A stretch of DNA of 64,000 bases from Nitrospirota bacterium (GTDB lineage Bacteria; Nitrospirota; Thermodesulfovibrionia; Thermodesulfovibrionales; Dissulfurispiraceae): contig CAWBMP010000005.1 of NCBI GenBank assembly GCA_963790025.1, forward strand, positions 288,001 to 352,000, written 5' to 3'. This document shows, piece after piece, positions 1 to 64,000 of this stretch (positions within the stretch are counted from its first letter, which is position 1; every line of letters starts with the position of its first letter). A model generated the notes under the pieces. The model was given only the letters and a program-made list of their open reading frames with translations, had not been told where the DNA came from and made no database searches. Made by a program: the position numbers and the translations under genes.

Positions 1-1387
1 ATACGGGACTCCCCTTACACTTGCGCTCCTGAGAGAGAAACTGGTGGAGCATGGGCTGGATGACGTTACGCTCATATCGGTAAGGCCTAGAGACATTATC
101 ACACTCGGCTGTTTTTCCGTGGAATTTATCCGGGTCACTCATAGCATAGTGGATGGTGTCGGCCTCGCGATAAAGACCCCTCTCGGCACCATTATCCATA
201 CCGGGGATTTCAAGCTCGATCCCACACCTGTCGATGGGGAACTGATGGATTTTCTCAGGTTTTCAGAGTACGGCGAAAAGGGGACTCTGCTTTTGCTTTC
301 GGACAGCACCAATGCGGAAAAGGGGGGCTTCACCTTTTCCGAAAAGGAAGTCAGCAGGGCCTTTGAGGACATTTTTTCGAAGGTGAAAGGCAGAATCATT
401 ATCGCGACTTTTGCATCGAATATACATAGGATCCAGCAAGTGATAGATGTTGCGGTACAGCACGGCAGGCGGGTCATCATGTGCGGAAAAAGCATTGTCT
501 CAAACGCACAGATAGCCCTTGATCTCGGCTATTTGAAGATGCCCGGAGATACATGGGTCAAGCTGGAAAATCTGAAGGACCTTGCCGACGAGGAGGTCGT
601 TATCATTACTACCGGCAGCCAGGGCGAGCCTATGAGCGTGCTGTCGCGCATTGCCATGGATGAACACAAGCATATCAAGGTCAAGGATGGGGACACGGTT
701 ATTTTATCGGCAAAGATGATCCCGGGCAACGAGCGCTCGATAGGCAAAATCATAAACCACCTCATGAGCAGGGGTGCGGACGTGAAGTATGAGAAGGTGT
801 CGGAAATACATGTTTCGGGACACGCGTCAAAGGAAGAGCTTAAACTGATGATGAATCTGGTGCGGCCAAAGTATTTCATTCCCATTCACGGCGAATACCG
901 TCACCTTAAATATCATGCCAGGCTGGCTGAAAAGTCGGCGATAGGAAAGGACAACACGTTTATACTCGGTGACGGCGATGTATTTGAAATTACGGAGGCG
1001 GGCGCCGCCAGGGCAGGGAAAGTGAACTCGGGGAGGATTTTTATCGACGGCAGAGGTGCAGCCGGCGTTGAAGACATAGTACTGAGAGACAGGAGGACGT
1101 TGGCCCACGACGGTATCGTCATTGTTCTTATAGGTATTGAGAAAACTACGAAGAAAATAGTATCGGGTCCCGAGATCATATCCAGGGGCTTCGTTTTCGA
1201 GGATGCTTCACAGGATATTATCAATGAAGTGAGGGATCTTATGGCCGAAACGCTTGCCGGCCTGCAGGATGACATTATTGCTGATATATCTTTGATACAG
1301 GCAAAACTTCGTTCGACGCTCAAGAAATATCTCAGAAACACCATGGATAGGCGACCGATGATCATGCCGGTCATAATGGAGGTATAA
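1..1387 (+). CDS. rnj: Ribonuclease J (5' end outside window)
   Basis: Motifs THSIVD, IHTGDFK, DSTNA, FASNIHR, TGSQGEP, HVSGH, PIHGE; frame is open back to base 2 (YGTPLTLALL). Confidence 0.95.
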   Translation, partial: YGTPLTLALLREKLVEHGLDDVTLISVRPRDIITLGCFSVEFIRVTHSIVDGVGLAIKTPLGTIIHTGDFKLDPTPVDGELMDFLRFSEYGEKGTLLLLSDSTNAEKGGFTFSEKEVSRAFEDIFSKVKGRIIIATFASNIHRIQQVIDVAVQHGRRVIMCGKSIVSNAQIALDLGYLKMPGDTWVKLENLKDLADEEVVIITTGSQGEPMSVLSRIAMDEHKHIKVKDGDTVILSAKMIPGNERSIGKIINHLMSRGADVKYEKVSEIHVSGHASKEELKLMMNLVRPKYFIPIHGEYRHLKYHARLAEKSAIGKDNTFILGDGDVFEITEAGAARAGKVNSGRIFIDGRGAAGVEDIVLRDRRTLAHDGIVIVLIGIEKTTKKIVSGPEIISRGFVFEDASQDIINEVRDLMAETLAGLQDDIIADISLIQAKLRSTLKKYLRNTMDRRPMIMPVIMEV

Positions 1388-1390
1388 CTT

Positions 1391-3481
1391 CTGACGGAAA
1401 CTTCCTATCCAAAAGCAGCGTCGGCATCTCCCGACAGTATCAACAGGCGGCTGGAAGAGATCAAAGGAGTTGCTGCCGTTTTGGGCGGCCTTTACCTGGC
1501 CCTGGCCCTTTTCAGTTACAACAAATGGGAACGGTCGCTTTTCACTTTCTCGCAGACCCCGTCCGGAAACTACGGTGGCATCGCAGGCTCCTATATTTCT
1601 GATGCTGTAGTATCACTTCTGGGACTTGCAGGTTACCTGGTGCCGCTTTTACTGCTGGTCTACGGGTTAAGGAGGATACTGAGAAAAGAAAAGAGTATCC
1701 TGCATGCATTGGGCGTGGTCATTTTCTTCTTTTCCCTGTGTATGCTGGCGCAGCTATTGTCCGAGACCATCCGCCTTATCGTTGAGCCTGCCGGCGGACT
1801 GGTCGGGCTTTTTTCGGCAAACTTTTTTGAAGGGTTGCTCTCGCGAACCGGGACATATATATTGGGTAGCGCCCTTGTCATCATTGCGTTGGTCCTTCTG
1901 AGCCCAGTGTCCATTTTTTCATTCTTGAGAGGGGGGAAGAAAGACGAATTCCAGCGTAAGGGGCCTGCAGTTATTGTCCCGGAATCTCCGTTGTACCCCA
2001 TGGAGAATGAAGAAATACTTATAGAAAGAAAACCGCCTGCAAAAGCCCCACTGAAAGTAAGGACAGGCCTTGAAGTAAAGAGCGATAACGGCTATTCTCT
2101 CCCCTCGCTGGACTTTCTGAAAGAGGGCGAAGAAGTATCGGGACCCGGCAAGGATGAATTGAATACCATCGCGTCCGGTCTGGAACGAAAACTCGCGGAC
2201 TTCGGTGTAACTGGAAAGATAAAAGGGGCCCATCCCGGGCCGGTGGTCACGATGTATGAGTTCGAGCCGGCCGCCGGAGTCAAGATCAACAGAATCGTGT
2301 CCCTGTCCGAGGACCTGGCCCTTGCTCTCCGAGCGGCGAGCATACGCGTGTATCCCATTGCAGGCAAAGCTACCATTGGTATTGAAGTGCCGAACAGGCA
2401 AAGGGCAACGGTTGCCCTCAGGGAGATTATCGCTGCCGAAAACTTTCAGCACAGCACTTCTTTCCTGACACTCGCTCTCGGCAAGGACATTTTTGGTAAT
2501 CCTGTTGTGACCGATCTGGGAAAGATGCCGCATCTCATGGTTGCGGGAGCAACCGGCTCAGGCAAGAGCGTCTCCATCAATGCGATGATCATCAGTCTGC
2601 TGTATAAGGCGGCCCCCGAAGAGGTCAAGATGCTGATGATAGACCCGAAACTGCTGGAGCTTTCCGCCTATTCCGGTATTCCCCATCTGATATCGCCGGT
2701 GATAACCAGCCCGAAGGAGGCTTCTGAAGCCCTGAAGAAAATGGTATACGAGATGGAAAGGCGATACAGGCTTCTTGCTGAAAAGGGCGCGCGGAACATA
2801 GATGCATACAACCGGCATGCTTCCCAGGGCGAAAAAATGCCTTATATAGTAGTTTTTATAGACGAGCTGGCTGATTTGATGTTTACAGCGCAGGGCGATG
2901 TTGAGAATGCCATAACCCGGCTCGCCCAGATGGCGAGGGCGTCCGGCATCCATCTGATCCTTGCGACACAGCGGCCCTCTGTCGATGTCATTACCGGTCT
3001 GATCAAGGCAAACTTCCCGGCAAGGATATCGTTTCAGGTCACATCGAGAATTGATTCGAGGACTATCCTCGACAGTCAGGGAGCTGAGCAGCTGCTGGGC
3101 ATGGGAGATATGCTTCTTATGATCCCCGGCGTCAAGATTGTAAGAATTCATGGCGCCTATGTCAGCGAAACAGAGATCAAAACTGTAGCGGAATTCGTCA
3201 AGTCGCAGGGAACACCCGACTACACGTCCTTTGAAAATATTGTAGTGCCCGACTTGCAGGAGAAGGGAATTGATGGGACGGGCGAAAGGGACGAAATGTA
3301 TCAGAAGGTGCTCGGTTTTGCCGAGTCTGCCGGAGAGGTTTCTATATCATCAATACAACGGAGATTCAAAATAGGATATAACAGGGCGGCGAGTATCATG
3401 GAGCTTTTTGAAGAGGACGGCCTGGTCGGGCCGCCGAGAGGGGCTGGAAAACCGAGAGACTTTCTGGGGAGGAGAGGATAA
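1391..3481 (+). CDS. ftsK: DNA translocase FtsK; probable CTG start at 1391 (ORF track starts at 1481)
   Basis: N-terminal TM region, Walker A AGATGSGKS, FIDELAD, ATQRPS, C-terminal gamma domain (IQRRFKIGYNRA); SD GGAGGT at 1378-1383. Confidence 0.95.
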   Translation: MTETSYPKAASASPDSINRRLEEIKGVAAVLGGLYLALALFSYNKWERSLFTFSQTPSGNYGGIAGSYISDAVVSLLGLAGYLVPLLLLVYGLRRILRKEKSILHALGVVIFFFSLCMLAQLLSETIRLIVEPAGGLVGLFSANFFEGLLSRTGTYILGSALVIIALVLLSPVSIFSFLRGGKKDEFQRKGPAVIVPESPLYPMENEEILIERKPPAKAPLKVRTGLEVKSDNGYSLPSLDFLKEGEEVSGPGKDELNTIASGLERKLADFGVTGKIKGAHPGPVVTMYEFEPAAGVKINRIVSLSEDLALALRAASIRVYPIAGKATIGIEVPNRQRATVALREIIAAENFQHSTSFLTLALGKDIFGNPVVTDLGKMPHLMVAGATGSGKSVSINAMIISLLYKAAPEEVKMLMIDPKLLELSAYSGIPHLISPVITSPKEASEALKKMVYEMERRYRLLAEKGARNIDAYNRHASQGEKMPYIVVFIDELADLMFTAQGDVENAITRLAQMARASGIHLILATQRPSVDVITGLIKANFPARISFQVTSRIDSRTILDSQGAEQLLGMGDMLLMIPGVKIVRIHGAYVSETEIKTVAEFVKSQGTPDYTSFENIVVPDLQEKGIDGTGERDEMYQKVLGFAESAGEVSISSIQRRFKIGYNRAASIMELFEEDGLVGPPRGAGKPRDFLGRRG

Positions 3482-4227
3482 TGAAGGCAAAAGGCAACAA
3501 AAGGCAAAGGGCGAAGGGCGAAGGGCTAAAGGCAGAGGCAAGAACACAAAACAGAGAACAAGAGACAAAAAATAAAAATGGGAAGTCTGTTTTCTGTTGT
3601 TTTTCGTTTTTTGTTTTTAGTTTTTTGTTTTTAACCTTCAGTCTTTTGCCTTTAGCCATTTGCCCTTTGTCTTTTGCCGGCGACGAGGTTGCGAGGATTC
3701 AAAAGGCCTACGAGAATATAAAAGACATTAAGGGGAATTTTGTCCAGAAAAGTTACATTAAGGATTTAAAGAGAACGGATACTTACAGCGGTCAATTTTT
3801 TATAAAGCCGCCTAAAATAAAATGGGAATTCAGGGGAGACAGGCCGCAGGCGATTTATATGAATGGTGAAGAGCTGCTTATTTATCAAAAGAAGGAAAAG
3901 CAGGTCTTCAAGACAAAATTCGATAAGGCCGCTTACGGCCAGATACCTATTGCGCTGCTTGGCGGTTTTGGTGATATCAATAAAGAATTTGATGCCTCCA
4001 TGAAAGCAGGGAAGTTGATACTTAAACCCAGAAAGAGGATGGGCACTATTGTCCGGATAGAGCTCACCTTGGCGGATGCGGTGTTTCCAATCGAAGCGCT
4101 TACCGTTCTGGACACGGCTTCTAATAGAATTGATATTACCCTGAAAGATGTCAAAATTAATACCGGGCTCGACGAAAGAACCTTCGAGTTCACGCCCCCT
4201 GAAGGCGTCGCTGTTATTCAACAGTGA
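3481..4227 (+). CDS. lolA: Outer-membrane lipoprotein carrier LolA family
   Basis: Follows ftsK; GNFVQ, KPPKIKW, FEFTPPEGVAVI motifs; signal peptide. Confidence 0.85.
   Translation: MKAKGNKRQRAKGEGLKAEARTQNREQETKNKNGKSVFCCFSFFVFSFLFLTFSLLPLAICPLSFAGDEVARIQKAYENIKDIKGNFVQKSYIKDLKRTDTYSGQFFIKPPKIKWEFRGDRPQAIYMNGEELLIYQKKEKQVFKTKFDKAAYGQIPIALLGGFGDINKEFDASMKAGKLILKPRKRMGTIVRIELTLADAVFPIEALTVLDTASNRIDITLKDVKINTGLDERTFEFTPPEGVAVIQQ
3483..3678. repeat. Degenerate heptamer-repeat inverted repeat (purine arm/pyrimidine arm) inside the lolA 5' end
   Basis: caaaaggcaaagggcgaagggc...taaaggcagaggc pairs with gtcttttgcctttagccatttgccctttgtcttttgcc. Confidence 0.8.
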
Positions 4228-4245
4228 AGTCGTGGAAGGGTAATT

Positions 4246-4277
4246 GAAGGCGGCAAGGAGTGCCGATGCCGCCTTCA
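4246..4277. terminator. Hairpin between convergent genes, possible bidirectional terminator
   Basis: gaaggcggca...tgccgccttc inverted repeat. Confidence 0.55.
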
Positions 4278-4294
4278 TACCGTAAGAAATCGTC

Positions 4295-5137
4295 TCAGGA
4301 GCTGTAGTATCTGCCGTTGACTTCGTCAGCTATGATGGCAAAATTGGCCTTTGAGGTTTCAAGAGGATCGGATTTCCACGAAAAGCCAATAGAAGGCACC
4401 TCAACCTTGGCCTCAAGCTGAGCGATGGCCTTGAAGCCCTCCACACGACATTGTTTCTGCGGATCATTGAAAAATATCTTCTCGTTGGTGGCTTTCCAGA
4501 CTATCAGGATATCCATCACGGCAGGAGTTGCCGGCGCCATGAACTGGGGCCATTTGGGCTGGTCAATTATGCTTAACCCCTTCATCCGAAGGGTTGCTGT
4601 CCGCCCGTCATCGCTGAACGTTAGGCCCCCCTGTGGAACGGGCGCCACCCAGTAAAGGCCACACGGCCCGACCGGGGGGTGAAAATCATGGACCTGATTC
4701 GCGGGGTCCAACTGACCCTTAAAGAGGGTTAGTCATAAATGTGTAAAGGTCCCATTATGGGCTGTTCGCCCCGTGAAATATTCGCCCTGCATAAAAGAGT
4801 TATCGGTTGTTGGGTTTCCGAAGGCAAGCCGGTTCCCCTTGTTGTCTGTCCCCATGCCCGAAAAATCCGCGCAGCGGGCTATCTTACCTTTGAAATGGTA
4901 GATGTGCGATGGTTCCTTATCGAGGCCTGCCGGCTGATTGTGGCTGCCGTTCTTGTCGAGCCAGGGTATGGGAAAGGGGTACGTGCTATTGTCATAGACA
5001 AAAGGATTCGATTCGGCAGGATTGGCTTCGGCGTTAGCCAGTCCAGGGAGAGCAGAGGCCGCCGCAAGCGCCACCCCTGACGTTAGAAAGCGCCTTCTGC
5101 TGAAGCCACGATTAAATAATGGAATCTCCTCATTCAT
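4295..5137 (-). CDS. Tat-exported protein of unknown function with an in-frame TGA at 4733-4735 (candidate selenoprotein, about 280 aa)
   Basis: SRRRFL Tat motif; ORFs 4733..5137 and 4295..4711 share a frame and are joined by TGA-LTLFKGQ; SD GGAGG before 5137. Confidence 0.65.
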
Positions 5138-5197
5138 ATGTTTTCCTCCTTCTTGGATTTACACTCAAGAGGAGCGCTGAAAGCGCTCTTAATTACA

Positions 5198-5226
5198 ATG
5201 TTAGCACCTGATTAGAAGGCGGTCAA
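5198..5226 (-). promoter_or_regulatory. Sigma70-type promoter for the Tat protein gene
   Basis: TTGACC-17 nt-TAACAT with TGn extension on the minus strand. Confidence 0.6.
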
Positions 5227-5302
5227 TCGAATGGCAACGTCGCACTGATACTCATCAGGGGCTATTTTGTTTTAAAAAGGAGCGGCTGAATAGCAGCTCA
5301 CA

Positions 5303-6172
5303 TCATTCGCCCACTTCAGGCACGACAGGCTTTCCCGAAAGCCAGTCGGTGATCGCGTTGACAGCCTTATCCTCGATACCAATATATCCGTGATGCGACA
5401 TCGCCTTGCACGGATCTACAATCATCTTCGTGTGCTTGCCGGAGACCTTGGGGCCGTCTTCGGGAGACGAGCCGCCGTAGACCTCGATGAAGTCAACTTT
5501 AGGACTCCCTTTCAAGCGCCTTTTCAGATCAAAGGCTTCCCCGATAGGTGTCGCTGAGCACCCGTCGTCGCGGTGATGCATTAAAAGTACGGGTATCGAT
5601 ATCTTCTCCAGAGGCAACCCTCCAACATACTGACCTCCCATGGTCGATGTCAGGACGACCCCTTTCAGCTCTTCATCTTTCAGAACAGTGGCAAGATACG
5701 CAACGGAAATAGTACCTCTGCTCGTCCCGACAAGATAAAAGTGATCAAGCTTCTTTTCCTTTAAGAATTCGATGATCTTTTTGATGTCCTGCGCGTGCTC
5801 GGGCGATCTTCGGAAATTATCGGACATGCCGTCTTCATGGTCCGAAGGCACATCTATGATCGCAACCGCGAATCCCTTCCGGACGAATACCGGAGATGTC
5901 CTAACCAGAAAGTTTGCGCCGAGAGTTATCTGTCCGTTATGTACTGAAAAATGTCCTTCTCCGTGGCTCCCGGGGAAAAGGAGAAGAGTCCCTTTCGATG
6001 CTGTGTCCGGTATATTAAGCAGAAACTGGATAGTCGCACCAGGCCGGGTTTCAATTTTTTGAATGCTCTGCTCAGCCTCGGCCTGATCTTTTACCATGAA
6101 TGCACTCGTGACTGCAAATGCCAGTAGGAATAGAAACCGCATGGTCGATTTATTTTTCTTCATACTTGTCAC
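5303..6172 (-). CDS. Secreted alpha/beta hydrolase
   Basis: Signal peptide; GTSRG nucleophile elbow; HHRDDGC; HGYIG. Confidence 0.8.
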   Translation of the reverse strand: MTSMKKNKSTMRFLFLLAFAVTSAFMVKDQAEAEQSIQKIETRPGATIQFLLNIPDTASKGTLLLFPGSHGEGHFSVHNGQITLGANFLVRTSPVFVRKGFAVAIIDVPSDHEDGMSDNFRRSPEHAQDIKKIIEFLKEKKLDHFYLVGTSRGTISVAYLATVLKDEELKGVVLTSTMGGQYVGGLPLEKISIPVLLMHHRDDGCSATPIGEAFDLKRRLKGSPKVDFIEVYGGSSPEDGPKVSGKHTKMIVDPCKAMSHHGYIGIEDKAVNAITDWLSGKPVVPEVGE

Positions 6173-6398
6173 CCCGCCAAATTATTTCCCGGAACAATCA
6201 TTCCGGGCCATCTGTTCATTCAAATCGATTTGAGGTATATATATTTTTTCAAAACAATCAACCTGTCATAAAACAATGCGAGATTAAATATATCACATTC
6301 CTTACTATCCAGTTACCGGCTTTATTCTCTTTGGACAGCTGTCGCTTGACCTCTATCCGATAACTACACATATAATAAACATATTAAAGGGGACCCAT

Positions 6399-7220
6399 AT
6401 GAGTGTGAATGCACATATTTTGCGAAATGGGCTTTGGGCGTGCTTGCTTCTCTTATCATTTGTGTCCTTCCTGCATGCCGCCGACGAAATGGCAGCGATT
6501 GGTACTAAACCACAGACAGGAGGGGCCACATACCGGGATTCCAGTACCGGCATGGAGTTCGTTTATGTCAAGGGTGGATGTTATCAGATGAAGTATGTGA
6601 TGGGCAATAGCAAATTGTCGCAAGAAAAGTCTGTTGATGAAGTCTGCGTGGACGATTTTTACATGGGGAAATATCCCGTGACGCAGGGACAATGGAAAGC
6701 AGTCATGGGAAATAATCCTTCATACTTTAATGACTGCGGGGACAATTGTCCTGTTGAGCAGGTCAGTTGGAATGACGCACAGGAATTCATATGTAAACTG
6801 AATAGTCGTTCAGGGGAGAACAAATATCGTCTGCCAACAGAAGCAGAATGGGAATATGCGGCAAGAAACGGTGGAAAAAACGAGCAATATGCAGAAGGCA
6901 AAGATGTTGAGAGTGTCGCGTGGTACGCTTCTAACTCCGGCAGAAAAGAAACGCATCCTGTAGGAAGCAGGACGGCAAACGGGCTTGGCTTGTATGACAT
7001 GCATGGCAATATTTATGAATGGTTGCAGGACAGGAGTTACGGCAGTTACTACACCAATAGTCTGAGAAAGAATTCTGATGGCCCAGTTTCCAGCGGTGGC
7101 CGCGTTGTTCGGGGCAGCAGTTGGGGCCACGGACCCGGTTACTCGCGGACTTCCCCCTCCTTCTACCTCCCGGTCAATCGTAACTACCTTATTGGGTTTC
7201 GTCTTCTGCGGACTCAATAG
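6399..7220 (+). CDS. FGE-sulfatase (SUMF1/C-type lectin fold) domain protein, secreted
   Basis: PVEQVSWNDA, RLPTEAEWEYAAR, NGLGLYDMHGN, RG.SW, GFRL motifs. Confidence 0.9.
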   Translation: MSVNAHILRNGLWACLLLLSFVSFLHAADEMAAIGTKPQTGGATYRDSSTGMEFVYVKGGCYQMKYVMGNSKLSQEKSVDEVCVDDFYMGKYPVTQGQWKAVMGNNPSYFNDCGDNCPVEQVSWNDAQEFICKLNSRSGENKYRLPTEAEWEYAARNGGKNEQYAEGKDVESVAWYASNSGRKETHPVGSRTANGLGLYDMHGNIYEWLQDRSYGSYYTNSLRKNSDGPVSSGGRVVRGSSWGHGPGYSRTSPSFYLPVNRNYLIGFRLLRTQ

Positions 7221-7517
7221 TTTAACTTTCAAAGGGAATCTTCCATAAAGAGGGGCTGAACAAGTTCTGCCTGAAGAAGAAAGAGTGAGAACGGGCCGGA
7301 TCAAATCGTAAACTGTTTCTTTTCGAAAGAAACCTTGCGGTTTGCTGAGCGAAACGATAGTCTATACTACCAGAAAAAGGAAACGACGGTTCTTGCGTGC
7401 CGATATTGCGTATTATAAGCAGTAGTGTGCAAGGACAAAATAACTCTTTTTTTGTTTGGCTGGAAGTTATTTTTTTTTGCGGGCCCGAAGTATCCTAATT
7501 TGTTATAATTGTCAAAA

Positions 7518-8468
7518 ATGACAGATCAAAGAAAAATAGCCATAACTATCGGAGACCCCGCAGGGATAGGGCCTGAAGTGGCACTTAAAGCGGTCCTCTC
7601 AAGCGATATAGCCGGGTCATGCCGGCCTGTGATTATCGGAGACAGGGTTGTAATTGAAGAAGCTGTTAAAAGGTTTGAACTTCCTGTCAGCCCCGGACAT
7701 ATTGAGCTGGTAAACGTCGGTGAAATTACAGACAGGGGTTTTGAAAAAGGCAGGCCCACTGCCGCGGGAGGAAGGGCTGCCGTCGCTTATATAAAAAAGG
7801 CGGTGGAGCTTGCTCTGAACAAAAGTATTGATGCTGTTGTTACGGCGCCGATATCAAAGGAATCTCTTAAGACTGCCGGCTTTAAATGGCCCGGACATAC
7901 CGAGATGCTCGCTGAGCTTACCTGTGCAAAAGAGTTTGCTATGGTCTTTTACAGCGACAAGCTCAAATTGATCCTGGTAACTATCCACACCGCTCTTGGC
8001 AATGTGCCTGCAATGATTACAAAGGACAGGGTCCTAAAAACTATAGTGCTTGCACAAACAGCGTGCTCTGTCATGGGCATTGAAAGCCCACGGATCGCTG
8101 TTGCGGCACTGAACCCGCACTCGGGCGAATCAGGAATCTTCGGCACCGAGGAAATAGATGCAATCTCTCCTGCTATAGAAGAGGCCCGCAGGAGAGGCAT
8201 TCCTGTTTCAGGGCCTTACCCTGCAGATGTCCTTTTTAACAGGGCTTACAAGGGCGAATTTGATTTAATTGTCTGTATGTATCATGACCAGGGGCTTATA
8301 CCTCTCAAGATGATAGCGTTTGACAAAGGAGTGAACTTGACGGTGGGATTGCCTATAATAAGGACATCCCCTGACCACGGCACGGCATACGATATTGCAT
8401 GGAAAGGTACAGCTAATCCTTCCAGCATGATAGAGGCCATAAAACTGGCTGTTAGAATCAGGAGGTAA
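7518..8468 (+). CDS. pdxA: 4-hydroxythreonine-4-phosphate dehydrogenase
   Basis: GDPAGIGPE, GHTE, LNPHSGE, MYHDQG, RTSPDHGTA. Confidence 0.95.
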   Translation: MTDQRKIAITIGDPAGIGPEVALKAVLSSDIAGSCRPVIIGDRVVIEEAVKRFELPVSPGHIELVNVGEITDRGFEKGRPTAAGGRAAVAYIKKAVELALNKSIDAVVTAPISKESLKTAGFKWPGHTEMLAELTCAKEFAMVFYSDKLKLILVTIHTALGNVPAMITKDRVLKTIVLAQTACSVMGIESPRIAVAALNPHSGESGIFGTEEIDAISPAIEEARRRGIPVSGPYPADVLFNRAYKGEFDLIVCMYHDQGLIPLKMIAFDKGVNLTVGLPIIRTSPDHGTAYDIAWKGTANPSSMIEAIKLAVRIRR

Positions 8469-9577
8469 TGATGCTCTTTGAACCTTTTCCCCTGGCGGGC
8501 CTTAATCTGAAAAATCGTATAGTACGTTCTGCCACTTACGAAAAAAGGGCCGATGAGGACGGTTTTGTTACAGGTGAGTTAATAGAGTTCTATGAGGAAC
8601 TGGCAAAAGGCGGCGCGGGTCTGATCATTAGCGGAAATGTCCTGGTGCATACCTCAGGACGGTCTGCGCCGCAGCAGTTATGTATCCATAATGATTTTTA
8701 TATTGACAAGCTTAAACGCCTTACCGATGCCGTACATAAACTCGATGGTAAAATTGTTGTCCAGCTTGTGCATGGTGGAAGACAATCCTCCCCTGCGCTG
8801 CTTGGCGGAGAGCAGCCCCTGGCCCCTTCGGTCGTTTATGATCCATCTACGCAAATAACACCGCGTATAATGTCGGACCGGGAGGTATGGGAAGTAATCG
8901 AATCTTTCGGTGATGCTGCTAGGAGGGCAATGTACGCCGGGTTTGACGGCATACAGTTGCACGGAGCGCACGGGTATCTCATCAGTGAATTTCTCTCACC
9001 GCATACCAACAGAAGAGACGATTACTGGGGAGGAGACGAAGAGCGGAGATTTCATTTTGTCGAGGAAGTTTACAGGGCCATGCGCAGGGAAGTGGACAAT
9101 AGCTACGCCATCATGATAAAGATGAATGCCGATGATTTTATTGAGGGGGGGCTGGCCCCTGAGCAGAGCGCGAGGATTGCAAAGCGGCTTGAAGATGCGG
9201 GGATATGCGCTTTTGAGGTGAGCGGGGGTATGCATGAGTCGGGTGGAAGGACTGCCCAGCTCAACATTCTCGGTCCTGAGCAGGAGGCCTATTTCCGGTC
9301 TGCAGCCGGTCTCTTCAAAGGGCGCCTGAGTGCGGCCGTAATGCTGGTAGGGGGAATGCGCTCCCGGCATGTAATGGAAGACGTGCTGTTGAAGGGCGAT
9401 GCTGATCTTATTTCCATGTCGAGACCACTGATAAGGGAGCCTGACCTGCCGGACAAAATGAGAGGCGGCAAGGAAAAGGCTGATTGCATTTCCTGCAACG
9501 GCTGCATGAAATTTGATAAGCTCGATGCGGTGAGGTGCACGCAAATAGAAAAAGACAAGTCAAAAAGTAAAAAGTGA
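8468..9577 (+). CDS. NADH:flavin oxidoreductase (old yellow enzyme family)
   Basis: LKNRIVRSAT, QLHGAHGYL, TNRRDDYWGG, CISCNGC. Confidence 0.9.
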   Translation: MMLFEPFPLAGLNLKNRIVRSATYEKRADEDGFVTGELIEFYEELAKGGAGLIISGNVLVHTSGRSAPQQLCIHNDFYIDKLKRLTDAVHKLDGKIVVQLVHGGRQSSPALLGGEQPLAPSVVYDPSTQITPRIMSDREVWEVIESFGDAARRAMYAGFDGIQLHGAHGYLISEFLSPHTNRRDDYWGGDEERRFHFVEEVYRAMRREVDNSYAIMIKMNADDFIEGGLAPEQSARIAKRLEDAGICAFEVSGGMHESGGRTAQLNILGPEQEAYFRSAAGLFKGRLSAAVMLVGGMRSRHVMEDVLLKGDADLISMSRPLIREPDLPDKMRGGKEKADCISCNGCMKFDKLDAVRCTQIEKDKSKSKK

Positions 9578-9660
9578 AGGAGAAAAATTAAAAACCATAA
9601 AGTAAAAGCTTTTATCTTTTGCTGCTTACTGGTCTTTACTTCTCACTTTTAACTTTTTAC
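9551..9660. repeat. Purine/pyrimidine degenerate hairpin between convergent genes
   Basis: aaaagtaaaaagtgaagg...agtaaaag pairs with cttttgctgcttact...cttctcacttttaactttt. Confidence 0.55.
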
Positions 9661-10127
9661 TTCTCATCTTTTTCTTGTCTTTCCGTCAGCTCAAGCATCA
9701 TGATCAGGGCGTTTTCTGCGGGGTTTATATAATAGTCTTTTCTTGTCCCGACGATCCTGAAGTGCAGTTTCTCGTACATTTTTTTTGCGGCAATATTCGA
9801 TATACGCACCTCCAAATAGAGAAAACGGCAGCCGTTCTTATAGAGGTCCCTCTTTGCGTCCTCGAACAATGCAGTTGCAATGCCCTGTCTGCGATAATCG
9901 GATTGCACCGTCAGGTTCATCAAATGCGCCTCATCGGAGATTTGTTTGGTGCAGATATATCCGATAATCTTTCCGCTGAGTTCCGCAACCCTTGTTATTG
10001 AATGACGGCTGTAGACCTCACTCAGGAAGGACGTTTCCGACCAAGGCATGGTGTATGATGTCTTTTCTATCGCAGCTATCTCGCGAACGTCGTCGGGGGA
10101 CATCTCTCTGATTATAATAGCGTTCAC
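9657..10127 (-). CDS. rimI: Ribosomal protein S18 alanine N-acetyltransferase
   Basis: GNAT with PWS, LEVRISN, RKDYY motifs; adjacent to tsaB. Confidence 0.9.
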   Translation of the reverse strand: MNAIIIREMSPDDVREIAAIEKTSYTMPWSETSFLSEVYSRHSITRVAELSGKIIGYICTKQISDEAHLMNLTVQSDYRRQGIATALFEDAKRDLYKNGCRFLYLEVRISNIAAKKMYEKLHFRIVGTRKDYYINPAENALIMMLELTERQEKDEK

Positions 10128-10171
10128 AAAAACCTCGTGGTAACCAGCAAGCAGTAAGAAGAAAAGGCTTA

Positions 10172-10867
10172 CTACTTGCTGCTTTTTAGCTCAGCTTCCG
10201 ACTTTCTCAAATATCTGGGTACGAGCATTACAGGATCATCAAAGATTTTGTTTCTGGCCTTTCTCATGCAGAGGTAAGCGACGTTCGCGGGTGACGGGAC
10301 CATGTCCTGGGACGCTCCGAAAAAAGCTTTTTCTCCAAGGGACGACTGAATGCGTTCTTTGTAAAGGAGAGCTCCCTCCCCAAGAAAAACAACGGATTGC
10401 CCTACGGCCCCAGGAAGCTTGCCAAGAAGGGAGTCGATTTTTATGGTTTGTTCGTCGATAATCTTTGTGAAACCATCCTTTGTCCATCCGAATACTCCAG
10501 CATACACTTCTTTTCTCCGGGCATCAAGCAAGGGACATACAAGATGCGGTGAAAACGGGACATTCCAGGCAAAAGCCTCCAGCGTTGAAACAGTAACAAC
10601 TTTCTTCCCGGTGGCGTAAGACAGACCTTTCACTGTGCTCAGACCCACCCTGAGCCCGGTGAACGAGCCCGGCCCCGCGGCAATCCCGAATACATCTATA
10701 ACATCTATAGTAAGGCCGGAGCCTTTGAGTGCGGTATCGATCTCAGCCATTATCCTCCCCGAATGGGTCGCCCTTATGTTCATCCTCGATTCGGCAATAA
10801 GGGTATCGTCATCCATGATTGCAATGCCGCCGAGCATGGTAGATGTTTCAATCGCAAGAAGTTTCAT
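10172..10867 (-). CDS. tsaB: tRNA threonylcarbamoyladenosine biosynthesis protein TsaB
   Basis: LAIETS, GPGSFTGLRVG, DARRKEVY, P.YLRKSEAE. Confidence 0.95.
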   Translation of the reverse strand: MKLLAIETSTMLGGIAIMDDDTLIAESRMNIRATHSGRIMAEIDTALKGSGLTIDVIDVFGIAAGPGSFTGLRVGLSTVKGLSYATGKKVVTVSTLEAFAWNVPFSPHLVCPLLDARRKEVYAGVFGWTKDGFTKIIDEQTIKIDSLLGKLPGAVGQSVVFLGEGALLYKERIQSSLGEKAFFGASQDMVPSPANVAYLCMRKARNKIFDDPVMLVPRYLRKSEAELKSSK

Positions 10868-12074
10868 CGCTGACGCATTCCTTTCTGAACTGTCTGAAAA
10901 ACATTATACTACCAATTATGCATACTAGCGCAAAAGATTTTAGTGCGGTGATGGTACCGACTGTTTCAGCTGCAAACCCGATAAAGGAATTACCCAGCGG
11001 TGCAAAGCCCAGAAAAACCAATATATAAAGGCTCATGACCCGTCCCCTCAGCTCATCAGGGACCCTTCTTTGTATGTAGCTGTTGGCAGTGGCGAGGTAA
11101 CTCACTATGCCCCAGCCGGCCGCAAAAATACATATCAGGGAAATATAAAAATTTGTTGAAAAAGACAAGAACAAAACCGCGGATGAAAAAATGAGCGCTG
11201 CAGAAGGAATAAAAATATCTTCCCTTTCGACCTTTCCCCTGAAAGCGATCATTACTGCTCCGAGCAGCGATCCCGCTCCTGCTGAGGCAACAAGAAAACT
11301 GAACCCTTTTGCCCCAACATTGAATATCCCGCCGGCAAGCACCGGCAGCAGCGTATAAAAAGGAATGCCGAACAAACTCAGGATCGAGATCAACATCATA
11401 ATATAAAAGACCGGCTTTTCCCTGACTACGAAATGCCAGCCTCCTGCTATTTCTTTAAAAAAGCTGCCGCTGTGAGTACTCATAGTCCCGCGTGCTTTCA
11501 TTCTTGATAAAGCGAAGATCACCGCGATAAAGCTTGCGGCATTCAGGTAAAAGCAGGCGGGCATGCCAAGGCTTGATATGACAAGCCCCGCAATTACCGG
11601 GCCGATGATCCGCGCACCGTTGAAAGCCGCTGAATTCAGCGCTATGGCATTGGTGATGGAGCTTTTATCGACTACCTCGGCCAGGAATGCCTGCCGCGCA
11701 GGGACATCGAAGGCATTGACGGTCCCCAGAAAGGCAGCCAAAATACCGACATGAACTACGGTGACGGTTTTTGTTTCTGTCAATATGCCCAGCACAAGGG
11801 CCGGTACCACGGACAATACCTGCGTAAGAATAAGAATGTTTCGCTTCGGATAACGGTCCGCAGCCATGCCTCCGACAAGCGTAAAGAGGAGAATTGGCAA
11901 TGAGGCAACGGAAGCTATGATACCGAGATAAAGAGGAGATTTCGTCAGAGAATAGACGAGCCAGCTCTGTGCCACGGATTGCATCCATGTGCCTGATAGA
12001 GAAATTAGCTGTCCAAACCAGAAGAGCCGAAAATCCCTGACGTATAAAGCCGAAAATCGCTGATTGATTTCCAT
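10848..12074 (-). CDS. MFS transporter (MFS_3-like)
   Basis: FRLFWFGQLISLSGTWMQ, about 12 TM segments, RGRVMS. Confidence 0.9.
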   Translation of the reverse strand: MEINQRFSALYVRDFRLFWFGQLISLSGTWMQSVAQSWLVYSLTKSPLYLGIIASVASLPILLFTLVGGMAADRYPKRNILILTQVLSVVPALVLGILTETKTVTVVHVGILAAFLGTVNAFDVPARQAFLAEVVDKSSITNAIALNSAAFNGARIIGPVIAGLVISSLGMPACFYLNAASFIAVIFALSRMKARGTMSTHSGSFFKEIAGGWHFVVREKPVFYIMMLISILSLFGIPFYTLLPVLAGGIFNVGAKGFSFLVASAGAGSLLGAVMIAFRGKVEREDIFIPSAALIFSSAVLFLSFSTNFYISLICIFAAGWGIVSYLATANSYIQRRVPDELRGRVMSLYILVFLGFAPLGNSFIGFAAETVGTITALKSFALVCIIGSIMFFRQFRKECVSDETSCD

Positions 12075-12142
12075 TCTATATACTTATAATACCCTAAAAC
12101 GAGTACAGTGTTCTGAGTTCGGCGTTAACGGACGCCGGGCGC

Positions 12143-12171
12143 TTGACGCTCTGCTTAAAAGAGCATATAAT
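12143..12171 (+). promoter_or_regulatory. Sigma70 promoter of zur-znuACB
   Basis: TTGACG-17 nt-TATAAT. Confidence 0.75.
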
Positions 12172-12172
12172 A

Positions 12173-12195
12173 TAAACAAAAATCATTTCCATTTA
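12173..12195. promoter_or_regulatory. Probable Zur/Fur-type operator
   Basis: 11-1-11 imperfect palindrome TAAACAAAAAT-C-ATTTCCATTTA overlapping the predicted transcription start. Confidence 0.6.
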
Positions 12196-12210
12196 CTAAT
12201 ATTTACTATA

Positions 12211-12670
12211 GTGAGTAAAGATATAATACACGACACTTTTGCACTGACCTTAAAAGAATTGAGTATGAAGGTCACACCCAGGCGGCTGGCTATTCTCGAT
12301 ATTATGTACGGGCAGCCTGTTTACATCAGCCCGGAGGAGATTCTGGGGAAAAATGAAAAAGAGGTTCTCAAAAATTGGGTTACCCACTGTTTACCGTAAC
12401 CTCGAAGAACTTTCGATTGGTGGGATCATTACAAAGGTCATTCATCCCAACAGGCAGTTGTATTACTATTTCTGCCGCAACACAAGCCACCATCACCATT
12501 TTATTTGTCTCTCCTGCCGCAGGGTGGAGGACCTGGACCTCTGTGGTATAAAGGGCATGGAGAAGAGCATTGAGAAAACAGTGAGAGGAAAAGTCCTCTC
12601 TCATCTGATACAAATTAACGGACTGTGCAACAGGTGCACGGATAAAAGAAACAAAACCACTAAGCAGTAA
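12211..12670 (+). pseudogene. zur: Fur-family (Zur) regulator split by a +1 frameshift near 12341-12352
   Basis: N-half KVTPRRLAIL...SPEEI in one frame; C-half IGLPTVYRNL...HHHHFICLSC...GLCNRC in the next; removing one base restores EEIWGKMKKR. Confidence 0.8.
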
Positions 12671-12716
12671 ACACCAAAAGATTAAAAGAGATCACTGTTT
12701 TCAGGTAGAGGATATT

Positions 12717-13697
12717 ATGAGACGATTTGCGGGGCTCAATGTTTTACTTATTATCGCCTTTGCAGTCATACTTGCAGTTTGCGCGCTTTCCTGCCGTAAA
12801 AAAGCGGAGAATGCTTTGGACAAAAATAGGTTAACGGTTGTAACGAGCCTGTTCCCGCTTTATGATTTTGCCAAAAACATAGGAGGTGTCAGGGCTGACG
12901 TCTCGCTGCTCCTGCCTCCCGGGGTTGAACCCCACAGTTTTGAACCCACTCCTGACGACATCATCCGGCTCGGTAAGGCTGATATATTTATTTATACTAA
13001 CAACTATATGGAGCCATGGACCAATGATATTCTCAAGGGTATCAACAATCCGGGCCTCGTCATCGTGAATTCAAGCAAAAATATCGAGATGTTCAGGGAA
13101 TATGAGAATGAGCATAAGGGCAGCGGCAAAAAACACGAAAGGGAAGGGGAAGCGCACGAACACGGTGGAATGGACCCGCATGTATGGCTTGATTTCACTA
13201 ACGCAGCGAAAATGATTGACGCTATTTCTGAGGGGTTTTCTAAGAAAGACCCTATGCATGTGGAGTTTTACCGGCAAAACGCGGAATCGTACAAGGCAAA
13301 ACTGCTTGCGCTCGATAAAAAATTCAGTGAATCGCTTGCCGGTTGCAAAAAAAGGGTCTTCCTGAGCGGGGGGCATTATTCCTTCGGCTATCTTGCAAGA
13401 AGATATAATCTTCACTATATGTCGGCGTACGGCTTCTCGCCCGACGCCGAACCCAATGCAAAAGACCTTATTGACCTGAGCAAAGAGCTGAAGAGGAACG
13501 GCTTGCACCACATATTCTATGAAGAGCTTATTTCTCCGCGTGTGGCCCAGACTATTGCCGGGGAAACAGGTGCAAAGCTCCTGCCGCTCAGCGGTGCACA
13601 CAATGTCTCCCGCGACCAACTGAACAGGAACGTAACGTTTTTGTCTCTTATGGAGGAAAATCTTGAAAACCTCAAGACGGGTCTCGAATGCCGGTAA
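12717..13697 (+). CDS. znuA: Zinc ABC transporter substrate-binding protein
   Basis: GVEPHSFEP, His-rich loop, DPHVWLD; lipobox-like LSC. Confidence 0.9.
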   Translation: MRRFAGLNVLLIIAFAVILAVCALSCRKKAENALDKNRLTVVTSLFPLYDFAKNIGGVRADVSLLLPPGVEPHSFEPTPDDIIRLGKADIFIYTNNYMEPWTNDILKGINNPGLVIVNSSKNIEMFREYENEHKGSGKKHEREGEAHEHGGMDPHVWLDFTNAAKMIDAISEGFSKKDPMHVEFYRQNAESYKAKLLALDKKFSESLAGCKKRVFLSGGHYSFGYLARRYNLHYMSAYGFSPDAEPNAKDLIDLSKELKRNGLHHIFYEELISPRVAQTIAGETGAKLLPLSGAHNVSRDQLNRNVTFLSLMEENLENLKTGLECR

Positions 13698-14440
13698 ACG
13701 TACTTTCAGTGCGCGATCTGAGCATTTCCTATAATTCGATTGAAGCGCTCAGCGGCCTGTCCTTCGACATAAGATCGGGGGATTATGTGGGTCTTGTAGG
13801 TCCGAACGGATCGGGCAAGTCTACGCTGGTAAAATCGATACTCGGACTTGTAAAACCATTAAAAGGAACAATTACCCTTTTCGGACATCCCCTTGCCGAA
13901 TTCCGGCATTGGAACAGGGTAGGCTACCTTCCGCAGAAGATGCACGCATTCAATCCTCATTTCCCTTCCACGGTAAGGGAAGTGGTCGCGTTGGGACTCA
14001 TCTCCAGGAAGAAATTTCCGAGACGGGTTGCCAAATCCGATGAGGCGGCGATTATACATATGCTCGAACTGCTCAATATAACGAATATTGCAAACAAATT
14101 AATAGGCGAGCTTTCGGGCGGACAGCTTCAAAGGGTATTTATCGCAAGGGCATTGATAAATGATCCTGAGCTTATAATTCTTGATGAGCCGACTACCGCC
14201 CTTGACCCGGAAACGAGGGAGAACTTTTTTTCACTTATACGGGACGTTAACCGCGAGCGGGATGCGACTATCATTCTCGTCACTCACGATATCGGAACTA
14301 TCGGGGCTCACGCATCCAAACTCCTATACCTGGATAAAAAGGTCATTTTCTATGGCAGCTTCGATGAGTTCTGCCTTTCCGATACAATGTCGAATTTCTT
14401 CGGGAGCTCATCGCAGCACATTATTTGTCATAAACACTGA
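13688..14440 (+). CDS. znuC: Zinc ABC transporter ATPase
   Basis: GPNGSGKS, LSGGQ, ILDEPT, VTHD. Confidence 0.9.
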   Translation: MPVNVLSVRDLSISYNSIEALSGLSFDIRSGDYVGLVGPNGSGKSTLVKSILGLVKPLKGTITLFGHPLAEFRHWNRVGYLPQKMHAFNPHFPSTVREVVALGLISRKKFPRRVAKSDEAAIIHMLELLNITNIANKLIGELSGGQLQRVFIARALINDPELIILDEPTTALDPETRENFFSLIRDVNRERDATIILVTHDIGTIGAHASKLLYLDKKVIFYGSFDEFCLSDTMSNFFGSSSQHIICHKH

Positions 14441-14537
14441 AAGACAAGGTAGAGGCAAAGGTATAGGCAAAGAAAATACAAAAAGGTACAGATAGATTTT
14501 TTTTCTTTGCCTTTACCTTTACCTTTGCCTGTCTTTT
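14441..14537. repeat. Hexamer-repeat hairpin between znuC and znuB
   Basis: agacaaggtagaggcaaaggtataggcaaagaaaa pairs with ttttctttgcctttacctttacctttgcctgtct. Confidence 0.7.
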
Positions 14538-14543
14538 TGGAGG

Positions 14544-15371
14544 GTGATTGTGGATATTCGTGAGCTGTTGAGCTATGCATTCATTCAGAGGGCGTTGCTT
14601 GCCGGGTCTTTTATTGCGGTACTCTGCGCCACTCTGGGAGTGCTCCTTGTTCTCAGAAGGTTTTCGCTTATCGGAGACGGGCTGGCACATGTAACGTTCG
14701 GTAGCGTGGCTCTCGGCCTGGTGTTGAAGGTAAACCCGCTTTATGCATCGATCCCGCTGGTCGTGGCAAGCTCTCTTGGGATATTGAAACTGACGCAAAA
14801 AGCGCGCATTTATGGCGACGCAGCCGTCGGTATTGTATCATCACTCGGCATTGCGGGAGGCGTGCTGCTGGCCAGCAGGGCCGGCGGGTTCAATGTCGAT
14901 CTTTTCAGTTATCTCTTCGGCAATATATTGTCGATCAGCAGGGGAGACGTGATTACCGCAATTTCTGTATCCCTGATTGTTTTGCTGGTGGTCTATTTCT
15001 ATTATCAGGAGATATTTTCGCTTACTTTTGATGAAGAATTCGCAAAGGCCTCGGGAATCAATGCTGAAAGAATCAGCGAGCTCATAGTCATGCTGACAGC
15101 TGTAACGGTCGTCTTGACCATGAAAATCGTGGGAATTATGCTTACCTCAGCGCTTCTGATTTTGCCGGCCGTAACTGCATTCCAGGTGGCCAGAGGATTC
15201 AGGAACGCCATTATTATTGCGTCCGCAGTCTCGCTGTTATCGGTTTTTTCAGGAATCGCGTTGTCCTTTTTCTTGAATCTCCCGGCCGGCGCATCGATCG
15301 TAATTATAAATTTCCTTTTCTTTATAATCATTTTTGCTTTCAGGCACATCCGCTCACGAATTGCAGGATGA
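14544..15371 (+). CDS. znuB: Zinc ABC transporter permease
   Basis: LIGDGLAH, YLFGNIL, TFDEEFA motifs. Confidence 0.9.
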   Translation: MIVDIRELLSYAFIQRALLAGSFIAVLCATLGVLLVLRRFSLIGDGLAHVTFGSVALGLVLKVNPLYASIPLVVASSLGILKLTQKARIYGDAAVGIVSSLGIAGGVLLASRAGGFNVDLFSYLFGNILSISRGDVITAISVSLIVLLVVYFYYQEIFSLTFDEEFAKASGINAERISELIVMLTAVTVVLTMKIVGIMLTSALLILPAVTAFQVARGFRNAIIIASAVSLLSVFSGIALSFFLNLPAGASIVIINFLFFIIIFAFRHIRSRIAG

Positions 15372-15466
15372 CATTTTTATCATAAAAAAACTTGCAATCT
15401 GGTTTGTTTGGTGCTAAGTTTTATATAGTATTATCTATTAATTATAAGGAGGAGGTGAAAAAAAGG

Positions 15467-15811
15467 ATGAGGAAAACAATACTTTTAGCGGTAGTAGCAG
15501 TTTTTATAGCTTTTGGGTGTGCTTCCCAGGATTATGTAAAACAGCAGATTGATCCTCTCGTCGATAGGATCAGCAAGCTTGAGGCACGCGTATCGGCTTT
15601 GGAAACTAAAGTGAATGCCCTCGAAAAAATGGGTGCGGATGTTCAGGGAGCAAAGAGGGATGCTGCCGATGCAAAGGCGATGGCAGCAGAATTATCGAAA
15701 TGCTGCAAAGACTCTGAGGCAGCAGCTGCGAGAGCAGAAGCTGCTGCAGAAAGGGCCGAGAAAGCGCTTGGCAAGAGTGAAAAGGCATTTGAATTACAGC
15801 AAAAGAAATAG
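15467..15811 (+). CDS. Lpp/OprI-like alanine-zipper lipoprotein
   Basis: SD AAGGAGGAGG; lipobox FGC; coiled coil; Ala-rich; C-terminal KK. Confidence 0.75.
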   Translation: MRKTILLAVVAVFIAFGCASQDYVKQQIDPLVDRISKLEARVSALETKVNALEKMGADVQGAKRDAADAKAMAAELSKCCKDSEAAAARAEAAAERAEKALGKSEKAFELQQKK

Positions 15812-15824
15812 ATTTTTGCGGACC

Positions 15825-15867
15825 ACTCCTATAGGGGTTCTCCTTCAAGAGCAACCTCTATAGGAGT
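15825..15867. terminator. Long hairpin at a convergent gene junction
   Basis: actcctatag gggtt...aacc t ctataggagt. Confidence 0.6.
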
Positions 15868-16770
15868 TTCTTCTTGATTTTTGTCCGTTGAAATCTCAAC
15901 GGCGAACCCGCTCTTGTTGAAGAGTGCATGGAATAATTTAATGGAGCTGATCTGGCCGAGAAGATGTTTCTTCGCCAGCAGTGCGACTGCCATTTTGTGA
16001 TAGTCATCCTCTTTTATCGTCTCATCCTTGTGCACTTCTATATATACTTTGCCTTCCTTTATACCTATCTTTACCGGTTGGCGGACAATAGTGACCCTCG
16101 TTCCTATGGACACCATCCTGAAAAGTTTTGGAATATCCTCGGGATAAAGCCTGAGACATCCATGACTCGCCTTTCTGCCGACAGCAAACGGCCTGTCTGT
16201 TCCATGAATGAGAACGGATGGCAGCGAAAGCCGCAGGGCGTGGGACCCCATGGGATTGTTGGGACCAGGTGGAACAACAAGGGGCAGTTCAGGGTGTTCC
16301 TTTCTTATTGATGCCGGCACATGCCAGGCCGGCTTGACAATCTTCTCCATGACCCTGAATGAGCCTACTGGGGTCTCCGTCCCCTGGCTGCCGATTCCGA
16401 TCGGGAAGGTGGTAATGTGTGTTTGGCTGCCCTTTCCGGAAAAGAAGTATAGCCTTAATTCCGAGAGATTGATAACAATACCGTTATAGACCTTAATATC
16501 CGGCAATATCCACGACGTAGGTATTAGTACGGACTCGCCTGCTCCCGGCAAAAAAGGATCGAGGGCTGGATTTGCATCGACAATTGCATTGTAGCCGAGG
16601 TCGAATTTCCGGGCCAGTTCTATAAGCGACTCGCTTTTGTCCGTAATCGTATAAGTCCCTACAGTTCCGATAACTGTGGCATCTTTATTATATAGATATC
16701 CTTCTGCAAGTGCCGCCGAAGGTACTGCAAAAATCATTATAATTGTCAGGAAAAACGCTCTGTTACTCAT
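15829..16770 (-). CDS. L,D-transpeptidase (ErfK/YbiS/YcfS family) with LysM-like N-terminus
   Basis: IVINLSELRLY, PPGPNNPMG, IHGT...SHGCLRL. Confidence 0.9.
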   Translation of the reverse strand: MSNRAFFLTIIMIFAVPSAALAEGYLYNKDATVIGTVGTYTITDKSESLIELARKFDLGYNAIVDANPALDPFLPGAGESVLIPTSWILPDIKVYNGIVINLSELRLYFFSGKGSQTHITTFPIGIGSQGTETPVGSFRVMEKIVKPAWHVPASIRKEHPELPLVVPPGPNNPMGSHALRLSLPSVLIHGTDRPFAVGRKASHGCLRLYPEDIPKLFRMVSIGTRVTIVRQPVKIGIKEGKVYIEVHKDETIKEDDYHKMAVALLAKKHLLGQISSIKLFHALFNKSGFAVEISTDKNQEETPIEVALEGEPL

Positions 16771-16910
16771 ACCGATATGTATGATAAAAGACTTTCCGTT
16801 ATGAATGCAACAAGGTTATAGATAGTGGGTCTGTTTGTTTTTGCTCCGGACAATTAATCTTGGGCTGTAATTGACAAAAAACTGTGTGGTATAGTTTAAT
16901 ATATGTTCTT

Positions 16911-16986
16911 GGGCGGATAGCTCAGCTGGGAGAGCGCAGCCCTTACAAGGCTGATGTCACAGGTTCGATCCCTGTTCCGCCTACCA
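16911..16986 (+). tRNA. tRNA-Val(TAC)
   Basis: Cloverleaf; anticodon arm cagcc-ctTACaa-ggctg; GTTCGA; CCA end. Confidence 0.97.
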
Positions 16987-17059
16987 TATTACAGTGATCA
17001 TTGATGAAAGATCAGTGAACAGAAAGTAAAACGTGATTTTCTCTCACGGCTTTTAGATT

Positions 17060-17136
17060 GGGGTGGTAGTTCAGCTGGTTAGAACGCCTGCCTGTCACGC
17101 AGGAGGTCGCGGGTTCGAGCCCCGTCCGCCCCGCCA
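17060..17136 (+). tRNA. tRNA-Asp(GTC)
   Basis: Cloverleaf; cctgc-ctGTCac-gcagg; GTTCGA; CCA end. Confidence 0.97.
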
Positions 17137-17165
17137 GTTTCTTTAAATTACATCTATTTGATTTA

Positions 17166-17200
17166 TAAGGGTTTGTAGTGATACAAGCCCTTATTTTTTG
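17166..17200 (+). terminator. Rho-independent terminator after the tRNAs
   Basis: ataagggtttgta-gtga-tacaagcccttat followed by a T run. Confidence 0.7.
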
Positions 17201-17391
17201 GCCCAAAACACCCCTATTTTGGGTGCAGTAATGGTGCAGTAAACGGGAAAATGGTTCTTTTTTGGGTTCCTTTCCCACGTGCCGGAATGTCTTGAAATTT
17301 CTGCTCTCTTAATCAAGACTCCATGTAAACTATGTCATACTCTTTTTTGCAAATTAGAAATAATATTTCTATAATGTAAAATGAAGGAAAT

Positions 17392-18324
17392 GGGGTCAGG
17401 TCTATAATGTTTTACATGTTCATGATGAATCTGATAAATTGGCTGTTATGGCTCGACCGTTGCGCATACAATATCCTGGCGCTGTATATCATGTTACTTC
17501 TCGTGGAAACGAGAAGAAGTCAATTTTCAGGGATGACGCTGACCGTGAAACATTCCTTGGGATTCTTGTCGATATCAATAGACGGTACAATTGGCTATGC
17601 CATGCCTACTGTCTGATGGATAACCATTATCATTTGATGATTGAAACGCCGGATGGAAATCTGTCCATAGGGATGAGGCAATTAAACAGTGTCTACACCC
17701 AGGCTTACAACAAAAAGCGCAACCGATCAGGTCATCTGTTGCAGGGTAGATATAAGGCTATTGTGATCCAGAAAGACAGTCATCTTCTTGAAGTGTGCCG
17801 ATATGTTGTGCTGAATCCGGTACGTGCGCACATAGTTGAACAGCCTGAAGATTGGAAATGGTCCAGCTACGGGGAAACCGCAGGAAAGAAAACGCCTCAT
17901 CCGTGTCTTACCACTGACTGGATACTAGGGCAATTCAGCGAGGAAAGGAGTGAGGCAGAAAGAAAATACCGTGAGTTTGTGAAATCAGGCATCGAACAAG
18001 AAAGTATTTGGAATGCTGTTAAGGGCCAGGTAGTTCTCGGAAAAGAAGAATTCGTTGATAGCCTGAATCATCATCTCAATAAACATAAGAATATTGCCGA
18101 AATATCCAAAACGCAACGGTATGTCAACAGACCCGGGTTGGATAGCATATTCAGCAAAAACATATTAATGGATAAAAGTCAGAGGGACAGCAAAATAATT
18201 ACTGCTGTCTACGAATTTGGATATACTCAGCGGGCAATCGCAAATCATCTCAATTTGCATTTTACATATATAAGCCGGGTTGTTCGAGGGCATGCAAAAA
18301 GGTAAATATTATAGACCTGACCCC
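17392..18324 (+). mobile_element. Y1 (HUH) RAYT-like transposase cassette bounded by 17-bp perfect inverted repeats
   Basis: ggggtcaggtctataat (17392-17408) and attatagacctgacccc (18308-18324). Confidence 0.75.
17448..18305 (+). CDS. REP-associated/IS200-like tyrosine transposase with C-terminal HTH
   Basis: MARPLR, YHVTSRGN, AYCLMDNHYH (HUH), YVVLNPVRA, WKWSSY. Confidence 0.9.
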   Translation: MARPLRIQYPGAVYHVTSRGNEKKSIFRDDADRETFLGILVDINRRYNWLCHAYCLMDNHYHLMIETPDGNLSIGMRQLNSVYTQAYNKKRNRSGHLLQGRYKAIVIQKDSHLLEVCRYVVLNPVRAHIVEQPEDWKWSSYGETAGKKTPHPCLTTDWILGQFSEERSEAERKYREFVKSGIEQESIWNAVKGQVVLGKEEFVDSLNHHLNKHKNIAEISKTQRYVNRPGLDSIFSKNILMDKSQRDSKIITAVYEFGYTQRAIANHLNLHFTYISRVVRGHAKR

Positions 18325-18362
18325 GTTCCTTGTGTGACGTTTCACTTTCACCTTGAGCAGTG

Positions 18363-19118
18363 ATGGCCGAACGAACTCAATTTTGCCTGCCTGTTTTTTT
18401 GGCATTTGTTCTATTTATTAACGCCCCTGAGGCGCTCGCCGGGCCTCCTTTTATAACAGATGATCCTGAACCTGTCGAGTATAAGCATGGAGAATTCTAT
18501 GTCGCCTCACAGGCAAGCCATAATGGTAATGGAACATCAGGCACACTGCCGCACTTTGAATGCAACTATGGCCCGATGCCGGATGTGATGCTCCACGTGA
18601 TAGCGCCTTTTGCCTATAACAGACCACATGGAGGTTCGATGCAATGGGGGTACGGAGATACGGAAATCGGACTCAAATACCGATTTGTTGACGAAACGGA
18701 GGATGTTCCAATGCTGGGAATTTTTCCTCTTGTGGAATTGCCCTCGGGAGACGGTTCGCGAGGGCTTGGAAATCACCTAACCAGATTTTTTGTACCGCTC
18801 TGGGCGCAAAAAAGTTTTGGACGGTGGACTATTTATGGCGGTGGAGGCTATTGGTATAATCCCGGACCTAACAACAGGAATTACTGGCAGACCGGGGCGG
18901 TAGTACTCCGTGACCTTTCTAAAAGCATTGCGGTCGGCGCGGAAGTTTTCAATTTTACTGCAAAAACAGTTGGTGCGCAGAACGAGACGGGTTTCAATAT
19001 AGGCGCGATCATAAATATCACGGCAGACCATCATATCCTTTTTTCGGCGGGACGTGATTTTCACGGAGCCGACATAAATACTGTTAATACTTATGTTGCA
19101 TATCAATTCACTTTTTGA
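18363..19118 (+). CDS. Putative outer-membrane beta-barrel/transporter-family protein
   Basis: Signal peptide, GPPFITDDPEP, GDTEIGLKYRF, terminal YQFTF. Confidence 0.6.
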   Translation: MAERTQFCLPVFLAFVLFINAPEALAGPPFITDDPEPVEYKHGEFYVASQASHNGNGTSGTLPHFECNYGPMPDVMLHVIAPFAYNRPHGGSMQWGYGDTEIGLKYRFVDETEDVPMLGIFPLVELPSGDGSRGLGNHLTRFFVPLWAQKSFGRWTIYGGGGYWYNPGPNNRNYWQTGAVVLRDLSKSIAVGAEVFNFTAKTVGAQNETGFNIGAIINITADHHILFSAGRDFHGADINTVNTYVAYQFTF

Positions 19119-19160
19119 TTATTAAGAGAAAAAACATGAATTTCTTGTCCATTTTCGTCC

Positions 19161-20306
19161 ATGAATGCAGCTGATACAGGTGTGAATAAACGGGCAACCG
19201 GTAAAGGTTCCGTTACCGCAGTGGCTGGACTTTTTCTAAAACTGGGCACAATCGCGTTTGGCGGCCCTGCGGCTCATATCGCAATGATGCAGGATGAGGT
19301 TTGCCGTCGACGGAGATGGGTGAGCGAACAGAGATTTCTGGATCTTTTGGGAGCAGCCAACCTGATTCCGGGCCCGAGTTCGACCGAGATGGCCATTTAT
19401 CTCGGCTACGAAAGGGCCGGATGGAAGGGTCTCATTGCGGGTGGAGTTTGCTTTATCCTACCAGCCATGCTCATTGTATTGGGTTTTGCATGGGCCTATG
19501 TTCAATATGGGACGACGCCCCAGGTTGTCTGGCTTCTGTACGGAATCAAACCCGTTATTGTTTCGATCATTGTTCAGGCATTATGGAAGCTTCTCCAGAC
19601 TGCGGTCAAGGGCCCATTGCTGGCATGCGCCTGCTTGGTGGTTCTCGGTTTGTATCTTTCAGGATTCAGCGCTGTTGCTCTTATTTTCGGAAGTGGGTTA
19701 CTGGTCATGGCAATTAAGAATGGCCGGCAGAGTTGGCGTTTGGGAGGAAGCAAGGGTGCTGCATTGGTTCCTGTGCCGTTTGCGCTGATGACCTTATTCC
19801 TAACCTTCCTGAAAATCGGCTCAGTGGTGTTCGGGTCGGGTTACGTGCTACTTGCATTTCTGCGCGATGATTTTGTTTACAACCTGCGCTGGCTTACCGA
19901 TCATCAAATTCTGGATGCAGTTGCGGTAGGACAGTTCACGCCGGGCCCCGTGTTCACAACCGCCACATTTATCGGTTATGTCTTAGGCGGTATTAAAGGA
20001 GCTATGCTGGCGACTCTGGGAATCTTCCTTCCCTCTTTTTTTCTAGCAGCGGCAGTTTTTCCCTTTGTCGGAATCCTGCGCAGCTCGCGCTGGGCAAGCG
20101 CTTTTTTGGATGGAGTCAATGTGGGTGCACTGGGCCTTATGGCAGGAGTTACGTTCCAGTTTGGGAGGGCTGCGATAATAGACATGCCTACTTTGGCGCT
20201 GGCCTTAATTTCAGTCTTTGTCATGTTCCGATTCAGGATTAACACTGCCTGGATCGTACTGGCAGGCGGCATCGCAGGACTGGTTTTCAAGCTCTTTTTG
20301 GTTTAA
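19161..20306 (+). CDS. chrA: Chromate efflux transporter
   Basis: FGGPAAH, NLIPGP, GQFTPGP duplicated CHR domains. Confidence 0.92.
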   Translation: MNAADTGVNKRATGKGSVTAVAGLFLKLGTIAFGGPAAHIAMMQDEVCRRRRWVSEQRFLDLLGAANLIPGPSSTEMAIYLGYERAGWKGLIAGGVCFILPAMLIVLGFAWAYVQYGTTPQVVWLLYGIKPVIVSIIVQALWKLLQTAVKGPLLACACLVVLGLYLSGFSAVALIFGSGLLVMAIKNGRQSWRLGGSKGAALVPVPFALMTLFLTFLKIGSVVFGSGYVLLAFLRDDFVYNLRWLTDHQILDAVAVGQFTPGPVFTTATFIGYVLGGIKGAMLATLGIFLPSFFLAAAVFPFVGILRSSRWASAFLDGVNVGALGLMAGVTFQFGRAAIIDMPTLALALISVFVMFRFRINTAWIVLAGGIAGLVFKLFLV

Positions 20307-20326
20307 TGTAAAACTGGTCCACTAAT

Positions 20327-20752
20327 TCATGCTTCTTCACCGTGAGGGACATCTCGCATGCGTTTGGTTGCACTGCGCTTGTGTTTCACCTCAAGTCTGC
20401 GCTCCCGTGATCCCCTGGTGGGCGAGGTCTTCCTGCGCGGTTTGGGCCGCTCAGCGGCCTTTCGGATGAGTTCGATCAATCGTTCCACCGCAGCCACCCG
20501 GTTCTGCTCCTGGGTACGGAATTGACGCGCTTCGATAACGAGGACGCCGTCTTTGGTCATACGGTTTCCAGCAACTCTCACGAGGCGCTGCCGGACTTCT
20601 GCCGTAAGGGAAGTAGAACGTGCCGCATCAAAACGTAGCTGCACTGCCGTAGCGACTTTGTTGACGTTCTGTCCACCAGGACCCGAGGAACGGACAAAGT
20701 GCAACTCGATCTCGTCTTCATTTATGGAAATATTGTCGGTAACAAATATCAT
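20327..20752 (-). CDS. arfB: Alternative ribosome-rescue peptidyl-tRNA hydrolase
   Basis: RSSGPGGQNVNKV; basic C-terminal tail. Confidence 0.93.
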   Translation of the reverse strand: MIFVTDNISINEDEIELHFVRSSGPGGQNVNKVATAVQLRFDAARSTSLTAEVRQRLVRVAGNRMTKDGVLVIEARQFRTQEQNRVAAVERLIELIRKAAERPKPRRKTSPTRGSRERRLEVKHKRSATKRMRDVPHGEEA

Positions 20753-20803
20753 GCAATCAATATTAACACATTGCGAAAGCCACTATAAGGGTCTGGCTCT
20801 TGC

Positions 20804-20975
20804 GGTAGTGGGTAAGTTTGTTTTTGATCTGGATCACCTGAGTTATCCGTAGTGGGCTGGTAACGCCCAGCCCACATATGGAAAAATGGCTGCCAGAGAT
20901 AATTATCAGTACATACCAGTGACTGGAACCCAAAGACTATTTGAATCCAGAGCAAAAACAAACTTACCCACTATC
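20804..20975. mobile_element. MITE, probably IS1-family derived
   Basis: 31-bp TIRs with 2 mismatches starting GGTAGTGG; 8-bp direct repeat GCTCTTGC at 20796-20803 and 20976-20983. Confidence 0.8.
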
Positions 20976-21066
20976 GCTCTTGCCTCCCAAACACGAGTTT
21001 TTAGTATATAATCTTTAGTATATAGCCAATATGCTATTACCTGTATGTTAAGAGGGAGGATATCCT

Positions 21067-22698
21067 ATGCTATCGACACGAAAACTTACGGAGTTGCCGT
21101 CATGGAAGGCGCTCGAAGACCACTACCGGAAGATTCAGGGCGTCCACCTTCGGGAACTATTTGCCGGCGATTTGCAGCGTGGCGAGCGATTCGCTGTCGA
21201 AGCATCCGGCATTTACCTTGATTACTCCAAGAACCGCATCACAGGTGAAACCCTTCGGCTTCTTTTCCAACTCGCTGAGGAGTGCGGTCTGCGCGAACGG
21301 ATCGATGCGATGTTCCGCGGAGAGGAAATTAATATTACCGAGAAACGTGCTGTGCTTCATATAGCTCTGCGTGCACCCCGGAATCAGTCGATCTTTGTTG
21401 ACGGTGAAAACGTGGTGACCAAGGTTTACAAGGTACTTGACAGGATGGAGGATTTCGTCAATCGCGTCAGGAGCGGAGAGTGGAAGGGACATACCGGCAA
21501 GCGTCTCCGCAATGTCGTAAACATTGGTATTGGTGGCTCTGACCTGGGTCCGGCCATGGCTTACGAAGCGCTGAAGCATTACAGCTCGCGCGATATGATT
21601 TTTCGTTTCGTTTCGAACGTGGACGGAACGGATTTTACCGAAGCGACGCTCGACCTCGATCCGGCAGAGACCCTTTTTATCGTGTCATCGAAGACTTTTA
21701 CAACCCTGGAGACGATGACGAACGCACACACTGCCCGTCGGTGGACGCTGCAGGCGCTGGGTGACGAGCGTGCCGTAGCGCGGCACTTCGTTGCCGTCTC
21801 AACCAATGCCGAAGAGGTGGCAAAGTTCGGCATTGACACCGCGAATATGTTCGGGTTCTGGGACTGGGTCGGTGGTCGCTACTCGATGGATTCAGCCATC
21901 GGGCTTTCGACCATGATCGCTGTCGGAGCCGAAAACTACCGGGCGATGCTCGCCGGTTTCCATGCTATTGACGAGCATTTCCGCACCGCGCCGTTCGAAG
22001 GGAACCTGCCGGTGCTAATGGGACTGCTCGCTGTTTGGTATAATAACTTCTTCGGTGCGCAGACTGTGGCCGTGCTGCCTTACGACCAGTACCTCAAACG
22101 TTTCCCGGCCTACCTCCAGCAGTTGACGATGGAGAGCAACGGCAAGCACTCAACGATAGACGGCTCACACGTCGATTACGAAACAGGCCCTATCTTATGG
22201 GGAGAGCCGGGCACCAATGGCCAGCATTCATTCTATCAGCTTGTCCACCAGGGGACGAAGCTTGTTCCTTGCGACTTCATCGGCTTTTGCAGAACGCTGA
22301 ATCCTGTGGGCAAGCATCACGATGTGCTTATTGCTAATCTTTTGGCGCAAACCGAGGCTTTGGCATTCGGCAAGACGGAAGATGAGGTCAGGGCGGAGGG
22401 AACACCGGAGTGGCTGGCTCCCCACCGCGTCTTTGAGGGCAACCGTCCTTCGAATACTATTCTCTGCGAGAAGCTGACGCCGGAGATGCTCGGTAAACTT
22501 GTTGCGCTTTATGAGCATAGTGTATTCACTCAGGGAACGATTTGGCTTATTGATTCCTTTGACCAGTGGGGGGTTGAGTTGGGCAAGGTCCTGGCGCAAA
22601 GAATCATTCCGGAACTTGAAAGCGCCGATGAGCCGCAGGCCGGGCACGATAGTTCGACCAACGCTCTTATGCGTCGCTACCGCAGGCTTAAAAAATGA
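21067..22698 (+). CDS. pgi: Glucose-6-phosphate isomerase
   Basis: [45 protein letters not shown]. Confidence 0.97.
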
Positions 22699-25244
22699 GT
22701 GAATCAAAACGAGTCAGCAGTCCCATACACCGATTTCTTCCCTTTGAGGTCGATGGCTTCGATTCTCTTGTAGAGCTTGCCATGGACCTGCGCTTGTCGT
22801 GGGACCATCAGGCCGGCGAGGTATGGCAGCAACTCGATGCGGTGCTCTGGGACCTGACGCAGAACCCATGGGTCGTTCTTCAGACCGTCTCCAGGGACCG
22901 ACTTCAGCGCGTGTTGGATGATGCCACCTTCCGTAAGAAAGTCGATGACCTTTTGCAGGCAAAAAGTGAAGCGGCAGAATCGCCTTCCTGGTTTTCGCAA
23001 AATCATTCGGGTACCCAATTGAACAGCGTCGCTTATTTCAGTATGGAATTCATGTTGAGCGAGGCACTCCCGATCTATTCGGGTGGACTTGGTAATGTAG
23101 CCGGAGACCAGCTGAAGGCTGCAAGCGATCTGGGAGTTCCGGTAATCGGCGTGGGGCTCCTCTATCAACAGGGCTATTTCAGACAGGTAATAGACAGAAA
23201 TGGAATGCAACAGGCCCTCTTTCCCTATAATGATCCCGGTCAATTGCCTATTACGCCTTTGCGTGAGCCCGACGGAGAGTGGCTGCGTTTGAAAGTTGCG
23301 CTTCCCGGTTACTCCATGTGGCTGCGTGCCTGGCAAGTTCAGATAGGTAGAGTGAAGCTCTACCTTCTGGACAGCAATGATCCGGCGAACTTCCCGGCCC
23401 ACAGAGGAATTACAAGCGAGCTATATGGAGGCGGGCCTGAGCTGCGCCTTCTGCAGGAGCTGACACTAGGTATCGGAGGGTGGCGGCTGCTCAACATGCT
23501 CGGCATCAAACCCGATGTCTGCCATCTGAATGAAGGACATGCTGCTTTTGCGGTATTGGAGCGTGCCCGGTTTTTTATGCTGGAGACAGGGCAACCTTTC
23601 GAAGTTGCACTTGCCGTTACTCGTGCCGGCAACCTTTTCACTACCCATACAGCGGTCGCCGCAGGTTTTGATCGCTTTTCTCCTTCCCTTATGGAGCAAT
23701 ATCTCGGCAGATACGCCGGTGATAGGCTGGGCATCCCGTTCCATGACCTATTGGCCCTGGGCCGCCAGAACCCCAATGACTCCACGGAATACTTCAATGT
23801 GGCCTATCTCGCCCTGCGAGGGAGCGGGGCGGTCAACGGGGTGAGCCGATTACACGGACAAGTCAGTCGACGCATCTTTCAGCCCCTCTTTCAACCTTGG
23901 CCGGAGGTCGAAGTGCCGGTCGGGCATGTTACTAACGGGGTCCATATGCCGACCTGGAATTCAGAGGAGATCGAAGTACTTTGGACAGGGGCCTGTGGAA
24001 AAGAGCCCTGGATGGGTACCGTGGAAACCCTGGAAGAGAACATCCGTAACGTTTCCGATTTTATGCTCTGGAATTGCCGCACATCCGCCCGTGAGTCTCT
24101 GATCAAGTACATGCGGGAACGGTGGTCCCGGCAGGTGGCTGTATCGGGAGGGACGCATGAAGAGATTGAAAATGCCAGAAATATATTCGATTTCAACACA
24201 TTGACACTGGGCTTTGCCCGCCGTTTTGCGACCTACAAGAGGCCTAATCTGCTGCTGCATGATCCTGAACGGTTCCTTCGCATACTCTGCGATTCTCAAC
24301 GTCCCGTGCAGCTTGTCATTGCGGGCAAAGCGCACCCTGACGATCACCAGGGACAGGCCATGATTCAGCAATGGACCCAGTTCATTCGCCGGCCTGAAGC
24401 GCGCAATCATGTAGTGTTTATCAGCGACTACGATATGTTGTTGACCGAACGTATGGTGCAGGGCGTGGATGTCTGGGTCAATACACCGCGGAGGCCCTGG
24501 GAAGCATGCGGAACGAGCGGCATGAAGGTGCTTGTCAATGGAGGAATTAATCTTTCAGAACTTGATGGCTGGTGGGCTGAGGCCTGGTCGCCGGAAGTCG
24601 GGTGGGCCTTGGGTGACGGGAAGGAGCATGGTGATGACCCTGCCTGGGATGCTGTCGAAGCTGAGGCACTCTACACTTTGCTCGAACAAAATGTGGTCCC
24701 CGAATTTTACTCGCGTGATCAAAACGGCATCCCTGCCGCCTGGGTAACGCGAATACGTGAGAGTATGGCCCGGCTGACGCCGCGTTTTTCCGCCAACCGG
24801 GCTGTCATAGAATATACCGAGCACTACTACATTCCTGCTGCCGAGGCATACCGCGAGCGTGCCTCGGGAAAATGCGCTGAGGGTGCTCAGATAGTGGAGT
24901 GGCAGCATAATCTGGCACAGAAATGGACCAATCTGCGCTTTGGGGAAATTAAAATTGAAACTGACCCGGAACGGCACTTGTTTGATATCCAGGTGTATCT
25001 AAACGGCCTCGATCCCGACTCTGTTCGAATAGAGCTTTACGCGGACGGCTTGGACGGCGGCGACCCCGAGAAGCAGGAGATGATGCGCGGTAAGCAACTC
25101 GTCGGCGCAGAGAATGGCTATACTTACAGCGCGATGGTGCCGGCGACCCGACCGGCTGCAGATTATACAGCGCGGGCGCTGCCTTACCATCCCTGCGTTG
25201 CGGTGCCACTGGAAGCTGATCAAATCCTGTGGCAGCGGTGGTGA
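22695..25244 (+). CDS. glgP: Alpha-glucan phosphorylase (long form, GT35)
   Basis: [30 protein letters not shown] (PLP Lys). Confidence 0.95.
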
Positions 25245-25250
25245 GAGTAT

Positions 25251-26543
25251 TTACTTGTCTCTTGATGTCATAAGCAATATGCCTTGTCCCGGTCGCAGGT
25301 CGTACGAGAATGGCGATGGTACATAGTCGAGAGCATATTCCGGAGAGATATCGAGTATTGGAGCGCCCGCCTGAAGATATCCCTGAAGTGACTCTGTATG
25401 GAAATATTGCTTGTTGTAATTGTCTTTATTCAGAATTAAGAGTGATTCTTCATTTGTATAACCTGATGCCTTCCACATAAGCAGAATACCCGGGTTGTCA
25501 TAATGCAGCACAGTTGTGGGGGCCTCCTCCTGGAATACTGGATGACCTGACTTTGCCTTGTTGACGCTTGCTATGAAAGAAGTCAGATCAATGCCTGTTT
25601 CTTCCCAATCTTCAGGTCTGGTTTTTACCACGTGCAACTTCTTGCGGAAGCCGAATTCGAACCCCATCGGCATCATAACGCCGCATGAAAACAGGGCAGA
25701 GAACAGATAGCGTTGTTTGAGCCCTTCGATATTTCCGCCCAATTCTTCGCAGAGCCTGACCGTATCGTGGCTCTCGGGGAAGCTGACGGAAGGGGCTATT
25801 TCCCGTGTAAGGACATATTGTTCCATCAACCATGGGTTGTTGAAGTCCCACCATTTTGAACTGTTGAAAATATAATCGAAACCGGCGGCGGCGGTTTTTC
25901 GTGTCAGGTCGGGCGGGCATCCGAGTGTTTCCGCGAAAAAAAGTGTGTCGGGATATTTTTTCTTTGTTTCGGTGATGAGTCTTTTCCATAGACTTCCGGG
26001 CAGTTGATACGCAGCATCGCACCGGAATCCTTTAAAGCCCAGATCGGAAAGAAAACATATCACGCTGAAAAAGTATTGATAGAGTCCTTCTTTATCTTTT
26101 GTATTTACGTGGTCAAACCTGGCCAGGTCTTTCCAGACCACTTTTTTACCGTCTTCATCTGCAAAGGGATGAGCAATTCGTCCGTCGGCTTCCCAAAGAA
26201 ACCATCCCGGGTGTGATTTTATAAGGTCCGAATCCGTGGAACAATGGTTGATCACCAGGTCCACCATCACCTTCAGCCCGAGTTGTTCTGCAGCCCGGAC
26301 CATATCTTTCACCTGCTCCTGGGGTTTCTTTTCACTTTCAGAGTCAATGAACAGCGGATTGAAATCAAGATAATCCGCTATAGAGTAAAGACTCCCCGAA
26401 GTCCCCACACGCTGGATGGGATTGACAAAAATCCAGTTGAAGCCCATTTCGGATGCCCTCAAAAAATGACTGCCCCAGCCGGTAAACTTTCCTGCCAGCA
26501 GGGGGAAGAGGTTATAGATGATCATTATTTCGGGTTTTTTCAC
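25251..26543 (-). CDS. GH13 alpha-amylase-family enzyme
   Basis: DLVINH, GFRCDAA, FAE, SHD conserved regions. Confidence 0.88.
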   Translation of the reverse strand: MKKPEIMIIYNLFPLLAGKFTGWGSHFLRASEMGFNWIFVNPIQRVGTSGSLYSIADYLDFNPLFIDSESEKKPQEQVKDMVRAAEQLGLKVMVDLVINHCSTDSDLIKSHPGWFLWEADGRIAHPFADEDGKKVVWKDLARFDHVNTKDKEGLYQYFFSVICFLSDLGFKGFRCDAAYQLPGSLWKRLITETKKKYPDTLFFAETLGCPPDLTRKTAAAGFDYIFNSSKWWDFNNPWLMEQYVLTREIAPSVSFPESHDTVRLCEELGGNIEGLKQRYLFSALFSCGVMMPMGFEFGFRKKLHVVKTRPEDWEETGIDLTSFIASVNKAKSGHPVFQEEAPTTVLHYDNPGILLMWKASGYTNEESLLILNKDNYNKQYFHTESLQGYLQAGAPILDISPEYALDYVPSPFSYDLRPGQGILLMTSRDK

Positions 26544-27607
26544 TGTTTGTTCTCCTTTTTACATGCTTCCAGTACGAGTTGGTGGTTATCACTAAGAACA
26601 GAAAGCCATAAATTCATCCGTTCGGCATTTCTCCTGTTCCTCCAGTGATGAAAGAGGTAAGAGGCGTTTCCGAGCTGGAGCATGCCTTCGGTCGGATGAA
26701 TTTCCAATGAGAAGGAAATGTGGTCCGGACCGGGGAGTTTCATGGATTCTGCGATAACCCTTGAAAGTCCACGCGGTCCGAACATGAGGTCGAGATGCCT
26801 TGCACTCCCGTATTCAAATGGTAACATAATTTTATTCAGAAAACTGAGGTGGTCACTTACGCCAAAAGGGCTGAAGGTCGAGAGCGGGTGTGCATCATGC
26901 AGATGGTAATGCACAGGTTTGCCCAGGCTCCCGACCTCCCGGACCACGCGCAGAACTTCAGCAGGCGAAGCGGCGACCGCCTCCTGAACATCTTTTATTA
27001 CTTCCCGAAGTCCGGGATCTTGGGGCTTCAAAGCACAAACATCTCTTCCCGGGTATTTGCGTGAGTAGATGCGGCTTGCCTGCCAAAGGCCAATATGTCC
27101 TATATCGATGCAACTGCTGATGCGCTCAAGGTCACTTGCTGCCCTGAAAAGTGTTATGAAGATATCAGTCTCAAGCCCTGCAGCGTATTCGATAAAAAGA
27201 TAGGGACTCCCCTTGATATCCTGCAGACGGGATTCCATCTCCTGCAGGACAGTCAAATAATTGTCAAAGCGCGCGGCGATTTCGTTTTGATCATGAATAA
27301 TCAATCCCAGCACCCGGTTTTTGAAGTTTTTCGCAAAATCGAGGACCAGCCTTCGACCGCTTTCCTCGAAGAGGTTGATCCATCTGGGCAAATGCACGGC
27401 AGACGGTGCTTCAGGAGTCGGCTTGAACCCCAAAAGCCGCTCCAGCTCATACGGCGTTTCGGCGTAGAACTCGGGTCCCAGCCCTGCCTCTTTAAATCGC
27501 AGGGAGGCGAGCTGCAAAAGAGCGTCATCGCCGTCAATTCTTTTTTGAAAAAGCCCCAGAACAGGAGGGCAAGTGCTGGGCCCTCGACTGGACAAGATAG
27601 ATTCCAT
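26540..27607 (-). CDS. Xylose-isomerase/AP-endonuclease-2-like TIM-barrel protein (start uncertain)
   Basis: Metal-ligand pattern VHLP, IEY, IDIGH, HLHD, SDH, LEIH. Confidence 0.6.
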   Translation of the reverse strand: MESILSSRGPSTCPPVLGLFQKRIDGDDALLQLASLRFKEAGLGPEFYAETPYELERLLGFKPTPEAPSAVHLPRWINLFEESGRRLVLDFAKNFKNRVLGLIIHDQNEIAARFDNYLTVLQEMESRLQDIKGSPYLFIEYAAGLETDIFITLFRAASDLERISSCIDIGHIGLWQASRIYSRKYPGRDVCALKPQDPGLREVIKDVQEAVAASPAEVLRVVREVGSLGKPVHYHLHDAHPLSTFSPFGVSDHLSFLNKIMLPFEYGSARHLDLMFGPRGLSRVIAESMKLPGPDHISFSLEIHPTEGMLQLGNASYLFHHWRNRRNAERMNLWLSVLSDNHQLVLEACKKENKQ

Positions 27608-30600
27608 CTCCTGAAATTACCCCCTCGATATCCTGTGGACCGCTTAACGCATTTTCCACAAACTTTCCGACTGTCCCCAAACGTCCGACTGTGAGATTTC
27701 TGAAGGACCTGTCCATCGACATCCTGATGCCTGTATAATCGATGGTTTCAGCTGTTATCCCGCCGGAAGGACCGGGCAGCAAGGCATGACTGAAACTTGC
27801 AAAGGACAGCATCCTCACCTCTCCTGTTTCTTTATAGCAGACCGCACGGTAAGGACTGCCTGGAGTCGCAGCTGAAGCCAATGTTTCGCCCAGACCGACT
27901 GCCAGCTCTATATAAATCTCTCCAGGATCACAACTTACCGGATTGCGGGTATTCATGATAAATGAAAGTTCCGGAACGAGCATCTTCTGGATGAGTACAG
28001 CCATTACCGCTCTTTCGTGCTGAATGCCGGTGTTTCTTCTGTTCATGACCGCACGTACGTTCCATAGCGAGGCCCAGACCTTGAGTATTGCAGGAGCAAC
28101 ATCCGAAGGCTGAACATTGGCAACGGAATCGTAGAGTCCGGCCCCGGACGAAACTCTCATGTCTTCACAGTTGGCACTGGAACGGACAATCAACCTATCC
28201 GGCAGCCGTTCATCCCGCGTAAATTCTTTCAAAACTCCGGAAACGATTTCAGCCGGGACCGGAAGGTGATTTATGATGTCCTGCAGTCTTGTCAAAGCAC
28301 CGGCCAGGTCGCTTTGCCTCAGCCTGTTCAAGTTGCCGACCAGTGCCTTGTACTCTCTTTCAAGAGCAGGTTTCGCAGAGAGGCATGTCTCCATCACTCC
28401 AAAGGGAATTACAATTCCCGCTGCTGTTTTAAGTCCGGCATGCTCAAGCCTCGACATTTCTTCGAGCCTGCGCGCCGAGTCAGCTTTTCCGCCCCCGTTT
28501 TCCGGAGTGACCTCTTTAAGAGGCAGTAATTTGACTGCGGAGTTCAAAATTACGTGAGGCGGTTCAATAGGATACGTATTGATGGGAGCTGCAGTAATGC
28601 CGGAAGAAATTTTCAGGCTGACACTTTCCGTAAAGGCATCCAGAGTAACCAATTGACCGGCGAGACCTGTTAACTCCGAAAAAAGCCCCCTGTCCTCGCA
28701 TGCTGCGAATACGACATGGCTTTGACGGGCACGGACGGCAAGGTGAGCAAGATGGGGGATTCCATGAGCAACTATAATACCGGCTATCCATGCCGGAATT
28801 TCCTCATCGCCTTCTGCTCTTTCCAGAAGTGCCACGAACGGTCCGTTATGGCCATCCGATAAATTCCCAAGGCCGCCGGCAGCTACCAGGCGTCCTGAGG
28901 CTTTTCCAGGCACTATTATGTCCCAGGAGGGAAGATTTGCGAGTGTCCGAATACTTTTTCGAAGAAGATCGACGAGTTTTGACACCTGAAAGACAATGTG
29001 GCCCCTGATGTCGGCCTCTCCGAAAACTTTTATTGCATGCCCGGCCACGTCAAGTGCGCGGCCCAGCCTTTCGGCTTTTTCAGGGAAGAGAGATAGAATC
29101 TTATGACAATAATCTTCCGCTAAACGCGAGTATCTGTCGAGCGTGGCTTTGAGACGGATCAATTCCTCATGTAATTCTTCACGGTCAGCGGGGATAAGCT
29201 TTTCAGACCAGCTCTTTAGTTCTGATTCTATGGCCCGGCACTCTTCAGGGTCCAAGCCGCTGAGTCGCAAATTCCGTATAGCCTGCACTAACGAGGATAA
29301 AGCCAATTTCCTGTCCTTAAGAACATCGAAATGATCGCTTAAACGGCCTGCGAGGCGGCTCAGGATGACAAAAGAAAAATCCTCCAGCCCGATGTCCGCC
29401 ATGAGAAACTTCTGCGCCTTAGTTTCGTCTTGAAGTTTCTGCATTTCGCAGAATTGGCCGCGAAGTCCTGTTAAAAGCTCCAACACGGTCAACATTTTTT
29501 GTGGAGTGTCTATCTCCTTTTTGGCCCTGAGAAATGCACTTATAGAATCTGCCGGACCGAGATCGATCTCCTTCTCTATTGCGCTGAGTCGTTCATCGAG
29601 AGTAGCGGCATTGAAAAATTCTTTGAGTTCGCTATGAAAGCGCTTGAATTCCTCAACAAAGGCAGGTGAATAATCGGCGTCAGGGGCGGTTATTTTTGTC
29701 AGCAGGCCTTTGGAAGTGGCAAGGTCTTCCGGACCGGCTGAACGGTGCAGTTTGTTCTGGAGCGTATCTTTGATCTCCTTTTTCAATTCTCCGGGAATGT
29801 CGTTTCTGTGGGCGATGTCCCTTATGCGTGTGAGGGGTTCGGCCCTGGTGAATGCGCTGTCGAAAGAAGGCAGCCACGGGTAAATTTTTCTTATGATAAA
29901 AAAGTTTTCGGGGGTTATTATGTTAGAGAGCCTCCCGTATATCTGCTGCGCCATCTTTGCGTGATGCCAAGGCCGGTGATGCCCACCTTCCTCGCCGCAA
30001 GGGACTTCACCTGTGCCGATAAAACGAAGATAGATAGCTATATAAAGGAGATGTTCGATGTTCAGATCGAAGGTATCGCAGGTCAAAACATCATAAACCC
30101 AGCCGAGCCTGTTCTGCCAACTCAGGAACCTGCGGTTTGCAGCAACGATTTCATTTACAAAATCATCAGAGGCAGGAGTAAAGGCAGAAGTGAAGGCAGA
30201 AGCAGAAGCGGAAGTAGAGGTAGAGGAAGAGTTGGAGTTGATTATTTCGATAAGTCTGGTACGTGCCTCATTGAGCAGGCCTTCCGGCTGCGGCCATTGT
30301 TCGAGGATAATACTTCCCGAAAAGTTGCGTTTGTTCATCCGCTCCATAAAACCGGTTATGCCCGCAGCGTCTTTTCCCGCAGGGCCTGTGAAAATGGGCA
30401 GGTGACTGTCACAGTCCCCGTAGTTTTCGTGCATGTGTATATGAATGACAGGTACTTCCGGATCGAGCAGATCGACAAACTTGAGATAGTCGTTACGGGT
30501 CGCATAATATAAGTTTGCATGACCGAGATCCAGGCACATTCCCACATTGCCGGTCCTTTCCAAACTGCGAAGACTCCTGAACAGTTCATTGAAATCTTGT

Positions 30601-31040
30601 GGCCCGGTATACAAAGTGTTTTCAATTGAGAGTTGGATCCCGGCCTTTGCAAGGCGTTTCCCCAGTGGAGCGATCGCGTCCGCGAAGGCGGCAACCCCTT
30701 TGTCGTTATAAAAATGAATGTTGATAAGCGTTGCACCGATGTCCTGTGCGAACCCGATAGTTTTGGAGATGAGTTTGCCGGCATCTGATATGACAGGATT
30801 TGACTGCAGTGAAGCATGCACAGAGAGTCTGATATCACCAGCGAGAGCTGTGTCCCTTATGAAAATACGTGTTTCTTTGGATATGTCGCTTTCTTCCCAG
30901 CCCGCCCCAGATTCATTTTTGTCCGGAAACCATTCAAAGGCGTCAAACCTGTTAGCCATGGCATATTCGAAAGGCAGCATCAGGGAAGGCGCATGTCGGG
31001 ATGTTTGATTACCGATACGCACCCGCGCTGTTTCAATCAT
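27534..31040 (-). CDS. Phosphoglucan water dikinase (PWD/GWD3)-like protein with N-terminal TIM barrel
   Basis: GGHHRP, LPSF, PLTRIRDIAHRNDIP, QNKLHRSAGPEDL, phospho-His motif PHLAHLAVRARQ, RSSANCED...AGLYDS, QDIEG; ATG overlaps the upstream stop. Confidence 0.88.
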   Translation of the reverse strand: MIETARVRIGNQTSRHAPSLMLPFEYAMANRFDAFEWFPDKNESGAGWEESDISKETRIFIRDTALAGDIRLSVHASLQSNPVISDAGKLISKTIGFAQDIGATLINIHFYNDKGVAAFADAIAPLGKRLAKAGIQLSIENTLYTGPQDFNELFRSLRSLERTGNVGMCLDLGHANLYYATRNDYLKFVDLLDPEVPVIHIHMHENYGDCDSHLPIFTGPAGKDAAGITGFMERMNKRNFSGSIILEQWPQPEGLLNEARTRLIEIINSNSSSTSTSASASAFTSAFTPASDDFVNEIVAANRRFLSWQNRLGWVYDVLTCDTFDLNIEHLLYIAIYLRFIGTGEVPCGEEGGHHRPWHHAKMAQQIYGRLSNIITPENFFIIRKIYPWLPSFDSAFTRAEPLTRIRDIAHRNDIPGELKKEIKDTLQNKLHRSAGPEDLATSKGLLTKITAPDADYSPAFVEEFKRFHSELKEFFNAATLDERLSAIEKEIDLGPADSISAFLRAKKEIDTPQKMLTVLELLTGLRGQFCEMQKLQDETKAQKFLMADIGLEDFSFVILSRLAGRLSDHFDVLKDRKLALSSLVQAIRNLRLSGLDPEECRAIESELKSWSEKLIPADREELHEELIRLKATLDRYSRLAEDYCHKILSLFPEKAERLGRALDVAGHAIKVFGEADIRGHIVFQVSKLVDLLRKSIRTLANLPSWDIIVPGKASGRLVAAGGLGNLSDGHNGPFVALLERAEGDEEIPAWIAGIIVAHGIPHLAHLAVRARQSHVVFAACEDRGLFSELTGLAGQLVTLDAFTESVSLKISSGITAAPINTYPIEPPHVILNSAVKLLPLKEVTPENGGGKADSARRLEEMSRLEHAGLKTAAGIVIPFGVMETCLSAKPALEREYKALVGNLNRLRQSDLAGALTRLQDIINHLPVPAEIVSGVLKEFTRDERLPDRLIVRSSANCEDMRVSSGAGLYDSVANVQPSDVAPAILKVWASLWNVRAVMNRRNTGIQHERAVMAVLIQKMLVPELSFIMNTRNPVSCDPGEIYIELAVGLGETLASAATPGSPYRAVCYKETGEVRMLSFASFSHALLPGPSGGITAETIDYTGIRMSMDRSFRNLTVGRLGTVGKFVENALSGPQDIEGVISGDGIYLVQSRAQHLPSCSGAFSKKN
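30169..30240 (-). repeat. Hexamer-periodic low-complexity tract encoding a Ser/Thr/Ala interdomain linker
   Basis: gaggcaggagtaaaggcagaagtgaaggcagaagcagaagcggaagtagagg encodes SNSSSTSTSASASAFTSAFTPAS. Confidence 0.7.
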
Positions 31041-34000
31041 TTTCAAGACCGGTCTGGGGACGTGATTGCACGACATAATATTGCCCGTTCGAGTAGGCCC
31101 CCTCGATATCCTGCGGGCCACCGAGGGCCTTTTCAACAGATGTGCCGATACCGGCAATCTTTATCAGAAACTCGTTCCGGAAATTAGCGTCCCATACAAG
31201 TGCCTCTTCTGCGTAATCCAGCGTGACTTTAACAGGCTGCGGCAGCATGAAGCTGTCGTAAAGACCCGCACCGGCGTAACCGGCAAGGTCCTCGCCATTT
31301 GAATCCGAACGGAAGATCAGGCCGCCCCCCGAGCACTCAAATAGCTTGCCGGTTGCGTGTTGAATGCCCGGTAAACAGGAATAGAGACCGACACTCTTGC
31401 CCGGCAATGACAGCAGGTGCGGCCCCTGATTCCCCTTTTTGCAGACGAAGCTCAAGGCCCTTCCGGGGTAGTTTGCAACCAGTGCCTCCCCGAGTCCCAG
31501 GACAACTTCAGCATAAACTTCGTCGTTAGCGTTAGTGAAAGGGTTCACAGTATGAATCACAAAACTATAATCAGCTTCAACTATCCTCTGGATAAGGACA
31601 GCCATCATTAGGTCCTTATGAGGGACACCGCTTGCCTTACGGCTTAAGTACGCCCTTTCATTCCACTTCGAGCCCCAAACGCGCTTGATGCAGGTCCAGG
31701 CGTCATCCTGTCCTTCCTGCCGGCTTTCCGGTCCACTTTCCGGCAATCCGAGTCCGGCATTTTCCATCACTGTGCGAAGCGAGGAACTGAATTCATCAGG
31801 GGCCTCAAGGGCCAGTATTATTTTTTTTATTTCTTCCAGTAAAGCGGTATACGACATTGCCGTTTCTTCATTTAGCCGCCGTGCCAGCTCATCATGCTGT
31901 CCAGCGAGTTCTTTATTGACGGGATCGCTGAGGACCTTGTCAAAAACCCCAAAAGGCAAGGCTGCCGAAGCAGGGAGGTGTATCCAATCCGGCAGTTTGC
32001 CCTGCATGCGTTTAAGATTATTGGATTTGCCACCTGTATTTTTATCATTGAAAGCATTCATTGCTACGACGTAGACACTGAAAGGCGCAAACCCCGCCAT
32101 CGCAGACCCTAAAGAGACTTTGGCTTTTTGGGGGGTACTCATTTCTTCCCTGCTTTCTTCGAATGCGACCTCGCCGATTTCGTTTGTGCTCAGCTTTATG
32201 CGGCGGCCGCCAAGTGATTTCAGCTTGCCGATCACATCAGAGTCGTAACAAACGGCAAAGAGTATACGCACATTTCTGGCCCTGACAGCCAGATGGGACA
32301 ATACATCTATTGATGCAGGCGTTATAAGGGCGACAACTCCTTCGGGAATTTCCTCGTCGCCCCTCACATCGCCGGCAATGATGACGGTAGGGCGGCTAAA
32401 ATTCTTGCCCTGGATGGATTTTAAATTAAGCACGGTTTCAATCACCCCTGTCGTCTCATGGCCGGGACTGATCACTTGCCAGTTTCCGAGGTCTGCGCTT
32501 TTCCGCAAAACAGGATCAAGTTTGCGCAAAAGTGCCGAGAGGACAAACGCAGGTCTGCCGCGCACCACTGCTTCAGCAAAAAGCTTAATAGTCCATGGAG
32601 CTGCATGAAAGGCATTGCCGAGGGCTTCGGCTTTGGGCTGAAGGAGTTGGTAATACCGGTCAATGAAATTGCCGATGCCCCTCTGAAGGCGGTCGACAAC
32701 GGCTTTGGACTGAAGCGGCCACAGGGTGCCGGGACCGGGCATCTTGCCCAGGCGCTTAAAGTAAAGAAGACAGTTCTTAAACTCCTCGTCCGGATTTGAG
32801 AGACACAGGTTTTCAAGAGACACTTTGGTCAATCCGACGAGTTCATCTACTGTCAGCTTCCGGTCCAGGTTTTTTTCGACAACGGCCCTGAATAGGTCTT
32901 CAAGGGCCAGATCGAGAAAAAGGAGATCGCGCACAGAGCTTTGGTGCTCGCCGAGTCTGCCCGTCACCGCGTAGCGGGCCTCGGTGATCTTTTCGAGGAG
33001 TATGGGCACGTCCTCTCCGCGATCATCCCGATGCCTCCATATATAATCCATCAGGCTGTGCATTTCCGCATCAAACAGATACCGGGCATTATTAATGGAC
33101 GCTCCGAGATCGGTGCCGGAATGTACCTCCCTCAGTATTCCAAGGAAATGCTCGAAATCGTGAATGAGCGCATCTTTCAGGTGAGGAATGAACTCCGGGC
33201 TGGATATTATCGGGCGCTCATAAGTTTCCAGCCGTTTCCGCGGAACACCGCCTTCTTCGAGTCTCTTATAGAACAGATCAAGCTTCCCGTCACTTCTCAG
33301 GAATTCCAGGTAGGCCTCACATATGACGATATCGTCGGGCGTGGCGTTGTTATGGAGTTTCTGGTGCCATTCCTCCATAAAATGTCCCGCCATCTCTTTG
33401 ATGTGGTGGCGATGCATGATATTCAGTATCTCGTCGCGGACCCGCTGGGCGTCCTTCCCGGTGCCGAGCGTTGTCATCATCAGGCGGATGAACTCGCGCT
33501 CCCCCGGCTCAAGGATGTAGCGGCCCGCAAGCTTCAATGTAAGGCGGTCCATGGCATGGCCTAATTCGCGCGGTTTGGTATTATAGTTTCGCTGCCAGTC
33601 CAGTTGCCTGATATAAGAAAAGCGCAGCCAGACATAAAGAAGGGCAATGCCGTCGACGTCATTGCTTGCAATCCCGTCCAGCAGGTCGTAACAGAGATTT
33701 AACCTGTGCATCAATGTCCATGAATTGCGGCCAATTTCATTTTCGATTATTTTATCTGTAATGGCGGCAAGTTCGAGACTTTCTGAAAAAGCCTCCTGTC
33801 CGGAAGACGGAGCAACGGGTATGAAAAAGTTTTGTCCCTTATCTTTTATCCAGCGCCCTGTATCGCTTTGCTTTAGAACAAACCAGATACCCAGGGGCGC
33901 TTCGTCTTCGCTGGAATCAAGGAGCAGCAGGCTGGTACCATCGCTATAGGCGCTGTCGGCAAATGGCGTCTGGGCCGCTGTGTCCTGGAATACGGTTGTA

Positions 34001-34230
34001 CCGGGAGGCCGAAGAGAGGATTGCGGCAAAACCCATTCATGGCGCGACTTATATGCTGCTCCCCAATGCAGGATCAGGGGGCCCCGTATATCGGCAAGCA
34101 GTGCAATAATGTAATGCCTCTTGTCTTTGGTCACAACAACAGCCAGTTGCCCTTCATCAAGCCGGTACGGGCGTTCATAAACGATCTTTTCCTGATCTAC
34201 CGCTTTTTTAAGTTCTTCGATTAAAAGCAT
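31033..34230 (-). CDS. Alpha-glucan water dikinase (GWD1/R1)-like protein
   Basis: CBM45-like LILHWG...EW; RQLDWQRNYNTKPRE; RVRDEIL; EEWHQKLHNNATPDD; DVLSHLAVRARN; FRSDSNGEDLAGYAGAGLYDS; QDIEG...VVQSRPQ. Confidence 0.9.
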   Translation of the reverse strand: MLLIEELKKAVDQEKIVYERPYRLDEGQLAVVVTKDKRHYIIALLADIRGPLILHWGAAYKSRHEWVLPQSSLRPPGTTVFQDTAAQTPFADSAYSDGTSLLLLDSSEDEAPLGIWFVLKQSDTGRWIKDKGQNFFIPVAPSSGQEAFSESLELAAITDKIIENEIGRNSWTLMHRLNLCYDLLDGIASNDVDGIALLYVWLRFSYIRQLDWQRNYNTKPRELGHAMDRLTLKLAGRYILEPGEREFIRLMMTTLGTGKDAQRVRDEILNIMHRHHIKEMAGHFMEEWHQKLHNNATPDDIVICEAYLEFLRSDGKLDLFYKRLEEGGVPRKRLETYERPIISSPEFIPHLKDALIHDFEHFLGILREVHSGTDLGASINNARYLFDAEMHSLMDYIWRHRDDRGEDVPILLEKITEARYAVTGRLGEHQSSVRDLLFLDLALEDLFRAVVEKNLDRKLTVDELVGLTKVSLENLCLSNPDEEFKNCLLYFKRLGKMPGPGTLWPLQSKAVVDRLQRGIGNFIDRYYQLLQPKAEALGNAFHAAPWTIKLFAEAVVRGRPAFVLSALLRKLDPVLRKSADLGNWQVISPGHETTGVIETVLNLKSIQGKNFSRPTVIIAGDVRGDEEIPEGVVALITPASIDVLSHLAVRARNVRILFAVCYDSDVIGKLKSLGGRRIKLSTNEIGEVAFEESREEMSTPQKAKVSLGSAMAGFAPFSVYVVAMNAFNDKNTGGKSNNLKRMQGKLPDWIHLPASAALPFGVFDKVLSDPVNKELAGQHDELARRLNEETAMSYTALLEEIKKIILALEAPDEFSSSLRTVMENAGLGLPESGPESRQEGQDDAWTCIKRVWGSKWNERAYLSRKASGVPHKDLMMAVLIQRIVEADYSFVIHTVNPFTNANDEVYAEVVLGLGEALVANYPGRALSFVCKKGNQGPHLLSLPGKSVGLYSCLPGIQHATGKLFECSGGGLIFRSDSNGEDLAGYAGAGLYDSFMLPQPVKVTLDYAEEALVWDANFRNEFLIKIAGIGTSVEKALGGPQDIEGAYSNGQYYVVQSRPQTGLEND

Positions 34231-34234
34231 GTTC

Positions 34235-35743
34235 TCATGTAATGCCTTTCCTCTCGATCATCCGGAAATGATCAGCGAATATCTTGCGGAAATGAAAGCC
34301 GTATATCGAAAACGTTATGGCCAGAGGGAACAGTTTCGGATGCCTGAAAAGGGACCAGAAGAATAATCTCCAATAATAGAAACGCTCTTTCCCTATTATC
34401 CCGAGTATGAGCACAGACTTAAATCCTGCTTTAACATAGCTGTACCGCATATGGATTACATTTTTCTGGACCGGCCTGTACTCTCGCAGGAACAGTTTGA
34501 CCCGCTTATAGTAATTTTTTGGAGAATAGATTGTATCGATGATTTGTTTATAGCCTGTGATTAGTCCTTCGTAGTTCATCTTTGGAATGAAGTTCATTGA
34601 AAAGTCCGTATTGTCCCCCGACACAGCGTTCAACAACCTGTTTTCTCCGACCAACCGGTGATAGAGCTTTGTCCCACGCGGCGCATTCAGGAGTCCTACC
34701 ATTGCCGTCACAATCCCGCTCTCCTGGATGAACCCTATCATCTTCTCAAATATCGAGGCCGGGTCTTTATCAAAGCCGACGATGAACCCGGCCTGGACCT
34801 CAAGCCCGAAACTTTGTATCTTCCTGACACTCGCTATAAGGTCCCTGTTCCTATTCGGTATTTTTGTGCATTCAAGAAGGCTTTCCTCGTTGGGAGACTC
34901 GATGCCAACAAAAACAGTACTGAACTCGGCCCTCGCCATCATTTTCATGAGGTCCTCGTCGTCGGCCAGATTGATGGACGCTTCGGTCGAGAGCGTAAAA
35001 GGATGCCTCTTCAGGTCCATCCATTGGATAATCGACGGCAGTATCTCCTCTTTCAGTTTCTTCCTGTTCCCGATGAAGTTGTCGTCAACGAAGAATACCC
35101 CGCCCCTCCAGCCGAGAGAGTAAAGTTTCTCCAGTTCGCCGATTATCTGACCGTTGTTTTTTGTCCTGGGGACCCTGCCGTATAGTGAGGTTATATTGCA
35201 GAATTCGCAATCAAAGGGGCACCCCCTCGAATACTGGATATTCATGGAGGCGTAATCCTTCATGTTTATAAGCTCCCACAAGGGAATGGGCGTGGTCGTC
35301 ACATCGGCCCATTTATTCGATGTGTAGAGACTTTTGGGCCGTCCCTCTCTCAAATCGTTCAGGAACGGATGAAGCGTAATCTCCGCCTCGTTGAGCACAA
35401 GATGGTCTATGTCGGGAAACTCTTCGTGATCATTGGTAAAGAGCGGGCCTCCGGCAACCACTTTAACGCCTGCGGCCCTGCATCGTTTGATAACGGTTTT
35501 TGCCGATTCCTTCTGTATGGACATAGCGCTCAGAAAGACATAATCCGCCCACAGAAGATACTTGTCTTTCAGTTTCCGGACATTCATGTCCACGAGCTTT
35601 TTCTCCCATTCGCATGGAAGCATTGCTGCCACTGTCAGCAGCCCGAGTGGCGGATTGACGGCTTTCTTTGATATGAACTCGAGGGCATAGGAAAAACTCC
35701 AGAAGGTATCGGGATATTCCGGATATATAAGAAGGACTTTCAT
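34235..35743 (-). CDS. B12-binding radical SAM protein (DUF4070-type)
   Basis: PDTFWSF, PPLGL, SRGCPFDCEFC, FFVDDNF. Confidence 0.9.
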   Translation of the reverse strand: MKVLLIYPEYPDTFWSFSYALEFISKKAVNPPLGLLTVAAMLPCEWEKKLVDMNVRKLKDKYLLWADYVFLSAMSIQKESAKTVIKRCRAAGVKVVAGGPLFTNDHEEFPDIDHLVLNEAEITLHPFLNDLREGRPKSLYTSNKWADVTTTPIPLWELINMKDYASMNIQYSRGCPFDCEFCNITSLYGRVPRTKNNGQIIGELEKLYSLGWRGGVFFVDDNFIGNRKKLKEEILPSIIQWMDLKRHPFTLSTEASINLADDEDLMKMMARAEFSTVFVGIESPNEESLLECTKIPNRNRDLIASVRKIQSFGLEVQAGFIVGFDKDPASIFEKMIGFIQESGIVTAMVGLLNAPRGTKLYHRLVGENRLLNAVSGDNTDFSMNFIPKMNYEGLITGYKQIIDTIYSPKNYYKRVKLFLREYRPVQKNVIHMRYSYVKAGFKSVLILGIIGKERFYYWRLFFWSLFRHPKLFPLAITFSIYGFHFRKIFADHFRMIERKGIT

Positions 35744-35902
35744 TGAAAACTCCTTATGGATAAATGGACAGGTTAATACGCTCGATGGAATCGACTGAAG
35801 CGCCAACTATGACGATGAATACGGAACGTCTCACTAATGAGAATTATAACACAATTCTTCTACATTACTTGTCATTAATAGCTGAATCAAATGTTCGGGC
35901 CG

Positions 35903-37768
35903 TTAGTCCATAGATGGTTTTTGGGTTGCCGGAGGTATAAATACTCTTACTGTTGTACCCCTGCCTTCGGCCCCGGTAATCTCCACTGCCCCTCCCCAGG
36001 GATATACACGCTCTCGCATCCCTATTATGCCGAAGGATTGGGGCTTAGAAAGTTCCTCATCTGTTATGCCTTTGCCATTATCCATGACTTCCAGTATAAC
36101 CTGGTCATTGTCCCGTATTAGTCTTGCCGTTACCTTTGTGGCATTCGCATGCTTAAGGACGTTTGTCAGTCCTTCCTGAAAGATTCTGTAAAGTGCGGTA
36201 CTCCGTTCTTTGTCCAACTCGATATCCTCAGGCTCTGAGCAAAAAGTGCATTCTATCCCAATGCGTCTTTGAAATTCGTTCGCCTGCCATTCCAGTGCGG
36301 CAACAAGACCGAAATCATCCAATAACGAAGGTCTCAGCTCAGCGCAGATGCGCTTGACGGACAAGATTGCCTCATTTAGTGTATTCATCATTCCTTCGAC
36401 CTTGTCGAATACGGCCGTCTGGTCCCGGTAATTGCTTCGAAAACAACATAATTCCATCTTAATGGCCGTCAATATCTGGCCGAGTTCGTCATGAATCTCA
36501 CGCGCAATAGTTGTTCTTTCCTCTTCCCTGAAGGTAAGCAAATGAGCGGCAAGCTCACGAACTTGCTGATGCAATATTTTTAGCTCAGCTGTTTTTGCGA
36601 CTACGGTTTGTTCTATTTTGACATTTCTTCTAAAGACGCTTATCATCAGCATCGATACTGCACCTGTCAGCAGCAAACCGCTGATTAAAACCAGCACGTG
36701 GCCGTGCGTAGCCGCAACAGCGCCTGGATGAGTCACATATATTTTCCATGAGCGGCCGCCCACATCAATCATCTTTTCCGTTAGCGGCCTGTTTTGGGCC
36801 TTTTTTTCATGCGCTGTAAAGTCCATTGTTTCATCTGAATAGACGCCGAGCAGCCGTCCCGAACTGGATGCATCCATGTCTTTTATTCCTATTGACAGAC
36901 CTGCGCGCGTGAACCCTGACAATGCCCTTTCGACTATATCGCTTATCCTGAATACACCAAGAACAAAGCCGCGCAGTCCCGATGAATCAGGTACAACGCT
37001 TTCATCAAGAATTCCCGGGTTGTAAACAGGATAAAATAACAGAAAGCCGCATTGACTCGATCGTTCCTGGACCAGATTTATTCCTTCCGTGGCTGCTGAT
37101 CCTCCGATATTTATCGAGTGCCTGATCGCCTGTAATCTGGGAGCACTGGACGCCAGGTCTAAACCCAGAGCGGCTTCGTTGCCTTTATATGGTTCAAGAT
37201 AATAAACGGGTAAGTATTCTTTTCTCTTTCCTGCACGCACCATTTGCCCTTGTTCATTCAGTTCCTTTATCTCAAAGACGGGATAACCGTCTCTTTGTGC
37301 AGCCTGCTCGTATTTCTTCCTTTCGGAATAAGGAATTAACGGGACCCATTCCAACGCCTGTATGGCGGAGTTTCGAAGTAGTGTGTCCGCTATTTCATGA
37401 AATACATGCCTATCGACATCACGATTTGCGGCATAAAGACCGGCCAGGGCTTTCAGTGTTGTGACATTGGAATCAAATGCTTCTTCAAGCGCAAAAATTT
37501 GGTCTTCAGCAGCATCCTTCAGCTTTTGTTGCACCAATGCCAGTTCGGATATATATGTCTTATAGGTGCTGAAGACCGTTAAACCAACGGCCGCAATTAA
37601 AAATAACCCAAGGGAAAAAAGTTGTTTGCGTCGAAGTTTATATTTAGAGTCTGTAAACACTTGGACCTGCCCCCGAAAACTGTGCAGACCTTCACAACCA
37701 TAAGATTGCTTCGCAGTCGCCCCTCGCACAGATGGTACGCATGAAATAATTTCTCCGGTAATATACAC
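35903..37768 (-). CDS. CHASE-domain sensor histidine kinase (HisKA_3); native N-terminus uncertain
   Basis: YLEPYKGNEAALGLD (CHASE); ERTTIAREIHDELGQ; DNGKG. Confidence 0.85.
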   Translation of the reverse strand: MYITGEIISCVPSVRGATAKQSYGCEGLHSFRGQVQVFTDSKYKLRRKQLFSLGLFLIAAVGLTVFSTYKTYISELALVQQKLKDAAEDQIFALEEAFDSNVTTLKALAGLYAANRDVDRHVFHEIADTLLRNSAIQALEWVPLIPYSERKKYEQAAQRDGYPVFEIKELNEQGQMVRAGKRKEYLPVYYLEPYKGNEAALGLDLASSAPRLQAIRHSINIGGSAATEGINLVQERSSQCGFLLFYPVYNPGILDESVVPDSSGLRGFVLGVFRISDIVERALSGFTRAGLSIGIKDMDASSSGRLLGVYSDETMDFTAHEKKAQNRPLTEKMIDVGGRSWKIYVTHPGAVAATHGHVLVLISGLLLTGAVSMLMISVFRRNVKIEQTVVAKTAELKILHQQVRELAAHLLTFREEERTTIAREIHDELGQILTAIKMELCCFRSNYRDQTAVFDKVEGMMNTLNEAILSVKRICAELRPSLLDDFGLVAALEWQANEFQRRIGIECTFCSEPEDIELDKERSTALYRIFQEGLTNVLKHANATKVTARLIRDNDQVILEVMDNGKGITDEELSKPQSFGIIGMRERVYPWGGAVEITGAEGRGTTVRVFIPPATQKPSMD

Positions 37769-37805
37769 TATTTAGAATCTGTTTATAAACCGCCCGATTT
37801 TTTTT

Positions 37806-39250
37806 TGTCAAGCCAATTTAGAAATGTCCTATTTTTACCAAAATAGAAATGTCCGGTTTTTACGCTGCTGCTTTCCTCAACCTTTTCCTCAACTCTTGCC
37901 TTTTGAATATAAGGTCTTGTGATGTTCTCCAGAGATGATCTTTTGCCGGCACGCTATTTTGTGAATATCGTCTAATGGTGCTTTTCTCTTTATTCATCTT
38001 TTCCGGCCGGGCATCAATTTCTTTATACTTAATGCGCCTATCCTGGTACATTACTAACATCGTGCCGTCAATGCGTTCTTCGACTATTACTCTCGTCTTC
38101 TTTGGAAACGCCTCTTTAAGCTGATAGATTTTTTTATTGTGCCGTATAGTATTGTCATTTCCTACTGTATGCTCTGACCGTATACATAATATCCTGTTGA
38201 GGTTAAGTCCCTTTGGAATAGCCCTATGAATATCTTCCTTATGATGCGGATGAACCATAAATTTCTTATTAAAGTCAGCCCAATAATGTTCTTCCATGAA
38301 CATGTTTGCTTCTTCTATTGTGTTGGTTCCACGCAGTCGCAGTTCCTTTACCAGTCGGTCCTGTAACGTTTCATACAGCCTCTCCACGCGCCCTTTCGCC
38401 TGAGGAGAATAAGCATGAATGCGTTTTACTCCAAGTTCTGCCAATGCTCTGCCAAACTCGCTCAAGGGTTCAGTGCCGTTAATCTCGTCCTCTATGGAGG
38501 GCTCAGATGAAGATTTATAGGTCTTGTGCCTATCAAAATATACGCTCATAGGAATGCCATATTTCCTTATGTACCGCTTAAAACTGTCCATCGCAGGGAT
38601 TGTGCCCTCGTATTCATAAAACCTGCCATATACTCTGCCCGTTGCGTCATCTATATAGGCCATTAGAACACATTGTGGGCCTCTGTCTTCAAACCATTTG
38701 TGATGTGAGCCATCCATCTGCAACATTTCCCCACAATTCATTTTCCGTGGACGCCATTGTCTATGTATCTTTCTTTTTCGTCTTTTCTGCCATTCTCCTG
38801 CCTCGATAAGCCATAAGCGTAAGGTCTCATCACTTATCTTTATTTCGTCTATCTCAAAGAGCTTTTCTGCTGCCAGAGTAGGCCCAAATCCTTTATACCG
38901 CTCCTTATATAACTTGATAACCCTTTCTTTGAGCTTCCTTGGCCTTTGTCTGTTCGATTGTCTGCCGCGAGATCGGTGCCTTATTCCTGTATCCCCTTCC
39001 TCGGTTATACGTTTAACTATTCTCCTTATCTGTCTTTCACTCATTGAAATAATTTCGGCTGCCAGCCTCTGAGTTATCTCTCCTTCGATTACTTTGTGAA
39101 TTACATGCAATATCCTCAATTCCTTCTGCCGTACCATGATAATGTCCCCTTCTGCCATCCCGCCTCCCTCTCAAAAAGAGGCAGTATAGCATTACCTCAA
39201 TAGGACATTTCTAAATTGGTACTATAGGACATTATCATTTTGGCGCGACA
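37806..39250 (-). mobile_element. ISNCY/IS1202-group insertion sequence
   Basis: TGT...ACA ends; imperfect TIRs with repeated aatgtcc motifs; 16-bp direct repeat ccgcccgatttttttt at 37790-37805 and 39251-39266. Confidence 0.9.
37860..39158 (-). CDS. DDE transposase (ISNCY/IS1202-like)
   Basis: HTH; QMDGS.H.WFE; IDDATG; SPQAKGRVER. Confidence 0.92.
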   Translation of the reverse strand: MAEGDIIMVRQKELRILHVIHKVIEGEITQRLAAEIISMSERQIRRIVKRITEEGDTGIRHRSRGRQSNRQRPRKLKERVIKLYKERYKGFGPTLAAEKLFEIDEIKISDETLRLWLIEAGEWQKRRKRKIHRQWRPRKMNCGEMLQMDGSHHKWFEDRGPQCVLMAYIDDATGRVYGRFYEYEGTIPAMDSFKRYIRKYGIPMSVYFDRHKTYKSSSEPSIEDEINGTEPLSEFGRALAELGVKRIHAYSPQAKGRVERLYETLQDRLVKELRLRGTNTIEEANMFMEEHYWADFNKKFMVHPHHKEDIHRAIPKGLNLNRILCIRSEHTVGNDNTIRHNKKIYQLKEAFPKKTRVIVEERIDGTMLVMYQDRRIKYKEIDARPEKMNKEKSTIRRYSQNSVPAKDHLWRTSQDLIFKRQELRKRLRKAAA

Positions 39251-39465
39251 CCGCCCGATTTTTTTTTGTCAAGCCCGATTTTTTTGACACGTGACGAAAG
39301 TCCCTATAATGATTATTTATTACTGCGATACAAAATCCATATTAGACATAAGGACAGGTTTGTAATATGATGAGAGTGAGATCATGATTGACCGGCATTG
39401 CGGTATTTCTCCGGCTTGTGCCCGGCATTAGTAAAGCATAGATGAATTTTTCAGAAGGAGGCCAC

Positions 39466-42051
39466 ATGGACGACAATGGCACGTTATCCCGAAGAGACTT
39501 TCTGAAAGTTGCGGGCGCCACAGGGGTTGCGATTACGCTGACTGGTTTCCCGTTTCGCAATCTGAAGTCAGTAGCTGCATTCGAACGCCATCCCCAGGAA
39601 CAACCAGCGTTTCAAATCACCAAAAAAATTCCACAGGTATGCGCCCGCGCGTGCGAAGTGAATTGTGCTTTCTACGTCGCGGTCGGCACTGATCCCAAGA
39701 CCGGACTTGAAAGGGCCATGACAATTGAGGGTATGCCTCAGGACCCTATTGCGCAGGGCAAGTACTGCATTAAGGCCCTGGGCTATGTCGATTCTCTTTA
39801 CGACCCGGACAGGCTTATGGTCACCCTGAAAAGAACCAACCCGAAGAAAGGCACCGACCACGATCCTGGCTGGGTGACCGTACCTACAGACGATGCGGTG
39901 AAGGACATTATCGAAGTATTTAAAGCACATAAACGCGAAGAGATACTCATCGCTTCGCCCGGTGATCCTGCCACCAACAAACTGTGTCGTTCACTCGGTG
40001 TGACAAGGAGTGACCAGCGGACGGAGTGTTTCGGCACCCACTACTATATTAATTGCCTCACCCTGACGAATCCCCCGAACAAGTATTACTCGAGTACTTA
40101 TACCCCTAGCCATCACGTGCCCGGTTTCGACTATGATCTCGCAAAATACCAGATCTGGTTTGGCTTCGATTCCATCAGCAAATGCGGAAAGGCCGGTCTT
40201 ATTACCCATTGGGTGAAGTGCAGGAAAAACGGGGGGAAGGTTGTCATGTTCAATCCGGTAAGGACACCTATGGCTGATGATTTCGCTGCCGAATATCATC
40301 CGATCAAACCCGGCACCGACCTTGCGGTTGCTCTTGCGATAATAAATGTGATCCTTGCCGGCAAGAAGTATAATGCCGATTTCTTGAAGGATTATACCGA
40401 TGCTCCAGCGCTCGTCGATGAGAAAACAAAGACTGCCATAAAGTCCAAGGACGGGGGCTTTTATGCATGGTGTCAGAACCATAGGCGAGTGGAACCGCTG
40501 GATACCTGCGATGCGCCGTCTGTTGAGGGTGGAAGCTTTGCAGTGTCAATTGATGGCCGACCGGTCCAGGCCAAACCGGTATTCCAACTATTGATCGATG
40601 CCAATAAACAATATACTCCTGAATGGGCTGCACCTCTCAGCGAGGTGCCTGCAGATGTTATTCACAGGATAGCACTGGAACTTGCTGCAGCAGCACCCTA
40701 TGCTATGGTCCCAAGCAACAAGCGTGATGCTGCCGGTCCGAATTATGCGAACAGCTGGAGACTGCGTCACGCAATCAGCGTTATAAACACACTTATAGGT
40801 TCGATCGACCATGAGGGCGGGGTTCTGCTCCTGCATGGCGTAAAGATTCCCTGGTATGAAGATCTCGCCCAGCCTGTGGAACCGTATCCCCCGCTGCCTG
40901 TCATACAGGCAGATTTCAGGCAAGAGTTTCCTGTCACGAACAACATTTACAGGAATAAGGACTTTTCGGCGCCGGGCCATTACGGAATGCTCGGATTCGG
41001 CCTGTTGAATACTGACATAACCAAAGTGGTGTTCTTTCGGAACCCTCATAGGGGACTCTATGCGTTTGTTCAGCCCCAAATGGCTGAAAAGGGTCTCGAA
41101 AAGATGGACCTGGTGGTCGACTGGAACCTCTATCTGGATGATCTTGGCTACTGGTGTGATTATGTGCTTGCAGCTCCACATCAATATGAAGAATCCAAAT
41201 TGGACATACGGTCCTACTATCCGAAATACGCATGTCTTATTGGAGGCGCAGCTATCAGGGCTGAACTTCCCGGTGATCAGATAGGATGGGGCAGCCTTGC
41301 CAAGGCAATAGGTATGGCGCTCGCTCCCAAGTACTGGACGACGGACGGCAGCGGCGATCCGAAGAAAGCAGTTCCGACTAATATTACCGATGTCGCGGTC
41401 AAAGGTGTCGGGGCAGCCGAAAATACCAAAGAGTTTATGAAGAAAGGCGGCTTCTGGATCGACAAGTCACCCTATCAGAACTATAAACAGATAAGAGAAG
41501 TCGGATACGGTACGCAGAGCAATGGACGCGTAAGGATGTATATCGACGAGTTTGCCCGGGTCGGGCATGAGCCGCTGCCGAAATGGGCCCCACGCTGGAC
41601 CTCGCCTGAAGGTGAATTCAAATTTTCTAAGGTGGTTACAAGAGCTCCCTGGATCATGCATGCAGATCCGAACTTCGTCAACAATCCTATTTTAAAAATC
41701 ATGACAGCCAGGAATTACATGGACTGCGTCTGGCTCAACCCTGAAGCTGCAAGGCGGCTGGGGCTCAAGGAGGGTGATGAGGTCATGCTGGAAAATGACC
41801 CAAAATACATGAAGGTCCTCCCCCGTCCGATGAAGGCCAAGCTGCATCTTAGCAAGCGTATTGTAAGGGAAGATTGTGTTCTTATGTTCCACGGTATAGG
41901 ACACAGGGCCAGGAACCTGACCGTCGCAAGGGATTGGGGCTATCGTGATGGCGACCTCACTCCCCAGAAGGACCCCGCGATGAGCAAGAAGCATGATCCT
42001 ACAGGTATGGGCTGGGTCGAAGATGTCTATCTCAGCGTCAGGAAAGCGTAG
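39466..42051 (+). CDS. Tat-exported molybdopterin oxidoreductase catalytic subunit (DMSO reductase superfamily)
   Basis: SRRDFLK; CARACEVNC...C Fe-S motif; IKPGTDLA; C-terminal molydopterin-binding VWLNP.AARRLGL.EGD. Confidence 0.9.
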   Translation: MDDNGTLSRRDFLKVAGATGVAITLTGFPFRNLKSVAAFERHPQEQPAFQITKKIPQVCARACEVNCAFYVAVGTDPKTGLERAMTIEGMPQDPIAQGKYCIKALGYVDSLYDPDRLMVTLKRTNPKKGTDHDPGWVTVPTDDAVKDIIEVFKAHKREEILIASPGDPATNKLCRSLGVTRSDQRTECFGTHYYINCLTLTNPPNKYYSSTYTPSHHVPGFDYDLAKYQIWFGFDSISKCGKAGLITHWVKCRKNGGKVVMFNPVRTPMADDFAAEYHPIKPGTDLAVALAIINVILAGKKYNADFLKDYTDAPALVDEKTKTAIKSKDGGFYAWCQNHRRVEPLDTCDAPSVEGGSFAVSIDGRPVQAKPVFQLLIDANKQYTPEWAAPLSEVPADVIHRIALELAAAAPYAMVPSNKRDAAGPNYANSWRLRHAISVINTLIGSIDHEGGVLLLHGVKIPWYEDLAQPVEPYPPLPVIQADFRQEFPVTNNIYRNKDFSAPGHYGMLGFGLLNTDITKVVFFRNPHRGLYAFVQPQMAEKGLEKMDLVVDWNLYLDDLGYWCDYVLAAPHQYEESKLDIRSYYPKYACLIGGAAIRAELPGDQIGWGSLAKAIGMALAPKYWTTDGSGDPKKAVPTNITDVAVKGVGAAENTKEFMKKGGFWIDKSPYQNYKQIREVGYGTQSNGRVRMYIDEFARVGHEPLPKWAPRWTSPEGEFKFSKVVTRAPWIMHADPNFVNNPILKIMTARNYMDCVWLNPEAARRLGLKEGDEVMLENDPKYMKVLPRPMKAKLHLSKRIVREDCVLMFHGIGHRARNLTVARDWGYRDGDLTPQKDPAMSKKHDPTGMGWVEDVYLSVRKA

Positions 42052-42062
42052 GGGAGGGAAAA

Positions 42063-42650
42063 ATGAAAGAATATGCCATTCTGCTTGACACTACTTATTG
42101 CACAGGCTGCAATACATGCGCTTATAAATGCATACAGGAGTTCAGGGACCAGAACCAGGCCGCACGCGGCTTTTTCAGGGCCTTTGTTCAAATGAATGAT
42201 GATGGGATGTATCAGCAAAGGTGCATGCATTGCAAAGACCCTCAATGCGTTAAAGCCTGCTCCACAGGTGCTCTTTCAAAATCGCAGTATGGTCCTGTAT
42301 TGTTCGATGCCGGAAAATGTGCCGGAGACAAAAAATGCGTGGCCGCCTGCCCGTTTCAGGCCATTCAGTTTGATGCTTCTTCGGCAAAGATCGTCAAATG
42401 CAGCATGTGCGCCCATCGGATAAGCCAGGACAAGGAACCGGCGTGCGTAGAGGCATGTCCTTCCGGAGCTTTGCAATTCGGAGAATACAGCAAGCTTGCA
42501 GAAGTCGCAAAGACAACTGCCGCAAGGGACAACCTGAACATATACGGGCTGAAAGAAAACGGCGGTACGCATATGATAGTTCTTCTCAAGGGAAAACCCG
42601 AGGATGTCGGGTACCCGGCTGTAGCAGGGCTTGCCCGGCTCCTGGGCTGA
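42063..42650 (+). CDS. 4Fe-4S dicluster electron-transfer subunit
   Basis: CTGCNTC...C, CMHC..P.C..AC, KCSMC...PACVEACP. Confidence 0.92.
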   Translation: MKEYAILLDTTYCTGCNTCAYKCIQEFRDQNQAARGFFRAFVQMNDDGMYQQRCMHCKDPQCVKACSTGALSKSQYGPVLFDAGKCAGDKKCVAACPFQAIQFDASSAKIVKCSMCAHRISQDKEPACVEACPSGALQFGEYSKLAEVAKTTAARDNLNIYGLKENGGTHMIVLLKGKPEDVGYPAVAGLARLLG

Positions 42651-42698
42651 ATTTTAAGGGCGGCCTCTCGGCCGCCCTATTCTTGAGGAGGAAAACTG

Positions 42699-43379
42699 AT
42701 GCCCGGATTGGACCAAAAACAGAACTTGGCACAGACAAGACTGACTCTCTATGGCCTGTTCGCCCAAGCTCTCAATTATCCTGACCATGAGCTTATTCAG
42801 CGGCTTTCGAGCGGCGAGTTTGTTGATAGCCTGTGCACTTCCCTGGACACCCTCGGACAGGCACTGCAGGAAAGGGACGTGACTCGACTGAAAAGTGCTT
42901 ACTCTGATAAGTCGCGGGAGGAAGGTGAGCTGCTTCTGGAACTTGAGAAAGAATACACGAGGATATTTTTTGCTTCGAGGCCTCGCCTGGCTTACCTGTT
43001 CGAGTCGGTGTATAACGAGGGCAAACTGTACCAGGATTCGACATTTGAGATCGCCAGGCTTTACCACGATGCGGGGTTGAAACTCGGCGATGATTTCAGG
43101 CTGCCCCCTGACCACATAGCAGTGGAATTTGAATTCCTCTCGTTCCTGTGCTACAAGGAGATGGAAGGGGCCTGCAGTGGCGATGAAGAGGCCCGCGAGT
43201 ATGCTAGAGAATTGCAGGATGAAGTCATTGGAAAGCATCTTGGGCCTTTTGCCATTAACGTGGCCGAAAGACTTGAAAAAAACGCTGGTACTCTTTTTTA
43301 CAGGAGTATAGCTTTCGCAATATTGCGACATTTCGGCGGCACGCAGGGCCCGGATATTAATAATACTTTGCATAGGTAA
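42699..43379 (+). CDS. TorD/DmsD-family maturation chaperone
   Basis: EYTRIF, ESVY, PPDHIAVEFEF. Confidence 0.88.
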   Translation: MPGLDQKQNLAQTRLTLYGLFAQALNYPDHELIQRLSSGEFVDSLCTSLDTLGQALQERDVTRLKSAYSDKSREEGELLLELEKEYTRIFFASRPRLAYLFESVYNEGKLYQDSTFEIARLYHDAGLKLGDDFRLPPDHIAVEFEFLSFLCYKEMEGACSGDEEAREYARELQDEVIGKHLGPFAINVAERLEKNAGTLFYRSIAFAILRHFGGTQGPDINNTLHR

Positions 43380-43457
43380 TCTGCTCCGTCAAAGGGTGGG
43401 GTTGAGAAGCCGCGTTAACGGCAGACTAGGTTTTAAACGACACAGGGTCCGATTTCG

Positions 43458-44957
43458 ATGAGGTGGATTATGGACAATGAAATGAGCCGCGGGGAGTCAC
43501 TCAAATGTTCGGCGGCGGCGGAGGAAAAACCGGAAAAGAAGCAGTACTGGAAATTCATTGTACCGTTGCTCATAGCGGCAGTCATATGCCTGGTCCCCGT
43601 CCCTCATGGACTGAAACCAAACGCCTGGCATTATTTTGCAGTGTTCTGCGCCGTCATCGGAGCACTGATTCTGGAACCTATCCCTGCAGCCGCAGCGGGA
43701 CTTGTCGGTGTAACCTTTGCCGGAACGTTGCTTATGGTTAATCCAAATCCGGCCGACTCCCTGAAATGGGCGCTTTCCGGTTTCATTAATAGCACGGTAT
43801 GGCTTATCTTTATAGCGTTTATGTTCGCCAAGGGATATGAAAAGACGGGATTGGGGCGCAGGCTTGCCCTTTTTCTTGTGAGATCACTGGGTAAAAAGAC
43901 GCTTGGCCTGGGTTATGCTATAGCGATAGCGGATCTGGTGCTTGCGCCTTTCACTCCGTCCAACACGGCCCGCAGCGGCGGAACGATTTTCCCGGTAATC
44001 AAGAACATCCCTCCACTCTATGATTCTCACCCAGGCGAGACAGCCGGCAGAATAGGCTCGTACCTGATGTGGACGGCGCTTGCCACTACCTGCATAACGA
44101 GTTCCATGTTTCTGACCGGCCTTGCACCAAACGTGCTCGCCATAGAGCTTGTCAAAAAAACGGTATCGGTGAGCATCTCATGGACAGACTGGGTCATAGG
44201 TTTCCTGCCGGTCGGCTTGTTTCTTTTTGCAGTGACCCCCTATCTGATCTATAAGATATACCCGCCGCAGTTGAAAGCCTGCGGCGATGTGTGCCTATGG
44301 GCGGACGAGGAATTATCAAAAATGGGCAGGATAACCCGAAAAGAAGTGATCATGGCCTTCCTTGCCATCGTTGCCCTTACGCTCTGGATTTTCGGCGGCA
44401 ACTGGTTCAAGCTCGATGCCACCATGACGGCACTCATTATTTTGTGCGCCATGATCCTGACGGGAATTATCACATGGGACGACGTCATCGGCAATAAGCA
44501 GGCCTGGAATGTGCTTGTCTGGTTTGCCACTCTCGTAGCTCTGGCCGATGGCCTCAAGCTGGTGAAATTTCTGGACTGGTTCGCTGTTCTCACTGCCGGG
44601 GCCATGAAGGGTATGCCCGTTTTAACGGTGATGCTCCTGTTCGTAGCAATCTTCTTTATTGCCCATTATATGTTTGCCAGCATAACGGCGCACACAGCGG
44701 CACTGCTGCCTGTATTTCTTTCGACGGCCGCGGCCATCCCGGGTATGCCGGTAAAATTACTCGCTTTAATGTTTTGCTTTACCCTCGGGATGATGGGCAT
44801 TATTACTCCATTTGCAACGGGACCGTCACCTATCTATTACGGAAGCGGATATGTGCCACGCAAGGACTTCTGGCGTCTGGGACTAATATTCGGGGCTATT
44901 TACCTTGTTGTCTTTCTTGTCATAGGATATCCTTATTTGGCGTGGATCACAGGCTGA
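43458..44957 (+). CDS. DASS anion permease (CitT/TtdT-like)
   Basis: PSNTARSGG, FASITAH, TPFATGPSP. Confidence 0.9.
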   Translation: MRWIMDNEMSRGESLKCSAAAEEKPEKKQYWKFIVPLLIAAVICLVPVPHGLKPNAWHYFAVFCAVIGALILEPIPAAAAGLVGVTFAGTLLMVNPNPADSLKWALSGFINSTVWLIFIAFMFAKGYEKTGLGRRLALFLVRSLGKKTLGLGYAIAIADLVLAPFTPSNTARSGGTIFPVIKNIPPLYDSHPGETAGRIGSYLMWTALATTCITSSMFLTGLAPNVLAIELVKKTVSVSISWTDWVIGFLPVGLFLFAVTPYLIYKIYPPQLKACGDVCLWADEELSKMGRITRKEVIMAFLAIVALTLWIFGGNWFKLDATMTALIILCAMILTGIITWDDVIGNKQAWNVLVWFATLVALADGLKLVKFLDWFAVLTAGAMKGMPVLTVMLLFVAIFFIAHYMFASITAHTAALLPVFLSTAAAIPGMPVKLLALMFCFTLGMMGIITPFATGPSPIYYGSGYVPRKDFWRLGLIFGAIYLVVFLVIGYPYLAWITG

Positions 44958-44981
44958 CAACTATGATCAGGAGATCTCATT

Positions 44982-46049
44982 ATGTATAAAATTGCGGTAA
45001 TACCGGGAGACGGCATCGGCAAGGAGGTGGTACCGCAGGGCATACGGGTCCTTGATGTCATTGGGAAACGCTTCGGAATCAGGTTCGAATGGGAGAGTTT
45101 TTCCTGGGGATGCGAATATTATGCGTCAACAGGCTTCATGATGCCAAAAGGAGGGCTCGAAGTTCTTAAAAAATATGATTCAATTTTTTTTGGGGCCGTT
45201 GGCTTTCCCGGCGTTCCGGACCATGTCTCTCTGTGGGGATTGCTTCTTCCTATAAGAAGAGCATTTCGTCAGTATGTAAACCTGCGGCCTGTCAAGCTCC
45301 TAAAGGGTGTAGTCAGTCCGCTGCGGGACGTGAATCCGGGCGATATCGACTTATATGTGGTAAGGGAAAACAATGAAGGGGAATACTCGAACGTTGGTGG
45401 CCGAGTATATGAAGGGACTGAGCAGGAAATGGTCATACAAGAATCTGTTTTCACCCGTAAGGGTGTAGAAAGAATCATTAAATATGCATTCGAGCTTGCA
45501 AAGAAGAGAGATAAGAAACATGTTACTTCAGCGACCAAATCGAATGCGCTCACTCATAGCATGACTTTCTGGGATGAGATATTCCGGAAGATTTCCTCTG
45601 AGTACACAGGAATAAGCGCGGATCAATATCATATTGACAATATTACTACTCTTTTTATACGGCGTCCTCAGATGTTCGATGTAGTTGTCGGCAGCAATCT
45701 GTTTGGCGATATCCTTTCTGATCTTGGGCCCGCTATTGCCGGCAGTCTTGGACTTGCGCCATCAGCCAACCTGAATCCGGAAAGGGAATTCCCCTCGATG
45801 TTTGAGCCGGTCCATGGTTCGGCGCCGGACATTGCCGGGAAAGGAATAGCTAACCCGGTTGCACAGATATGGTCAGGAGCTATGATGCTCGAACATTTAG
45901 GTTATCCGGAGGCAGCTAAAATTGTTGAGAATGCAATAGAAATAGTTATTGCTGAGAAGAAAATAAAAACTCGCGACATCGGAGGTACGGCTTCTACTGA
46001 AGAGATGGGCAAGGCCATTGCGGAAATGGCAGCTACTGCAGTTTCATAG
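44982..46049 (+). CDS. Tartrate dehydrogenase/D-malate dehydrogenase (decarboxylating)
   Basis: IPGDGIGKEV, PDHVSLWGLL, TKSN, FEPVHGSAPDIAG. Confidence 0.88.
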   Translation: MYKIAVIPGDGIGKEVVPQGIRVLDVIGKRFGIRFEWESFSWGCEYYASTGFMMPKGGLEVLKKYDSIFFGAVGFPGVPDHVSLWGLLLPIRRAFRQYVNLRPVKLLKGVVSPLRDVNPGDIDLYVVRENNEGEYSNVGGRVYEGTEQEMVIQESVFTRKGVERIIKYAFELAKKRDKKHVTSATKSNALTHSMTFWDEIFRKISSEYTGISADQYHIDNITTLFIRRPQMFDVVVGSNLFGDILSDLGPAIAGSLGLAPSANLNPEREFPSMFEPVHGSAPDIAGKGIANPVAQIWSGAMMLEHLGYPEAAKIVENAIEIVIAEKKIKTRDIGGTASTEEMGKAIAEMAATAVS

Positions 46050-46094
46050 TGGCTTTGCCGAACCGCAATATGCCTAAGTTTAAAGTATAATTTC

Positions 46095-46583
46095 ATGGGA
46101 TTGAATAGGCGCATAAGCAAAACCGGCAAATCGGGAGAGTCTTTTGAAATAGGGATCTGCGATGCCGATGATTTTTCCTCTCTTCGTGAGATGTACCGCA
46201 TTTTTTCACCCAGGCCCGCTTGTCAGGGTCTTCCCCCGGCAGATTTTGAGGTCTGTTGCAACTGGATAAAAAGGCTTTTATCAATAGGGATCAATTTCCT
46301 GGCCTGGAGGAACAACAGGGTGGTCGGCCATGCTGCGCTCGTTCCGGATCCCGACGGAAAATCGGGAGAGTTCGTAATCTTCGTTGACCGGGACTTTAGA
46401 AATATCGGCATCGGGTCCGAGTTGGCAAAACTGGCTATCGAAAAGGCCAGAGAATTGGCTTATCATTCAGTCTGGTTGACAGTCGAGAATTCTAATTTGA
46501 TTGCAATAAAACTTTATAGAAATTTCGGTTTTCAATTTTGCGATGAGGACATCTGTGAGAGGACGATGCTCCTGAAGCTATAA
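46095..46583 (+). CDS. GNAT acetyltransferase
   Basis: QGLPP; FRNIGIG; N..AIKLY..FGF. Confidence 0.8.
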   Translation: MGLNRRISKTGKSGESFEIGICDADDFSSLREMYRIFSPRPACQGLPPADFEVCCNWIKRLLSIGINFLAWRNNRVVGHAALVPDPDGKSGEFVIFVDRDFRNIGIGSELAKLAIEKARELAYHSVWLTVENSNLIAIKLYRNFGFQFCDEDICERTMLLKL

Positions 46584-46607
46584 AAATCATTTTTGAGCCC
46601 TTTAAAT

Positions 46608-46636
46608 TTGACATCTTCTACGGGATGGGATAATAT
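46608..46636 (+). promoter_or_regulatory. Sigma70 promoter
   Basis: TTGACA-17 nt-TAATAT. Confidence 0.6.
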
Positions 46637-46770
46637 TTATCGAGATCGGAAAATTCTCAAATTTTGAGTATATGGCGGGGCTCCAGTTGCCCCAATAATG
46701 ACCCTCTGGGCGTGGGATTAGTCCACATATCACAGAATTCGAACTACATGAACGCATGAGGAGGCTTATT

Positions 46771-47058
46771 ATGAAAGAACATGAAGAAGTGGACCATCAG
46801 AAGCACCTGCCACGAGTCGGACAAACGGTAAAAAACAAGAAATACGGCACGTTATGGCGCATAATGGAGAAACGTGAGGTTTGGCAGAATGTTCCTGAAG
46901 ACGATCCGGAAACAGAGGAGCCCCGTACGCTTCCGGGTATTTACTTGTGTTTCTGGCGTGTTCAAGAGGGGACATTGCCGGGCGTCGGAAGACTTATGGG
47001 ATATGTCTACACTGCATACGACAATACATTCGAGGCAAACTGGGAGATTATACAATAG
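46771..47058 (+). CDS. Small hypothetical protein
   Basis: SD GAGGAGG before ATG 46771; own promoter; no recognised family. Confidence 0.65.
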   Translation: MKEHEEVDHQKHLPRVGQTVKNKKYGTLWRIMEKREVWQNVPEDDPETEEPRTLPGIYLCFWRVQEGTLPGVGRLMGYVYTAYDNTFEANWEIIQ

Positions 47059-47118
47059 GGAGGAAATCCCGAAGCGAGATAGCGTCAGCTACCCCTGCCG
47101 GGAATTTACGCATATTGG

Positions 47119-48213
47119 TCAATCCCCGAAGGATATGCCTATCTCACGCGCTGTTTTTATAGTGTCAATATCGGTAGGTACATTTTTGATTTGACCGATA
47201 ACTTCACTGAGCGGGACAGCCGTTACCGCTGGAGGATTGAGAGCAACCATAGTTCCAAACCTCTTTTCCTCTGCCATACGAACCGCGGCAGCACCGAAAC
47301 GCAGGCCCATCAGGCGGTCAAAGGTTGTGGGTGAGCCGCCGCGCTGAAGGTGCCCCAGTACAAGAGAGCGCGTGTCTTTGCCGGTCCTTTGCGCAATTTC
47401 ATTTGCAACGTATTCTCCAACCCCGCCCAGTACCACATCTTGCCGGCCAACTTCGCCTTTGCCCCTGTCAAGGACCCGGCCGCCCAGAGGTGCTGCGCCT
47501 TCCGCAGTAACTACAATTGCATAGTGATGACCGTGCAGCTCAAGTTCACTAATATGGTCGCATATCTTTTCGACATTAAAAGGAATCTCCGGTAGGAGAA
47601 CGACATTGGCCGAACCCGAAAGGCCGCTATGGAGAGCGATCCAACCCGCGTGGCGTCCCATCACCTCCACAACCATCACGCGGTCATGTGACTTGGCAGT
47701 AGAGTGAAGGCGGTCAATGGCCTCAGTAGCTATGTTCACGGCAGTATCGAAACCAAACGTTACGACAGTCTGGCAAATATCGTTATCTATGGTTTTGGGA
47801 ACTCCGATAACCGGCATTCCTTTCTTGTAAAAATTATGCGCGATCTCAAGACTGCCGTCCCCGCCGACCGCAATCAGGCAATCGAAGCGAAGGCGTTTGA
47901 AATTCTCTATCACTTTATCCGACACATCGCGCATCTCCGTCTCGCCTGCCAGGTTGGTAATGGGCATTTTGAAAGGGTTTCCCTTATTGGTGGTCCCGAG
48001 AATAGTCCCTCCCAAGCTGCAGATGTCGTGCACCATGGCTGGCGTCAGGTGTATTATCTCGTCAGTGTTGAGCAAACCTGCATATCCGTTTCTTATGCCA
48101 TAGACCTCCCAATTCCTGCTGTCAGCTCCCATCACAACTGACTTGATAACTGCATTAAGTCCGGGTGCATCTCCGCCGCCGGTACTGATAGCAATTCTCA
48201 TCCCCTTCTCCAT
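47119..48213 (-). CDS. pfkA: 6-phosphofructokinase (group III type)
   Basis: TGGGDAPGLN, GGDGS, PKTIDND, EVMGR, LGHLQRGG. Confidence 0.92.
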   Translation of the reverse strand: MEKGMRIAISTGGGDAPGLNAVIKSVVMGADSRNWEVYGIRNGYAGLLNTDEIIHLTPAMVHDICSLGGTILGTTNKGNPFKMPITNLAGETEMRDVSDKVIENFKRLRFDCLIAVGGDGSLEIAHNFYKKGMPVIGVPKTIDNDICQTVVTFGFDTAVNIATEAIDRLHSTAKSHDRVMVVEVMGRHAGWIALHSGLSGSANVVLLPEIPFNVEKICDHISELELHGHHYAIVVTAEGAAPLGGRVLDRGKGEVGRQDVVLGGVGEYVANEIAQRTGKDTRSLVLGHLQRGGSPTTFDRLMGLRFGAAAVRMAEEKRFGTMVALNPPAVTAVPLSEVIGQIKNVPTDIDTIKTAREIGISFGD

Positions 48214-48333
48214 AAGGCAATTCCTCCTGTTGCGGTATTCAAGCGAGGGGCTTTCCCCGATAATATAACCGAACTTCGTTTGCTGGTCGTTGACATTATA
48301 CCATATAGCAGAGAGGCGAGAGCGCGGCCTTAC

Positions 48334-50658
48334 TTAATCGTAATCGTCTGCGGGGGCGGGCATTTTCTCCACTTTACCGGGAGTGGCGTATTCAGTCGGC
48401 TGCGTGCCCTCTTTAAAGAACTCATACACCTTAGGGGTCTCGGTGTGCTGGAGCAACCCGAGTATTGTCGTTGGCTCATCGTGCACCAGGAGTCCGGTGG
48501 CCGGGTCTATGGGCAATCTTACTATACCCTGAGGAACAGTAAACTCCTCGACAGGTTCGCCGGCAAGGGCATTCCTCATGAAGTTTGCCCATATTGGAGC
48601 TGCCGCTCTTCCTCCGACCTCGCCCCTGCCCAGGGACTTTCTCATATCGTCGAAACCGACCCACACACACGCCGCAAGTTGAGGCGTGTAGCCCACAAAC
48701 CAGGCATCCTTGTAATCATTGCTGGTACCGGTCTTGCCGGCGGCAGGCCGCCCGATATCCGCCCTCATTCCGGTGCCGTAGCGGATAACATCCTCCATCA
48801 TCGAGGTAATCAGGAACGCTGTTTGGGGGGAGATAGACTCAAGGCCTTCGGGTTCATTGCTCTCAAGCACGTTATCGTGAACATCAGAGACGTATTTAAT
48901 TGCAATGGGCGTCATTTTTACACCGCCGCTGGCAAACGTGGAGAATGTCAGTGCCAATTCCATAGGAGTGACGCTTATTGAGCCTAGCGCGATAGTAAGT
49001 TCTCTCGGCATGCTGGTATTTATACCAACGTCCCGGGCAAAGGCCATTACAGTATCAATACCCACAGCCTCCACAAGCTTCACGGTCACGATATTCCTGG
49101 AATAGGCCAGGGCTTCCCGCAGCCTGGTAGGCCCATGAAATTTATGGTCATAGTTCTCCGGCCGCCACTCGCCTGCCGGTCCTCCCGGATAAGACACGGG
49201 TGCGTCATTGATGACGCTTGCAGGTGTGAAATTATGCTCCAGTGCAGCAGCATATATTATCGGTTTAAAGGCAGAACCAGGTTGCCGCTGTGCATTCAGC
49301 GCCCTGTTGAACTCGCTCCTGGTAAAACTATAGCCTCCGACTATCGCCCTGATATACCCTGTTTCAGGCTCTATCGCTGCGAGTGCGCCCTCAACCTCCG
49401 GCTCCTGCTCAAGGCTGAAGGTGATATTTCTGCTCGCAATAGTTTTGAATTTGACCCAAATTATGTCGCCGTGCTGAAGGATGTCGGTTAATCTGAAATT
49501 ATTTGCAGGATCAGCCTTCCTGGTGTTTTTGACTATACTATGGCCGGCCCAGAGTGCGTCTTTCAAAAGCAATTTGCCTGTGAGCCCCCGTGCCTTGACA
49601 ACCGCTTCCTTTGGACCGACCGAAAGCACGATTCCCGTAGATATATCTCCTGCCGCTGCTGTAAATGAGACCCTGTGCCCCGATGTATCTTCTTTTATCA
49701 AATCTTTATGACCGATCGGTCCGCGCCACCCCTGCCGCTTGTCAACTTCACGCAAACCTTCCTGCAGAGCCCGCTGGGCACGCATCTGCGAACTTTTGCT
49801 TAGAGTGGTATAAACCTTCATGCCGCCCTTGTAAACCGATTCAACGCCGTATTTCTGTTCCATTTGCTGCCTGATATATTCAAGAAAATAATTGTAAGTA
49901 TCCGTATCGGACTTCAAGGACGTCAGGGCGGGTATTACAGCTTTTGCCAGAGCCCTTTGAGAGGATGTTATATATCCGGCATCCTCCATTCTCGCCAGAA
50001 CGACTTCCTGCCGTTCCTTGGCTTTCACAAGGTCATTGTAAGGAGAATAGGTGGAGGGCGCCTTGATGAGACCTGCCAGCATGGCTGCCTCCGGAAGAGA
50101 CAGCTGGCCCACTGATTTGCCGAAGTAGGTCCGCGCTGCCATCTCGACACCATAGGCACCGTGCCCGAAATATACCTTGTTCAGATATAACTCCAGTATC
50201 TCTTTTTTTGAAAGCTCATGTTCGAGTTTCATGGCAAGTTTGGCCTCCCGGAGTTTTCTTGAGATGGTTTTCTCGGGAGAGAGGAACACTATTTTGGCCA
50301 GCTGCTGGGTGATAGTGCTGCCGCCTTCTTTCAGGCTGCCATGAATAAGGTCTTGAAAGAGCGCACGGGCTATACCTATGTAATCTATGCCTTTGTGGCG
50401 CCAGAAGCGGGCATCCTCTACGGCGATTACCGCGTTTTTGAGGTTATTCGGGATTTTTTCGATGGGGACAAAGATCCCCTTTTCGACTTTGAACTCGCCT
50501 ATCAGGGAGTCGTCATCGGCATATACTTTTGTCCCGTTGGTAGCATGGTAATTTTTGAGTTCAGCTATCGAGGGAACTCCCTGTGCAATGGCGAGATAGC
50601 CGCCGGTCGCCGAACCGATGACGACAATCAAAAGAAGCAAGAGCAACTTAAAGCGCAT
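48334..50658 (-). CDS. mrcA: Penicillin-binding protein 1A
   Basis: EDARF, GGSTITQQ, RK..E; SAFK, SRN, KTG. Confidence 0.9.
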   Translation of the reverse strand: MRFKLLLLLLIVVIGSATGGYLAIAQGVPSIAELKNYHATNGTKVYADDDSLIGEFKVEKGIFVPIEKIPNNLKNAVIAVEDARFWRHKGIDYIGIARALFQDLIHGSLKEGGSTITQQLAKIVFLSPEKTISRKLREAKLAMKLEHELSKKEILELYLNKVYFGHGAYGVEMAARTYFGKSVGQLSLPEAAMLAGLIKAPSTYSPYNDLVKAKERQEVVLARMEDAGYITSSQRALAKAVIPALTSLKSDTDTYNYFLEYIRQQMEQKYGVESVYKGGMKVYTTLSKSSQMRAQRALQEGLREVDKRQGWRGPIGHKDLIKEDTSGHRVSFTAAAGDISTGIVLSVGPKEAVVKARGLTGKLLLKDALWAGHSIVKNTRKADPANNFRLTDILQHGDIIWVKFKTIASRNITFSLEQEPEVEGALAAIEPETGYIRAIVGGYSFTRSEFNRALNAQRQPGSAFKPIIYAAALEHNFTPASVINDAPVSYPGGPAGEWRPENYDHKFHGPTRLREALAYSRNIVTVKLVEAVGIDTVMAFARDVGINTSMPRELTIALGSISVTPMELALTFSTFASGGVKMTPIAIKYVSDVHDNVLESNEPEGLESISPQTAFLITSMMEDVIRYGTGMRADIGRPAAGKTGTSNDYKDAWFVGYTPQLAACVWVGFDDMRKSLGRGEVGGRAAAPIWANFMRNALAGEPVEEFTVPQGIVRLPIDPATGLLVHDEPTTILGLLQHTETPKVYEFFKEGTQPTEYATPGKVEKMPAPADDYD

Positions 50659-50688
50659 CTGTTCATTATAAAAGGACGCTACAAACTT

Positions 50689-51063
50689 TTACAACTTGTC
50701 ACTTCTTTTCTTACTCTCGCTCCACGCGAGTATGAAGACACCTGCGGAGATGAAGAGAGTGCCGATCGCAATATTGGCTGTCAGCGGCTCTCCAAGAAAG
50801 ACATAGGAACCGATCGCTACTGTAATATAGAGTATCGATGCCGCTGAAAGCGCTATGGACAAACGGGTATGCTTGAGTATCTGCATCCAGGCAATAAAGG
50901 ATAGTATATAGAAGCTGTACCCTACCGGGATAAGGTAGTTGGGCATCCATCCCGACCAGGAAGACTTGACAGCTCCGGCCTTGACGAGCAGTTGGGCAGT
51001 TGTATCTGAAGACACGAGCAGCAGCCAGAAAAAAATTGTTTTTAATAGGTTGCCTTTTGCCAT
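50689..51063 (-). CDS. SMR/EamA-like small membrane transporter subunit
   Basis: Four TM segments; QLLVKAG, LSIA, FLGE. Confidence 0.75.
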   Translation of the reverse strand: MAKGNLLKTIFFWLLLVSSDTTAQLLVKAGAVKSSWSGWMPNYLIPVGYSFYILSFIAWMQILKHTRLSIALSAASILYITVAIGSYVFLGEPLTANIAIGTLFISAGVFILAWSESKKRSDKL

Positions 51064-52283
51064 CAGCCTTCAGCCTTTTTTAGCGTCTTTTCCAGCGTCT
51101 TGAGATCATCGTCCAGGGTCGACCATGAGATGTTACGGGCGATTGTTTTAAAAATAAGGTGAACAACAGGATTTCGGTGTTTGCAATAATTGGTAAGTGG
51201 AATTAATTTATGTCCCACATCATATTTCGCCCGATACCCCGTCTGCCCGCTTTGCAGTTCCTCTGCCCCTGCGAAGAGCGCCCACTTTACCGCCGCTTCC
51301 CAAAGCCGGAAATAGAGGAACCAGTCACCTCTATATGAATAGTCAATGCCGATGAACTTATTTATGACCCTTTTCCCCACTAGAAAGCAGAGCATGAATG
51401 CGACCAGTTTGCCGTTCGAAGCATCGCGGAGCAGAACAAAATGGGACACCGGGCACGCGGAAATCAGCTTGAAGAATCCAGAAGTCAGGCGTTCAAACTT
51501 TGTCTTGCCGCGCTCATAAGTCTGAAGAAAGAGGGGAAATATTTCCCCAAGCAGCGCATCATCCGGCGACCGGACAAAGGATTCTTCAAGGTTCCCCATC
51601 CGACGACTCCGTCTCAGTTTCTTGCGCAGCTGGTATCTCTGGTTTGACCTGAGGTCCCCCAGATAATCATCAAATGCTTTTCCCCGAAATTCCAGCCTGG
51701 TTCCCGGATAGCTGACCAAACTGAATAGTCCGTACTTGTTCAAAGATGGGCTGATCTCTCTCACTGTCTCGTCAGGCAAGTCTTTCCAGATTATCATTGA
51801 TGCCTTGAACCGTCGCGCGCCGGCATCGAGCTCGCGCTGCATTACAGGTATAACGTCACGCAGTTCCCCGCCATATATCAGACCGACTGTGCCTTCGTCG
51901 GCGCATGGAGACCCTACAAAAAGGGTGCGCTGATATTTGAGACCGGGAAAGAATTTTGCCGGTATGTTGAGCATCCGGGTGATTAACTGAGGCGCGACAA
52001 TGTCTATAGGCACATCCATGATAAAAGTGGGGGCAATACCTATCCTGATGCCTGCACGCATTATTACTGCATAGGCGAATGTGAACTGGTCCTCAATGCC
52101 GCACTGCTCAAGGGTGTTGTACCACCAGAAACCCTCAAGAGGCGGAGGGAAGCACCGCTCCCACAGGTCTTGCGGGATTTCGTCTGCCCTGCTTACCCAT
52201 TGAATTTCTATATCCGGGGAATTAGACAGAGGATACCGGCTGTATGGCCGTCTTGAAAAACGCAATGGACTCTTCAGCCACAC
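51063..52283 (-). CDS. GNAT/FemAB-like acyltransferase (start uncertain)
   Basis: FDDYL..L....R...RKK; LYF.L; GQTGY.AK. Confidence 0.7.
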   Translation of the reverse strand: MWLKSPLRFSRRPYSRYPLSNSPDIEIQWVSRADEIPQDLWERCFPPPLEGFWWYNTLEQCGIEDQFTFAYAVIMRAGIRIGIAPTFIMDVPIDIVAPQLITRMLNIPAKFFPGLKYQRTLFVGSPCADEGTVGLIYGGELRDVIPVMQRELDAGARRFKASMIIWKDLPDETVREISPSLNKYGLFSLVSYPGTRLEFRGKAFDDYLGDLRSNQRYQLRKKLRRSRRMGNLEESFVRSPDDALLGEIFPLFLQTYERGKTKFERLTSGFFKLISACPVSHFVLLRDASNGKLVAFMLCFLVGKRVINKFIGIDYSYRGDWFLYFRLWEAAVKWALFAGAEELQSGQTGYRAKYDVGHKLIPLTNYCKHRNPVVHLIFKTIARNISWSTLDDDLKTLEKTLKKAEG

Positions 52284-53055
52284 GATCTTTCTGGTTGTCG
52301 AGCGTCAGCATATGATAGGTATCTTTCAGAAGGACCTTGCGCACAGTAGCAGAACCGATATGGCGCTCCACATAATCCGCGTTCCTGATGCTGGCCATGT
52401 CGTCCTCCAATGCATGCAGTATGAGCGTCGGGGCCTTTACCCTGTGTATGGTTTTTTTGACCGTCTTTATTAATTTGAACAGTTCGTGCATGCTTTGCGC
52501 GGGGAAATTGGAATAGGCCACAGTATTTTCCCTGAGTGCCTTCTTGATTTGTTCTCTCATGCGCTCATTTTTCACCCCGTAGGGTTCCCGCTCGCCGTAA
52601 GAGTAAAAATACCTGAAAGGAGGATAGTAGGATATGGGGAGCAGAAAGCGGTACCAGGGCAGACTCCAGCCGTCATAGAAAAGTGTCGTTGAAAGCGCAG
52701 CGACAGACGAAACCCTATCCTGTTCTCTGTACGCCAGATATAGGGCCAGCAATGCGCCCATGCACAGTCCTCCAACGGAAACAGTTTCGTGCTCTCTTTT
52801 CAGTTCTTCAAATGTTCCATGCACGGTTTCATACCAGTCATTCCAAGTTGTATTTTTAAGGTTGCTGACCGTACTGCCGTGTCCGGCAAGACAGGGGGCT
52901 TTGACCGTAAACCCGTTTTTGTGCAATTTTCTGGCAAGGGGTTTCAACTCAAAGGGACTTCCGGTCAGCCCGTGAATCAAAAGGATCGCATCATCGCCTC
53001 CCGCCAGATCGATACCGTCTATATTAACTTTAGGGGCTATACCGGGGCTGCTCAT
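52222..53055 (-). CDS. Alpha/beta hydrolase with Cys nucleophile motif
   Basis: LLIHGLTGSP, GLCMG, HALEDD, YHM. Confidence 0.8.
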   Translation of the reverse strand: MSSPGIAPKVNIDGIDLAGGDDAILLIHGLTGSPFELKPLARKLHKNGFTVKAPCLAGHGSTVSNLKNTTWNDWYETVHGTFEELKREHETVSVGGLCMGALLALYLAYREQDRVSSVAALSTTLFYDGWSLPWYRFLLPISYYPPFRYFYSYGEREPYGVKNERMREQIKKALRENTVAYSNFPAQSMHELFKLIKTVKKTIHRVKAPTLILHALEDDMASIRNADYVERHIGSATVRKVLLKDTYHMLTLDNQKDRVAEESIAFFKTAIQPVSSV

Positions 53056-54281
53056 ACTGCCCTCACTATAAGCACTGCATTGGTACCGCCGAAAGCAAAG
53101 GAGTTAGTCATGGCAGTACGCACATTCAGTCCGGTCCTGCCGGTATTTGGAACATAATCCAGATCGCATTCGGGATCAGGTGTCTTAAGATGTGCAGTAG
53201 GGGGGACCGCCTTATTTTTTATCGCTAGCAGAGTGATTACAAATTCAACTGCTCCCGCAGCTCCCATCAGGTGTCCGTGCATGGATTTTGTCGAGCTGAC
53301 GGGAACAGAGTATGTCCGTTCGCCGAAGGCCTTTTTCAGTGCCTGTGTTTCAATAATGTCGTTGGCGCCTGTCGCTGTTCCGTGGGCGTTAATATAGTCT
53401 ATTGCATCGGTCTGCAGTGAGGCCTCGTCAAGCGCCTGCCGTATAGCACGCACTTGCCCGTCGATGGAAGGTCCCGTGATATGAGATGCATCTGCCGTTG
53501 AACCGTAACCGGCTATCTCGCCATAAATGGTTGCGCCCCTTTTTTTAGCCTTTTCCATCTCCTCAAGAACTACCACCGCAGATCCCTCACCCAGGACAAA
53601 ACCAGTCCTGTCTTTCGAGAAGGGTTTGCACGATGCCCCAGGATCGTCCTGGTCTTCCAGTGCCAGCACGCCCAGTGATTCCCAGGCTTTAATGGAGCCA
53701 TAGGTGAAGAGGCTTTCGGTTCCTCCAGCCATAATGACATCCGTAAGCCCTGTCTTGATCCGGCGGTATGCTTCTCCGATTGCAATCGCGGATGATGAAC
53801 AGGCTGTAGAAAAAGTAAGGCAGGGGCCCCGCAGTCCGTACTGTATAGACATATGCGATGCAGAAGCATTGCACATTATTTTTGGCACAGAGAGAGGACT
53901 GACCCTTGATGCATTTTTTTTGTACAGCTGGTAGTTGACCTCATCAATTGTGATGGCCCCGCCCAGTCCTGTTCCCATATATACGCCTGTGCGTTCCCTC
54001 TCTTCATCGTCGAGCGTGATGCCGGAATCGCCCCATGCCTGCTCTGATGCCATGAGCGCGAGTTGTGTGACCCGGTCGAAATTTCTGACCTGCTTTACCG
54101 AGAAATGCTCTGATGGATTGAAGGAAACTTCCGCTGCAATAGTGGTAGATAAGTGCTCAGCAAAATCGGCGGTTATCCTCCTGACCCCTGACTTTCCAGC
54201 CATCAGATTGTCGAAAACTTCATGAGCGGTATTGCCTACAGGAGAAATAATGCCCATTCCTGTGACCACAACCTTTCTCAA
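53052..54281 (-). CDS. Beta-ketoacyl-ACP synthase II-like
   Basis: TACSSS, NAHGT, GHLMGAAG, NSFAFGG. Confidence 0.92.
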   Translation of the reverse strand: MRKVVVTGMGIISPVGNTAHEVFDNLMAGKSGVRRITADFAEHLSTTIAAEVSFNPSEHFSVKQVRNFDRVTQLALMASEQAWGDSGITLDDEERERTGVYMGTGLGGAITIDEVNYQLYKKNASRVSPLSVPKIMCNASASHMSIQYGLRGPCLTFSTACSSSAIAIGEAYRRIKTGLTDVIMAGGTESLFTYGSIKAWESLGVLALEDQDDPGASCKPFSKDRTGFVLGEGSAVVVLEEMEKAKKRGATIYGEIAGYGSTADASHITGPSIDGQVRAIRQALDEASLQTDAIDYINAHGTATGANDIIETQALKKAFGERTYSVPVSSTKSMHGHLMGAAGAVEFVITLLAIKNKAVPPTAHLKTPDPECDLDYVPNTGRTGLNVRTAMTNSFAFGGTNAVLIVRAV

Positions 54282-54551
54282 TTATTCACCCCGGGCGGCG
54301 ACATCGCCTGGGCCTGAGTGCTGTTCGCGTACAAGCCTGTCGATAATATCGATCACGTCCTGTACCGTTGTGATTTTGACTTCTCTGTCGGGAATTTTTA
54401 TTTTGAATTCATCCTCAAGAGTAAACATGAATTCGATCTTGTCGAGGGAGTCAAGGCCGAGACTGTCTAGCGTCGCCCCGGGCACAAGCATGTCCTCATT
54501 AAGTTCCAGGCTATCGATGAAAAGTTTTTTGATTCTCTCAAAAGTACTCAT
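54282..54551 (-). CDS. Acyl carrier protein
   Basis: LGLDSLD phosphopantetheine motif. Confidence 0.9.
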   Translation of the reverse strand: MSTFERIKKLFIDSLELNEDMLVPGATLDSLGLDSLDKIEFMFTLEDEFKIKIPDREVKITTVQDVIDIIDRLVREQHSGPGDVAARGE

Positions 54552-54907
54552 GCAGCATGTCCTATTATCGCAATGCCTATGGCCGTGATCGCGACTCCGA
54601 GCCATTCGGTCCTGCCCACGTGCTCCTTAAGTACAAAGACGGAGAAAAGTATGATAATAATCTTTTGAAGACCGGTGAGAGGAAAAGCAACCGACAGTGG
54701 AATGAAAGAAACCAGTATTATCCAGTTAGTCATCTCAACCAGGTATGCCAGGATGCCCGTAAGTACCCATTTGTTTCTTATTAGTTTAAGATAATAGGCG
54801 AAGCCGCAGGTGTCGCAATGAGTCAACGCCCCTTTTTTCAGGCATATTTGCGTGACGCTCTCCATTGTGGCCCCCAATATGAACAGCGGCGCCCATTTTA
54901 GCAGCAT
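54548..54907 (-). CDS. SMR/EamA-like small membrane transporter subunit
   Basis: QICLKKG, PLSVAFP, LKEHV. Confidence 0.75.
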   Translation of the reverse strand: MLLKWAPLFILGATMESVTQICLKKGALTHCDTCGFAYYLKLIRNKWVLTGILAYLVEMTNWIILVSFIPLSVAFPLTGLQKIIIILFSVFVLKEHVGRTEWLGVAITAIGIAIIGHAA

Positions 54908-54917
54908 TCTGTCACCT

Positions 54918-56312
54918 TTATACCCGGCACCTTTTCAGCAGCGATTCAAAAAGACTTATGAAGAGGTCTATTTCCTCGTAGCTTATTGTCAATGCCGGAG
55001 CGAGTGTGAATACATTTTTATAATAACCGCCAACATCCAGCACCAATCCGTATTTCGTGCCGTTTTTCACGCCGTTACCCCTGATATTTCCCTTCATGCC
55101 TTCCTGGAATATTTTATCGGCAAGCTCCCTGTCAGGGGTGAAGCCGTCCTTTTTGGTCATCTCTATTCTCAGGGCCAGCCCGAGCCCGTCAACATCTCCC
55201 ATCACCCTGTGCTTTTTCTGCAGTCCCTTGAGGCGGGATATGAAATACTCTCCCTTTTCTGCAACGATCTTGCCGAAATTGTTTTTTTCCAGATATTCCA
55301 TAACGGCGAGGCCCGCGGCAGTACCGAGAGGATTGCTCGAAAATGTAGAATGTGTGGAGCCGGGCGGAAACAATTGCGGGTTGATCAGTTCCTCCCGCGC
55401 CCAGAGCCCGGAGAGCGGATTCAACCCGTTGGTAAGCGACTTGGCAAAGGTGACTATATCGGGCGTTGCCCCGAAGTGCTCAATCGCCCACAGCCTTCCA
55501 GTCCGGTAGAAGCCCATCTGTATTTCATCATCTACAAGCAGTATGTCATATTTTTTAAGTATGGCAGCGAGTTGCACGAAATAGTCCTGAGGCGGGATGA
55601 CGTATCCTCCTGTCGCCTGCACAGGCTCTATAAAAAAGGCGGCGTATTCTGCAACATTATTTTTTTTATCCATAATTCCGTAATATTCGGTCTCAAAGAG
55701 TTTCTCGAATTGGTGTATGCATTCGTAGCCGCATGCGGGGCGCTTCTTGCCGTAAAAGCATCTGAAACAATAAGGAAAGGGAATGAACAAGGCCCTGTTG
55801 CCAAAATGACCGTACTGCTTACGGTACCTGAAACTGCTTGTAAGCTCTGTTGCTGCCAGCGTCCTTCCGTGATAACCACCCATAAAGGCCAGCATAAGGG
55901 ATTTGCCCTGTTTGTTGGTTCGGACAAGCTTGATGCTGTCCTCTATTGCCTGTGACCCGCCGACATTGAAGTGGACTCTTCCCTTGACGCCAAACCGTTT
56001 CTCCGACTCCCTGGAGATAGCTGACGCAAGGAGGATCTTTTCCTTGTGAAGATACTGCGAGGCAACCTGGGGGAGAGCGGTCATCTGGCGGGTATGCGCT
56101 TCTTCGATCTCTTTATTCCTGTACCCGAAATTGACTGCTGAGTACCACATCTGAAGGTCTAGATAGGGGGTGCCTTTCATATCGAAGAGCCATGAGCCCT
56201 CACATCTCGAAAAAATTACGGGATTCTTCAGATAGTGGACCGTATCGCCGTAGGAGCAATACCTTGATTCTAATGCCAGGAGTTCTTTTTCACTTATCTG
56301 GCGGGGTTCCAT
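54918..56312 (-). CDS. Class III PLP aminotransferase
   Basis: GYHGRT, IEPVQ, DEIQMGF.RTG, FAKSL, STF. Confidence 0.9.
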   Translation of the reverse strand: MEPRQISEKELLALESRYCSYGDTVHYLKNPVIFSRCEGSWLFDMKGTPYLDLQMWYSAVNFGYRNKEIEEAHTRQMTALPQVASQYLHKEKILLASAISRESEKRFGVKGRVHFNVGGSQAIEDSIKLVRTNKQGKSLMLAFMGGYHGRTLAATELTSSFRYRKQYGHFGNRALFIPFPYCFRCFYGKKRPACGYECIHQFEKLFETEYYGIMDKKNNVAEYAAFFIEPVQATGGYVIPPQDYFVQLAAILKKYDILLVDDEIQMGFYRTGRLWAIEHFGATPDIVTFAKSLTNGLNPLSGLWAREELINPQLFPPGSTHSTFSSNPLGTAAGLAVMEYLEKNNFGKIVAEKGEYFISRLKGLQKKHRVMGDVDGLGLALRIEMTKKDGFTPDRELADKIFQEGMKGNIRGNGVKNGTKYGLVLDVGGYYKNVFTLAPALTISYEEIDLFISLFESLLKRCRV

Positions 56313-57013
56313 AATAACTGCTCCGATCTATCCTGTCGGCAAGAGGAACAGGACCGCGAGAAAAGCTCCGGTTGACCGATGAGGAACCCGAGATTTTTTT
56401 CTATATAAGTGAAATTATCGAATGACGAGTATGAAAGTGTATTTTCCCTGCAATGATCGGTCAGCTTTCCTTTCGAGAAGACATAGGACGCTTTTTCAGC
56501 AACACAGAAATCGCTTTTGCCATCGCCCACATGAATAACCGGAAGTTTGCCGGCCGCTCTTTCAGAAGTTTTGCACTTGCAAGTACCGGAAGAGCATTTA
56601 GTGTTGGTGTAAGGGAAAAGGGCCTTTAGCGAGCCTTTTTCACAGGCCAGCCTGTTGGCATAAACAGGGACGCCCTCTATGCCCGCATCAGCAAGAAGCT
56701 GATCTATGAAAACCTTGAACCCGTCGCTTATAATGGCGTGTGGAATTCCGGATTTCCTGAGAAACCTGATAAATGGAACAAAACTGTCATGGACGGCAAA
56801 GTTTCCTGTATAAGACAGCAGGTCTTCAAGTGGAGCCTCTATTAGTGACATCTGGGCTGTAAGGCAATCTCTTGATCCGATTGTCCCCTCTTCCCATAAT
56901 CTTTCTGCATGCACCCATTCAGGTTTGGCAAATTGTTTAATCAACGCATCGGTGATATCGGTATCCGTTATGGTGCCGTCAAAGTCGATCGATACAAAGA
57001 ATTTATTGTCCAT
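56294..57013 (-). CDS. HAD-IB phosphatase (MtnX-like)
   Basis: DFDGTIT, ISDG, CKC, GDGKSD. Confidence 0.85.
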   Translation of the reverse strand: MDNKFFVSIDFDGTITDTDITDALIKQFAKPEWVHAERLWEEGTIGSRDCLTAQMSLIEAPLEDLLSYTGNFAVHDSFVPFIRFLRKSGIPHAIISDGFKVFIDQLLADAGIEGVPVYANRLACEKGSLKALFPYTNTKCSSGTCKCKTSERAAGKLPVIHVGDGKSDFCVAEKASYVFSKGKLTDHCRENTLSYSSFDNFTYIEKNLGFLIGQPELFSRSCSSCRQDRSEQLLWNPAR

Positions 57014-57032
57014 AATTTCCCTTTGTCGTGAA

Positions 57033-57048
57033 TGCATATGGCATGCCA
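57033..57048 (-). promoter_or_regulatory. Sigma54 (-24/-12) promoter of the lipid cluster
   Basis: TGGCATGCCATATGCA on the minus strand (GG-N10-GC), directly downstream of an NtrC-type activator gene. Confidence 0.7.
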
Positions 57049-57140
57049 AAGAAAAAAGCCTTATTTATCAAATGCACTTATTAACTGGAATGATAAAGCA
57101 CGAAGAAAATGTATACGAAAAAAGTCAGAGGTTAGGCCCT

Positions 57141-58508
57141 CTAACCTATGTTATATTGCTTTATCTTGTAGTGCAAAACCCTTACCGATATGCCCAGTAT
57201 CCTGGCGGCTTCGGTTTTGTTGTTATCTGTGGCAGCAAGTGCGCTTTCGAGATACCCCCTCTCAAGCCGCTCGATGGCCTCCTGCAAGGGAACTTCGAGA
57301 TTGATATTGAGTTCTTCGGATCCGGTGATTTTTTTTGACAGTTCAGGGGCAGTGGAAGTCTCTTCCACATCGATGACATCTTTTGAAGAGACTGCTACCA
57401 CCCTGTGGATAAACCATTTGAGCTCTCGTATATTGCCCGGCCATGTATAATGCATAAGGTATTCGATGAGCTTTCTTGATACACCAGTCACGTTTTTATG
57501 ATAAATAATATTTGCTTCCTGGATAAATGCCGATACCAGCAGCGGAATGTCCTCTTTGCGCTCTCTCAAGGGAGGCAGTTCAAAGGCGACGCCGTTGATC
57601 CTGTAAAAAAGATCGGAGCGGAAAGAGGCGGAAAGCTCTGACACGTCTTTATTTGTTGCGGAAATGAGCCTGAACTTCACCCTGCGTTCTTTTGGGTCTC
57701 CGATTTTGTAGTATACGCCATCCTCCAGCACCCGTAGCAGTTTCGCCTGGACCACTTCAGGCAGTTCACCGATCTCATCGAGAAACAGCGTGCCGCCGTC
57801 CGCCCTTTCGACCAGTCCTTCCTTAAAAGCGAGCGCGCCGGAAAACGCACCTTTGGTATGCCCAAAAAGTTCACTTTCAAATATGTCCTTTGGGAGCGCG
57901 GAACAGTTTATGGCCACCATTTCCTTTGAGGTCCCTGAAAGCGCGTGTATCCATTCGGCGAGTTTCTCCTTGCCTGTCCCTGTTTCACCTCTGATCAATA
58001 CCGGGATGGCGGATGAAGCCACCATGGGCACCTTATCAACGATCGTTTTCATCCTCCCTTCTCCCGAGGTTACGAAAGGAGGAATGATGCATTTGATTTT
58101 ACGGTCCAGGGAAGTGATTTTTTTCTGGAGGGACCTGTTTTCAAGGTAAACACTGAGTTCGCGTTTGAGTTTTCCCAGATCCAGCGGTTTTGTGAAATAA
58201 TCGGCAGCTCCTTCTTTAAGGGCCGCAATGGCGTCGCCGATAGAGACGTAAGCTGTCATCACTATCACGACCGGCTCGGGATCGATGTTTTTTAATTCCT
58301 GCAGAAAGTCTATCCCGTTTCCATCAGGCAGACGTATATCCAGCAGAACGGCATCCGGGGTATGCGCTTGGAGCGACTCTCTTGCGCCGCCCAGTGAAAT
58401 GGAAGTGGCCACATCGAAGGAGTCTTCGAGCGCAATCTGTATCGATTCATTGAAGTTTGGCTCATCATCTACTATGAGGACGAGCGGTCGAATGTTATGA
58501 TTGACCAT
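57141..58508 (-). CDS. Sigma54-dependent response regulator (NtrC family)
   Basis: REC domain; GETGTGKE; ESELFGH.KGAFSGA; WPGNIREL; Fis HTH. Confidence 0.92.
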   Translation of the reverse strand: MVNHNIRPLVLIVDDEPNFNESIQIALEDSFDVATSISLGGARESLQAHTPDAVLLDIRLPDGNGIDFLQELKNIDPEPVVIVMTAYVSIGDAIAALKEGAADYFTKPLDLGKLKRELSVYLENRSLQKKITSLDRKIKCIIPPFVTSGEGRMKTIVDKVPMVASSAIPVLIRGETGTGKEKLAEWIHALSGTSKEMVAINCSALPKDIFESELFGHTKGAFSGALAFKEGLVERADGGTLFLDEIGELPEVVQAKLLRVLEDGVYYKIGDPKERRVKFRLISATNKDVSELSASFRSDLFYRINGVAFELPPLRERKEDIPLLVSAFIQEANIIYHKNVTGVSRKLIEYLMHYTWPGNIRELKWFIHRVVAVSSKDVIDVEETSTAPELSKKITGSEELNINLEVPLQEAIERLERGYLESALAATDNNKTEAARILGISVRVLHYKIKQYNIG

Positions 58509-59682
58509 AAAGGCGCACCTTGTCCCTGGGCAGCACAAGCCTGATTCCTGCTCCCATAGCCGGCCGGCATAATAAGAGCATACCGCCGTGCGCAAGGGCA
58601 ATTTTTTGTGCCAGATAAAGACCGAGGCCGGACCCCTTTGACCTGGTGGTGAAAAAAGGAGTGATAAGCTCGTCAAGGTTCGTTTCCAATGGGAACCCCG
58701 GACCGTTATCTTCGAAGGCAATCTCTGCACTTAATTCCCTGTCAGGCGAAGACATCCTGACGGTGAGCGAGATAGTGTCTGCGCCTGCCTGGACACTGTT
58801 TCTTAAAAGGTTTTCAATAAAAAGTCTGATGTAGAATAAATCCCCGTAAACCGCGGCCCGGGAGCAGGAAGACAGTTTAATGCCGATCTTTTCAGATATT
58901 TCAGTAACGAATGGTATCAGCTCTATCCAGCGTGGATCTTTAATCGCTATTTCTTTGCCATAAAGCAGCAGATTGTCGATAATCTGCTGAGTCCGGTATA
59001 ATTCCTCGGTTATCAGGACCGTGAATCGCTGCGTAAAACGTGAGTCATTGATACGCTCCGGCAGCACCTGTACAAGGTTTGATATCGTGGCAATCGGTGT
59101 CCTAAGCTCATGAGCAAGCGTTGCCGTCATGCGCCCGAGCAGTGCAAGCGCCTTATGTTCCTGTATTTCCCTGGTAAGCTCGGCCTGTTTGGTCTCTAAC
59201 TGTTCCCGCATGACCTGCGTCCGTTTTTTTCTTTCGGATAAAATTATCATAGTCGTAAAGACAATCACCGTTGCGACTATCCCCTCTATGATTTGGGGGT
59301 AGGCGGGATCGAACACCTCTTCTTTTACATAGGCATTTCTAATATAAATATCGACGCTCAGCCCTTTTTCAGAAAAAGTGAAAAGGTATTTTGCTACGCC
59401 CCTGTCAAGACGTTCTACCTCTCCGGAGTCAACTGCCATTAGTTTATTGCTCATAACGGTTTTAATGTATCTTCTCAGAAAGCTCAGGGTCTGGTCGGTA
59501 GTCACTCCGGGGGACAAATCCTTAAATGCTGCGATAGCGCTCTCGACCTCCCGTCTTGTCTCACGGCGCAGCTTTTTTTCGTTTTCGACATTTTCAATGT
59601 TGCCGATCACCAAAGCCACAGCCAATCCAAAGCTCACCGCTGCAAGAAGATAAATGACAAAGTGTATTATACGTTTGAACAT
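58495..59682 (-). CDS. Membrane sensor histidine kinase
   Basis: LAHELRTP, N box, DNGPG, GSGLGL. Confidence 0.9.
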   Translation of the reverse strand: MFKRIIHFVIYLLAAVSFGLAVALVIGNIENVENEKKLRRETRREVESAIAAFKDLSPGVTTDQTLSFLRRYIKTVMSNKLMAVDSGEVERLDRGVAKYLFTFSEKGLSVDIYIRNAYVKEEVFDPAYPQIIEGIVATVIVFTTMIILSERKKRTQVMREQLETKQAELTREIQEHKALALLGRMTATLAHELRTPIATISNLVQVLPERINDSRFTQRFTVLITEELYRTQQIIDNLLLYGKEIAIKDPRWIELIPFVTEISEKIGIKLSSCSRAAVYGDLFYIRLFIENLLRNSVQAGADTISLTVRMSSPDRELSAEIAFEDNGPGFPLETNLDELITPFFTTRSKGSGLGLYLAQKIALAHGGMLLLCRPAMGAGIRLVLPRDKVRLYGQS

Positions 59683-59719
59683 AGATTATATGTTGGAGGT
59701 TAGATTAGCCTCCAATCTC

Positions 59720-61426
59720 CTACCTGATATACGCCTCCGTTACATATCTCCGCATCATTCTATGGGTATTGAAGTAATAAGCATTTTTGCCTATGGCGTT
59801 TTGCATAATGCGTATCCAGTGGGACTTGTCGTCATAAAACGTCGGCATAATGATGCTCTCCAGTTTGTAGTAAAGGTCATCTGCATCACGCGCCGGATCT
59901 GCCGGTATATCGGGAGACGGTCCTATGGCCCATCCCGTGAACCCTTCAATATGTCCCTCGATCCACCATCCGTCGAGTACGCTGAAATTAGGGACCCCAT
60001 TGTGGGTCGCTTTCATTCCGCTGGTCCCTGATGCCTCCAGCGGCCTCAGAGGCGTATTGAGCCATACATCCACACCTGACACCATCTTCAGGGCAAGGTC
60101 CATATTGTAATTTTTCAGGAATGCGATGTGTATTTTGTCCCTGAGCCGCTCTTTTACCTGAAATATGCGCTGTATCAGCTCTTTCCCCGATTCGTCATGC
60201 GGATGGGCCTTCCCGGCATATACAATTTGAAGCCTCCCTTCGGCCATGCGTGCCAGCCGGTCTATATCGGTAAACAGCAGGTCCGCCCGCTTATACGCCG
60301 TTGCCCTCCTGGCGAATCCGATGGTGAAAGTATCATAATTCATTTCCGCCTGCGTCTCACGGTTCACATAGTCGATCAGCTGCCTTTTAGCCTCCATGTG
60401 AGCTTCCCATAGTTCGTTGTCGGGTATGCGACCGACCCTGACAAATATCTCAGGCTCGTTAGCCCAACCAGGCAGGTATTTGTCATAGAGCCTTTTAAAA
60501 CTGTCACAGGTCCAGGTAAAAGAGTGTACCCCGTTCGTTATGGCATGGATGGCGTATCCTGGGAACATACTCTGTGAAACCTGACCGTGCTTTTTAGCTA
60601 CTCCGTTTATGTAATTGCTGAGATTCAGTGCGAGCAGGGTCAAATTAAGGTACTCATGCCCTGAAAATTCTTTTACAGCACTCAGGGGGATGATTTCCTT
60701 CATTATCCGCTCCACCGTATCATAAGTAAATTTGTCATGCCCCGCGGCCACGGGCGTGTGAGTGGTAAAGACGCATAGACTCCGGACTTTCTCGACGTCC
60801 CAGACGAGCTTCTCATCCCATACCTCTTCAATATCTCTTTTGTATCTTTTCAGCAATTCAAGAGTCAGCAGGCTGGAATGCCCCTCGTTCATATGATATT
60901 TCCTTATCATGAATCCCAGTTTCTCGATCATCCGTGTTCCGCCTATGCCGAGCACAATTTCCTGTTTAAGCCGGTAATCGAGTTCACCGCCATACAGGCT
61001 GAAGCAAATGTCCCTGTCCTTCGGAGAATTCTCTCCCAAGTCCGTATCAAGAAAAATAACGGGGACCTGTCCGCCAGTGGCACTTTCGACAACATATATC
61101 CAGGCCCCGACGAAGACCTCTCTGCCTTCAATATGAACGACTACCTGTTCCTTAACAGGCGACATGAACTGATTTGGCTCCAACTCATCGGGCATTTCCG
61201 TCTGCCTGCCGTATATATCAAGCTCCTGCCTGAAGTATCCTTTTTTTGTCAGTAAAGTGACTGCAATCATGGGCAGTTTCAGGTCAGATGCGGACTTAAT
61301 AGTGTCACCCGCCAATACGCCGAGACCGCCGCTATAGGTAGGCATATCGCTCCGTATCCCGATTTCCATTGAAAAGTACGCTATCTTTGGTTCTTTGATA
61401 AAGGTATCCAGATTAGAATATTTCAT
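59720..61426 (-). CDS. glgP: Alpha-glucan phosphorylase (short form)
   Basis: YFSMEIG, YSGGLG, ARRATAYKR, EASGTSGMK. Confidence 0.93.
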   Translation of the reverse strand: MKYSNLDTFIKEPKIAYFSMEIGIRSDMPTYSGGLGVLAGDTIKSASDLKLPMIAVTLLTKKGYFRQELDIYGRQTEMPDELEPNQFMSPVKEQVVVHIEGREVFVGAWIYVVESATGGQVPVIFLDTDLGENSPKDRDICFSLYGGELDYRLKQEIVLGIGGTRMIEKLGFMIRKYHMNEGHSSLLTLELLKRYKRDIEEVWDEKLVWDVEKVRSLCVFTTHTPVAAGHDKFTYDTVERIMKEIIPLSAVKEFSGHEYLNLTLLALNLSNYINGVAKKHGQVSQSMFPGYAIHAITNGVHSFTWTCDSFKRLYDKYLPGWANEPEIFVRVGRIPDNELWEAHMEAKRQLIDYVNRETQAEMNYDTFTIGFARRATAYKRADLLFTDIDRLARMAEGRLQIVYAGKAHPHDESGKELIQRIFQVKERLRDKIHIAFLKNYNMDLALKMVSGVDVWLNTPLRPLEASGTSGMKATHNGVPNFSVLDGWWIEGHIEGFTGWAIGPSPDIPADPARDADDLYYKLESIIMPTFYDDKSHWIRIMQNAIGKNAYYFNTHRMMRRYVTEAYIR

Positions 61427-62250
61427 AAAGGGACCTCCCTGATGCTTGACGCTCGACGCATGAGTTCGGCGAGCGCTGCCTGCCCGTTTTCACCGAGGTC
61501 TTTCGTATAATCGTTCACATATAACCCGATATGTTTCAGCATTACATCTTCGTCCATTTCACATGCGTATTTCTTAATATAGGGCATTGCCTCGGTTCTG
61601 TGCGCCAATGAGTAGTTTATACTTGATCGTATCAGGTTTTCAATCGTCACTATTATCTGCGTTCCGAGAGACTTTTGAGCAATAATGCCGCCGAGGGGAA
61701 TAGGCAGGTCAGTCTCTTTCTCCCACCACTCGCCAAGGTCGATTATCTTGACGAGTCCGAAATCGGGATAGGTAAAGCGGCTCTCGTGTATGATCAGCCC
61801 AGCATCCACCATCCCCTCATTAACTGACCGCATAATACTGTGGAAAGGCATGCTGACCAATGCAGCAGGCTGGGTGTTGAAAGCGGAAGCAAAATACAGC
61901 TTCAATAAAAGTGCGGCCGTAGTAAGCCTGCCCGGAATCGCTATTTTCAGCTCTTTTGAAGGCTTTTCGGAGAAAACTATTTTCCGGTCTCTTGCAACGA
62001 CCAGCGGGCCGCATCCCCTGCCAAGTGCGGCCCCTGTCCTGAGAAATTGGTAGTCGTTCCGAAGGTAATAAAATGCGTGACATGACACCTTTGTTACTTC
62101 AAGCGCCTTGTCAACAGCAAGCTGGTTCAGTGTCTCCACATCTTCTATATGCAGTGTGAAGTCAAGACCTTGCGTATCGATCAGTTTGTTGGCAAGGGCA
62201 TAAAAGATAAAGGTGTCATTAGGACAAGGAGAAAAACCCAAGCGCATCAT
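61423..62250 (-). CDS. mqnD: 1,4-dihydroxy-6-naphthoate synthase (futalosine pathway)
   Basis: SPCPNDTF, DVETLN, GRGCGP, IIHE, DLGEWW...PIPLG, HI.LYVN. Confidence 0.93.
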   Translation of the reverse strand: MMRLGFSPCPNDTFIFYALANKLIDTQGLDFTLHIEDVETLNQLAVDKALEVTKVSCHAFYYLRNDYQFLRTGAALGRGCGPLVVARDRKIVFSEKPSKELKIAIPGRLTTAALLLKLYFASAFNTQPAALVSMPFHSIMRSVNEGMVDAGLIIHESRFTYPDFGLVKIIDLGEWWEKETDLPIPLGGIIAQKSLGTQIIVTIENLIRSSINYSLAHRTEAMPYIKKYACEMDEDVMLKHIGLYVNDYTKDLGENGQAALAELMRRASSIREVPL

Positions 62251-62373
62251 AATCTGAAATTTTACCACTAAATACTAAGTATTTACCATCAACCGCCATC
62301 ATCGGGGTAAGCGGCGAATTCCCAATTAAAGTACTGGGGCACAACGGACGATAATATAGTAGGACCTATAATT

Positions 62374-63285
62374 ATGAAGACCATTATTGCGTTCATTTAT
62401 GTCCTCATATGTATTGGCGTACTGTTCGCCGCTGAAGGGTCCGCTCCTTCTGCTCAGAAATCATCAGTGCTCAAGGATTCCGCAACCGGCATGGAATTTG
62501 TCTATGTCAAAGGCGGATGCTACCAGATGGGGGATGTATTTGGCGATAATGAGTATAAAGACGAGAAATTTGTTCATGAGGTTTGTGTAGATAATTTGTA
62601 CCTTGGCAAATACGACGTTACAGTCGGAGACTTCAGGGAATTTGTGAAAGATACAGGATACATAACAGAGGCGGAAAAAAGTGGCGGGTGCTTTGCCTGG
62701 ACAGGAAGCAAGTGGAACAAAGATGCTAACAAGAACTGGCGCAATCCCGGCTTTTTACAGGACGACCGGCATCCTGCCGTATGTCTGTCCTGGAACGATG
62801 CCGTTGCATTCGCTGAATGGCAAAGCAGAAAGAGCGGGTTAGCGTTTAGACTCCCCACAGAGGCCGAATGGGAGTATGCGGCGAGAGAACGCGGGCGCAG
62901 AGTAAGATTTGGAGTCGGGACGGACAAGGTCAATTGCGACCTTGCAAATTTTGATGCGAGTTCTCAATACAAAAAGCCGTATTCCGAGGCTGGACAATTC
63001 AGGGCCAGGACCATGCCTGCCGGGAGTTTCAAGCCTAACAGCCTGGGATTATATGATATGGCCGGTAATGTGTGGCAGTGGACGAATGACTGGTACGGGG
63101 AGAATTATTACAGCGAGAGTCCAAAGCATAATCCTGTAGGTCCGGCTAAAGGAAAATTCAGGGTGCTTCGCGGTGGTTCGTGGAGCGATTGTCCGCGGGT
63201 CGTACGCGCAGCCTTTCGGTTTTGGAATCCGCCTGTTTATCGGTTCGACTTCGTCGGTTTCCGCCTAGCTGTTACCGCCCCATAG
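62374..63285 (+). CDS. FGE-sulfatase (SUMF1/C-type lectin fold) domain protein, secreted
   Basis: RLPTEAEWEYAAR, NSLGLYDMAGNVWQW, RVLRGGSW...GFRL. Confidence 0.9.
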   Translation: MKTIIAFIYVLICIGVLFAAEGSAPSAQKSSVLKDSATGMEFVYVKGGCYQMGDVFGDNEYKDEKFVHEVCVDNLYLGKYDVTVGDFREFVKDTGYITEAEKSGGCFAWTGSKWNKDANKNWRNPGFLQDDRHPAVCLSWNDAVAFAEWQSRKSGLAFRLPTEAEWEYAARERGRRVRFGVGTDKVNCDLANFDASSQYKKPYSEAGQFRARTMPAGSFKPNSLGLYDMAGNVWQWTNDWYGENYYSESPKHNPVGPAKGKFRVLRGGSWSDCPRVVRAAFRFWNPPVYRFDFVGFRLAVTAP

Positions 63286-63384
63286 TTGTTTGTTCCTTTC
63301 TCCTGAGATGTTGTTCTGAATTACTGTTGGCCTCGTATTTGCCTTGAAAAATAACCGTTATGTGTGCTACATTTAACATTCAAA

Positions 63385-63480
63385 AACACACGCCGGTAAA
63401 GATCCTCAGATGGTCTCGTCGGTTCAAATTATTTTTTGATCCAATGAGTTAATGAGGACCAGGCGGAGGAAAAACCGTTA
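63385..63480 (+). promoter_or_regulatory. Probable S2 (rpsB) autoregulatory leader
   Basis: acacacgcc...ggcggagg-aaaaacc pattern typical of rpsB leaders. Confidence 0.5.
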
Positions 63481-63489
63481 GGAGGAACA

Positions 63490-64000
63490 ATGAGTATTGT
63501 AACTATGAAGGAGCTGTTGGAAGCCGGTGTCCATTTCGGCCATCAGGTGAAGCGCTGGAACCCGAAGATGAAGAAGTTTATCTTCGGAGAGAGAAACGGG
63601 ATCCATATTGTGGACCTCCAGAAGACGCTTAAAGGGCTCATAGAGGCGTACAACTTTGTGAAAAACGTGGCCGCCACCGGGGCGCCGGTACTTTTTGTCG
63701 GCACGAAAAAGCAGGCGCAGGATTCTATTTCTGAAGAGTCCAGGAGGGCCGGCTCATTTTATGTAAACAACCGGTGGCTGGGCGGTATGCTGACCAATTT
63801 CACTACAGTCAAAAAGAGCATCGAGCGGCTAAAGAAGATCGACGCAATGAAGGAAGACGGCACTTACAATGTTCTGAAGAAAAAAGAGGTTGCAATGCTT
63901 GAAAAGGAGAGGAATAACCTGGAAAAAAACCTGTCCGGCATAAAAGAGATGACCTCGCTGCCAGGTGCGCTTTTTATTATCGACCCAAGAAAAGAGAGGA
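63490..64000 (+). CDS. rpsB: 30S ribosomal protein S2 (truncated by window end)
   Basis: [37 protein letters not shown]. Confidence 0.97.

Follow-up and report, generated by a model that had tools for sequence, protein, structure and literature searches.

Relatives of both plant starch-phosphorylating enzymes are encoded side by side in a bacterium, in a gene set that recurs in several phyla. In plants, GWD and PWD phosphorylate starch to start its breakdown. The window analysed here, a stretch of 64,000 nucleotides from a Nitrospirota genome, carries on its minus strand (25251-34230) four genes in the order GWD-like, TIM-PWD-like, 355-aa barrel and GH13, which we consider probably to form an intracellular module that phosphorylates a storage alpha-glucan reversibly and mobilises it. 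By analogy with the plant enzymes, it is reasonable to propose that glucan phosphorylation would serve mobilisation, with a semi-crystalline or phosphorylated glucan as substrate. The features of the locus are as follows.

21067..22698, plus: glucose-6-phosphate isomerase (pgi), co-directional with the phosphorylase (PF00342, E 6.1e-225)
22695..25244, plus: alpha-glucan phosphorylase of TIGR02094 type, convergent neighbour (777 bits, cut-off 191.7)
25251..26543, minus: compact cytoplasmic GH13 enzyme, 430 aa, full catalytic set (Pfam hDGE_amylase and Alpha-amylase)
26540..27607, minus: 355-aa protein, distantly paralogous to the N-terminal TIM barrel, second candidate phosphoesterase (AF2, hhalign)
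27534..31040, minus: 1168-aa homologue of PWD-type dikinases that carries a TIM barrel at its N-terminus (Pfam, alignment, trees)
27537..30155, minus: PWD-type core, aa 296-1168, with central, phosphohistidine and nucleotide-binding domains in canonical motif order (Pfam, alignment)
28743..28745, minus: codon of His766, predicted phosphohistidine of the PWD-like protein (aligned with PHLSHLGVRARQ of Chlorokybus PWD)
30165..30239, minus: Ser/Thr/Ala-rich low-complexity linker between barrel and dikinase core, aa 268-292 (translation; modelled pLDDT 41-50)
30240..31040, minus: endonuclease-IV/xylose-isomerase-like TIM barrel domain, aa 1-267, candidate metallo-phosphoesterase (PF01261)
31033..34230, minus: 1065-aa homologue of GWD1-type alpha-glucan, water dikinases (Pfam, PDB profile, alignment, trees)
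32293..32295, minus: codon of His646, predicted phosphohistidine of the GWD-like protein (aligned with the DVLSHVSVRARN His of Solanum GWD1)
33814..34158, minus: the only CBM45-like Ig domain in the GWD-like protein, aa 25-139 (PF23166, E 2.8e-26, one stretch)
34235..35806, minus: B12-binding radical-SAM protein with DUF4070, ending 4 nt before the GWD-like start

Two tandem dikinases group with eukaryotic GWD1 and PWD

The GWD-like protein comprises one CBM45-like Ig domain followed by central helical, phosphohistidine and nucleotide-binding domains, with Pfam matches to Ig_N_CWD1 (aa 25-139), GWD1_pHisD (2.3e-34, aa 583-696) and PPDK_N (5.8e-27). The PWD-like protein matches GWD1_pHisD (1.7e-22), PPDK_N (9.1e-37) and, at its N-terminus, the AP_endonuc_2 TIM barrel (6.7e-21), and in both cases the dikinase matches far exceed chance. 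All eight motifs quoted in an earlier note on this DNA were located in the genes to which it assigned them: RQLDWQRNYNTKPRE (aa 208-222), EEWHQKLHNNATPDD (aa 286-300), FRSDSNGEDLAGYAGAGLYDS (aa 973-993) and DVLSH (aa 642-646, His646 codon CAT) in the GWD-like protein, and GGHHRP (aa 352-357), PLTRIRDIAHRNDIP (aa 402-416), QNKLHRSAGPEDL (aa 428-440) and PHLAH (aa 762-766, His766 codon CAC) in the PWD-like protein. The phosphohistidine is kept in 119/119 bacterial homologues in each of the two dikinase families, and His766 is invariant in the alignment of PWD-like homologues.

Alignment of the GWD-like protein with Solanum dulcamara GWD1 gave 39% identity over 1095 columns (GWD1 aa 410-1463), spanning the second CBM45-like domain through to the C-terminus, and its aa 156-579 match the central domain of plant GWD (PDB 9ha9, E 1.7e-82). 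In both trees each dikinase joins its eukaryotic namesake, the GWD and PWD clades each having a support of 100. The GWD1-like identity and the CBM45-like N-terminus put forward earlier are thus borne out, and by sequence the GWD-like protein belongs to the same gene group as eukaryotic GWD1, with its predicted catalytic His intact. It has the same domain order as plant and algal GWD1 (SEX1/R1; EC 2.7.9.4) from the second CBM45-like domain onward, together with the phosphohistidine domain motif DVLSH.xVRARN and the late motif FRSDSNGEDLxGYAGAGLYDS in the nucleotide-binding domain. However, it is approximately 400 aa shorter and has one copy of Ig_N_CWD1, whereas two copies occur in Solanum GWD1 and in bacterial forms of 1160 aa; it has no transit peptide, and its gene lies within an operon. 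It also lacks DUF7067, which is present in 0/121 listed bacterial proteins as against 117/120 listed long proteins.

The core of the PWD-like protein is 38% identical to Chlorokybus PWD over 927 columns, and the named eukaryotic PWDs among its matches come from Porphyridium, Chlorokybus and Mesotaenium. It has in common with PWD/GWD3 (EC 2.7.9.5) the PLTRIRDIAHRNDIP...QNKLHR.AGPEDL block and PHL.HL.VRARQ, and belongs, with its predicted catalytic His intact, to the same gene group as eukaryotic PWD. In contrast, an N-terminal CBM20 is found in 40/45 eukaryote-type representatives, while a Pfam scan of the window protein found no CBM20 and an endonuclease-IV-like TIM barrel stands in its place; some bacterial forms add a second barrel at the C-terminus. 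Since the barrel replaces the defining CBM20, the earlier designation 'PWD-like' is valid for the catalytic core only, and the barrel itself was missing from the earlier description of this gene.

Both proteins have in common with PEP synthase, pyruvate phosphate dikinase and rifampin phosphotransferase the PPDK_N domain and the swivelling phosphohistidine mechanism, but their N-terminal and central domains are GWD/PWD-specific. Neither dikinase reaches the cut-off of the PEP synthase or rifampin phosphotransferase models, the best scores being 119.5 (cut-off 999) and 86.3 (cut-off 883).

The gene set recurs across bacterial phyla

We surveyed synteny at 80 loci, taking each count over the loci assessable for that gene. 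Most of the loci, which come from seven or more bacterial phyla, repeat the order GWD-like, TIM-PWD-like, barrel, GH13. The GWD-like gene lies directly upstream in 52/63 loci and elsewhere in the locus in a further 3; the N-terminal-type TIM barrel is present in 75/76 (69 of them fused), the 355-aa barrel in 60/65 (3 fused to the PWD-like ORF) and the GH13 gene in 42/56 (7 fused to the 355-aa barrel ORF). Fusions thus link the TIM-PWD-like, 355-aa barrel and GH13 genes, and among representatives of clusters at 50% identity the N-terminal barrel is fused in 41/146 and the 355-aa barrel, at the C-terminus, in 9/146. All four genes are kept together in different phyla, and various pairs of them are fused. 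The two dikinases also share a history (Mantel r 0.82 over 17 loci, reached by 0/5000 permutations). Counting against a module, the GWD-like gene is absent within the flank in 8 of its 63 assessable loci, and GH13 is absent in 14 of its 56.

Carriers are few, with 144 confirmed stretches among 185,579 species (one genome per species); they are patchily distributed over phyla, and nearly all are uncultured bacteria. GWD and PWD were described earlier as generally regarded as eukaryotic, but their novelty in bacteria was overstated: more than 1000 bacterial homologues are already in public collections, many machine-named by JGI as 'alpha-glucan,water dikinase' or 'phosphoglucan,water dikinase', and a figure legend from 2018 mentions LGT as a possible source of GWD in some bacteria (PMC6260743). 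No account of the operon or of its partner genes turned up in our literature search.

Both dikinase frames are open with one terminal stop each, the window contains no N, and the ATG of the PWD-like gene at 31040 overlaps the TGA of the upstream GWD-like gene (31033-31035) by 8 nt, in agreement with the tandem, intronless, translationally coupled ORFs reported earlier. The GH13 gene said to follow them is present, but the 355-aa ORF intervenes after the PWD-like gene. At the other end, the range previously given for the operon took in 34235-35743, which belongs to the radical-SAM gene; this is found no more than 10 kb from the PWD-like gene in only 5/80 loci, all from close Nitrospirota relatives, and is a neighbour outside the conserved system. 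Convergence of pgi and the alpha-glucan phosphorylase on the operon is confirmed by coordinates and family matches. Close homologues of the phosphorylase (75-81% identical) adjoin the system in 3/80 loci (L001, L013 and L026), and it is likely a downstream step, though not a conserved partner. A phosphofructokinase gene (47119-48213) and a HAD-type phosphatase gene (56294-57049) are found elsewhere in the window.

Because the same gene order is repeated in 52 further genomes, it is very unlikely that a chimeric or contaminated assembly has spliced genes of an alga or plant into bacterial sequence, a concern raised in the earlier note for which we found no supporting point. The GC content over 24001-36000 (0.475-0.523) is within the range of the whole window (0.450-0.545), the dikinase genes have no introns and neighbouring genes overlap, ordinary bacterial genes flank the locus, and the closest proteins to the dikinases are bacterial, at 66-74% identity.

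Two homologous barrels and a compact GH13 enzyme accompany the dikinases

The N-terminal barrel is a member of PF01261 (75.5 bits, cut-off 31.1) with the TIM barrel fold common to endonuclease IV (Nfo) and MJ1311 (PDB 3wqo), and its AF2 model has a pLDDT of 86.6. Thirteen His, Asp and Glu residues are invariant in 24 sequences from several phyla (H75, H109, E140, D171, H174, H200, H202, H204, E205, D209, D211, H213 and E247). Among PDB profile matches, MJ1311 (1.3e-11) is followed by endonuclease IV (2.5e-4 and 9e-3) and UlaE (0.022). HMMER aligns H109, E140, D171 and H174 with H109, E145, D179 and H182 of E. coli endonuclease IV, and H75 with the VHAPY His of the M. tuberculosis enzyme, positions that we take to be zinc ligands; the match of the barrel to the endonuclease IV ligands is thus tool-aligned at 5/9 positions, with the remaining four assigned by order. 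MJ1311, the best solved relative by sequence and also by fold (Foldseek TM 0.67-0.73, 3wqo being named 'D-tagatose 3-epimerase-like'), reportedly keeps the nine zinc ligands of endonuclease IV and lacks the DNA groove. UlaE and psicose epimerases come next, and endonuclease IV (8rly) gives a TM of 0.63, so that by modelled fold sugar 3-epimerases appear at least as close to the barrel as endonuclease IV. Unlike these solved proteins, the window barrels are fused to, or encoded beside, a dikinase.

The 355-aa protein has no family match in Pfam or NCBIfam scans, and AP_endonuc_2 is weakly matched by 5/24 of its homologues. AF2 models it as a TIM barrel (pLDDT 91.5), and hhalign aligns it with the N-terminal barrel at a probability of 95.9% (E 5.5e-9), which indicates that the two barrels are homologous. 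Its invariant residues are H72, H105, D106, E140, D168, H171, H233, H235, H237, D238, H240, D252, H253, E302 and H304. Unlike endonuclease IV and MJ1311, this paralogue is too divergent for Pfam and PDB sequence searches: its profile found no PDB sequence at E<=1, and its similarity to solved TIM barrels is weak (TM 0.43-0.48).

The catalytic set of the GH13 enzyme is complete as judged from its sequence (invariant D95, N99, H100, R174, D176, E205, H259 and D260), and its homologues across phyla are 59-82% identical. Its PDB profile matches are 3dhu (2.8e-24) and the GlgE structure 5cgm (2.2e-20). GH13 regions I-IV and the catalytic Asp, Glu and Asp are common to it, the compact enzymes 3dhu and 4gkl, and the GlgE maltosyltransferase; it differs from them in having only 430 aa and in its fusion to the 355-aa barrel in seven loci.

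A proposed route for glucan phosphorylation and mobilisation

In the proposed module, the GWD-like protein would bind glucan through its CBM45-like domain and pass the beta-phosphate of ATP via His646 to C6 of glucosyl residues, after which the PWD-like protein, via His766, would phosphorylate C3 of the pre-phosphorylated glucan. The phosphate charges would open packed chains for cutting by GH13, and the adjoining phosphorylase and glucose-6-phosphate isomerase could pass the products into glycolysis. From their residues and fold, the two endonuclease-IV-like barrels, one fused to the PWD-like protein and the other free-standing, may be multinuclear-metal phosphoesterases that remove glucan phosphates, making them candidate phosphoglucan phosphatases. 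They would fill the role of the plant dual-specificity phosphatases SEX4 and LSF2 and, like these and laforin, would remove C6 and C3 phosphates to let degradation go ahead, although in fold and chemistry they are unrelated to the dual-specificity phosphatases; no DSP domain was found by Pfam in the 11 ORFs scanned. Several points count against the module. Fusing a dikinase to a phosphatase that acts on its product would give a futile cycle, unless the two enzymes differ in specificity. CBM20 is lacking from the PWD-like protein, whose substrate binding may therefore differ, and a scan of the window found no glycogen or starch synthesis genes.

The barrels might instead be of sugar isomerase or epimerase type, or glucan-binding or scaffold stand-ins for CBM20, with the dikinases acting as proposed and any dephosphorylation coming from a gene elsewhere. 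We regard this as unlikely, though deserving weight: the top Foldseek hits of the N-terminal barrel are 3wqo, UlaE and ketose 3-epimerases, this barrel occupies the place of CBM20 in eukaryotic PWD, and the window does contain the HAD-type phosphatase gene. Ketose 3-epimerases, however, have a four-ligand site, fewer than the thirteen invariant residues of the N-terminal barrel, and require a keto sugar in free form, something that glucan chains do not provide; the endonuclease IV profile matches also rank ahead of UlaE. Considerably less probable is that the substrate of these GWD/PWD-fold dikinases is not a storage alpha-glucan but some other polysaccharide, or a small molecule as is the case for the related rifampin phosphotransferases and PEP synthases. 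The nucleotide-binding domains do match rifamycin phosphotransferase (119.5 bits) and PEP synthase (113.9 bits), the PWD-like protein has no starch-binding module and glucan synthesis genes are absent nearby, but these scores are far under the respective cut-offs of 999 and 866, the alignment of the GWD-like protein to plant GWD1 covers its whole length, CBM45-like and central domains included, and a GH13 enzyme is the conserved partner, next to which a phosphorylase is encoded.

Origin of the bacterial genes

Transfer of GWD from eukaryotes to bacteria has been suggested (PMC6260743). If bacteria acquired both genes from eukaryotes that make starch, after which the genes were built into an operon and spread from one bacterium to another, they would be uninformative on the origin of GWD and PWD. 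The few, patchily distributed carriers would fit this, as would the intermixing of Chloroflexota and Verrucomicrobiota genes in the trees, which is consistent with transfer among bacteria. An arrangement with bacteria and eukaryotes each as one group was not rejected (p-AU 0.472 for GWD and 0.882 for PWD), and at such values (0.47 and 0.88) transfer in either direction is allowed. We nevertheless hold a eukaryotic source to be the less probable course, if a serious one. It would need two separate transfers and assembly of the operon, whereas a bacterial operon could deliver both genes in a single event, and bacterial sequences never fall inside the green or red algal subclades. When the PWD clade is used as root, eukaryotic GWD is placed inside bacterial GWD, as sister to a Chromatiales gene (support 96) within a 16-row clade (support 99).

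A conserved bacterial locus for predicted glucan phosphorylation

The locus studied here is real and conserved, and represents a bacterial form of the starch phosphorylation system that has not been described before. The identity of its proteins is shown by the data below, and their function and origin are inferred from it. Five closely packed ORFs occupy the minus strand from 25251 to 35806, and two plus-strand genes converge on them.

Genes at and beside the dikinase locus
21067-22698, plus strand, pgi
22695-25244, plus strand, alpha-glucan phosphorylase
25251-26543, minus strand, GH13 enzyme, 430 aa
26540-27607, minus strand, 355-aa protein
27534-31040, minus strand, PWD-like protein, 1168 aa; its ATG overlaps the stop of the upstream gene by 8 nt
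31033-34230, minus strand, GWD-like protein, 1065 aa
34235-35806, minus strand, B12/radical-SAM protein
35903-37768, minus strand, histidine kinase with a CHASE domain, immediately upstream of the radical-SAM gene

All eight motifs and both histidine codons reported in the earlier note were found where it had placed them, and pgi and the phosphorylase gene do converge on the operon, as it had described. There is no break in GC content at the locus, and the remaining window is ordinary bacterial chromosome, with genes for RNase J, FtsK, LolA, PdxA, ZnuABC, a class A PBP, phosphofructokinase and others. A scan of 24500-39500 for promoters and terminators was uninformative: 17.0 and 16.2 sites would be expected, and 16 and 19 were returned.

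The two dikinases are of GWD1 and PWD type

An alignment that pairs residues 5-1059 of the GWD-like protein with residues 410-1463 of GWD1 from Solanum dulcamara gives 39% identity and extends through the C-terminus, with shared blocks that include DVLSH(L/V)xVRARN and FRSDSNGEDLxGYAGAGLYDS. Pfam identifies Ig_N_CWD1, GWD1_pHisD and PPDK_N in the GWD-like protein: the phosphohistidine domain matches PF22973 (E 2.3e-34) and the C-terminal nucleotide-binding domain is of the PPDK_N type (PF01326, E 5.8e-27). The central helical domain specific to GWD is also present, since aa 156-579 match the structures 9ha9 (plant GWD, E 1.7e-82) and 9qvi (E 9e-82). The predicted phosphohistidine, His646, aligns with the histidine of DVLSHVSVRARN in Solanum GWD1; for the GWD-like and the PWD-like protein alike, the predicted catalytic residue is histidine in 119 of 119 listed homologues. 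None of the PEP synthase and rifamycin phosphotransferase models in NCBIfam matches beyond the nucleotide-binding domain, and the scores there are far below the cut-offs.

CBM45-type domains form a tandem pair in plants, and Solanum GWD1 has two copies plus DUF7067, whereas the GWD-like protein has a single PF23166 copy (E 2.8e-26); other bacterial GWD-like forms carry two. The description of this protein as GWD1-like in the earlier note is borne out at the sequence level in all but domain copy number.

The PWD-like protein is 26% identical to its GWD-like neighbour. Its residues 296-1157 align with the PWD of Chlorokybus atmophyticus at 38% identity, and the shared blocks include PLTRIRDIAHRNDIP...QNKLHRxAGPEDL and PHLxHLxVRARQ; the PWD-type core is present with its catalytic histidine and the canonical order of motifs. 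Pfam assigns AP_endonuc_2 (aa 71-297 of the longer ORF), GWD1_pHisD and PPDK_N to this protein, and found no CBM_20, in whose place there is PF01261. In contrast, CBM_20 was detected in 40 of 45 eukaryote-type PWD representatives. The proposed PWD-type identity therefore stands for the core and for the position in the trees, and fails for the N-terminal CBM20; judged by its sequence, the protein is a PWD-clade enzyme with a different architecture.

The GH13 enzyme is the best conserved of the four genes (59-82% identity) and keeps all the catalytic residues of its family. The Asp nucleophile D176 (in GFRCDAA), the Glu acid/base E205 (in FAETLG), H259-D260 and D95/N99/H100 are invariant in 17 sequences, and the enzyme aligns to 3dhu. 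Its closest relatives are compact amylases (3dhu, 4gkl) and the catalytic domain of GlgE. No N-terminal signal sequence was seen when the translations were inspected by eye.

Relatives are numerous in bacteria

A word-indexed protein search (E<=0.001, 7999 candidates scored per query) returned at least 1562 relatives of the GWD-like protein and at least 1259 of the PWD-like core. Among the best 120 of each, identities were 54-74% and 49-68%, respectively, and the organism, where named by the source, was always bacterial (Nitrospirota, Dissulfurispiraceae, Ca. Sulfobium, Desulfobacterales, Deltaproteobacteria). Many of these best relatives carry the JGI labels 'alpha-glucan,water dikinase' or 'phosphoglucan,water dikinase'. 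Eukaryotic homologues were sought with a 745-aa piece of the GWD-like protein among proteins longer than 1304 aa. The 120 long proteins listed are 36-43% identical to it (E 1e-157 to 1e-180), and all those with a named organism come from land plants or green algae. DUF7067 is present in 117 of these 120, and in none of the listed bacterial proteins.

An exhaustive phmmer search with the PWD-like core against 1.84 billion cluster representatives gave 434 proteins at E<=1e-30. Among the new representatives listed, the N-terminal barrel is found in 41 of 146 and a C-terminal copy of the 355-aa protein in 9 of 146. Another type of N-terminal extension is carried by 53 representatives, 45 of which were those scanned for CBM_20; among this group, the members with names come from Porphyridium purpureum (PWD), P. 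aerugineum, Chlorokybus and Mesotaenium. One protein of 1205-1213 aa, P0458 with its cluster of 28 members, lies inside the CBM20 (eukaryote-type) PWD clade, with a weak Ig_N_CWD1 (CBM45-like) match and no CBM20; some cluster members are on contigs of up to 600 kb.

Gene order is conserved across phyla

Scanning species-representative genomes with the PWD-like alignment confirmed 144 stretches, of which 80 loci were kept; 79 of the 80 record titles denote MAGs, the exception being that of L063. By these titles the loci belong to Nitrospirota, Thermodesulfobacteriota, unclassified Deltaproteobacteria, Verrucomicrobiota, Planctomycetota (Ca. Anammoxibacter), Chloroflexota, Acidobacteriota and Pseudomonadota, and there is also one 3-kb 'archaeon' contig at 0.8x coverage. 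Two of the loci, L037 and L055, are probably mis-binned: these PWD-like fragments, which share 58-60% identity with the window protein, come from 3-5 kb contigs of 0.7-0.8x coverage that were assigned to 'archaeon' and 'Gammaproteobacteria' bins.

Conservation of the operon around PWD-like genes. Denominators are loci with sufficient flank; 'same ORF' means two parts without an intervening stop codon.
TIM barrel: present in 75 of 76; 69 in the same ORF as the core, 6 in a separate ORF
GWD-like gene: present in 55 of 63; 52 directly upstream, 3 elsewhere in the locus, 8 absent
355-aa gene: present in 60 of 65; 56 as the next gene, 3 in the same ORF as the dikinase, 1 elsewhere
GH13 gene: present in 42 of 56; 32 as the second gene downstream, 7 in the same ORF as the 355-aa gene, 3 elsewhere

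Over 17 loci, pairs with similar GWD-like proteins also tend to have similar PWD-like proteins (Mantel r 0.82 for pairwise identities, a value that none of 5000 permutations reached), indicating that the two share one history, a result that shared descent alone would also yield.

Neither group of flanking genes belongs to this conserved set. The radical-SAM/B12 gene was rejected as a partner, as it lies within 10 kb in just 5 of the 80 loci. In L001, the locus of another Nitrospirota genome, it is separated from the operon by a kinase gene on the opposite strand; this homologue of the window CHASE kinase (65% identical) lies between the radical-SAM and GWD-like genes, and its different place and orientation indicate that the locus has been rearranged. 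Likewise, a close phosphorylase homologue (75-81% identical) with pgi nearby was found in 3 of the 80 loci, and these two genes are kept as context rather than as conserved partners.

The joins between the genes vary. In the window a Ser/Thr/Ala-rich low-complexity linker (30165-30239) connects the barrel to the PWD core, and in six close Nitrospirota relatives (loci L002, L014, L017, L019, L028 and L060) the two are separate ORFs. A GNAT gene and a Cache/PAS histidine kinase gene lie between them in L028, and an IS200-like transposase and an RHS-repeat fragment in L060. As stop-to-stop ORFs, three loci (L026, L030, L040) have stop-free fusions of TIM barrel, PWD core and 355-aa protein of about 1490 aa, and seven (L009, L022, L027, L034, L035, L054, L059) have stop-free fusions of the 355-aa protein and GH13 enzyme of about 800 aa.

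Both dikinase clades contain bacteria and eukaryotes

Trees were built with FastTree (132 rows) and IQ-TREE (LG+C20 PMSF, quick, 69 rows). Both split the family into a GWD and a PWD clade, with support of 100 each, and bacterial and eukaryotic members occur in both clades. The GWD-like protein and eukaryotic GWD form a group that leaves out PWD (support 100 in both trees), and the PWD-like protein falls in the PWD clade (support 100) along with the named Porphyridium, Chlorokybus and Mesotaenium PWDs. The window dikinase genes and their counterparts in the Nitrospirota genome L001 branch together (support 100). Since each clade mixes bacteria and eukaryotes, the bacterial genes fall within the same gene groups as their eukaryotic counterparts, and the GWD/PWD duplication predates the split between bacteria and eukaryotes within each.

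When the PWD clade is taken as the root, eukaryotic GWD (support 99) is nested within bacterial GWD, a nesting that depends on where the long root branch attaches. No PEP synthase was found among the ORFs of the 80 loci, and the trees therefore have no outgroup root. Constraining the bacterial GWDs to group together costs 0.54 lnL (p-AU 0.472, in a test that carried a 'long branches meet' warning), and constraining the bacterial PWDs improves on the quick free tree by 36.5 lnL (p-AU 0.882). Both AU tests were run on a smaller scale under LG+G4, a model more prone to long-branch error than the mixture model. Sampling of eukaryotic GWD was confined to green plants and algae, plus one record from EukProt and two transcripts from MMETSP. 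In view of these p-AU values we make no claim on the direction of transfer.

Two TIM barrels are candidate phosphoglucan phosphatases

The N-terminal barrel of the PWD-like protein is a member of PF01261 (75.5 bits, gathering cut-off 31.1), and its AF2 model has a TIM barrel fold (pLDDT 86.6). Thirteen His/Asp/Glu positions are invariant in 24 sequences. Five barrel positions were aligned by HMMER to endonuclease IV residues that we take to be zinc ligands, and the other four of the nine were assigned by their order among the invariant residues. The 355-aa protein is far more divergent, with no match in Pfam or NCBIfam; it does not reach the PF01261 cut-off, 5 of 24 homologues match that family weakly (best 2.6e-4), and a profile search of PDB sequences gave none at E<=1. 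Its AF2 model is also a TIM barrel (pLDDT 91.5), which in Foldseek weakly matches solved barrels of the PF01261 superfamily. Its sole tie to PF01261 is homology to the N-terminal barrel (hhalign probability 95.9%, E 5.5e-9), and it has an invariant His/Asp/Glu set of its own. The Atlas neighbours of the 355-aa protein are 'hypothetical' clusters; among the nearest by language model are two 'hypothetical protein' clusters in which Actinomycetota is the most frequent phylum, and the family may extend beyond dikinase operons.

We infer that both barrels could be multinuclear-metal phosphoesterases acting on phosphoglucan, and this is the weakest link of the model. Endonuclease IV has 3'-phosphatase activity, and such a metal site can therefore hydrolyse a sugar-3-phosphate monoester. 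The main rival is that the barrels have a sugar epimerase-type role or a binding role. The best solved relative of the N-terminal barrel, by sequence and by fold, is MJ1311 (3wqo); endonuclease IV entries come next in the profile search, and UlaE, the ASFV AP endonuclease, ketose 3-epimerases and EndoIV come next in Foldseek. The phosphatases SEX4, LSF2 and laforin have dual-specificity phosphatase domains, whereas the operon has none in or beside it: Pfam found no such domain in the 11 ORFs spanning 19161-42051, and the 38 other ORFs of the window gave no match to one at E<=1e-6.

Implications for starch metabolism

In the plant cycle GWD and PWD act, then amylases, then SEX4 and LSF2, and the bacterial system may be likened to this. 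By analogy, the GWD-like enzyme would transfer the ATP beta-phosphate to C6 of glucosyl residues and the PWD-like enzyme would phosphorylate C3 of the pre-phosphorylated glucan. The boldest form of the model is a self-contained bacterial machine for reversible glucan phosphorylation in which two metallo-phosphoesterases of the endonuclease IV fold replace SEX4, LSF2 and laforin, with GWD and PWD born as adjacent paralogues in such an operon and passed to eukaryotes; taken as a whole, we consider this unlikely. If it were true, a hallmark step of starch breakdown would be a bacterial invention, and the carriers (Nitrospirota, Desulfobacterota, Verrucomicrobiota, anammox Planctomycetota and others) would store a semi-crystalline or phosphorylated alpha-glucan.

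In the current starch literature, glucan, water dikinases are regarded as a mark of starch-making eukaryotes. Reviews and a 2026 preprint continue to treat the dikinases as eukaryotic and the prokaryotic machinery for glucan phosphorylation as unknown. The sole pertinent remark that we found in print is in a figure legend, according to which some bacteria may have acquired GWD by lateral gene transfer (PMC6260743). In a literature search that covered few subscription journals, no paper turned up that deals with a bacterial PWD, the operon or such barrels in glucan metabolism, and the Sandaracinus genome paper has nothing that bears on them. High-resolution structures of GWD and PWD are described as missing in PMC12892837, and compact, intron-free bacterial dikinases would suit structural work. 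A conserved operon with both dikinase types would predict which uncultured anaerobes may hold starch-like glucans, would propose a new, non-DSP class of candidate glucan phosphatases, and would add data on the origin of GWD and PWD that make the question directly testable.

Other genes in the window

A second, shorter carbohydrate phosphorylase-like ORF (59720-61426, minus strand, 568 aa, PF00343 E 1.2e-24) adjoins a menaquinone (futalosine-type) biosynthesis gene (61423-62268). Two ORFs flank the glucan genes, one per side: an IS200-like (Y1_Tnp) transposase ORF about 7 kb away (17439-18305, plus strand), and a 432-aa ORF about 4 kb away (37860-39158, minus strand) that has weak helix-turn-helix matches and may be a transposase. 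No adjacent sulfatase gene was seen beside two formylglycine-generating-enzyme-like (FGE-sulfatase) ORFs, which lie on the plus strand at 6399-7220 and 62374-63285.

Follow-up and report, generated by a model that had tools for sequence, protein, structure and literature searches.

Described relatives of the locus

The closest described relatives of the proteins discussed here are the plant and algal GWD1 enzymes (EC 2.7.9.4; potato StGWD1, PDB 9HA9/9QVI) and the PWD/GWD3 enzymes (EC 2.7.9.5), together with the CBM20-bearing dikinases found in red algae and alveolates. The catalytic residues of potato GWD are E900, R904, E971 and H992 (PMC13553574), and eukaryotic PWD-type proteins carry a CBM20 domain. 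In one preprint (bioRxiv 10.64898/2026.09.25.754361), the PWD clade also contains alveolate enzymes that its authors term GWD. PEP synthase and rifampin phosphotransferase have homologous ATP-grasp and His-swivel domains but differ from the dikinases in domain order and in acceptor domain. Phosphate at C6 and C3 is removed by SEX4, LSF2 and laforin, which have a dual-specificity phosphatase fold. A last relevant group is the AP endonuclease 2 superfamily (PF01261), which includes endonuclease IV, CbiR, MJ1311 (3WQO) and TTHB071 (3AYT); CbiR illustrates that this family evolves phosphodiesterases that do not act on DNA (PMC7733943).

An earlier note on this DNA had treated GWD and PWD as eukaryotic enzymes, which is overstated, as a bacterial GWD is named in a 2018 figure legend and many homologues have been labelled automatically by JGI. 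Further bacterial sequences may be named in Fig. 9 of PMC6260743 and in the tree of the preprint's Fig. S5; the supplement of PMC6260743 holds no GWD text. A literature search, outside which most subscription papers lay, found nothing on the bacterial operon or its barrels.

Layout of the operon

The window is a 64,000-nucleotide stretch of DNA from a Nitrospirota bacterium, and the features of interest are collected in Table 1. The two tandem dikinase genes described in the earlier note were recovered as stated: both ORFs are open on the minus strand, every quoted motif was located, and the His codons of DVLSH (32293-32295) and PHLAH (28743-28745) encode His646 of the GWD and His766 of the PWD. 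The PWD ORF starts with an ATG at 31040, giving an 8-nt overlap with the GWD stop.

Table 1 Features of the dikinase operon and its flanks.
Feature	Position	Strand	Remarks
B12-binding radical-SAM DUF4070 protein	34235..35743	-	4 nt upstream of GWD
GWD1 orthologue	31033..34230	-	1065 aa, open ORF; profile, structure, alignment and tree evidence
TIM-A, N-terminal part of PWD ORF	30219..31040	-	AP-endonuclease-2-superfamily barrel; putative trimetal phosphoesterase
PWD orthologue core	27534..30140	-	aa ~300-1157 of the 1168-aa ORF 27534-31040
TIM-B	26540..27607	-	355 aa; divergent homologue of TIM-A; putative phosphoesterase
GH13 alpha-amylase-family enzyme	25251..26543	-	430 aa; Pfam
pgi and alpha-glucan phosphorylase	21067..25244	+	converge on the operon, 6-nt gap

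The GH13 gene had been placed next to PWD; its identity stands by Pfam, but the direct adjacency does not, with the TIM-B gene lying in between. Both metal barrels, the least explained part of the operon, had been overlooked. The closest solved relatives of the GH13 enzyme are 3DHU and GlgE, its catalytic Asp/Glu/Asp motifs can be read in the sequence, and it was found at 35 of the 49 related loci that have at least 6.5 kb downstream. The converging pgi and glgP genes also keep their Pfam identities, but not a place in the conserved system: pgi occurs at 1 and a phosphorylase at 6 of 80 related loci, and as core parts both were rejected. They plausibly act downstream, without being constant neighbours of the operon. 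The radical-SAM gene, which forms the 5' end of the range quoted earlier, was rejected on the same basis, with a strong match at just 4 of the 80 loci, and is probably a lineage-specific neighbour outside the system. Promoter and terminator scans gave counts at chance level (16 vs 16.3; 22 vs 19.8).

The two dikinases

The first ORF of the pair is, on sequence grounds, a GWD1 orthologue. Pfam recognizes Ig_N_CWD1 (CBM45-like), GWD1_pHisD and PPDK_N, the first of which bears out the proposed CBM45-like N-terminus (PF23166, E 2.8e-26, aa 25-139) and is followed by a helical central domain (aa 156-579), the phosphohistidine domain and the ATP-grasp domain. This is the domain order of plant and algal GWD1, to which the protein is 38-41% identical over its full length of ~1,060 aa. 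In searches with the central domain, the potato GWD1 crystal structure 9HA9 scores E 1.7e-82 and PEP synthase 3e-16, and BLAST gives 666-747 bits against 13 eukaryotic GWDs versus 66-196 against 21 PWD-type proteins. With an aligned plant GWD as the bridge to potato numbering, E553, R557, E626 and H646 fall at the four catalytic positions, all kept. A late RSDSNxED segment, also common to both, was seen in 18 of 21 bacterial and 13 of 13 eukaryotic GWDs and in none of 51 PWDs. The window's version differs from its plant and algal counterparts in being bacterial, operonic and partnered with a TIM barrel, in lacking a transit peptide and the PF23229 region, and in having a single CBM45, where many related GWDs have two copies. 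It also has Ala554 where the other 33 aligned GWDs have Glu (potato E901), which counts against the reading favored below.

The second ORF is, judged by its sequence, a non-canonical variant of the PWD clade. Pfam finds AP_endonuc_2, GWD1_pHisD and PPDK_N, and no CBM20 at the N terminus, where the AP_endonuc_2 barrel (aa ~5-270) is present instead. Its core consists of the central, phosphohistidine (His766) and ATP-grasp domains, as in the eukaryotic enzymes, and is 31-42% identical to eukaryotic PWD. BLAST scores are 239-645 bits against PWD-type proteins and 105-179 against eukaryotic GWDs; the catalytic positions are all kept (E675, R679, E746, H766), and an early RSSxNxED motif is shared by 23 of 30 bacterial and 21 of 21 eukaryotic PWDs. 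In contrast to eukaryotic PWD/GWD3, the bacterial enzyme lacks CBM20 and has TIM-A fused at its N terminus, an arrangement seen at 29 of 80 loci, and some bacterial relatives have TIM-B fused at the C terminus.

Phylogeny agrees with these assignments. The GWD and PWD halves are split at 100 SH-aLRT in both trees, one of them an unconverged 43-row tree, each together with its eukaryotic counterparts. In the ATP-grasp-domain tree, whose outgroup was three PEP-synthase-like proteins of the same genome and included no characterized rifampin phosphotransferase (RPH), the GWD grouping received 100/99, the PWD grouping 93/93, and the split of the dikinases from the PEP-synthase-like proteins 100/100. 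The phylogeny proposed in the earlier note thus puts both proteins with GWD/PWD. Identity as PEP synthase or rifampin phosphotransferase was rejected given the far sub-cut-off scores (at best 119.5 bits, with a cut-off of 999), the separate clade and the much stronger 9HA9 match.

The two metal barrels

Predicted models of both barrels (pLDDT ~91-92; TIM-A 90.9) place them in the (beta/alpha)8 fold of the AP endonuclease 2/xylose-isomerase-like superfamily. Against 3WQO, the TIM-A model gives Z 23.9 (rmsd 2.9, 239 aligned) and the TIM-B model Z 19.4 (rmsd 2.9, 237 aligned), and the two are homologous to each other (hhalign, 95%). TIM-B had no match in Pfam, NCBIfam or PDB sequences, and an Atlas search with it returned only unnamed clusters above 0.95. 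The barrels share with the superfamily the fold and the His/Asp/Glu pattern of a putative endonuclease-IV-type metal-ligand set, but they have <21% identity to it, sit in no DNA-repair context and are associated with glucan dikinases or CotH kinases instead; TIM-B also has ~80 extra residues and altered Asp-His spacing.

Read from the sequence alignment, TIM-A has nine of nine putative ligands by order and spacing (H75, H109, E140, D171, H174, H202, D211, H213 and E247, invariant in 35 of 35 TIM-A), matching those of endonuclease IV (PMC13113976). TIM-B has eight of nine plus a shifted Asp; its adjacent Asp252-His253, compared with the Asp-x-His of endonuclease IV, counts against a phosphatase role. 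Two N-terminal His ligands and a late Asp/His pair mark multi-metal hydrolases, not single-metal epimerases. TTHB071 has phosphatase activity, which is not used as evidence here.

Distribution of the barrels provides a second line of evidence. Among 151 genomes of the host's order, 115 of which are without the operon, TIM-A is present in 33 of the 36 dikinase genomes and in none of the 115 others, even where it is unlinked from the dikinases (G096, G291). TIM-B occurs in nine of the 151, all with two dikinases, and PWD and TIM-B stand together at 27 of 49 loci, each alone at one. As the genomes are related, these counts overstate independence. TIM-A distribution tracks GWD, and TIM-B distribution tracks PWD. 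Counting against the pairing are three dikinase genomes without TIM-A (G166, G227, G408), two PWD genomes without TIM-B (G237, G273), loci with TIM-B and GWD at which no PWD was found (L021 and L147/L148), and one genome with TIM-A in which no dikinase was found (G685). Fusions include PWD-TIM-B, TIM-A-PWD-TIM-B and TIM-B-GH13. The TIM-A-PWD fusion was rejected as proof that TIM-A serves PWD, since TIM-A persists without PWD; it is a separate protein wherever PWD is missing, and the fusion therefore seems to be a side effect of the order of the genes.

The ligand pattern, co-inheritance and fusions together suggest that TIM-A and TIM-B may be metal-dependent phosphoesterases. An unlikely alternative is that the dikinases are real but the barrels are not phosphatases, being either sugar or sugar-phosphate isomerases, epimerases or lyases acting on phosphorylated breakdown products or, for TIM-A, a binding module of PWD that replaces CBM20. 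Fold searches are consistent with this: MJ1311, epimerases, isomerases and AP endonucleases head the lists with Z scores that differ by a few units, ketose epimerases, UlaE, IolE and 3-keto-glucoside lyases rank level with endonuclease IV, and phosphoesterases are not singled out. TIM-A occupies the position of the eukaryotic CBM20, and TIM-B is fused to GH13 at 5 of 80 loci. However, neither the N-terminal His pair nor the late Asp/His pair varies, the persistence of TIM-A without PWD speaks against a PWD module, and TIM-B also follows a second, unrelated kinase family. Upstream sequence of at least 500 bp is available for 53 TIM-B loci: a dikinase is present at 33 of them, a CotH kinase at 18 and neither at the other 2, so that away from dikinases TIM-B follows CotH at 18 of 20 loci. 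These CotH loci may form one clade.

A possible cycle of glucan phosphorylation

We lean, by a small margin over even chances, toward a writer-eraser system in which the cell's own storage glucan would be reversibly phosphorylated in the cytoplasm and the barrels would act as glucan phosphatases. Orthology and the conserved catalytic residues suggest that GWD would bind glucan through its CBM45, take the ATP beta-phosphate onto His646, swivel and phosphorylate glucosyl C6, and that PWD would perform the same chemistry through His766 at C3. TIM-A and TIM-B would then take these phosphates off, TIM-A most likely paired with GWD and C6 and TIM-B with PWD and C3, and the loosened chains would be shortened by GH13, phosphorylase and GlgX. 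The barrels would thereby fill the role of SEX4, LSF2 and laforin, to which they have no sequence or fold relation. The DSPc (PF00782) phosphatase gave no match in this 98.8% complete genome, in a search for which 9 of 14 controls gave signal.

The substrate would most likely be a glycogen whose outer chains are long or tend to aggregate. Soluble glycogen has no obvious need for dikinases, which counts against the writer-eraser reading. The earlier note had proposed a complete system for phosphorylating and mobilizing glucan, implying a starch-like or phosphorylated storage glucan; taken in its strong form, this would be a semi-crystalline, starch-like granule that GWD and PWD are needed to open, as in plants. 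The orthology and the conserved alpha-glucan context of that proposal hold up, but the granule, with an ordinary glycogen gene set in the genome, appears rather doubtful. It would fit the tandem CBM45 domains of many bacterial GWDs, a genome in which GlgA occurs twice and branching-enzyme genes are of two kinds, and a correlation of eukaryotic GWD with semi-crystalline glucan given in the preprint (bioRxiv 10.64898/2026.09.25.754361). Set against it, the gene set (GlgC, two GlgA, GlgB, GlgX and a GH57 branching-enzyme homologue) is typical of glycogen makers, 115 of the 151 relatives manage without the operon, and the same preprint describes starch-like prokaryotic storage as rare and in groups not tied to GWD. 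The granule is compatible with a phosphatase role for the barrels; the substrate is the sole difference.

It is very unlikely that the targets are imported or released maltodextrins, or a non-storage glucan, tagged with phosphate for retention or routing. The GH13 partner does resemble GlgE and maltodextrin-active enzymes, and the PWD has no carbohydrate-binding module recognized by Pfam, but GWD keeps its CBM45 and glucan-binding central domain, relatives of the locus adjoin glycogen synthesis genes (glgA, GH57 branching enzyme) and DUF4912, and no sugar transporter recurs at loci with genes listed.

Finally, the patchy distribution would fit an artefact of assembly, contamination with eukaryotic DNA or a recent transfer in decay. 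This has a negligible chance given the intronless overlapping ORFs among bacterial genes on a 639-kb contig, the 129 relatives among species genomes and the gene order kept across phyla, and the independent loci refute it. Coverage was checked at the level of contigs, and 29 of 30 bins were covered by those of one public run, which may be the source sample.

Distribution and origin

Searches returned from at least 294 to at least 1,778 homologues each, and a metagenome scan with stand-alone PWD gave no match. The synteny survey suggested earlier finds the same order in Nitrospirota, Desulfobacterota, Planctomycetota, Acidobacteriota and one record labelled Chloroflexota. All five parts (GWD, TIM-A, PWD, TIM-B and GH13) are present in that order at 24 of the 49 related loci whose downstream sequence extends for at least 6.5 kb, independent loci that make a chimeric assembly unlikely.

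The full operon is kept in deep bacterial branches (Planctomycetota). A bearing on the origin of GWD/PWD, as claimed in the earlier note, is real, but the direction of transfer is left undecided by the AU test: a bacteria-only duplication is rejected, and eukaryotes nested within bacteria are allowed in both halves (p 0.31), with the best saved tree of an unconverged 43-row analysis as input and 5,000 replicates, below the program's advice. A speculative and rather improbable scenario is that bacteria own the complete reversible cycle, with GWD, PWD and two phosphatases of a new endonuclease-IV-fold class, that the duplication took place in this operon, and that eukaryotes took both dikinases and later replaced the barrels with DSP-fold phosphatases.

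Implications

The operon suggests that the storage sugar of some bacteria may be phosphorylated reversibly. It names candidate writers and erasers, and four small-scale expressions make the question testable. Should the barrels prove to be glucan phosphatases, the task of SEX4 and laforin would have been solved a second time by an unrelated protein. The compact bacterial dikinases could also serve enzymatic starch phosphorylation. The bacterial sequences equal the eukaryotic ones in diversity, and published trees have hardly sampled them; they therefore bear on the origin of GWD and PWD, and thereby on how starch arose.

Dikinases and Operon Layout

Five minus-strand ORFs, overlapping or closely spaced, form the dikinase gene row; pgi and a glucan phosphorylase gene point towards it from the opposite side. 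The dikinase motifs quoted in the earlier note, and both histidine codons, lie where it placed them. The genome carrying the window spans 3.45 Mb in 5 contigs and is 98.8% complete, and the nearest relatives are Nitrospirota genomes at 71-73% identity. One public run, possibly the source sample itself, has contigs that cover 29 of 30 bins across positions 20500-36500 (38/72 at 99% or above). Transposase-like genes lie on both sides of the wider region, the pair being a helix-turn-helix integrase-like ORF and an IS200-like Y1 transposase, and a separate ketoacyl synthase-containing cluster possibly belongs to a lipid or small-molecule pathway.

Features of the dikinase locus and its wider surroundings, in window positions
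Feature	Position	Strand	Basis
Radical-SAM DUF4070 gene	34235-35743	-	ORF and family search
GWD-like gene, 1065 aa	31033-34230	-	ORF and family search
PWD gene with N-terminal TIM-A, 1168 aa	27534-31040	-	ORF and family search
TIM-B, 355 aa, without family match	26540-27607	-	ORF and family search
GH13 gene	25251-26543	-	ORF and family search
Transposase-like gene	37860-39158	-	
Transposase-like gene	17439-18305	+	
Tat-signal molybdopterin oxidoreductase (weak Pfam matches only), 4Fe-4S subunit, TorD/NarJ-like chaperone, sodium:sulfate symporter	39442-44957	+	
FemAB/GNAT-like, alpha/beta hydrolase, ketoacyl synthase, class III aminotransferase and HAD phosphatase genes	51063-57049	-	
Second, short (568 aa) alpha-glucan phosphorylase, beside futalosine-type menaquinone gene	59720-61426	-	

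Judged by sequence, the ORF pair is that of GWD and PWD orthologues. The window GWD matches the potato GWD1 central-domain structure (E 1.7e-82) and shares 38-41% identity over about 1,060 aa with 13/13 eukaryotic GWDs tested (666-747 bits), compared with 66-196 bits against 21 eukaryotic PWD-type proteins; the window PWD scores 239-645 bits against the latter and 105-179 bits against the former, eukaryotic names being those of the source records and some rows being assigned to eukaryotes because they contain CBM20 or PF23229. Both proteins keep the positions matching E900, R904, E971 and H992, potato GWD1 residues taken from the accessible text of PMC13553574. All 33 further GWDs in the alignment have Glu at the position of potato E901, where the window GWD has Ala. 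The late ATP-grasp segment RSDSNxED occurs in 18/21 bacterial and 13/13 eukaryotic GWDs, and the early segment RSSxNxED in 23/30 bacterial and 21/21 eukaryotic PWDs. When three PEP-synthase-like proteins encoded by the genome itself serve as outgroup, GWD and PWD form a single clade at 100/100, so that the branching with PEP synthase that would have spoken against the earlier note is not what is found. These three proteins (C5:105397-108282, C5:270193-272664 and C4:799245-801800) have ATP-grasp and His domains; they fall below the family cut-offs, with matches confined to the first 470 profile positions. The GWD/PWD system very likely has glucan dikinase activity.

Barrels Accompanying the Kinases

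The N terminus of PWD is a xylose-isomerase-like barrel, TIM-A, which is absent from the earlier note, as is any recognition that TIM-B is its divergent homologue (hhalign, 95%). Models of both have confident folds matching the AP endonuclease 2 superfamily. The fold search does not tell functions apart, with MJ1311, epimerases and AP endonucleases at similar ranks; the metal ligands are more informative about the role of the barrels. Nine TIM-A residues (H75, H109, E140, D171, H174, H202, D211, H213 and E247) are invariant in 35/35 sequences and, mapped by sequence, correspond in order and spacing to the nine endonuclease IV metal ligands (PMC13113976, accessible text). TIM-B has H72, H105, E140, D168, H171, H235, D252, H253 and E302 invariant in 24/24, with D252 and H253 adjacent, as opposed to the D-x-H of endonuclease IV. 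As CbiR shows, the AP endonuclease 2 family also yields phosphodiesterases that do not act on DNA (PMC7733943).

Among 151 genomes of the window's order, TIM-A is found in 33 of 36 dikinase genomes and 0 of 115 others; the co-occurrence holds even at a distance from GWD (G096, G291). In the phylum of the Scalindua locus 10/251 genomes have it, namely 9 with a dikinase and G685, in which GWD was not found; in that of the Desulfobacterales locus 5/251 do, all of them dikinase genomes. The G685 copy (L220:9587-10432) stands alone, with mutL on one side and a porin gene on the other and a Ser/Thr kinase gene nearby. TIM-B is found in 9/151 genomes of the order, all within the 13 with two dikinase matches; the four without it hold two GWDs (G227, G411) or PWD (G237, G273). 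All nine Planctomycetota carriers have TIM-B, and one genome (G691) has a second, divergent copy (L221:302-1462) upstream of a Cbi/Nik-type cobalt or nickel uptake cluster.

Fusions found include TIM-A-PWD, PWD-TIM-B, TIM-A-PWD-TIM-B and TIM-B-GH13. Since five close relatives encode TIM-A and PWD separately and TIM-A is alone wherever PWD is missing, it tracks GWD, and its fusion to PWD may be an effect of gene order. Split arrangements are seen at L001:13911-16049, L003 and L005, the L001 gap holding a transposase-like gene and a YD-repeat-like fragment (named by eye).

A metagenome scan anchored on TIM-B, which kept 80 of 312 relatives, provided an independent test of barrel/kinase pairing (27 loci with <500 bp upstream set aside). 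Where 500 bp or more of upstream sequence was available (53 loci), 33 loci have a dikinase, 18 an upstream CotH kinase and 2 neither. TIM-B of the CotH group keeps the ligands, although the scan pattern itself fixed H235, H237, D238 and H240. CotH-family kinase followed by TIM-B, without a glucan dikinase, is seen at L198:3419-6406, L204, L211, L184, L207, L177 and 13 further high-GC loci from metagenomes. A GH13-like gene lies upstream in L190, L191 and L207, and an APH-family kinase nearby in L195 and L201; the commonest label of TIM-B clusters in the Atlas is Actinomycetota.

That TIM-B accompanies kinases of two unrelated families is in keeping with a phosphatase role. Against this count the loci where TIM-B is paired with GWD without PWD (L021, L147/L148), the chance that the CotH loci are one clade, and the non-independence of kin genomes. 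Cognate glucan phosphatases are the best candidate mechanism for the barrels, a reading that, taken whole, we put slightly above even. No DSPc phosphatase was found in the 98.8% complete window genome.

Distribution and Origin

The species-genome scan found 129 relatives, and the 80 kept are labelled Nitrospirota, Desulfobacterota or Deltaproteobacteria, Scalindua, Verrucomicrobiota, Acidobacteriota, Nitrospinota and Chloroflexota. PF22973 exceeds its cut-off in 26/401 genomes of the window's phylum, 36/151 of its order, 9/251 in the phylum of the Scalindua locus, 6/251 in that of the Desulfobacterales locus and 0/14 control genomes. Planctomycetota copies retain the order GWD, TIM-A-PWD, TIM-B and branch deeply, so the dikinase system is patchy yet old. 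In one family of the order (f6), the only one with full retention, a GWD-type dikinase and TIM-A occur in 15/15 sampled genomes, often far apart or on separate contigs, and TIM-B in none.

Among 80 GWD-anchored loci, 49 have at least 6.5 kb downstream, and 24 of these hold TIM-A, PWD, TIM-B and GH13. The remainder hold TIM-A and GH13 (8/49), TIM-A only (5), none (5), TIM-A, PWD and TIM-B (3), GH13 only (2), TIM-A, TIM-B and GH13 (1) or TIM-A and PWD (1). The converging pgi-phosphorylase pair named as glucan partners is present, but pgi is not a conserved neighbour (1/80 loci); it and the radical-SAM gene (4/80) are local neighbours. In the wider surroundings glgA, a GH57 branching enzyme, DUF4912 and a GT4 glycosyltransferase recur. 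The system is a real, conserved bacterial counterpart of plant-type starch phosphorylation.

An 85-row tree (LG+G4; 57 of 142 collected sequences dropped) and a 43-row tree (LG+C20 PMSF, quick), drawn from a set in which no red algal, cryptist or ciliate GWD1-type sequence was recognised, both split GWD from PWD at 100, each half containing bacteria and eukaryotes with unresolved bases. AU tests (43 rows, 5,000 replicates, best tree of an unfinished search) reject a single clade of bacterial GWD and PWD (p 7e-24). Reciprocal monophyly (p 0.14), eukaryotes within bacteria (p 0.31) and bacteria within eukaryotes (p 0.10) all survive the tests, and a bacterial origin of the eukaryotic enzymes is thus one possibility among several. 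The GWD/PWD duplication predates both the bacterial and the eukaryotic lineages.

Substrate and Significance

The genome encodes GlgC, two GlgA, GlgB, GlgX, several phosphorylase homologues and a GH57 branching-enzyme homologue below cut-off; the window GH13 enzyme is nearest to 3DHU and GlgE. The short phosphorylase form also lies near GWD in close relatives. The simplest substrate is the cell's own glycogen. In eukaryotes GWD tracks crystalline glucan (bioRxiv 10.64898/2026.09.25.754361, accessible text), and the starch-like glucan implied by the earlier note, as a granule in this bacterium, is improbable.

According to the accessible text of Cenci et al. 2018 (PMC6260743), GWD had until then been known only from starch accumulators, and the Fig. 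9 legend states that some bacteria could have acquired it laterally. Many homologues carry automatic JGI labels. In the available part of a 2026 structural review (PMC12892837), GWD and PWD are dealt with solely as chloroplast enzymes, and 'bacteri' and 'PWD' are absent from the 2026 GWD1 structure paper (PMC13553574). No paper on the operon or the barrels was found in a literature search mostly outside subscription journals. Bacterial GWD itself was already mentioned in 2018.
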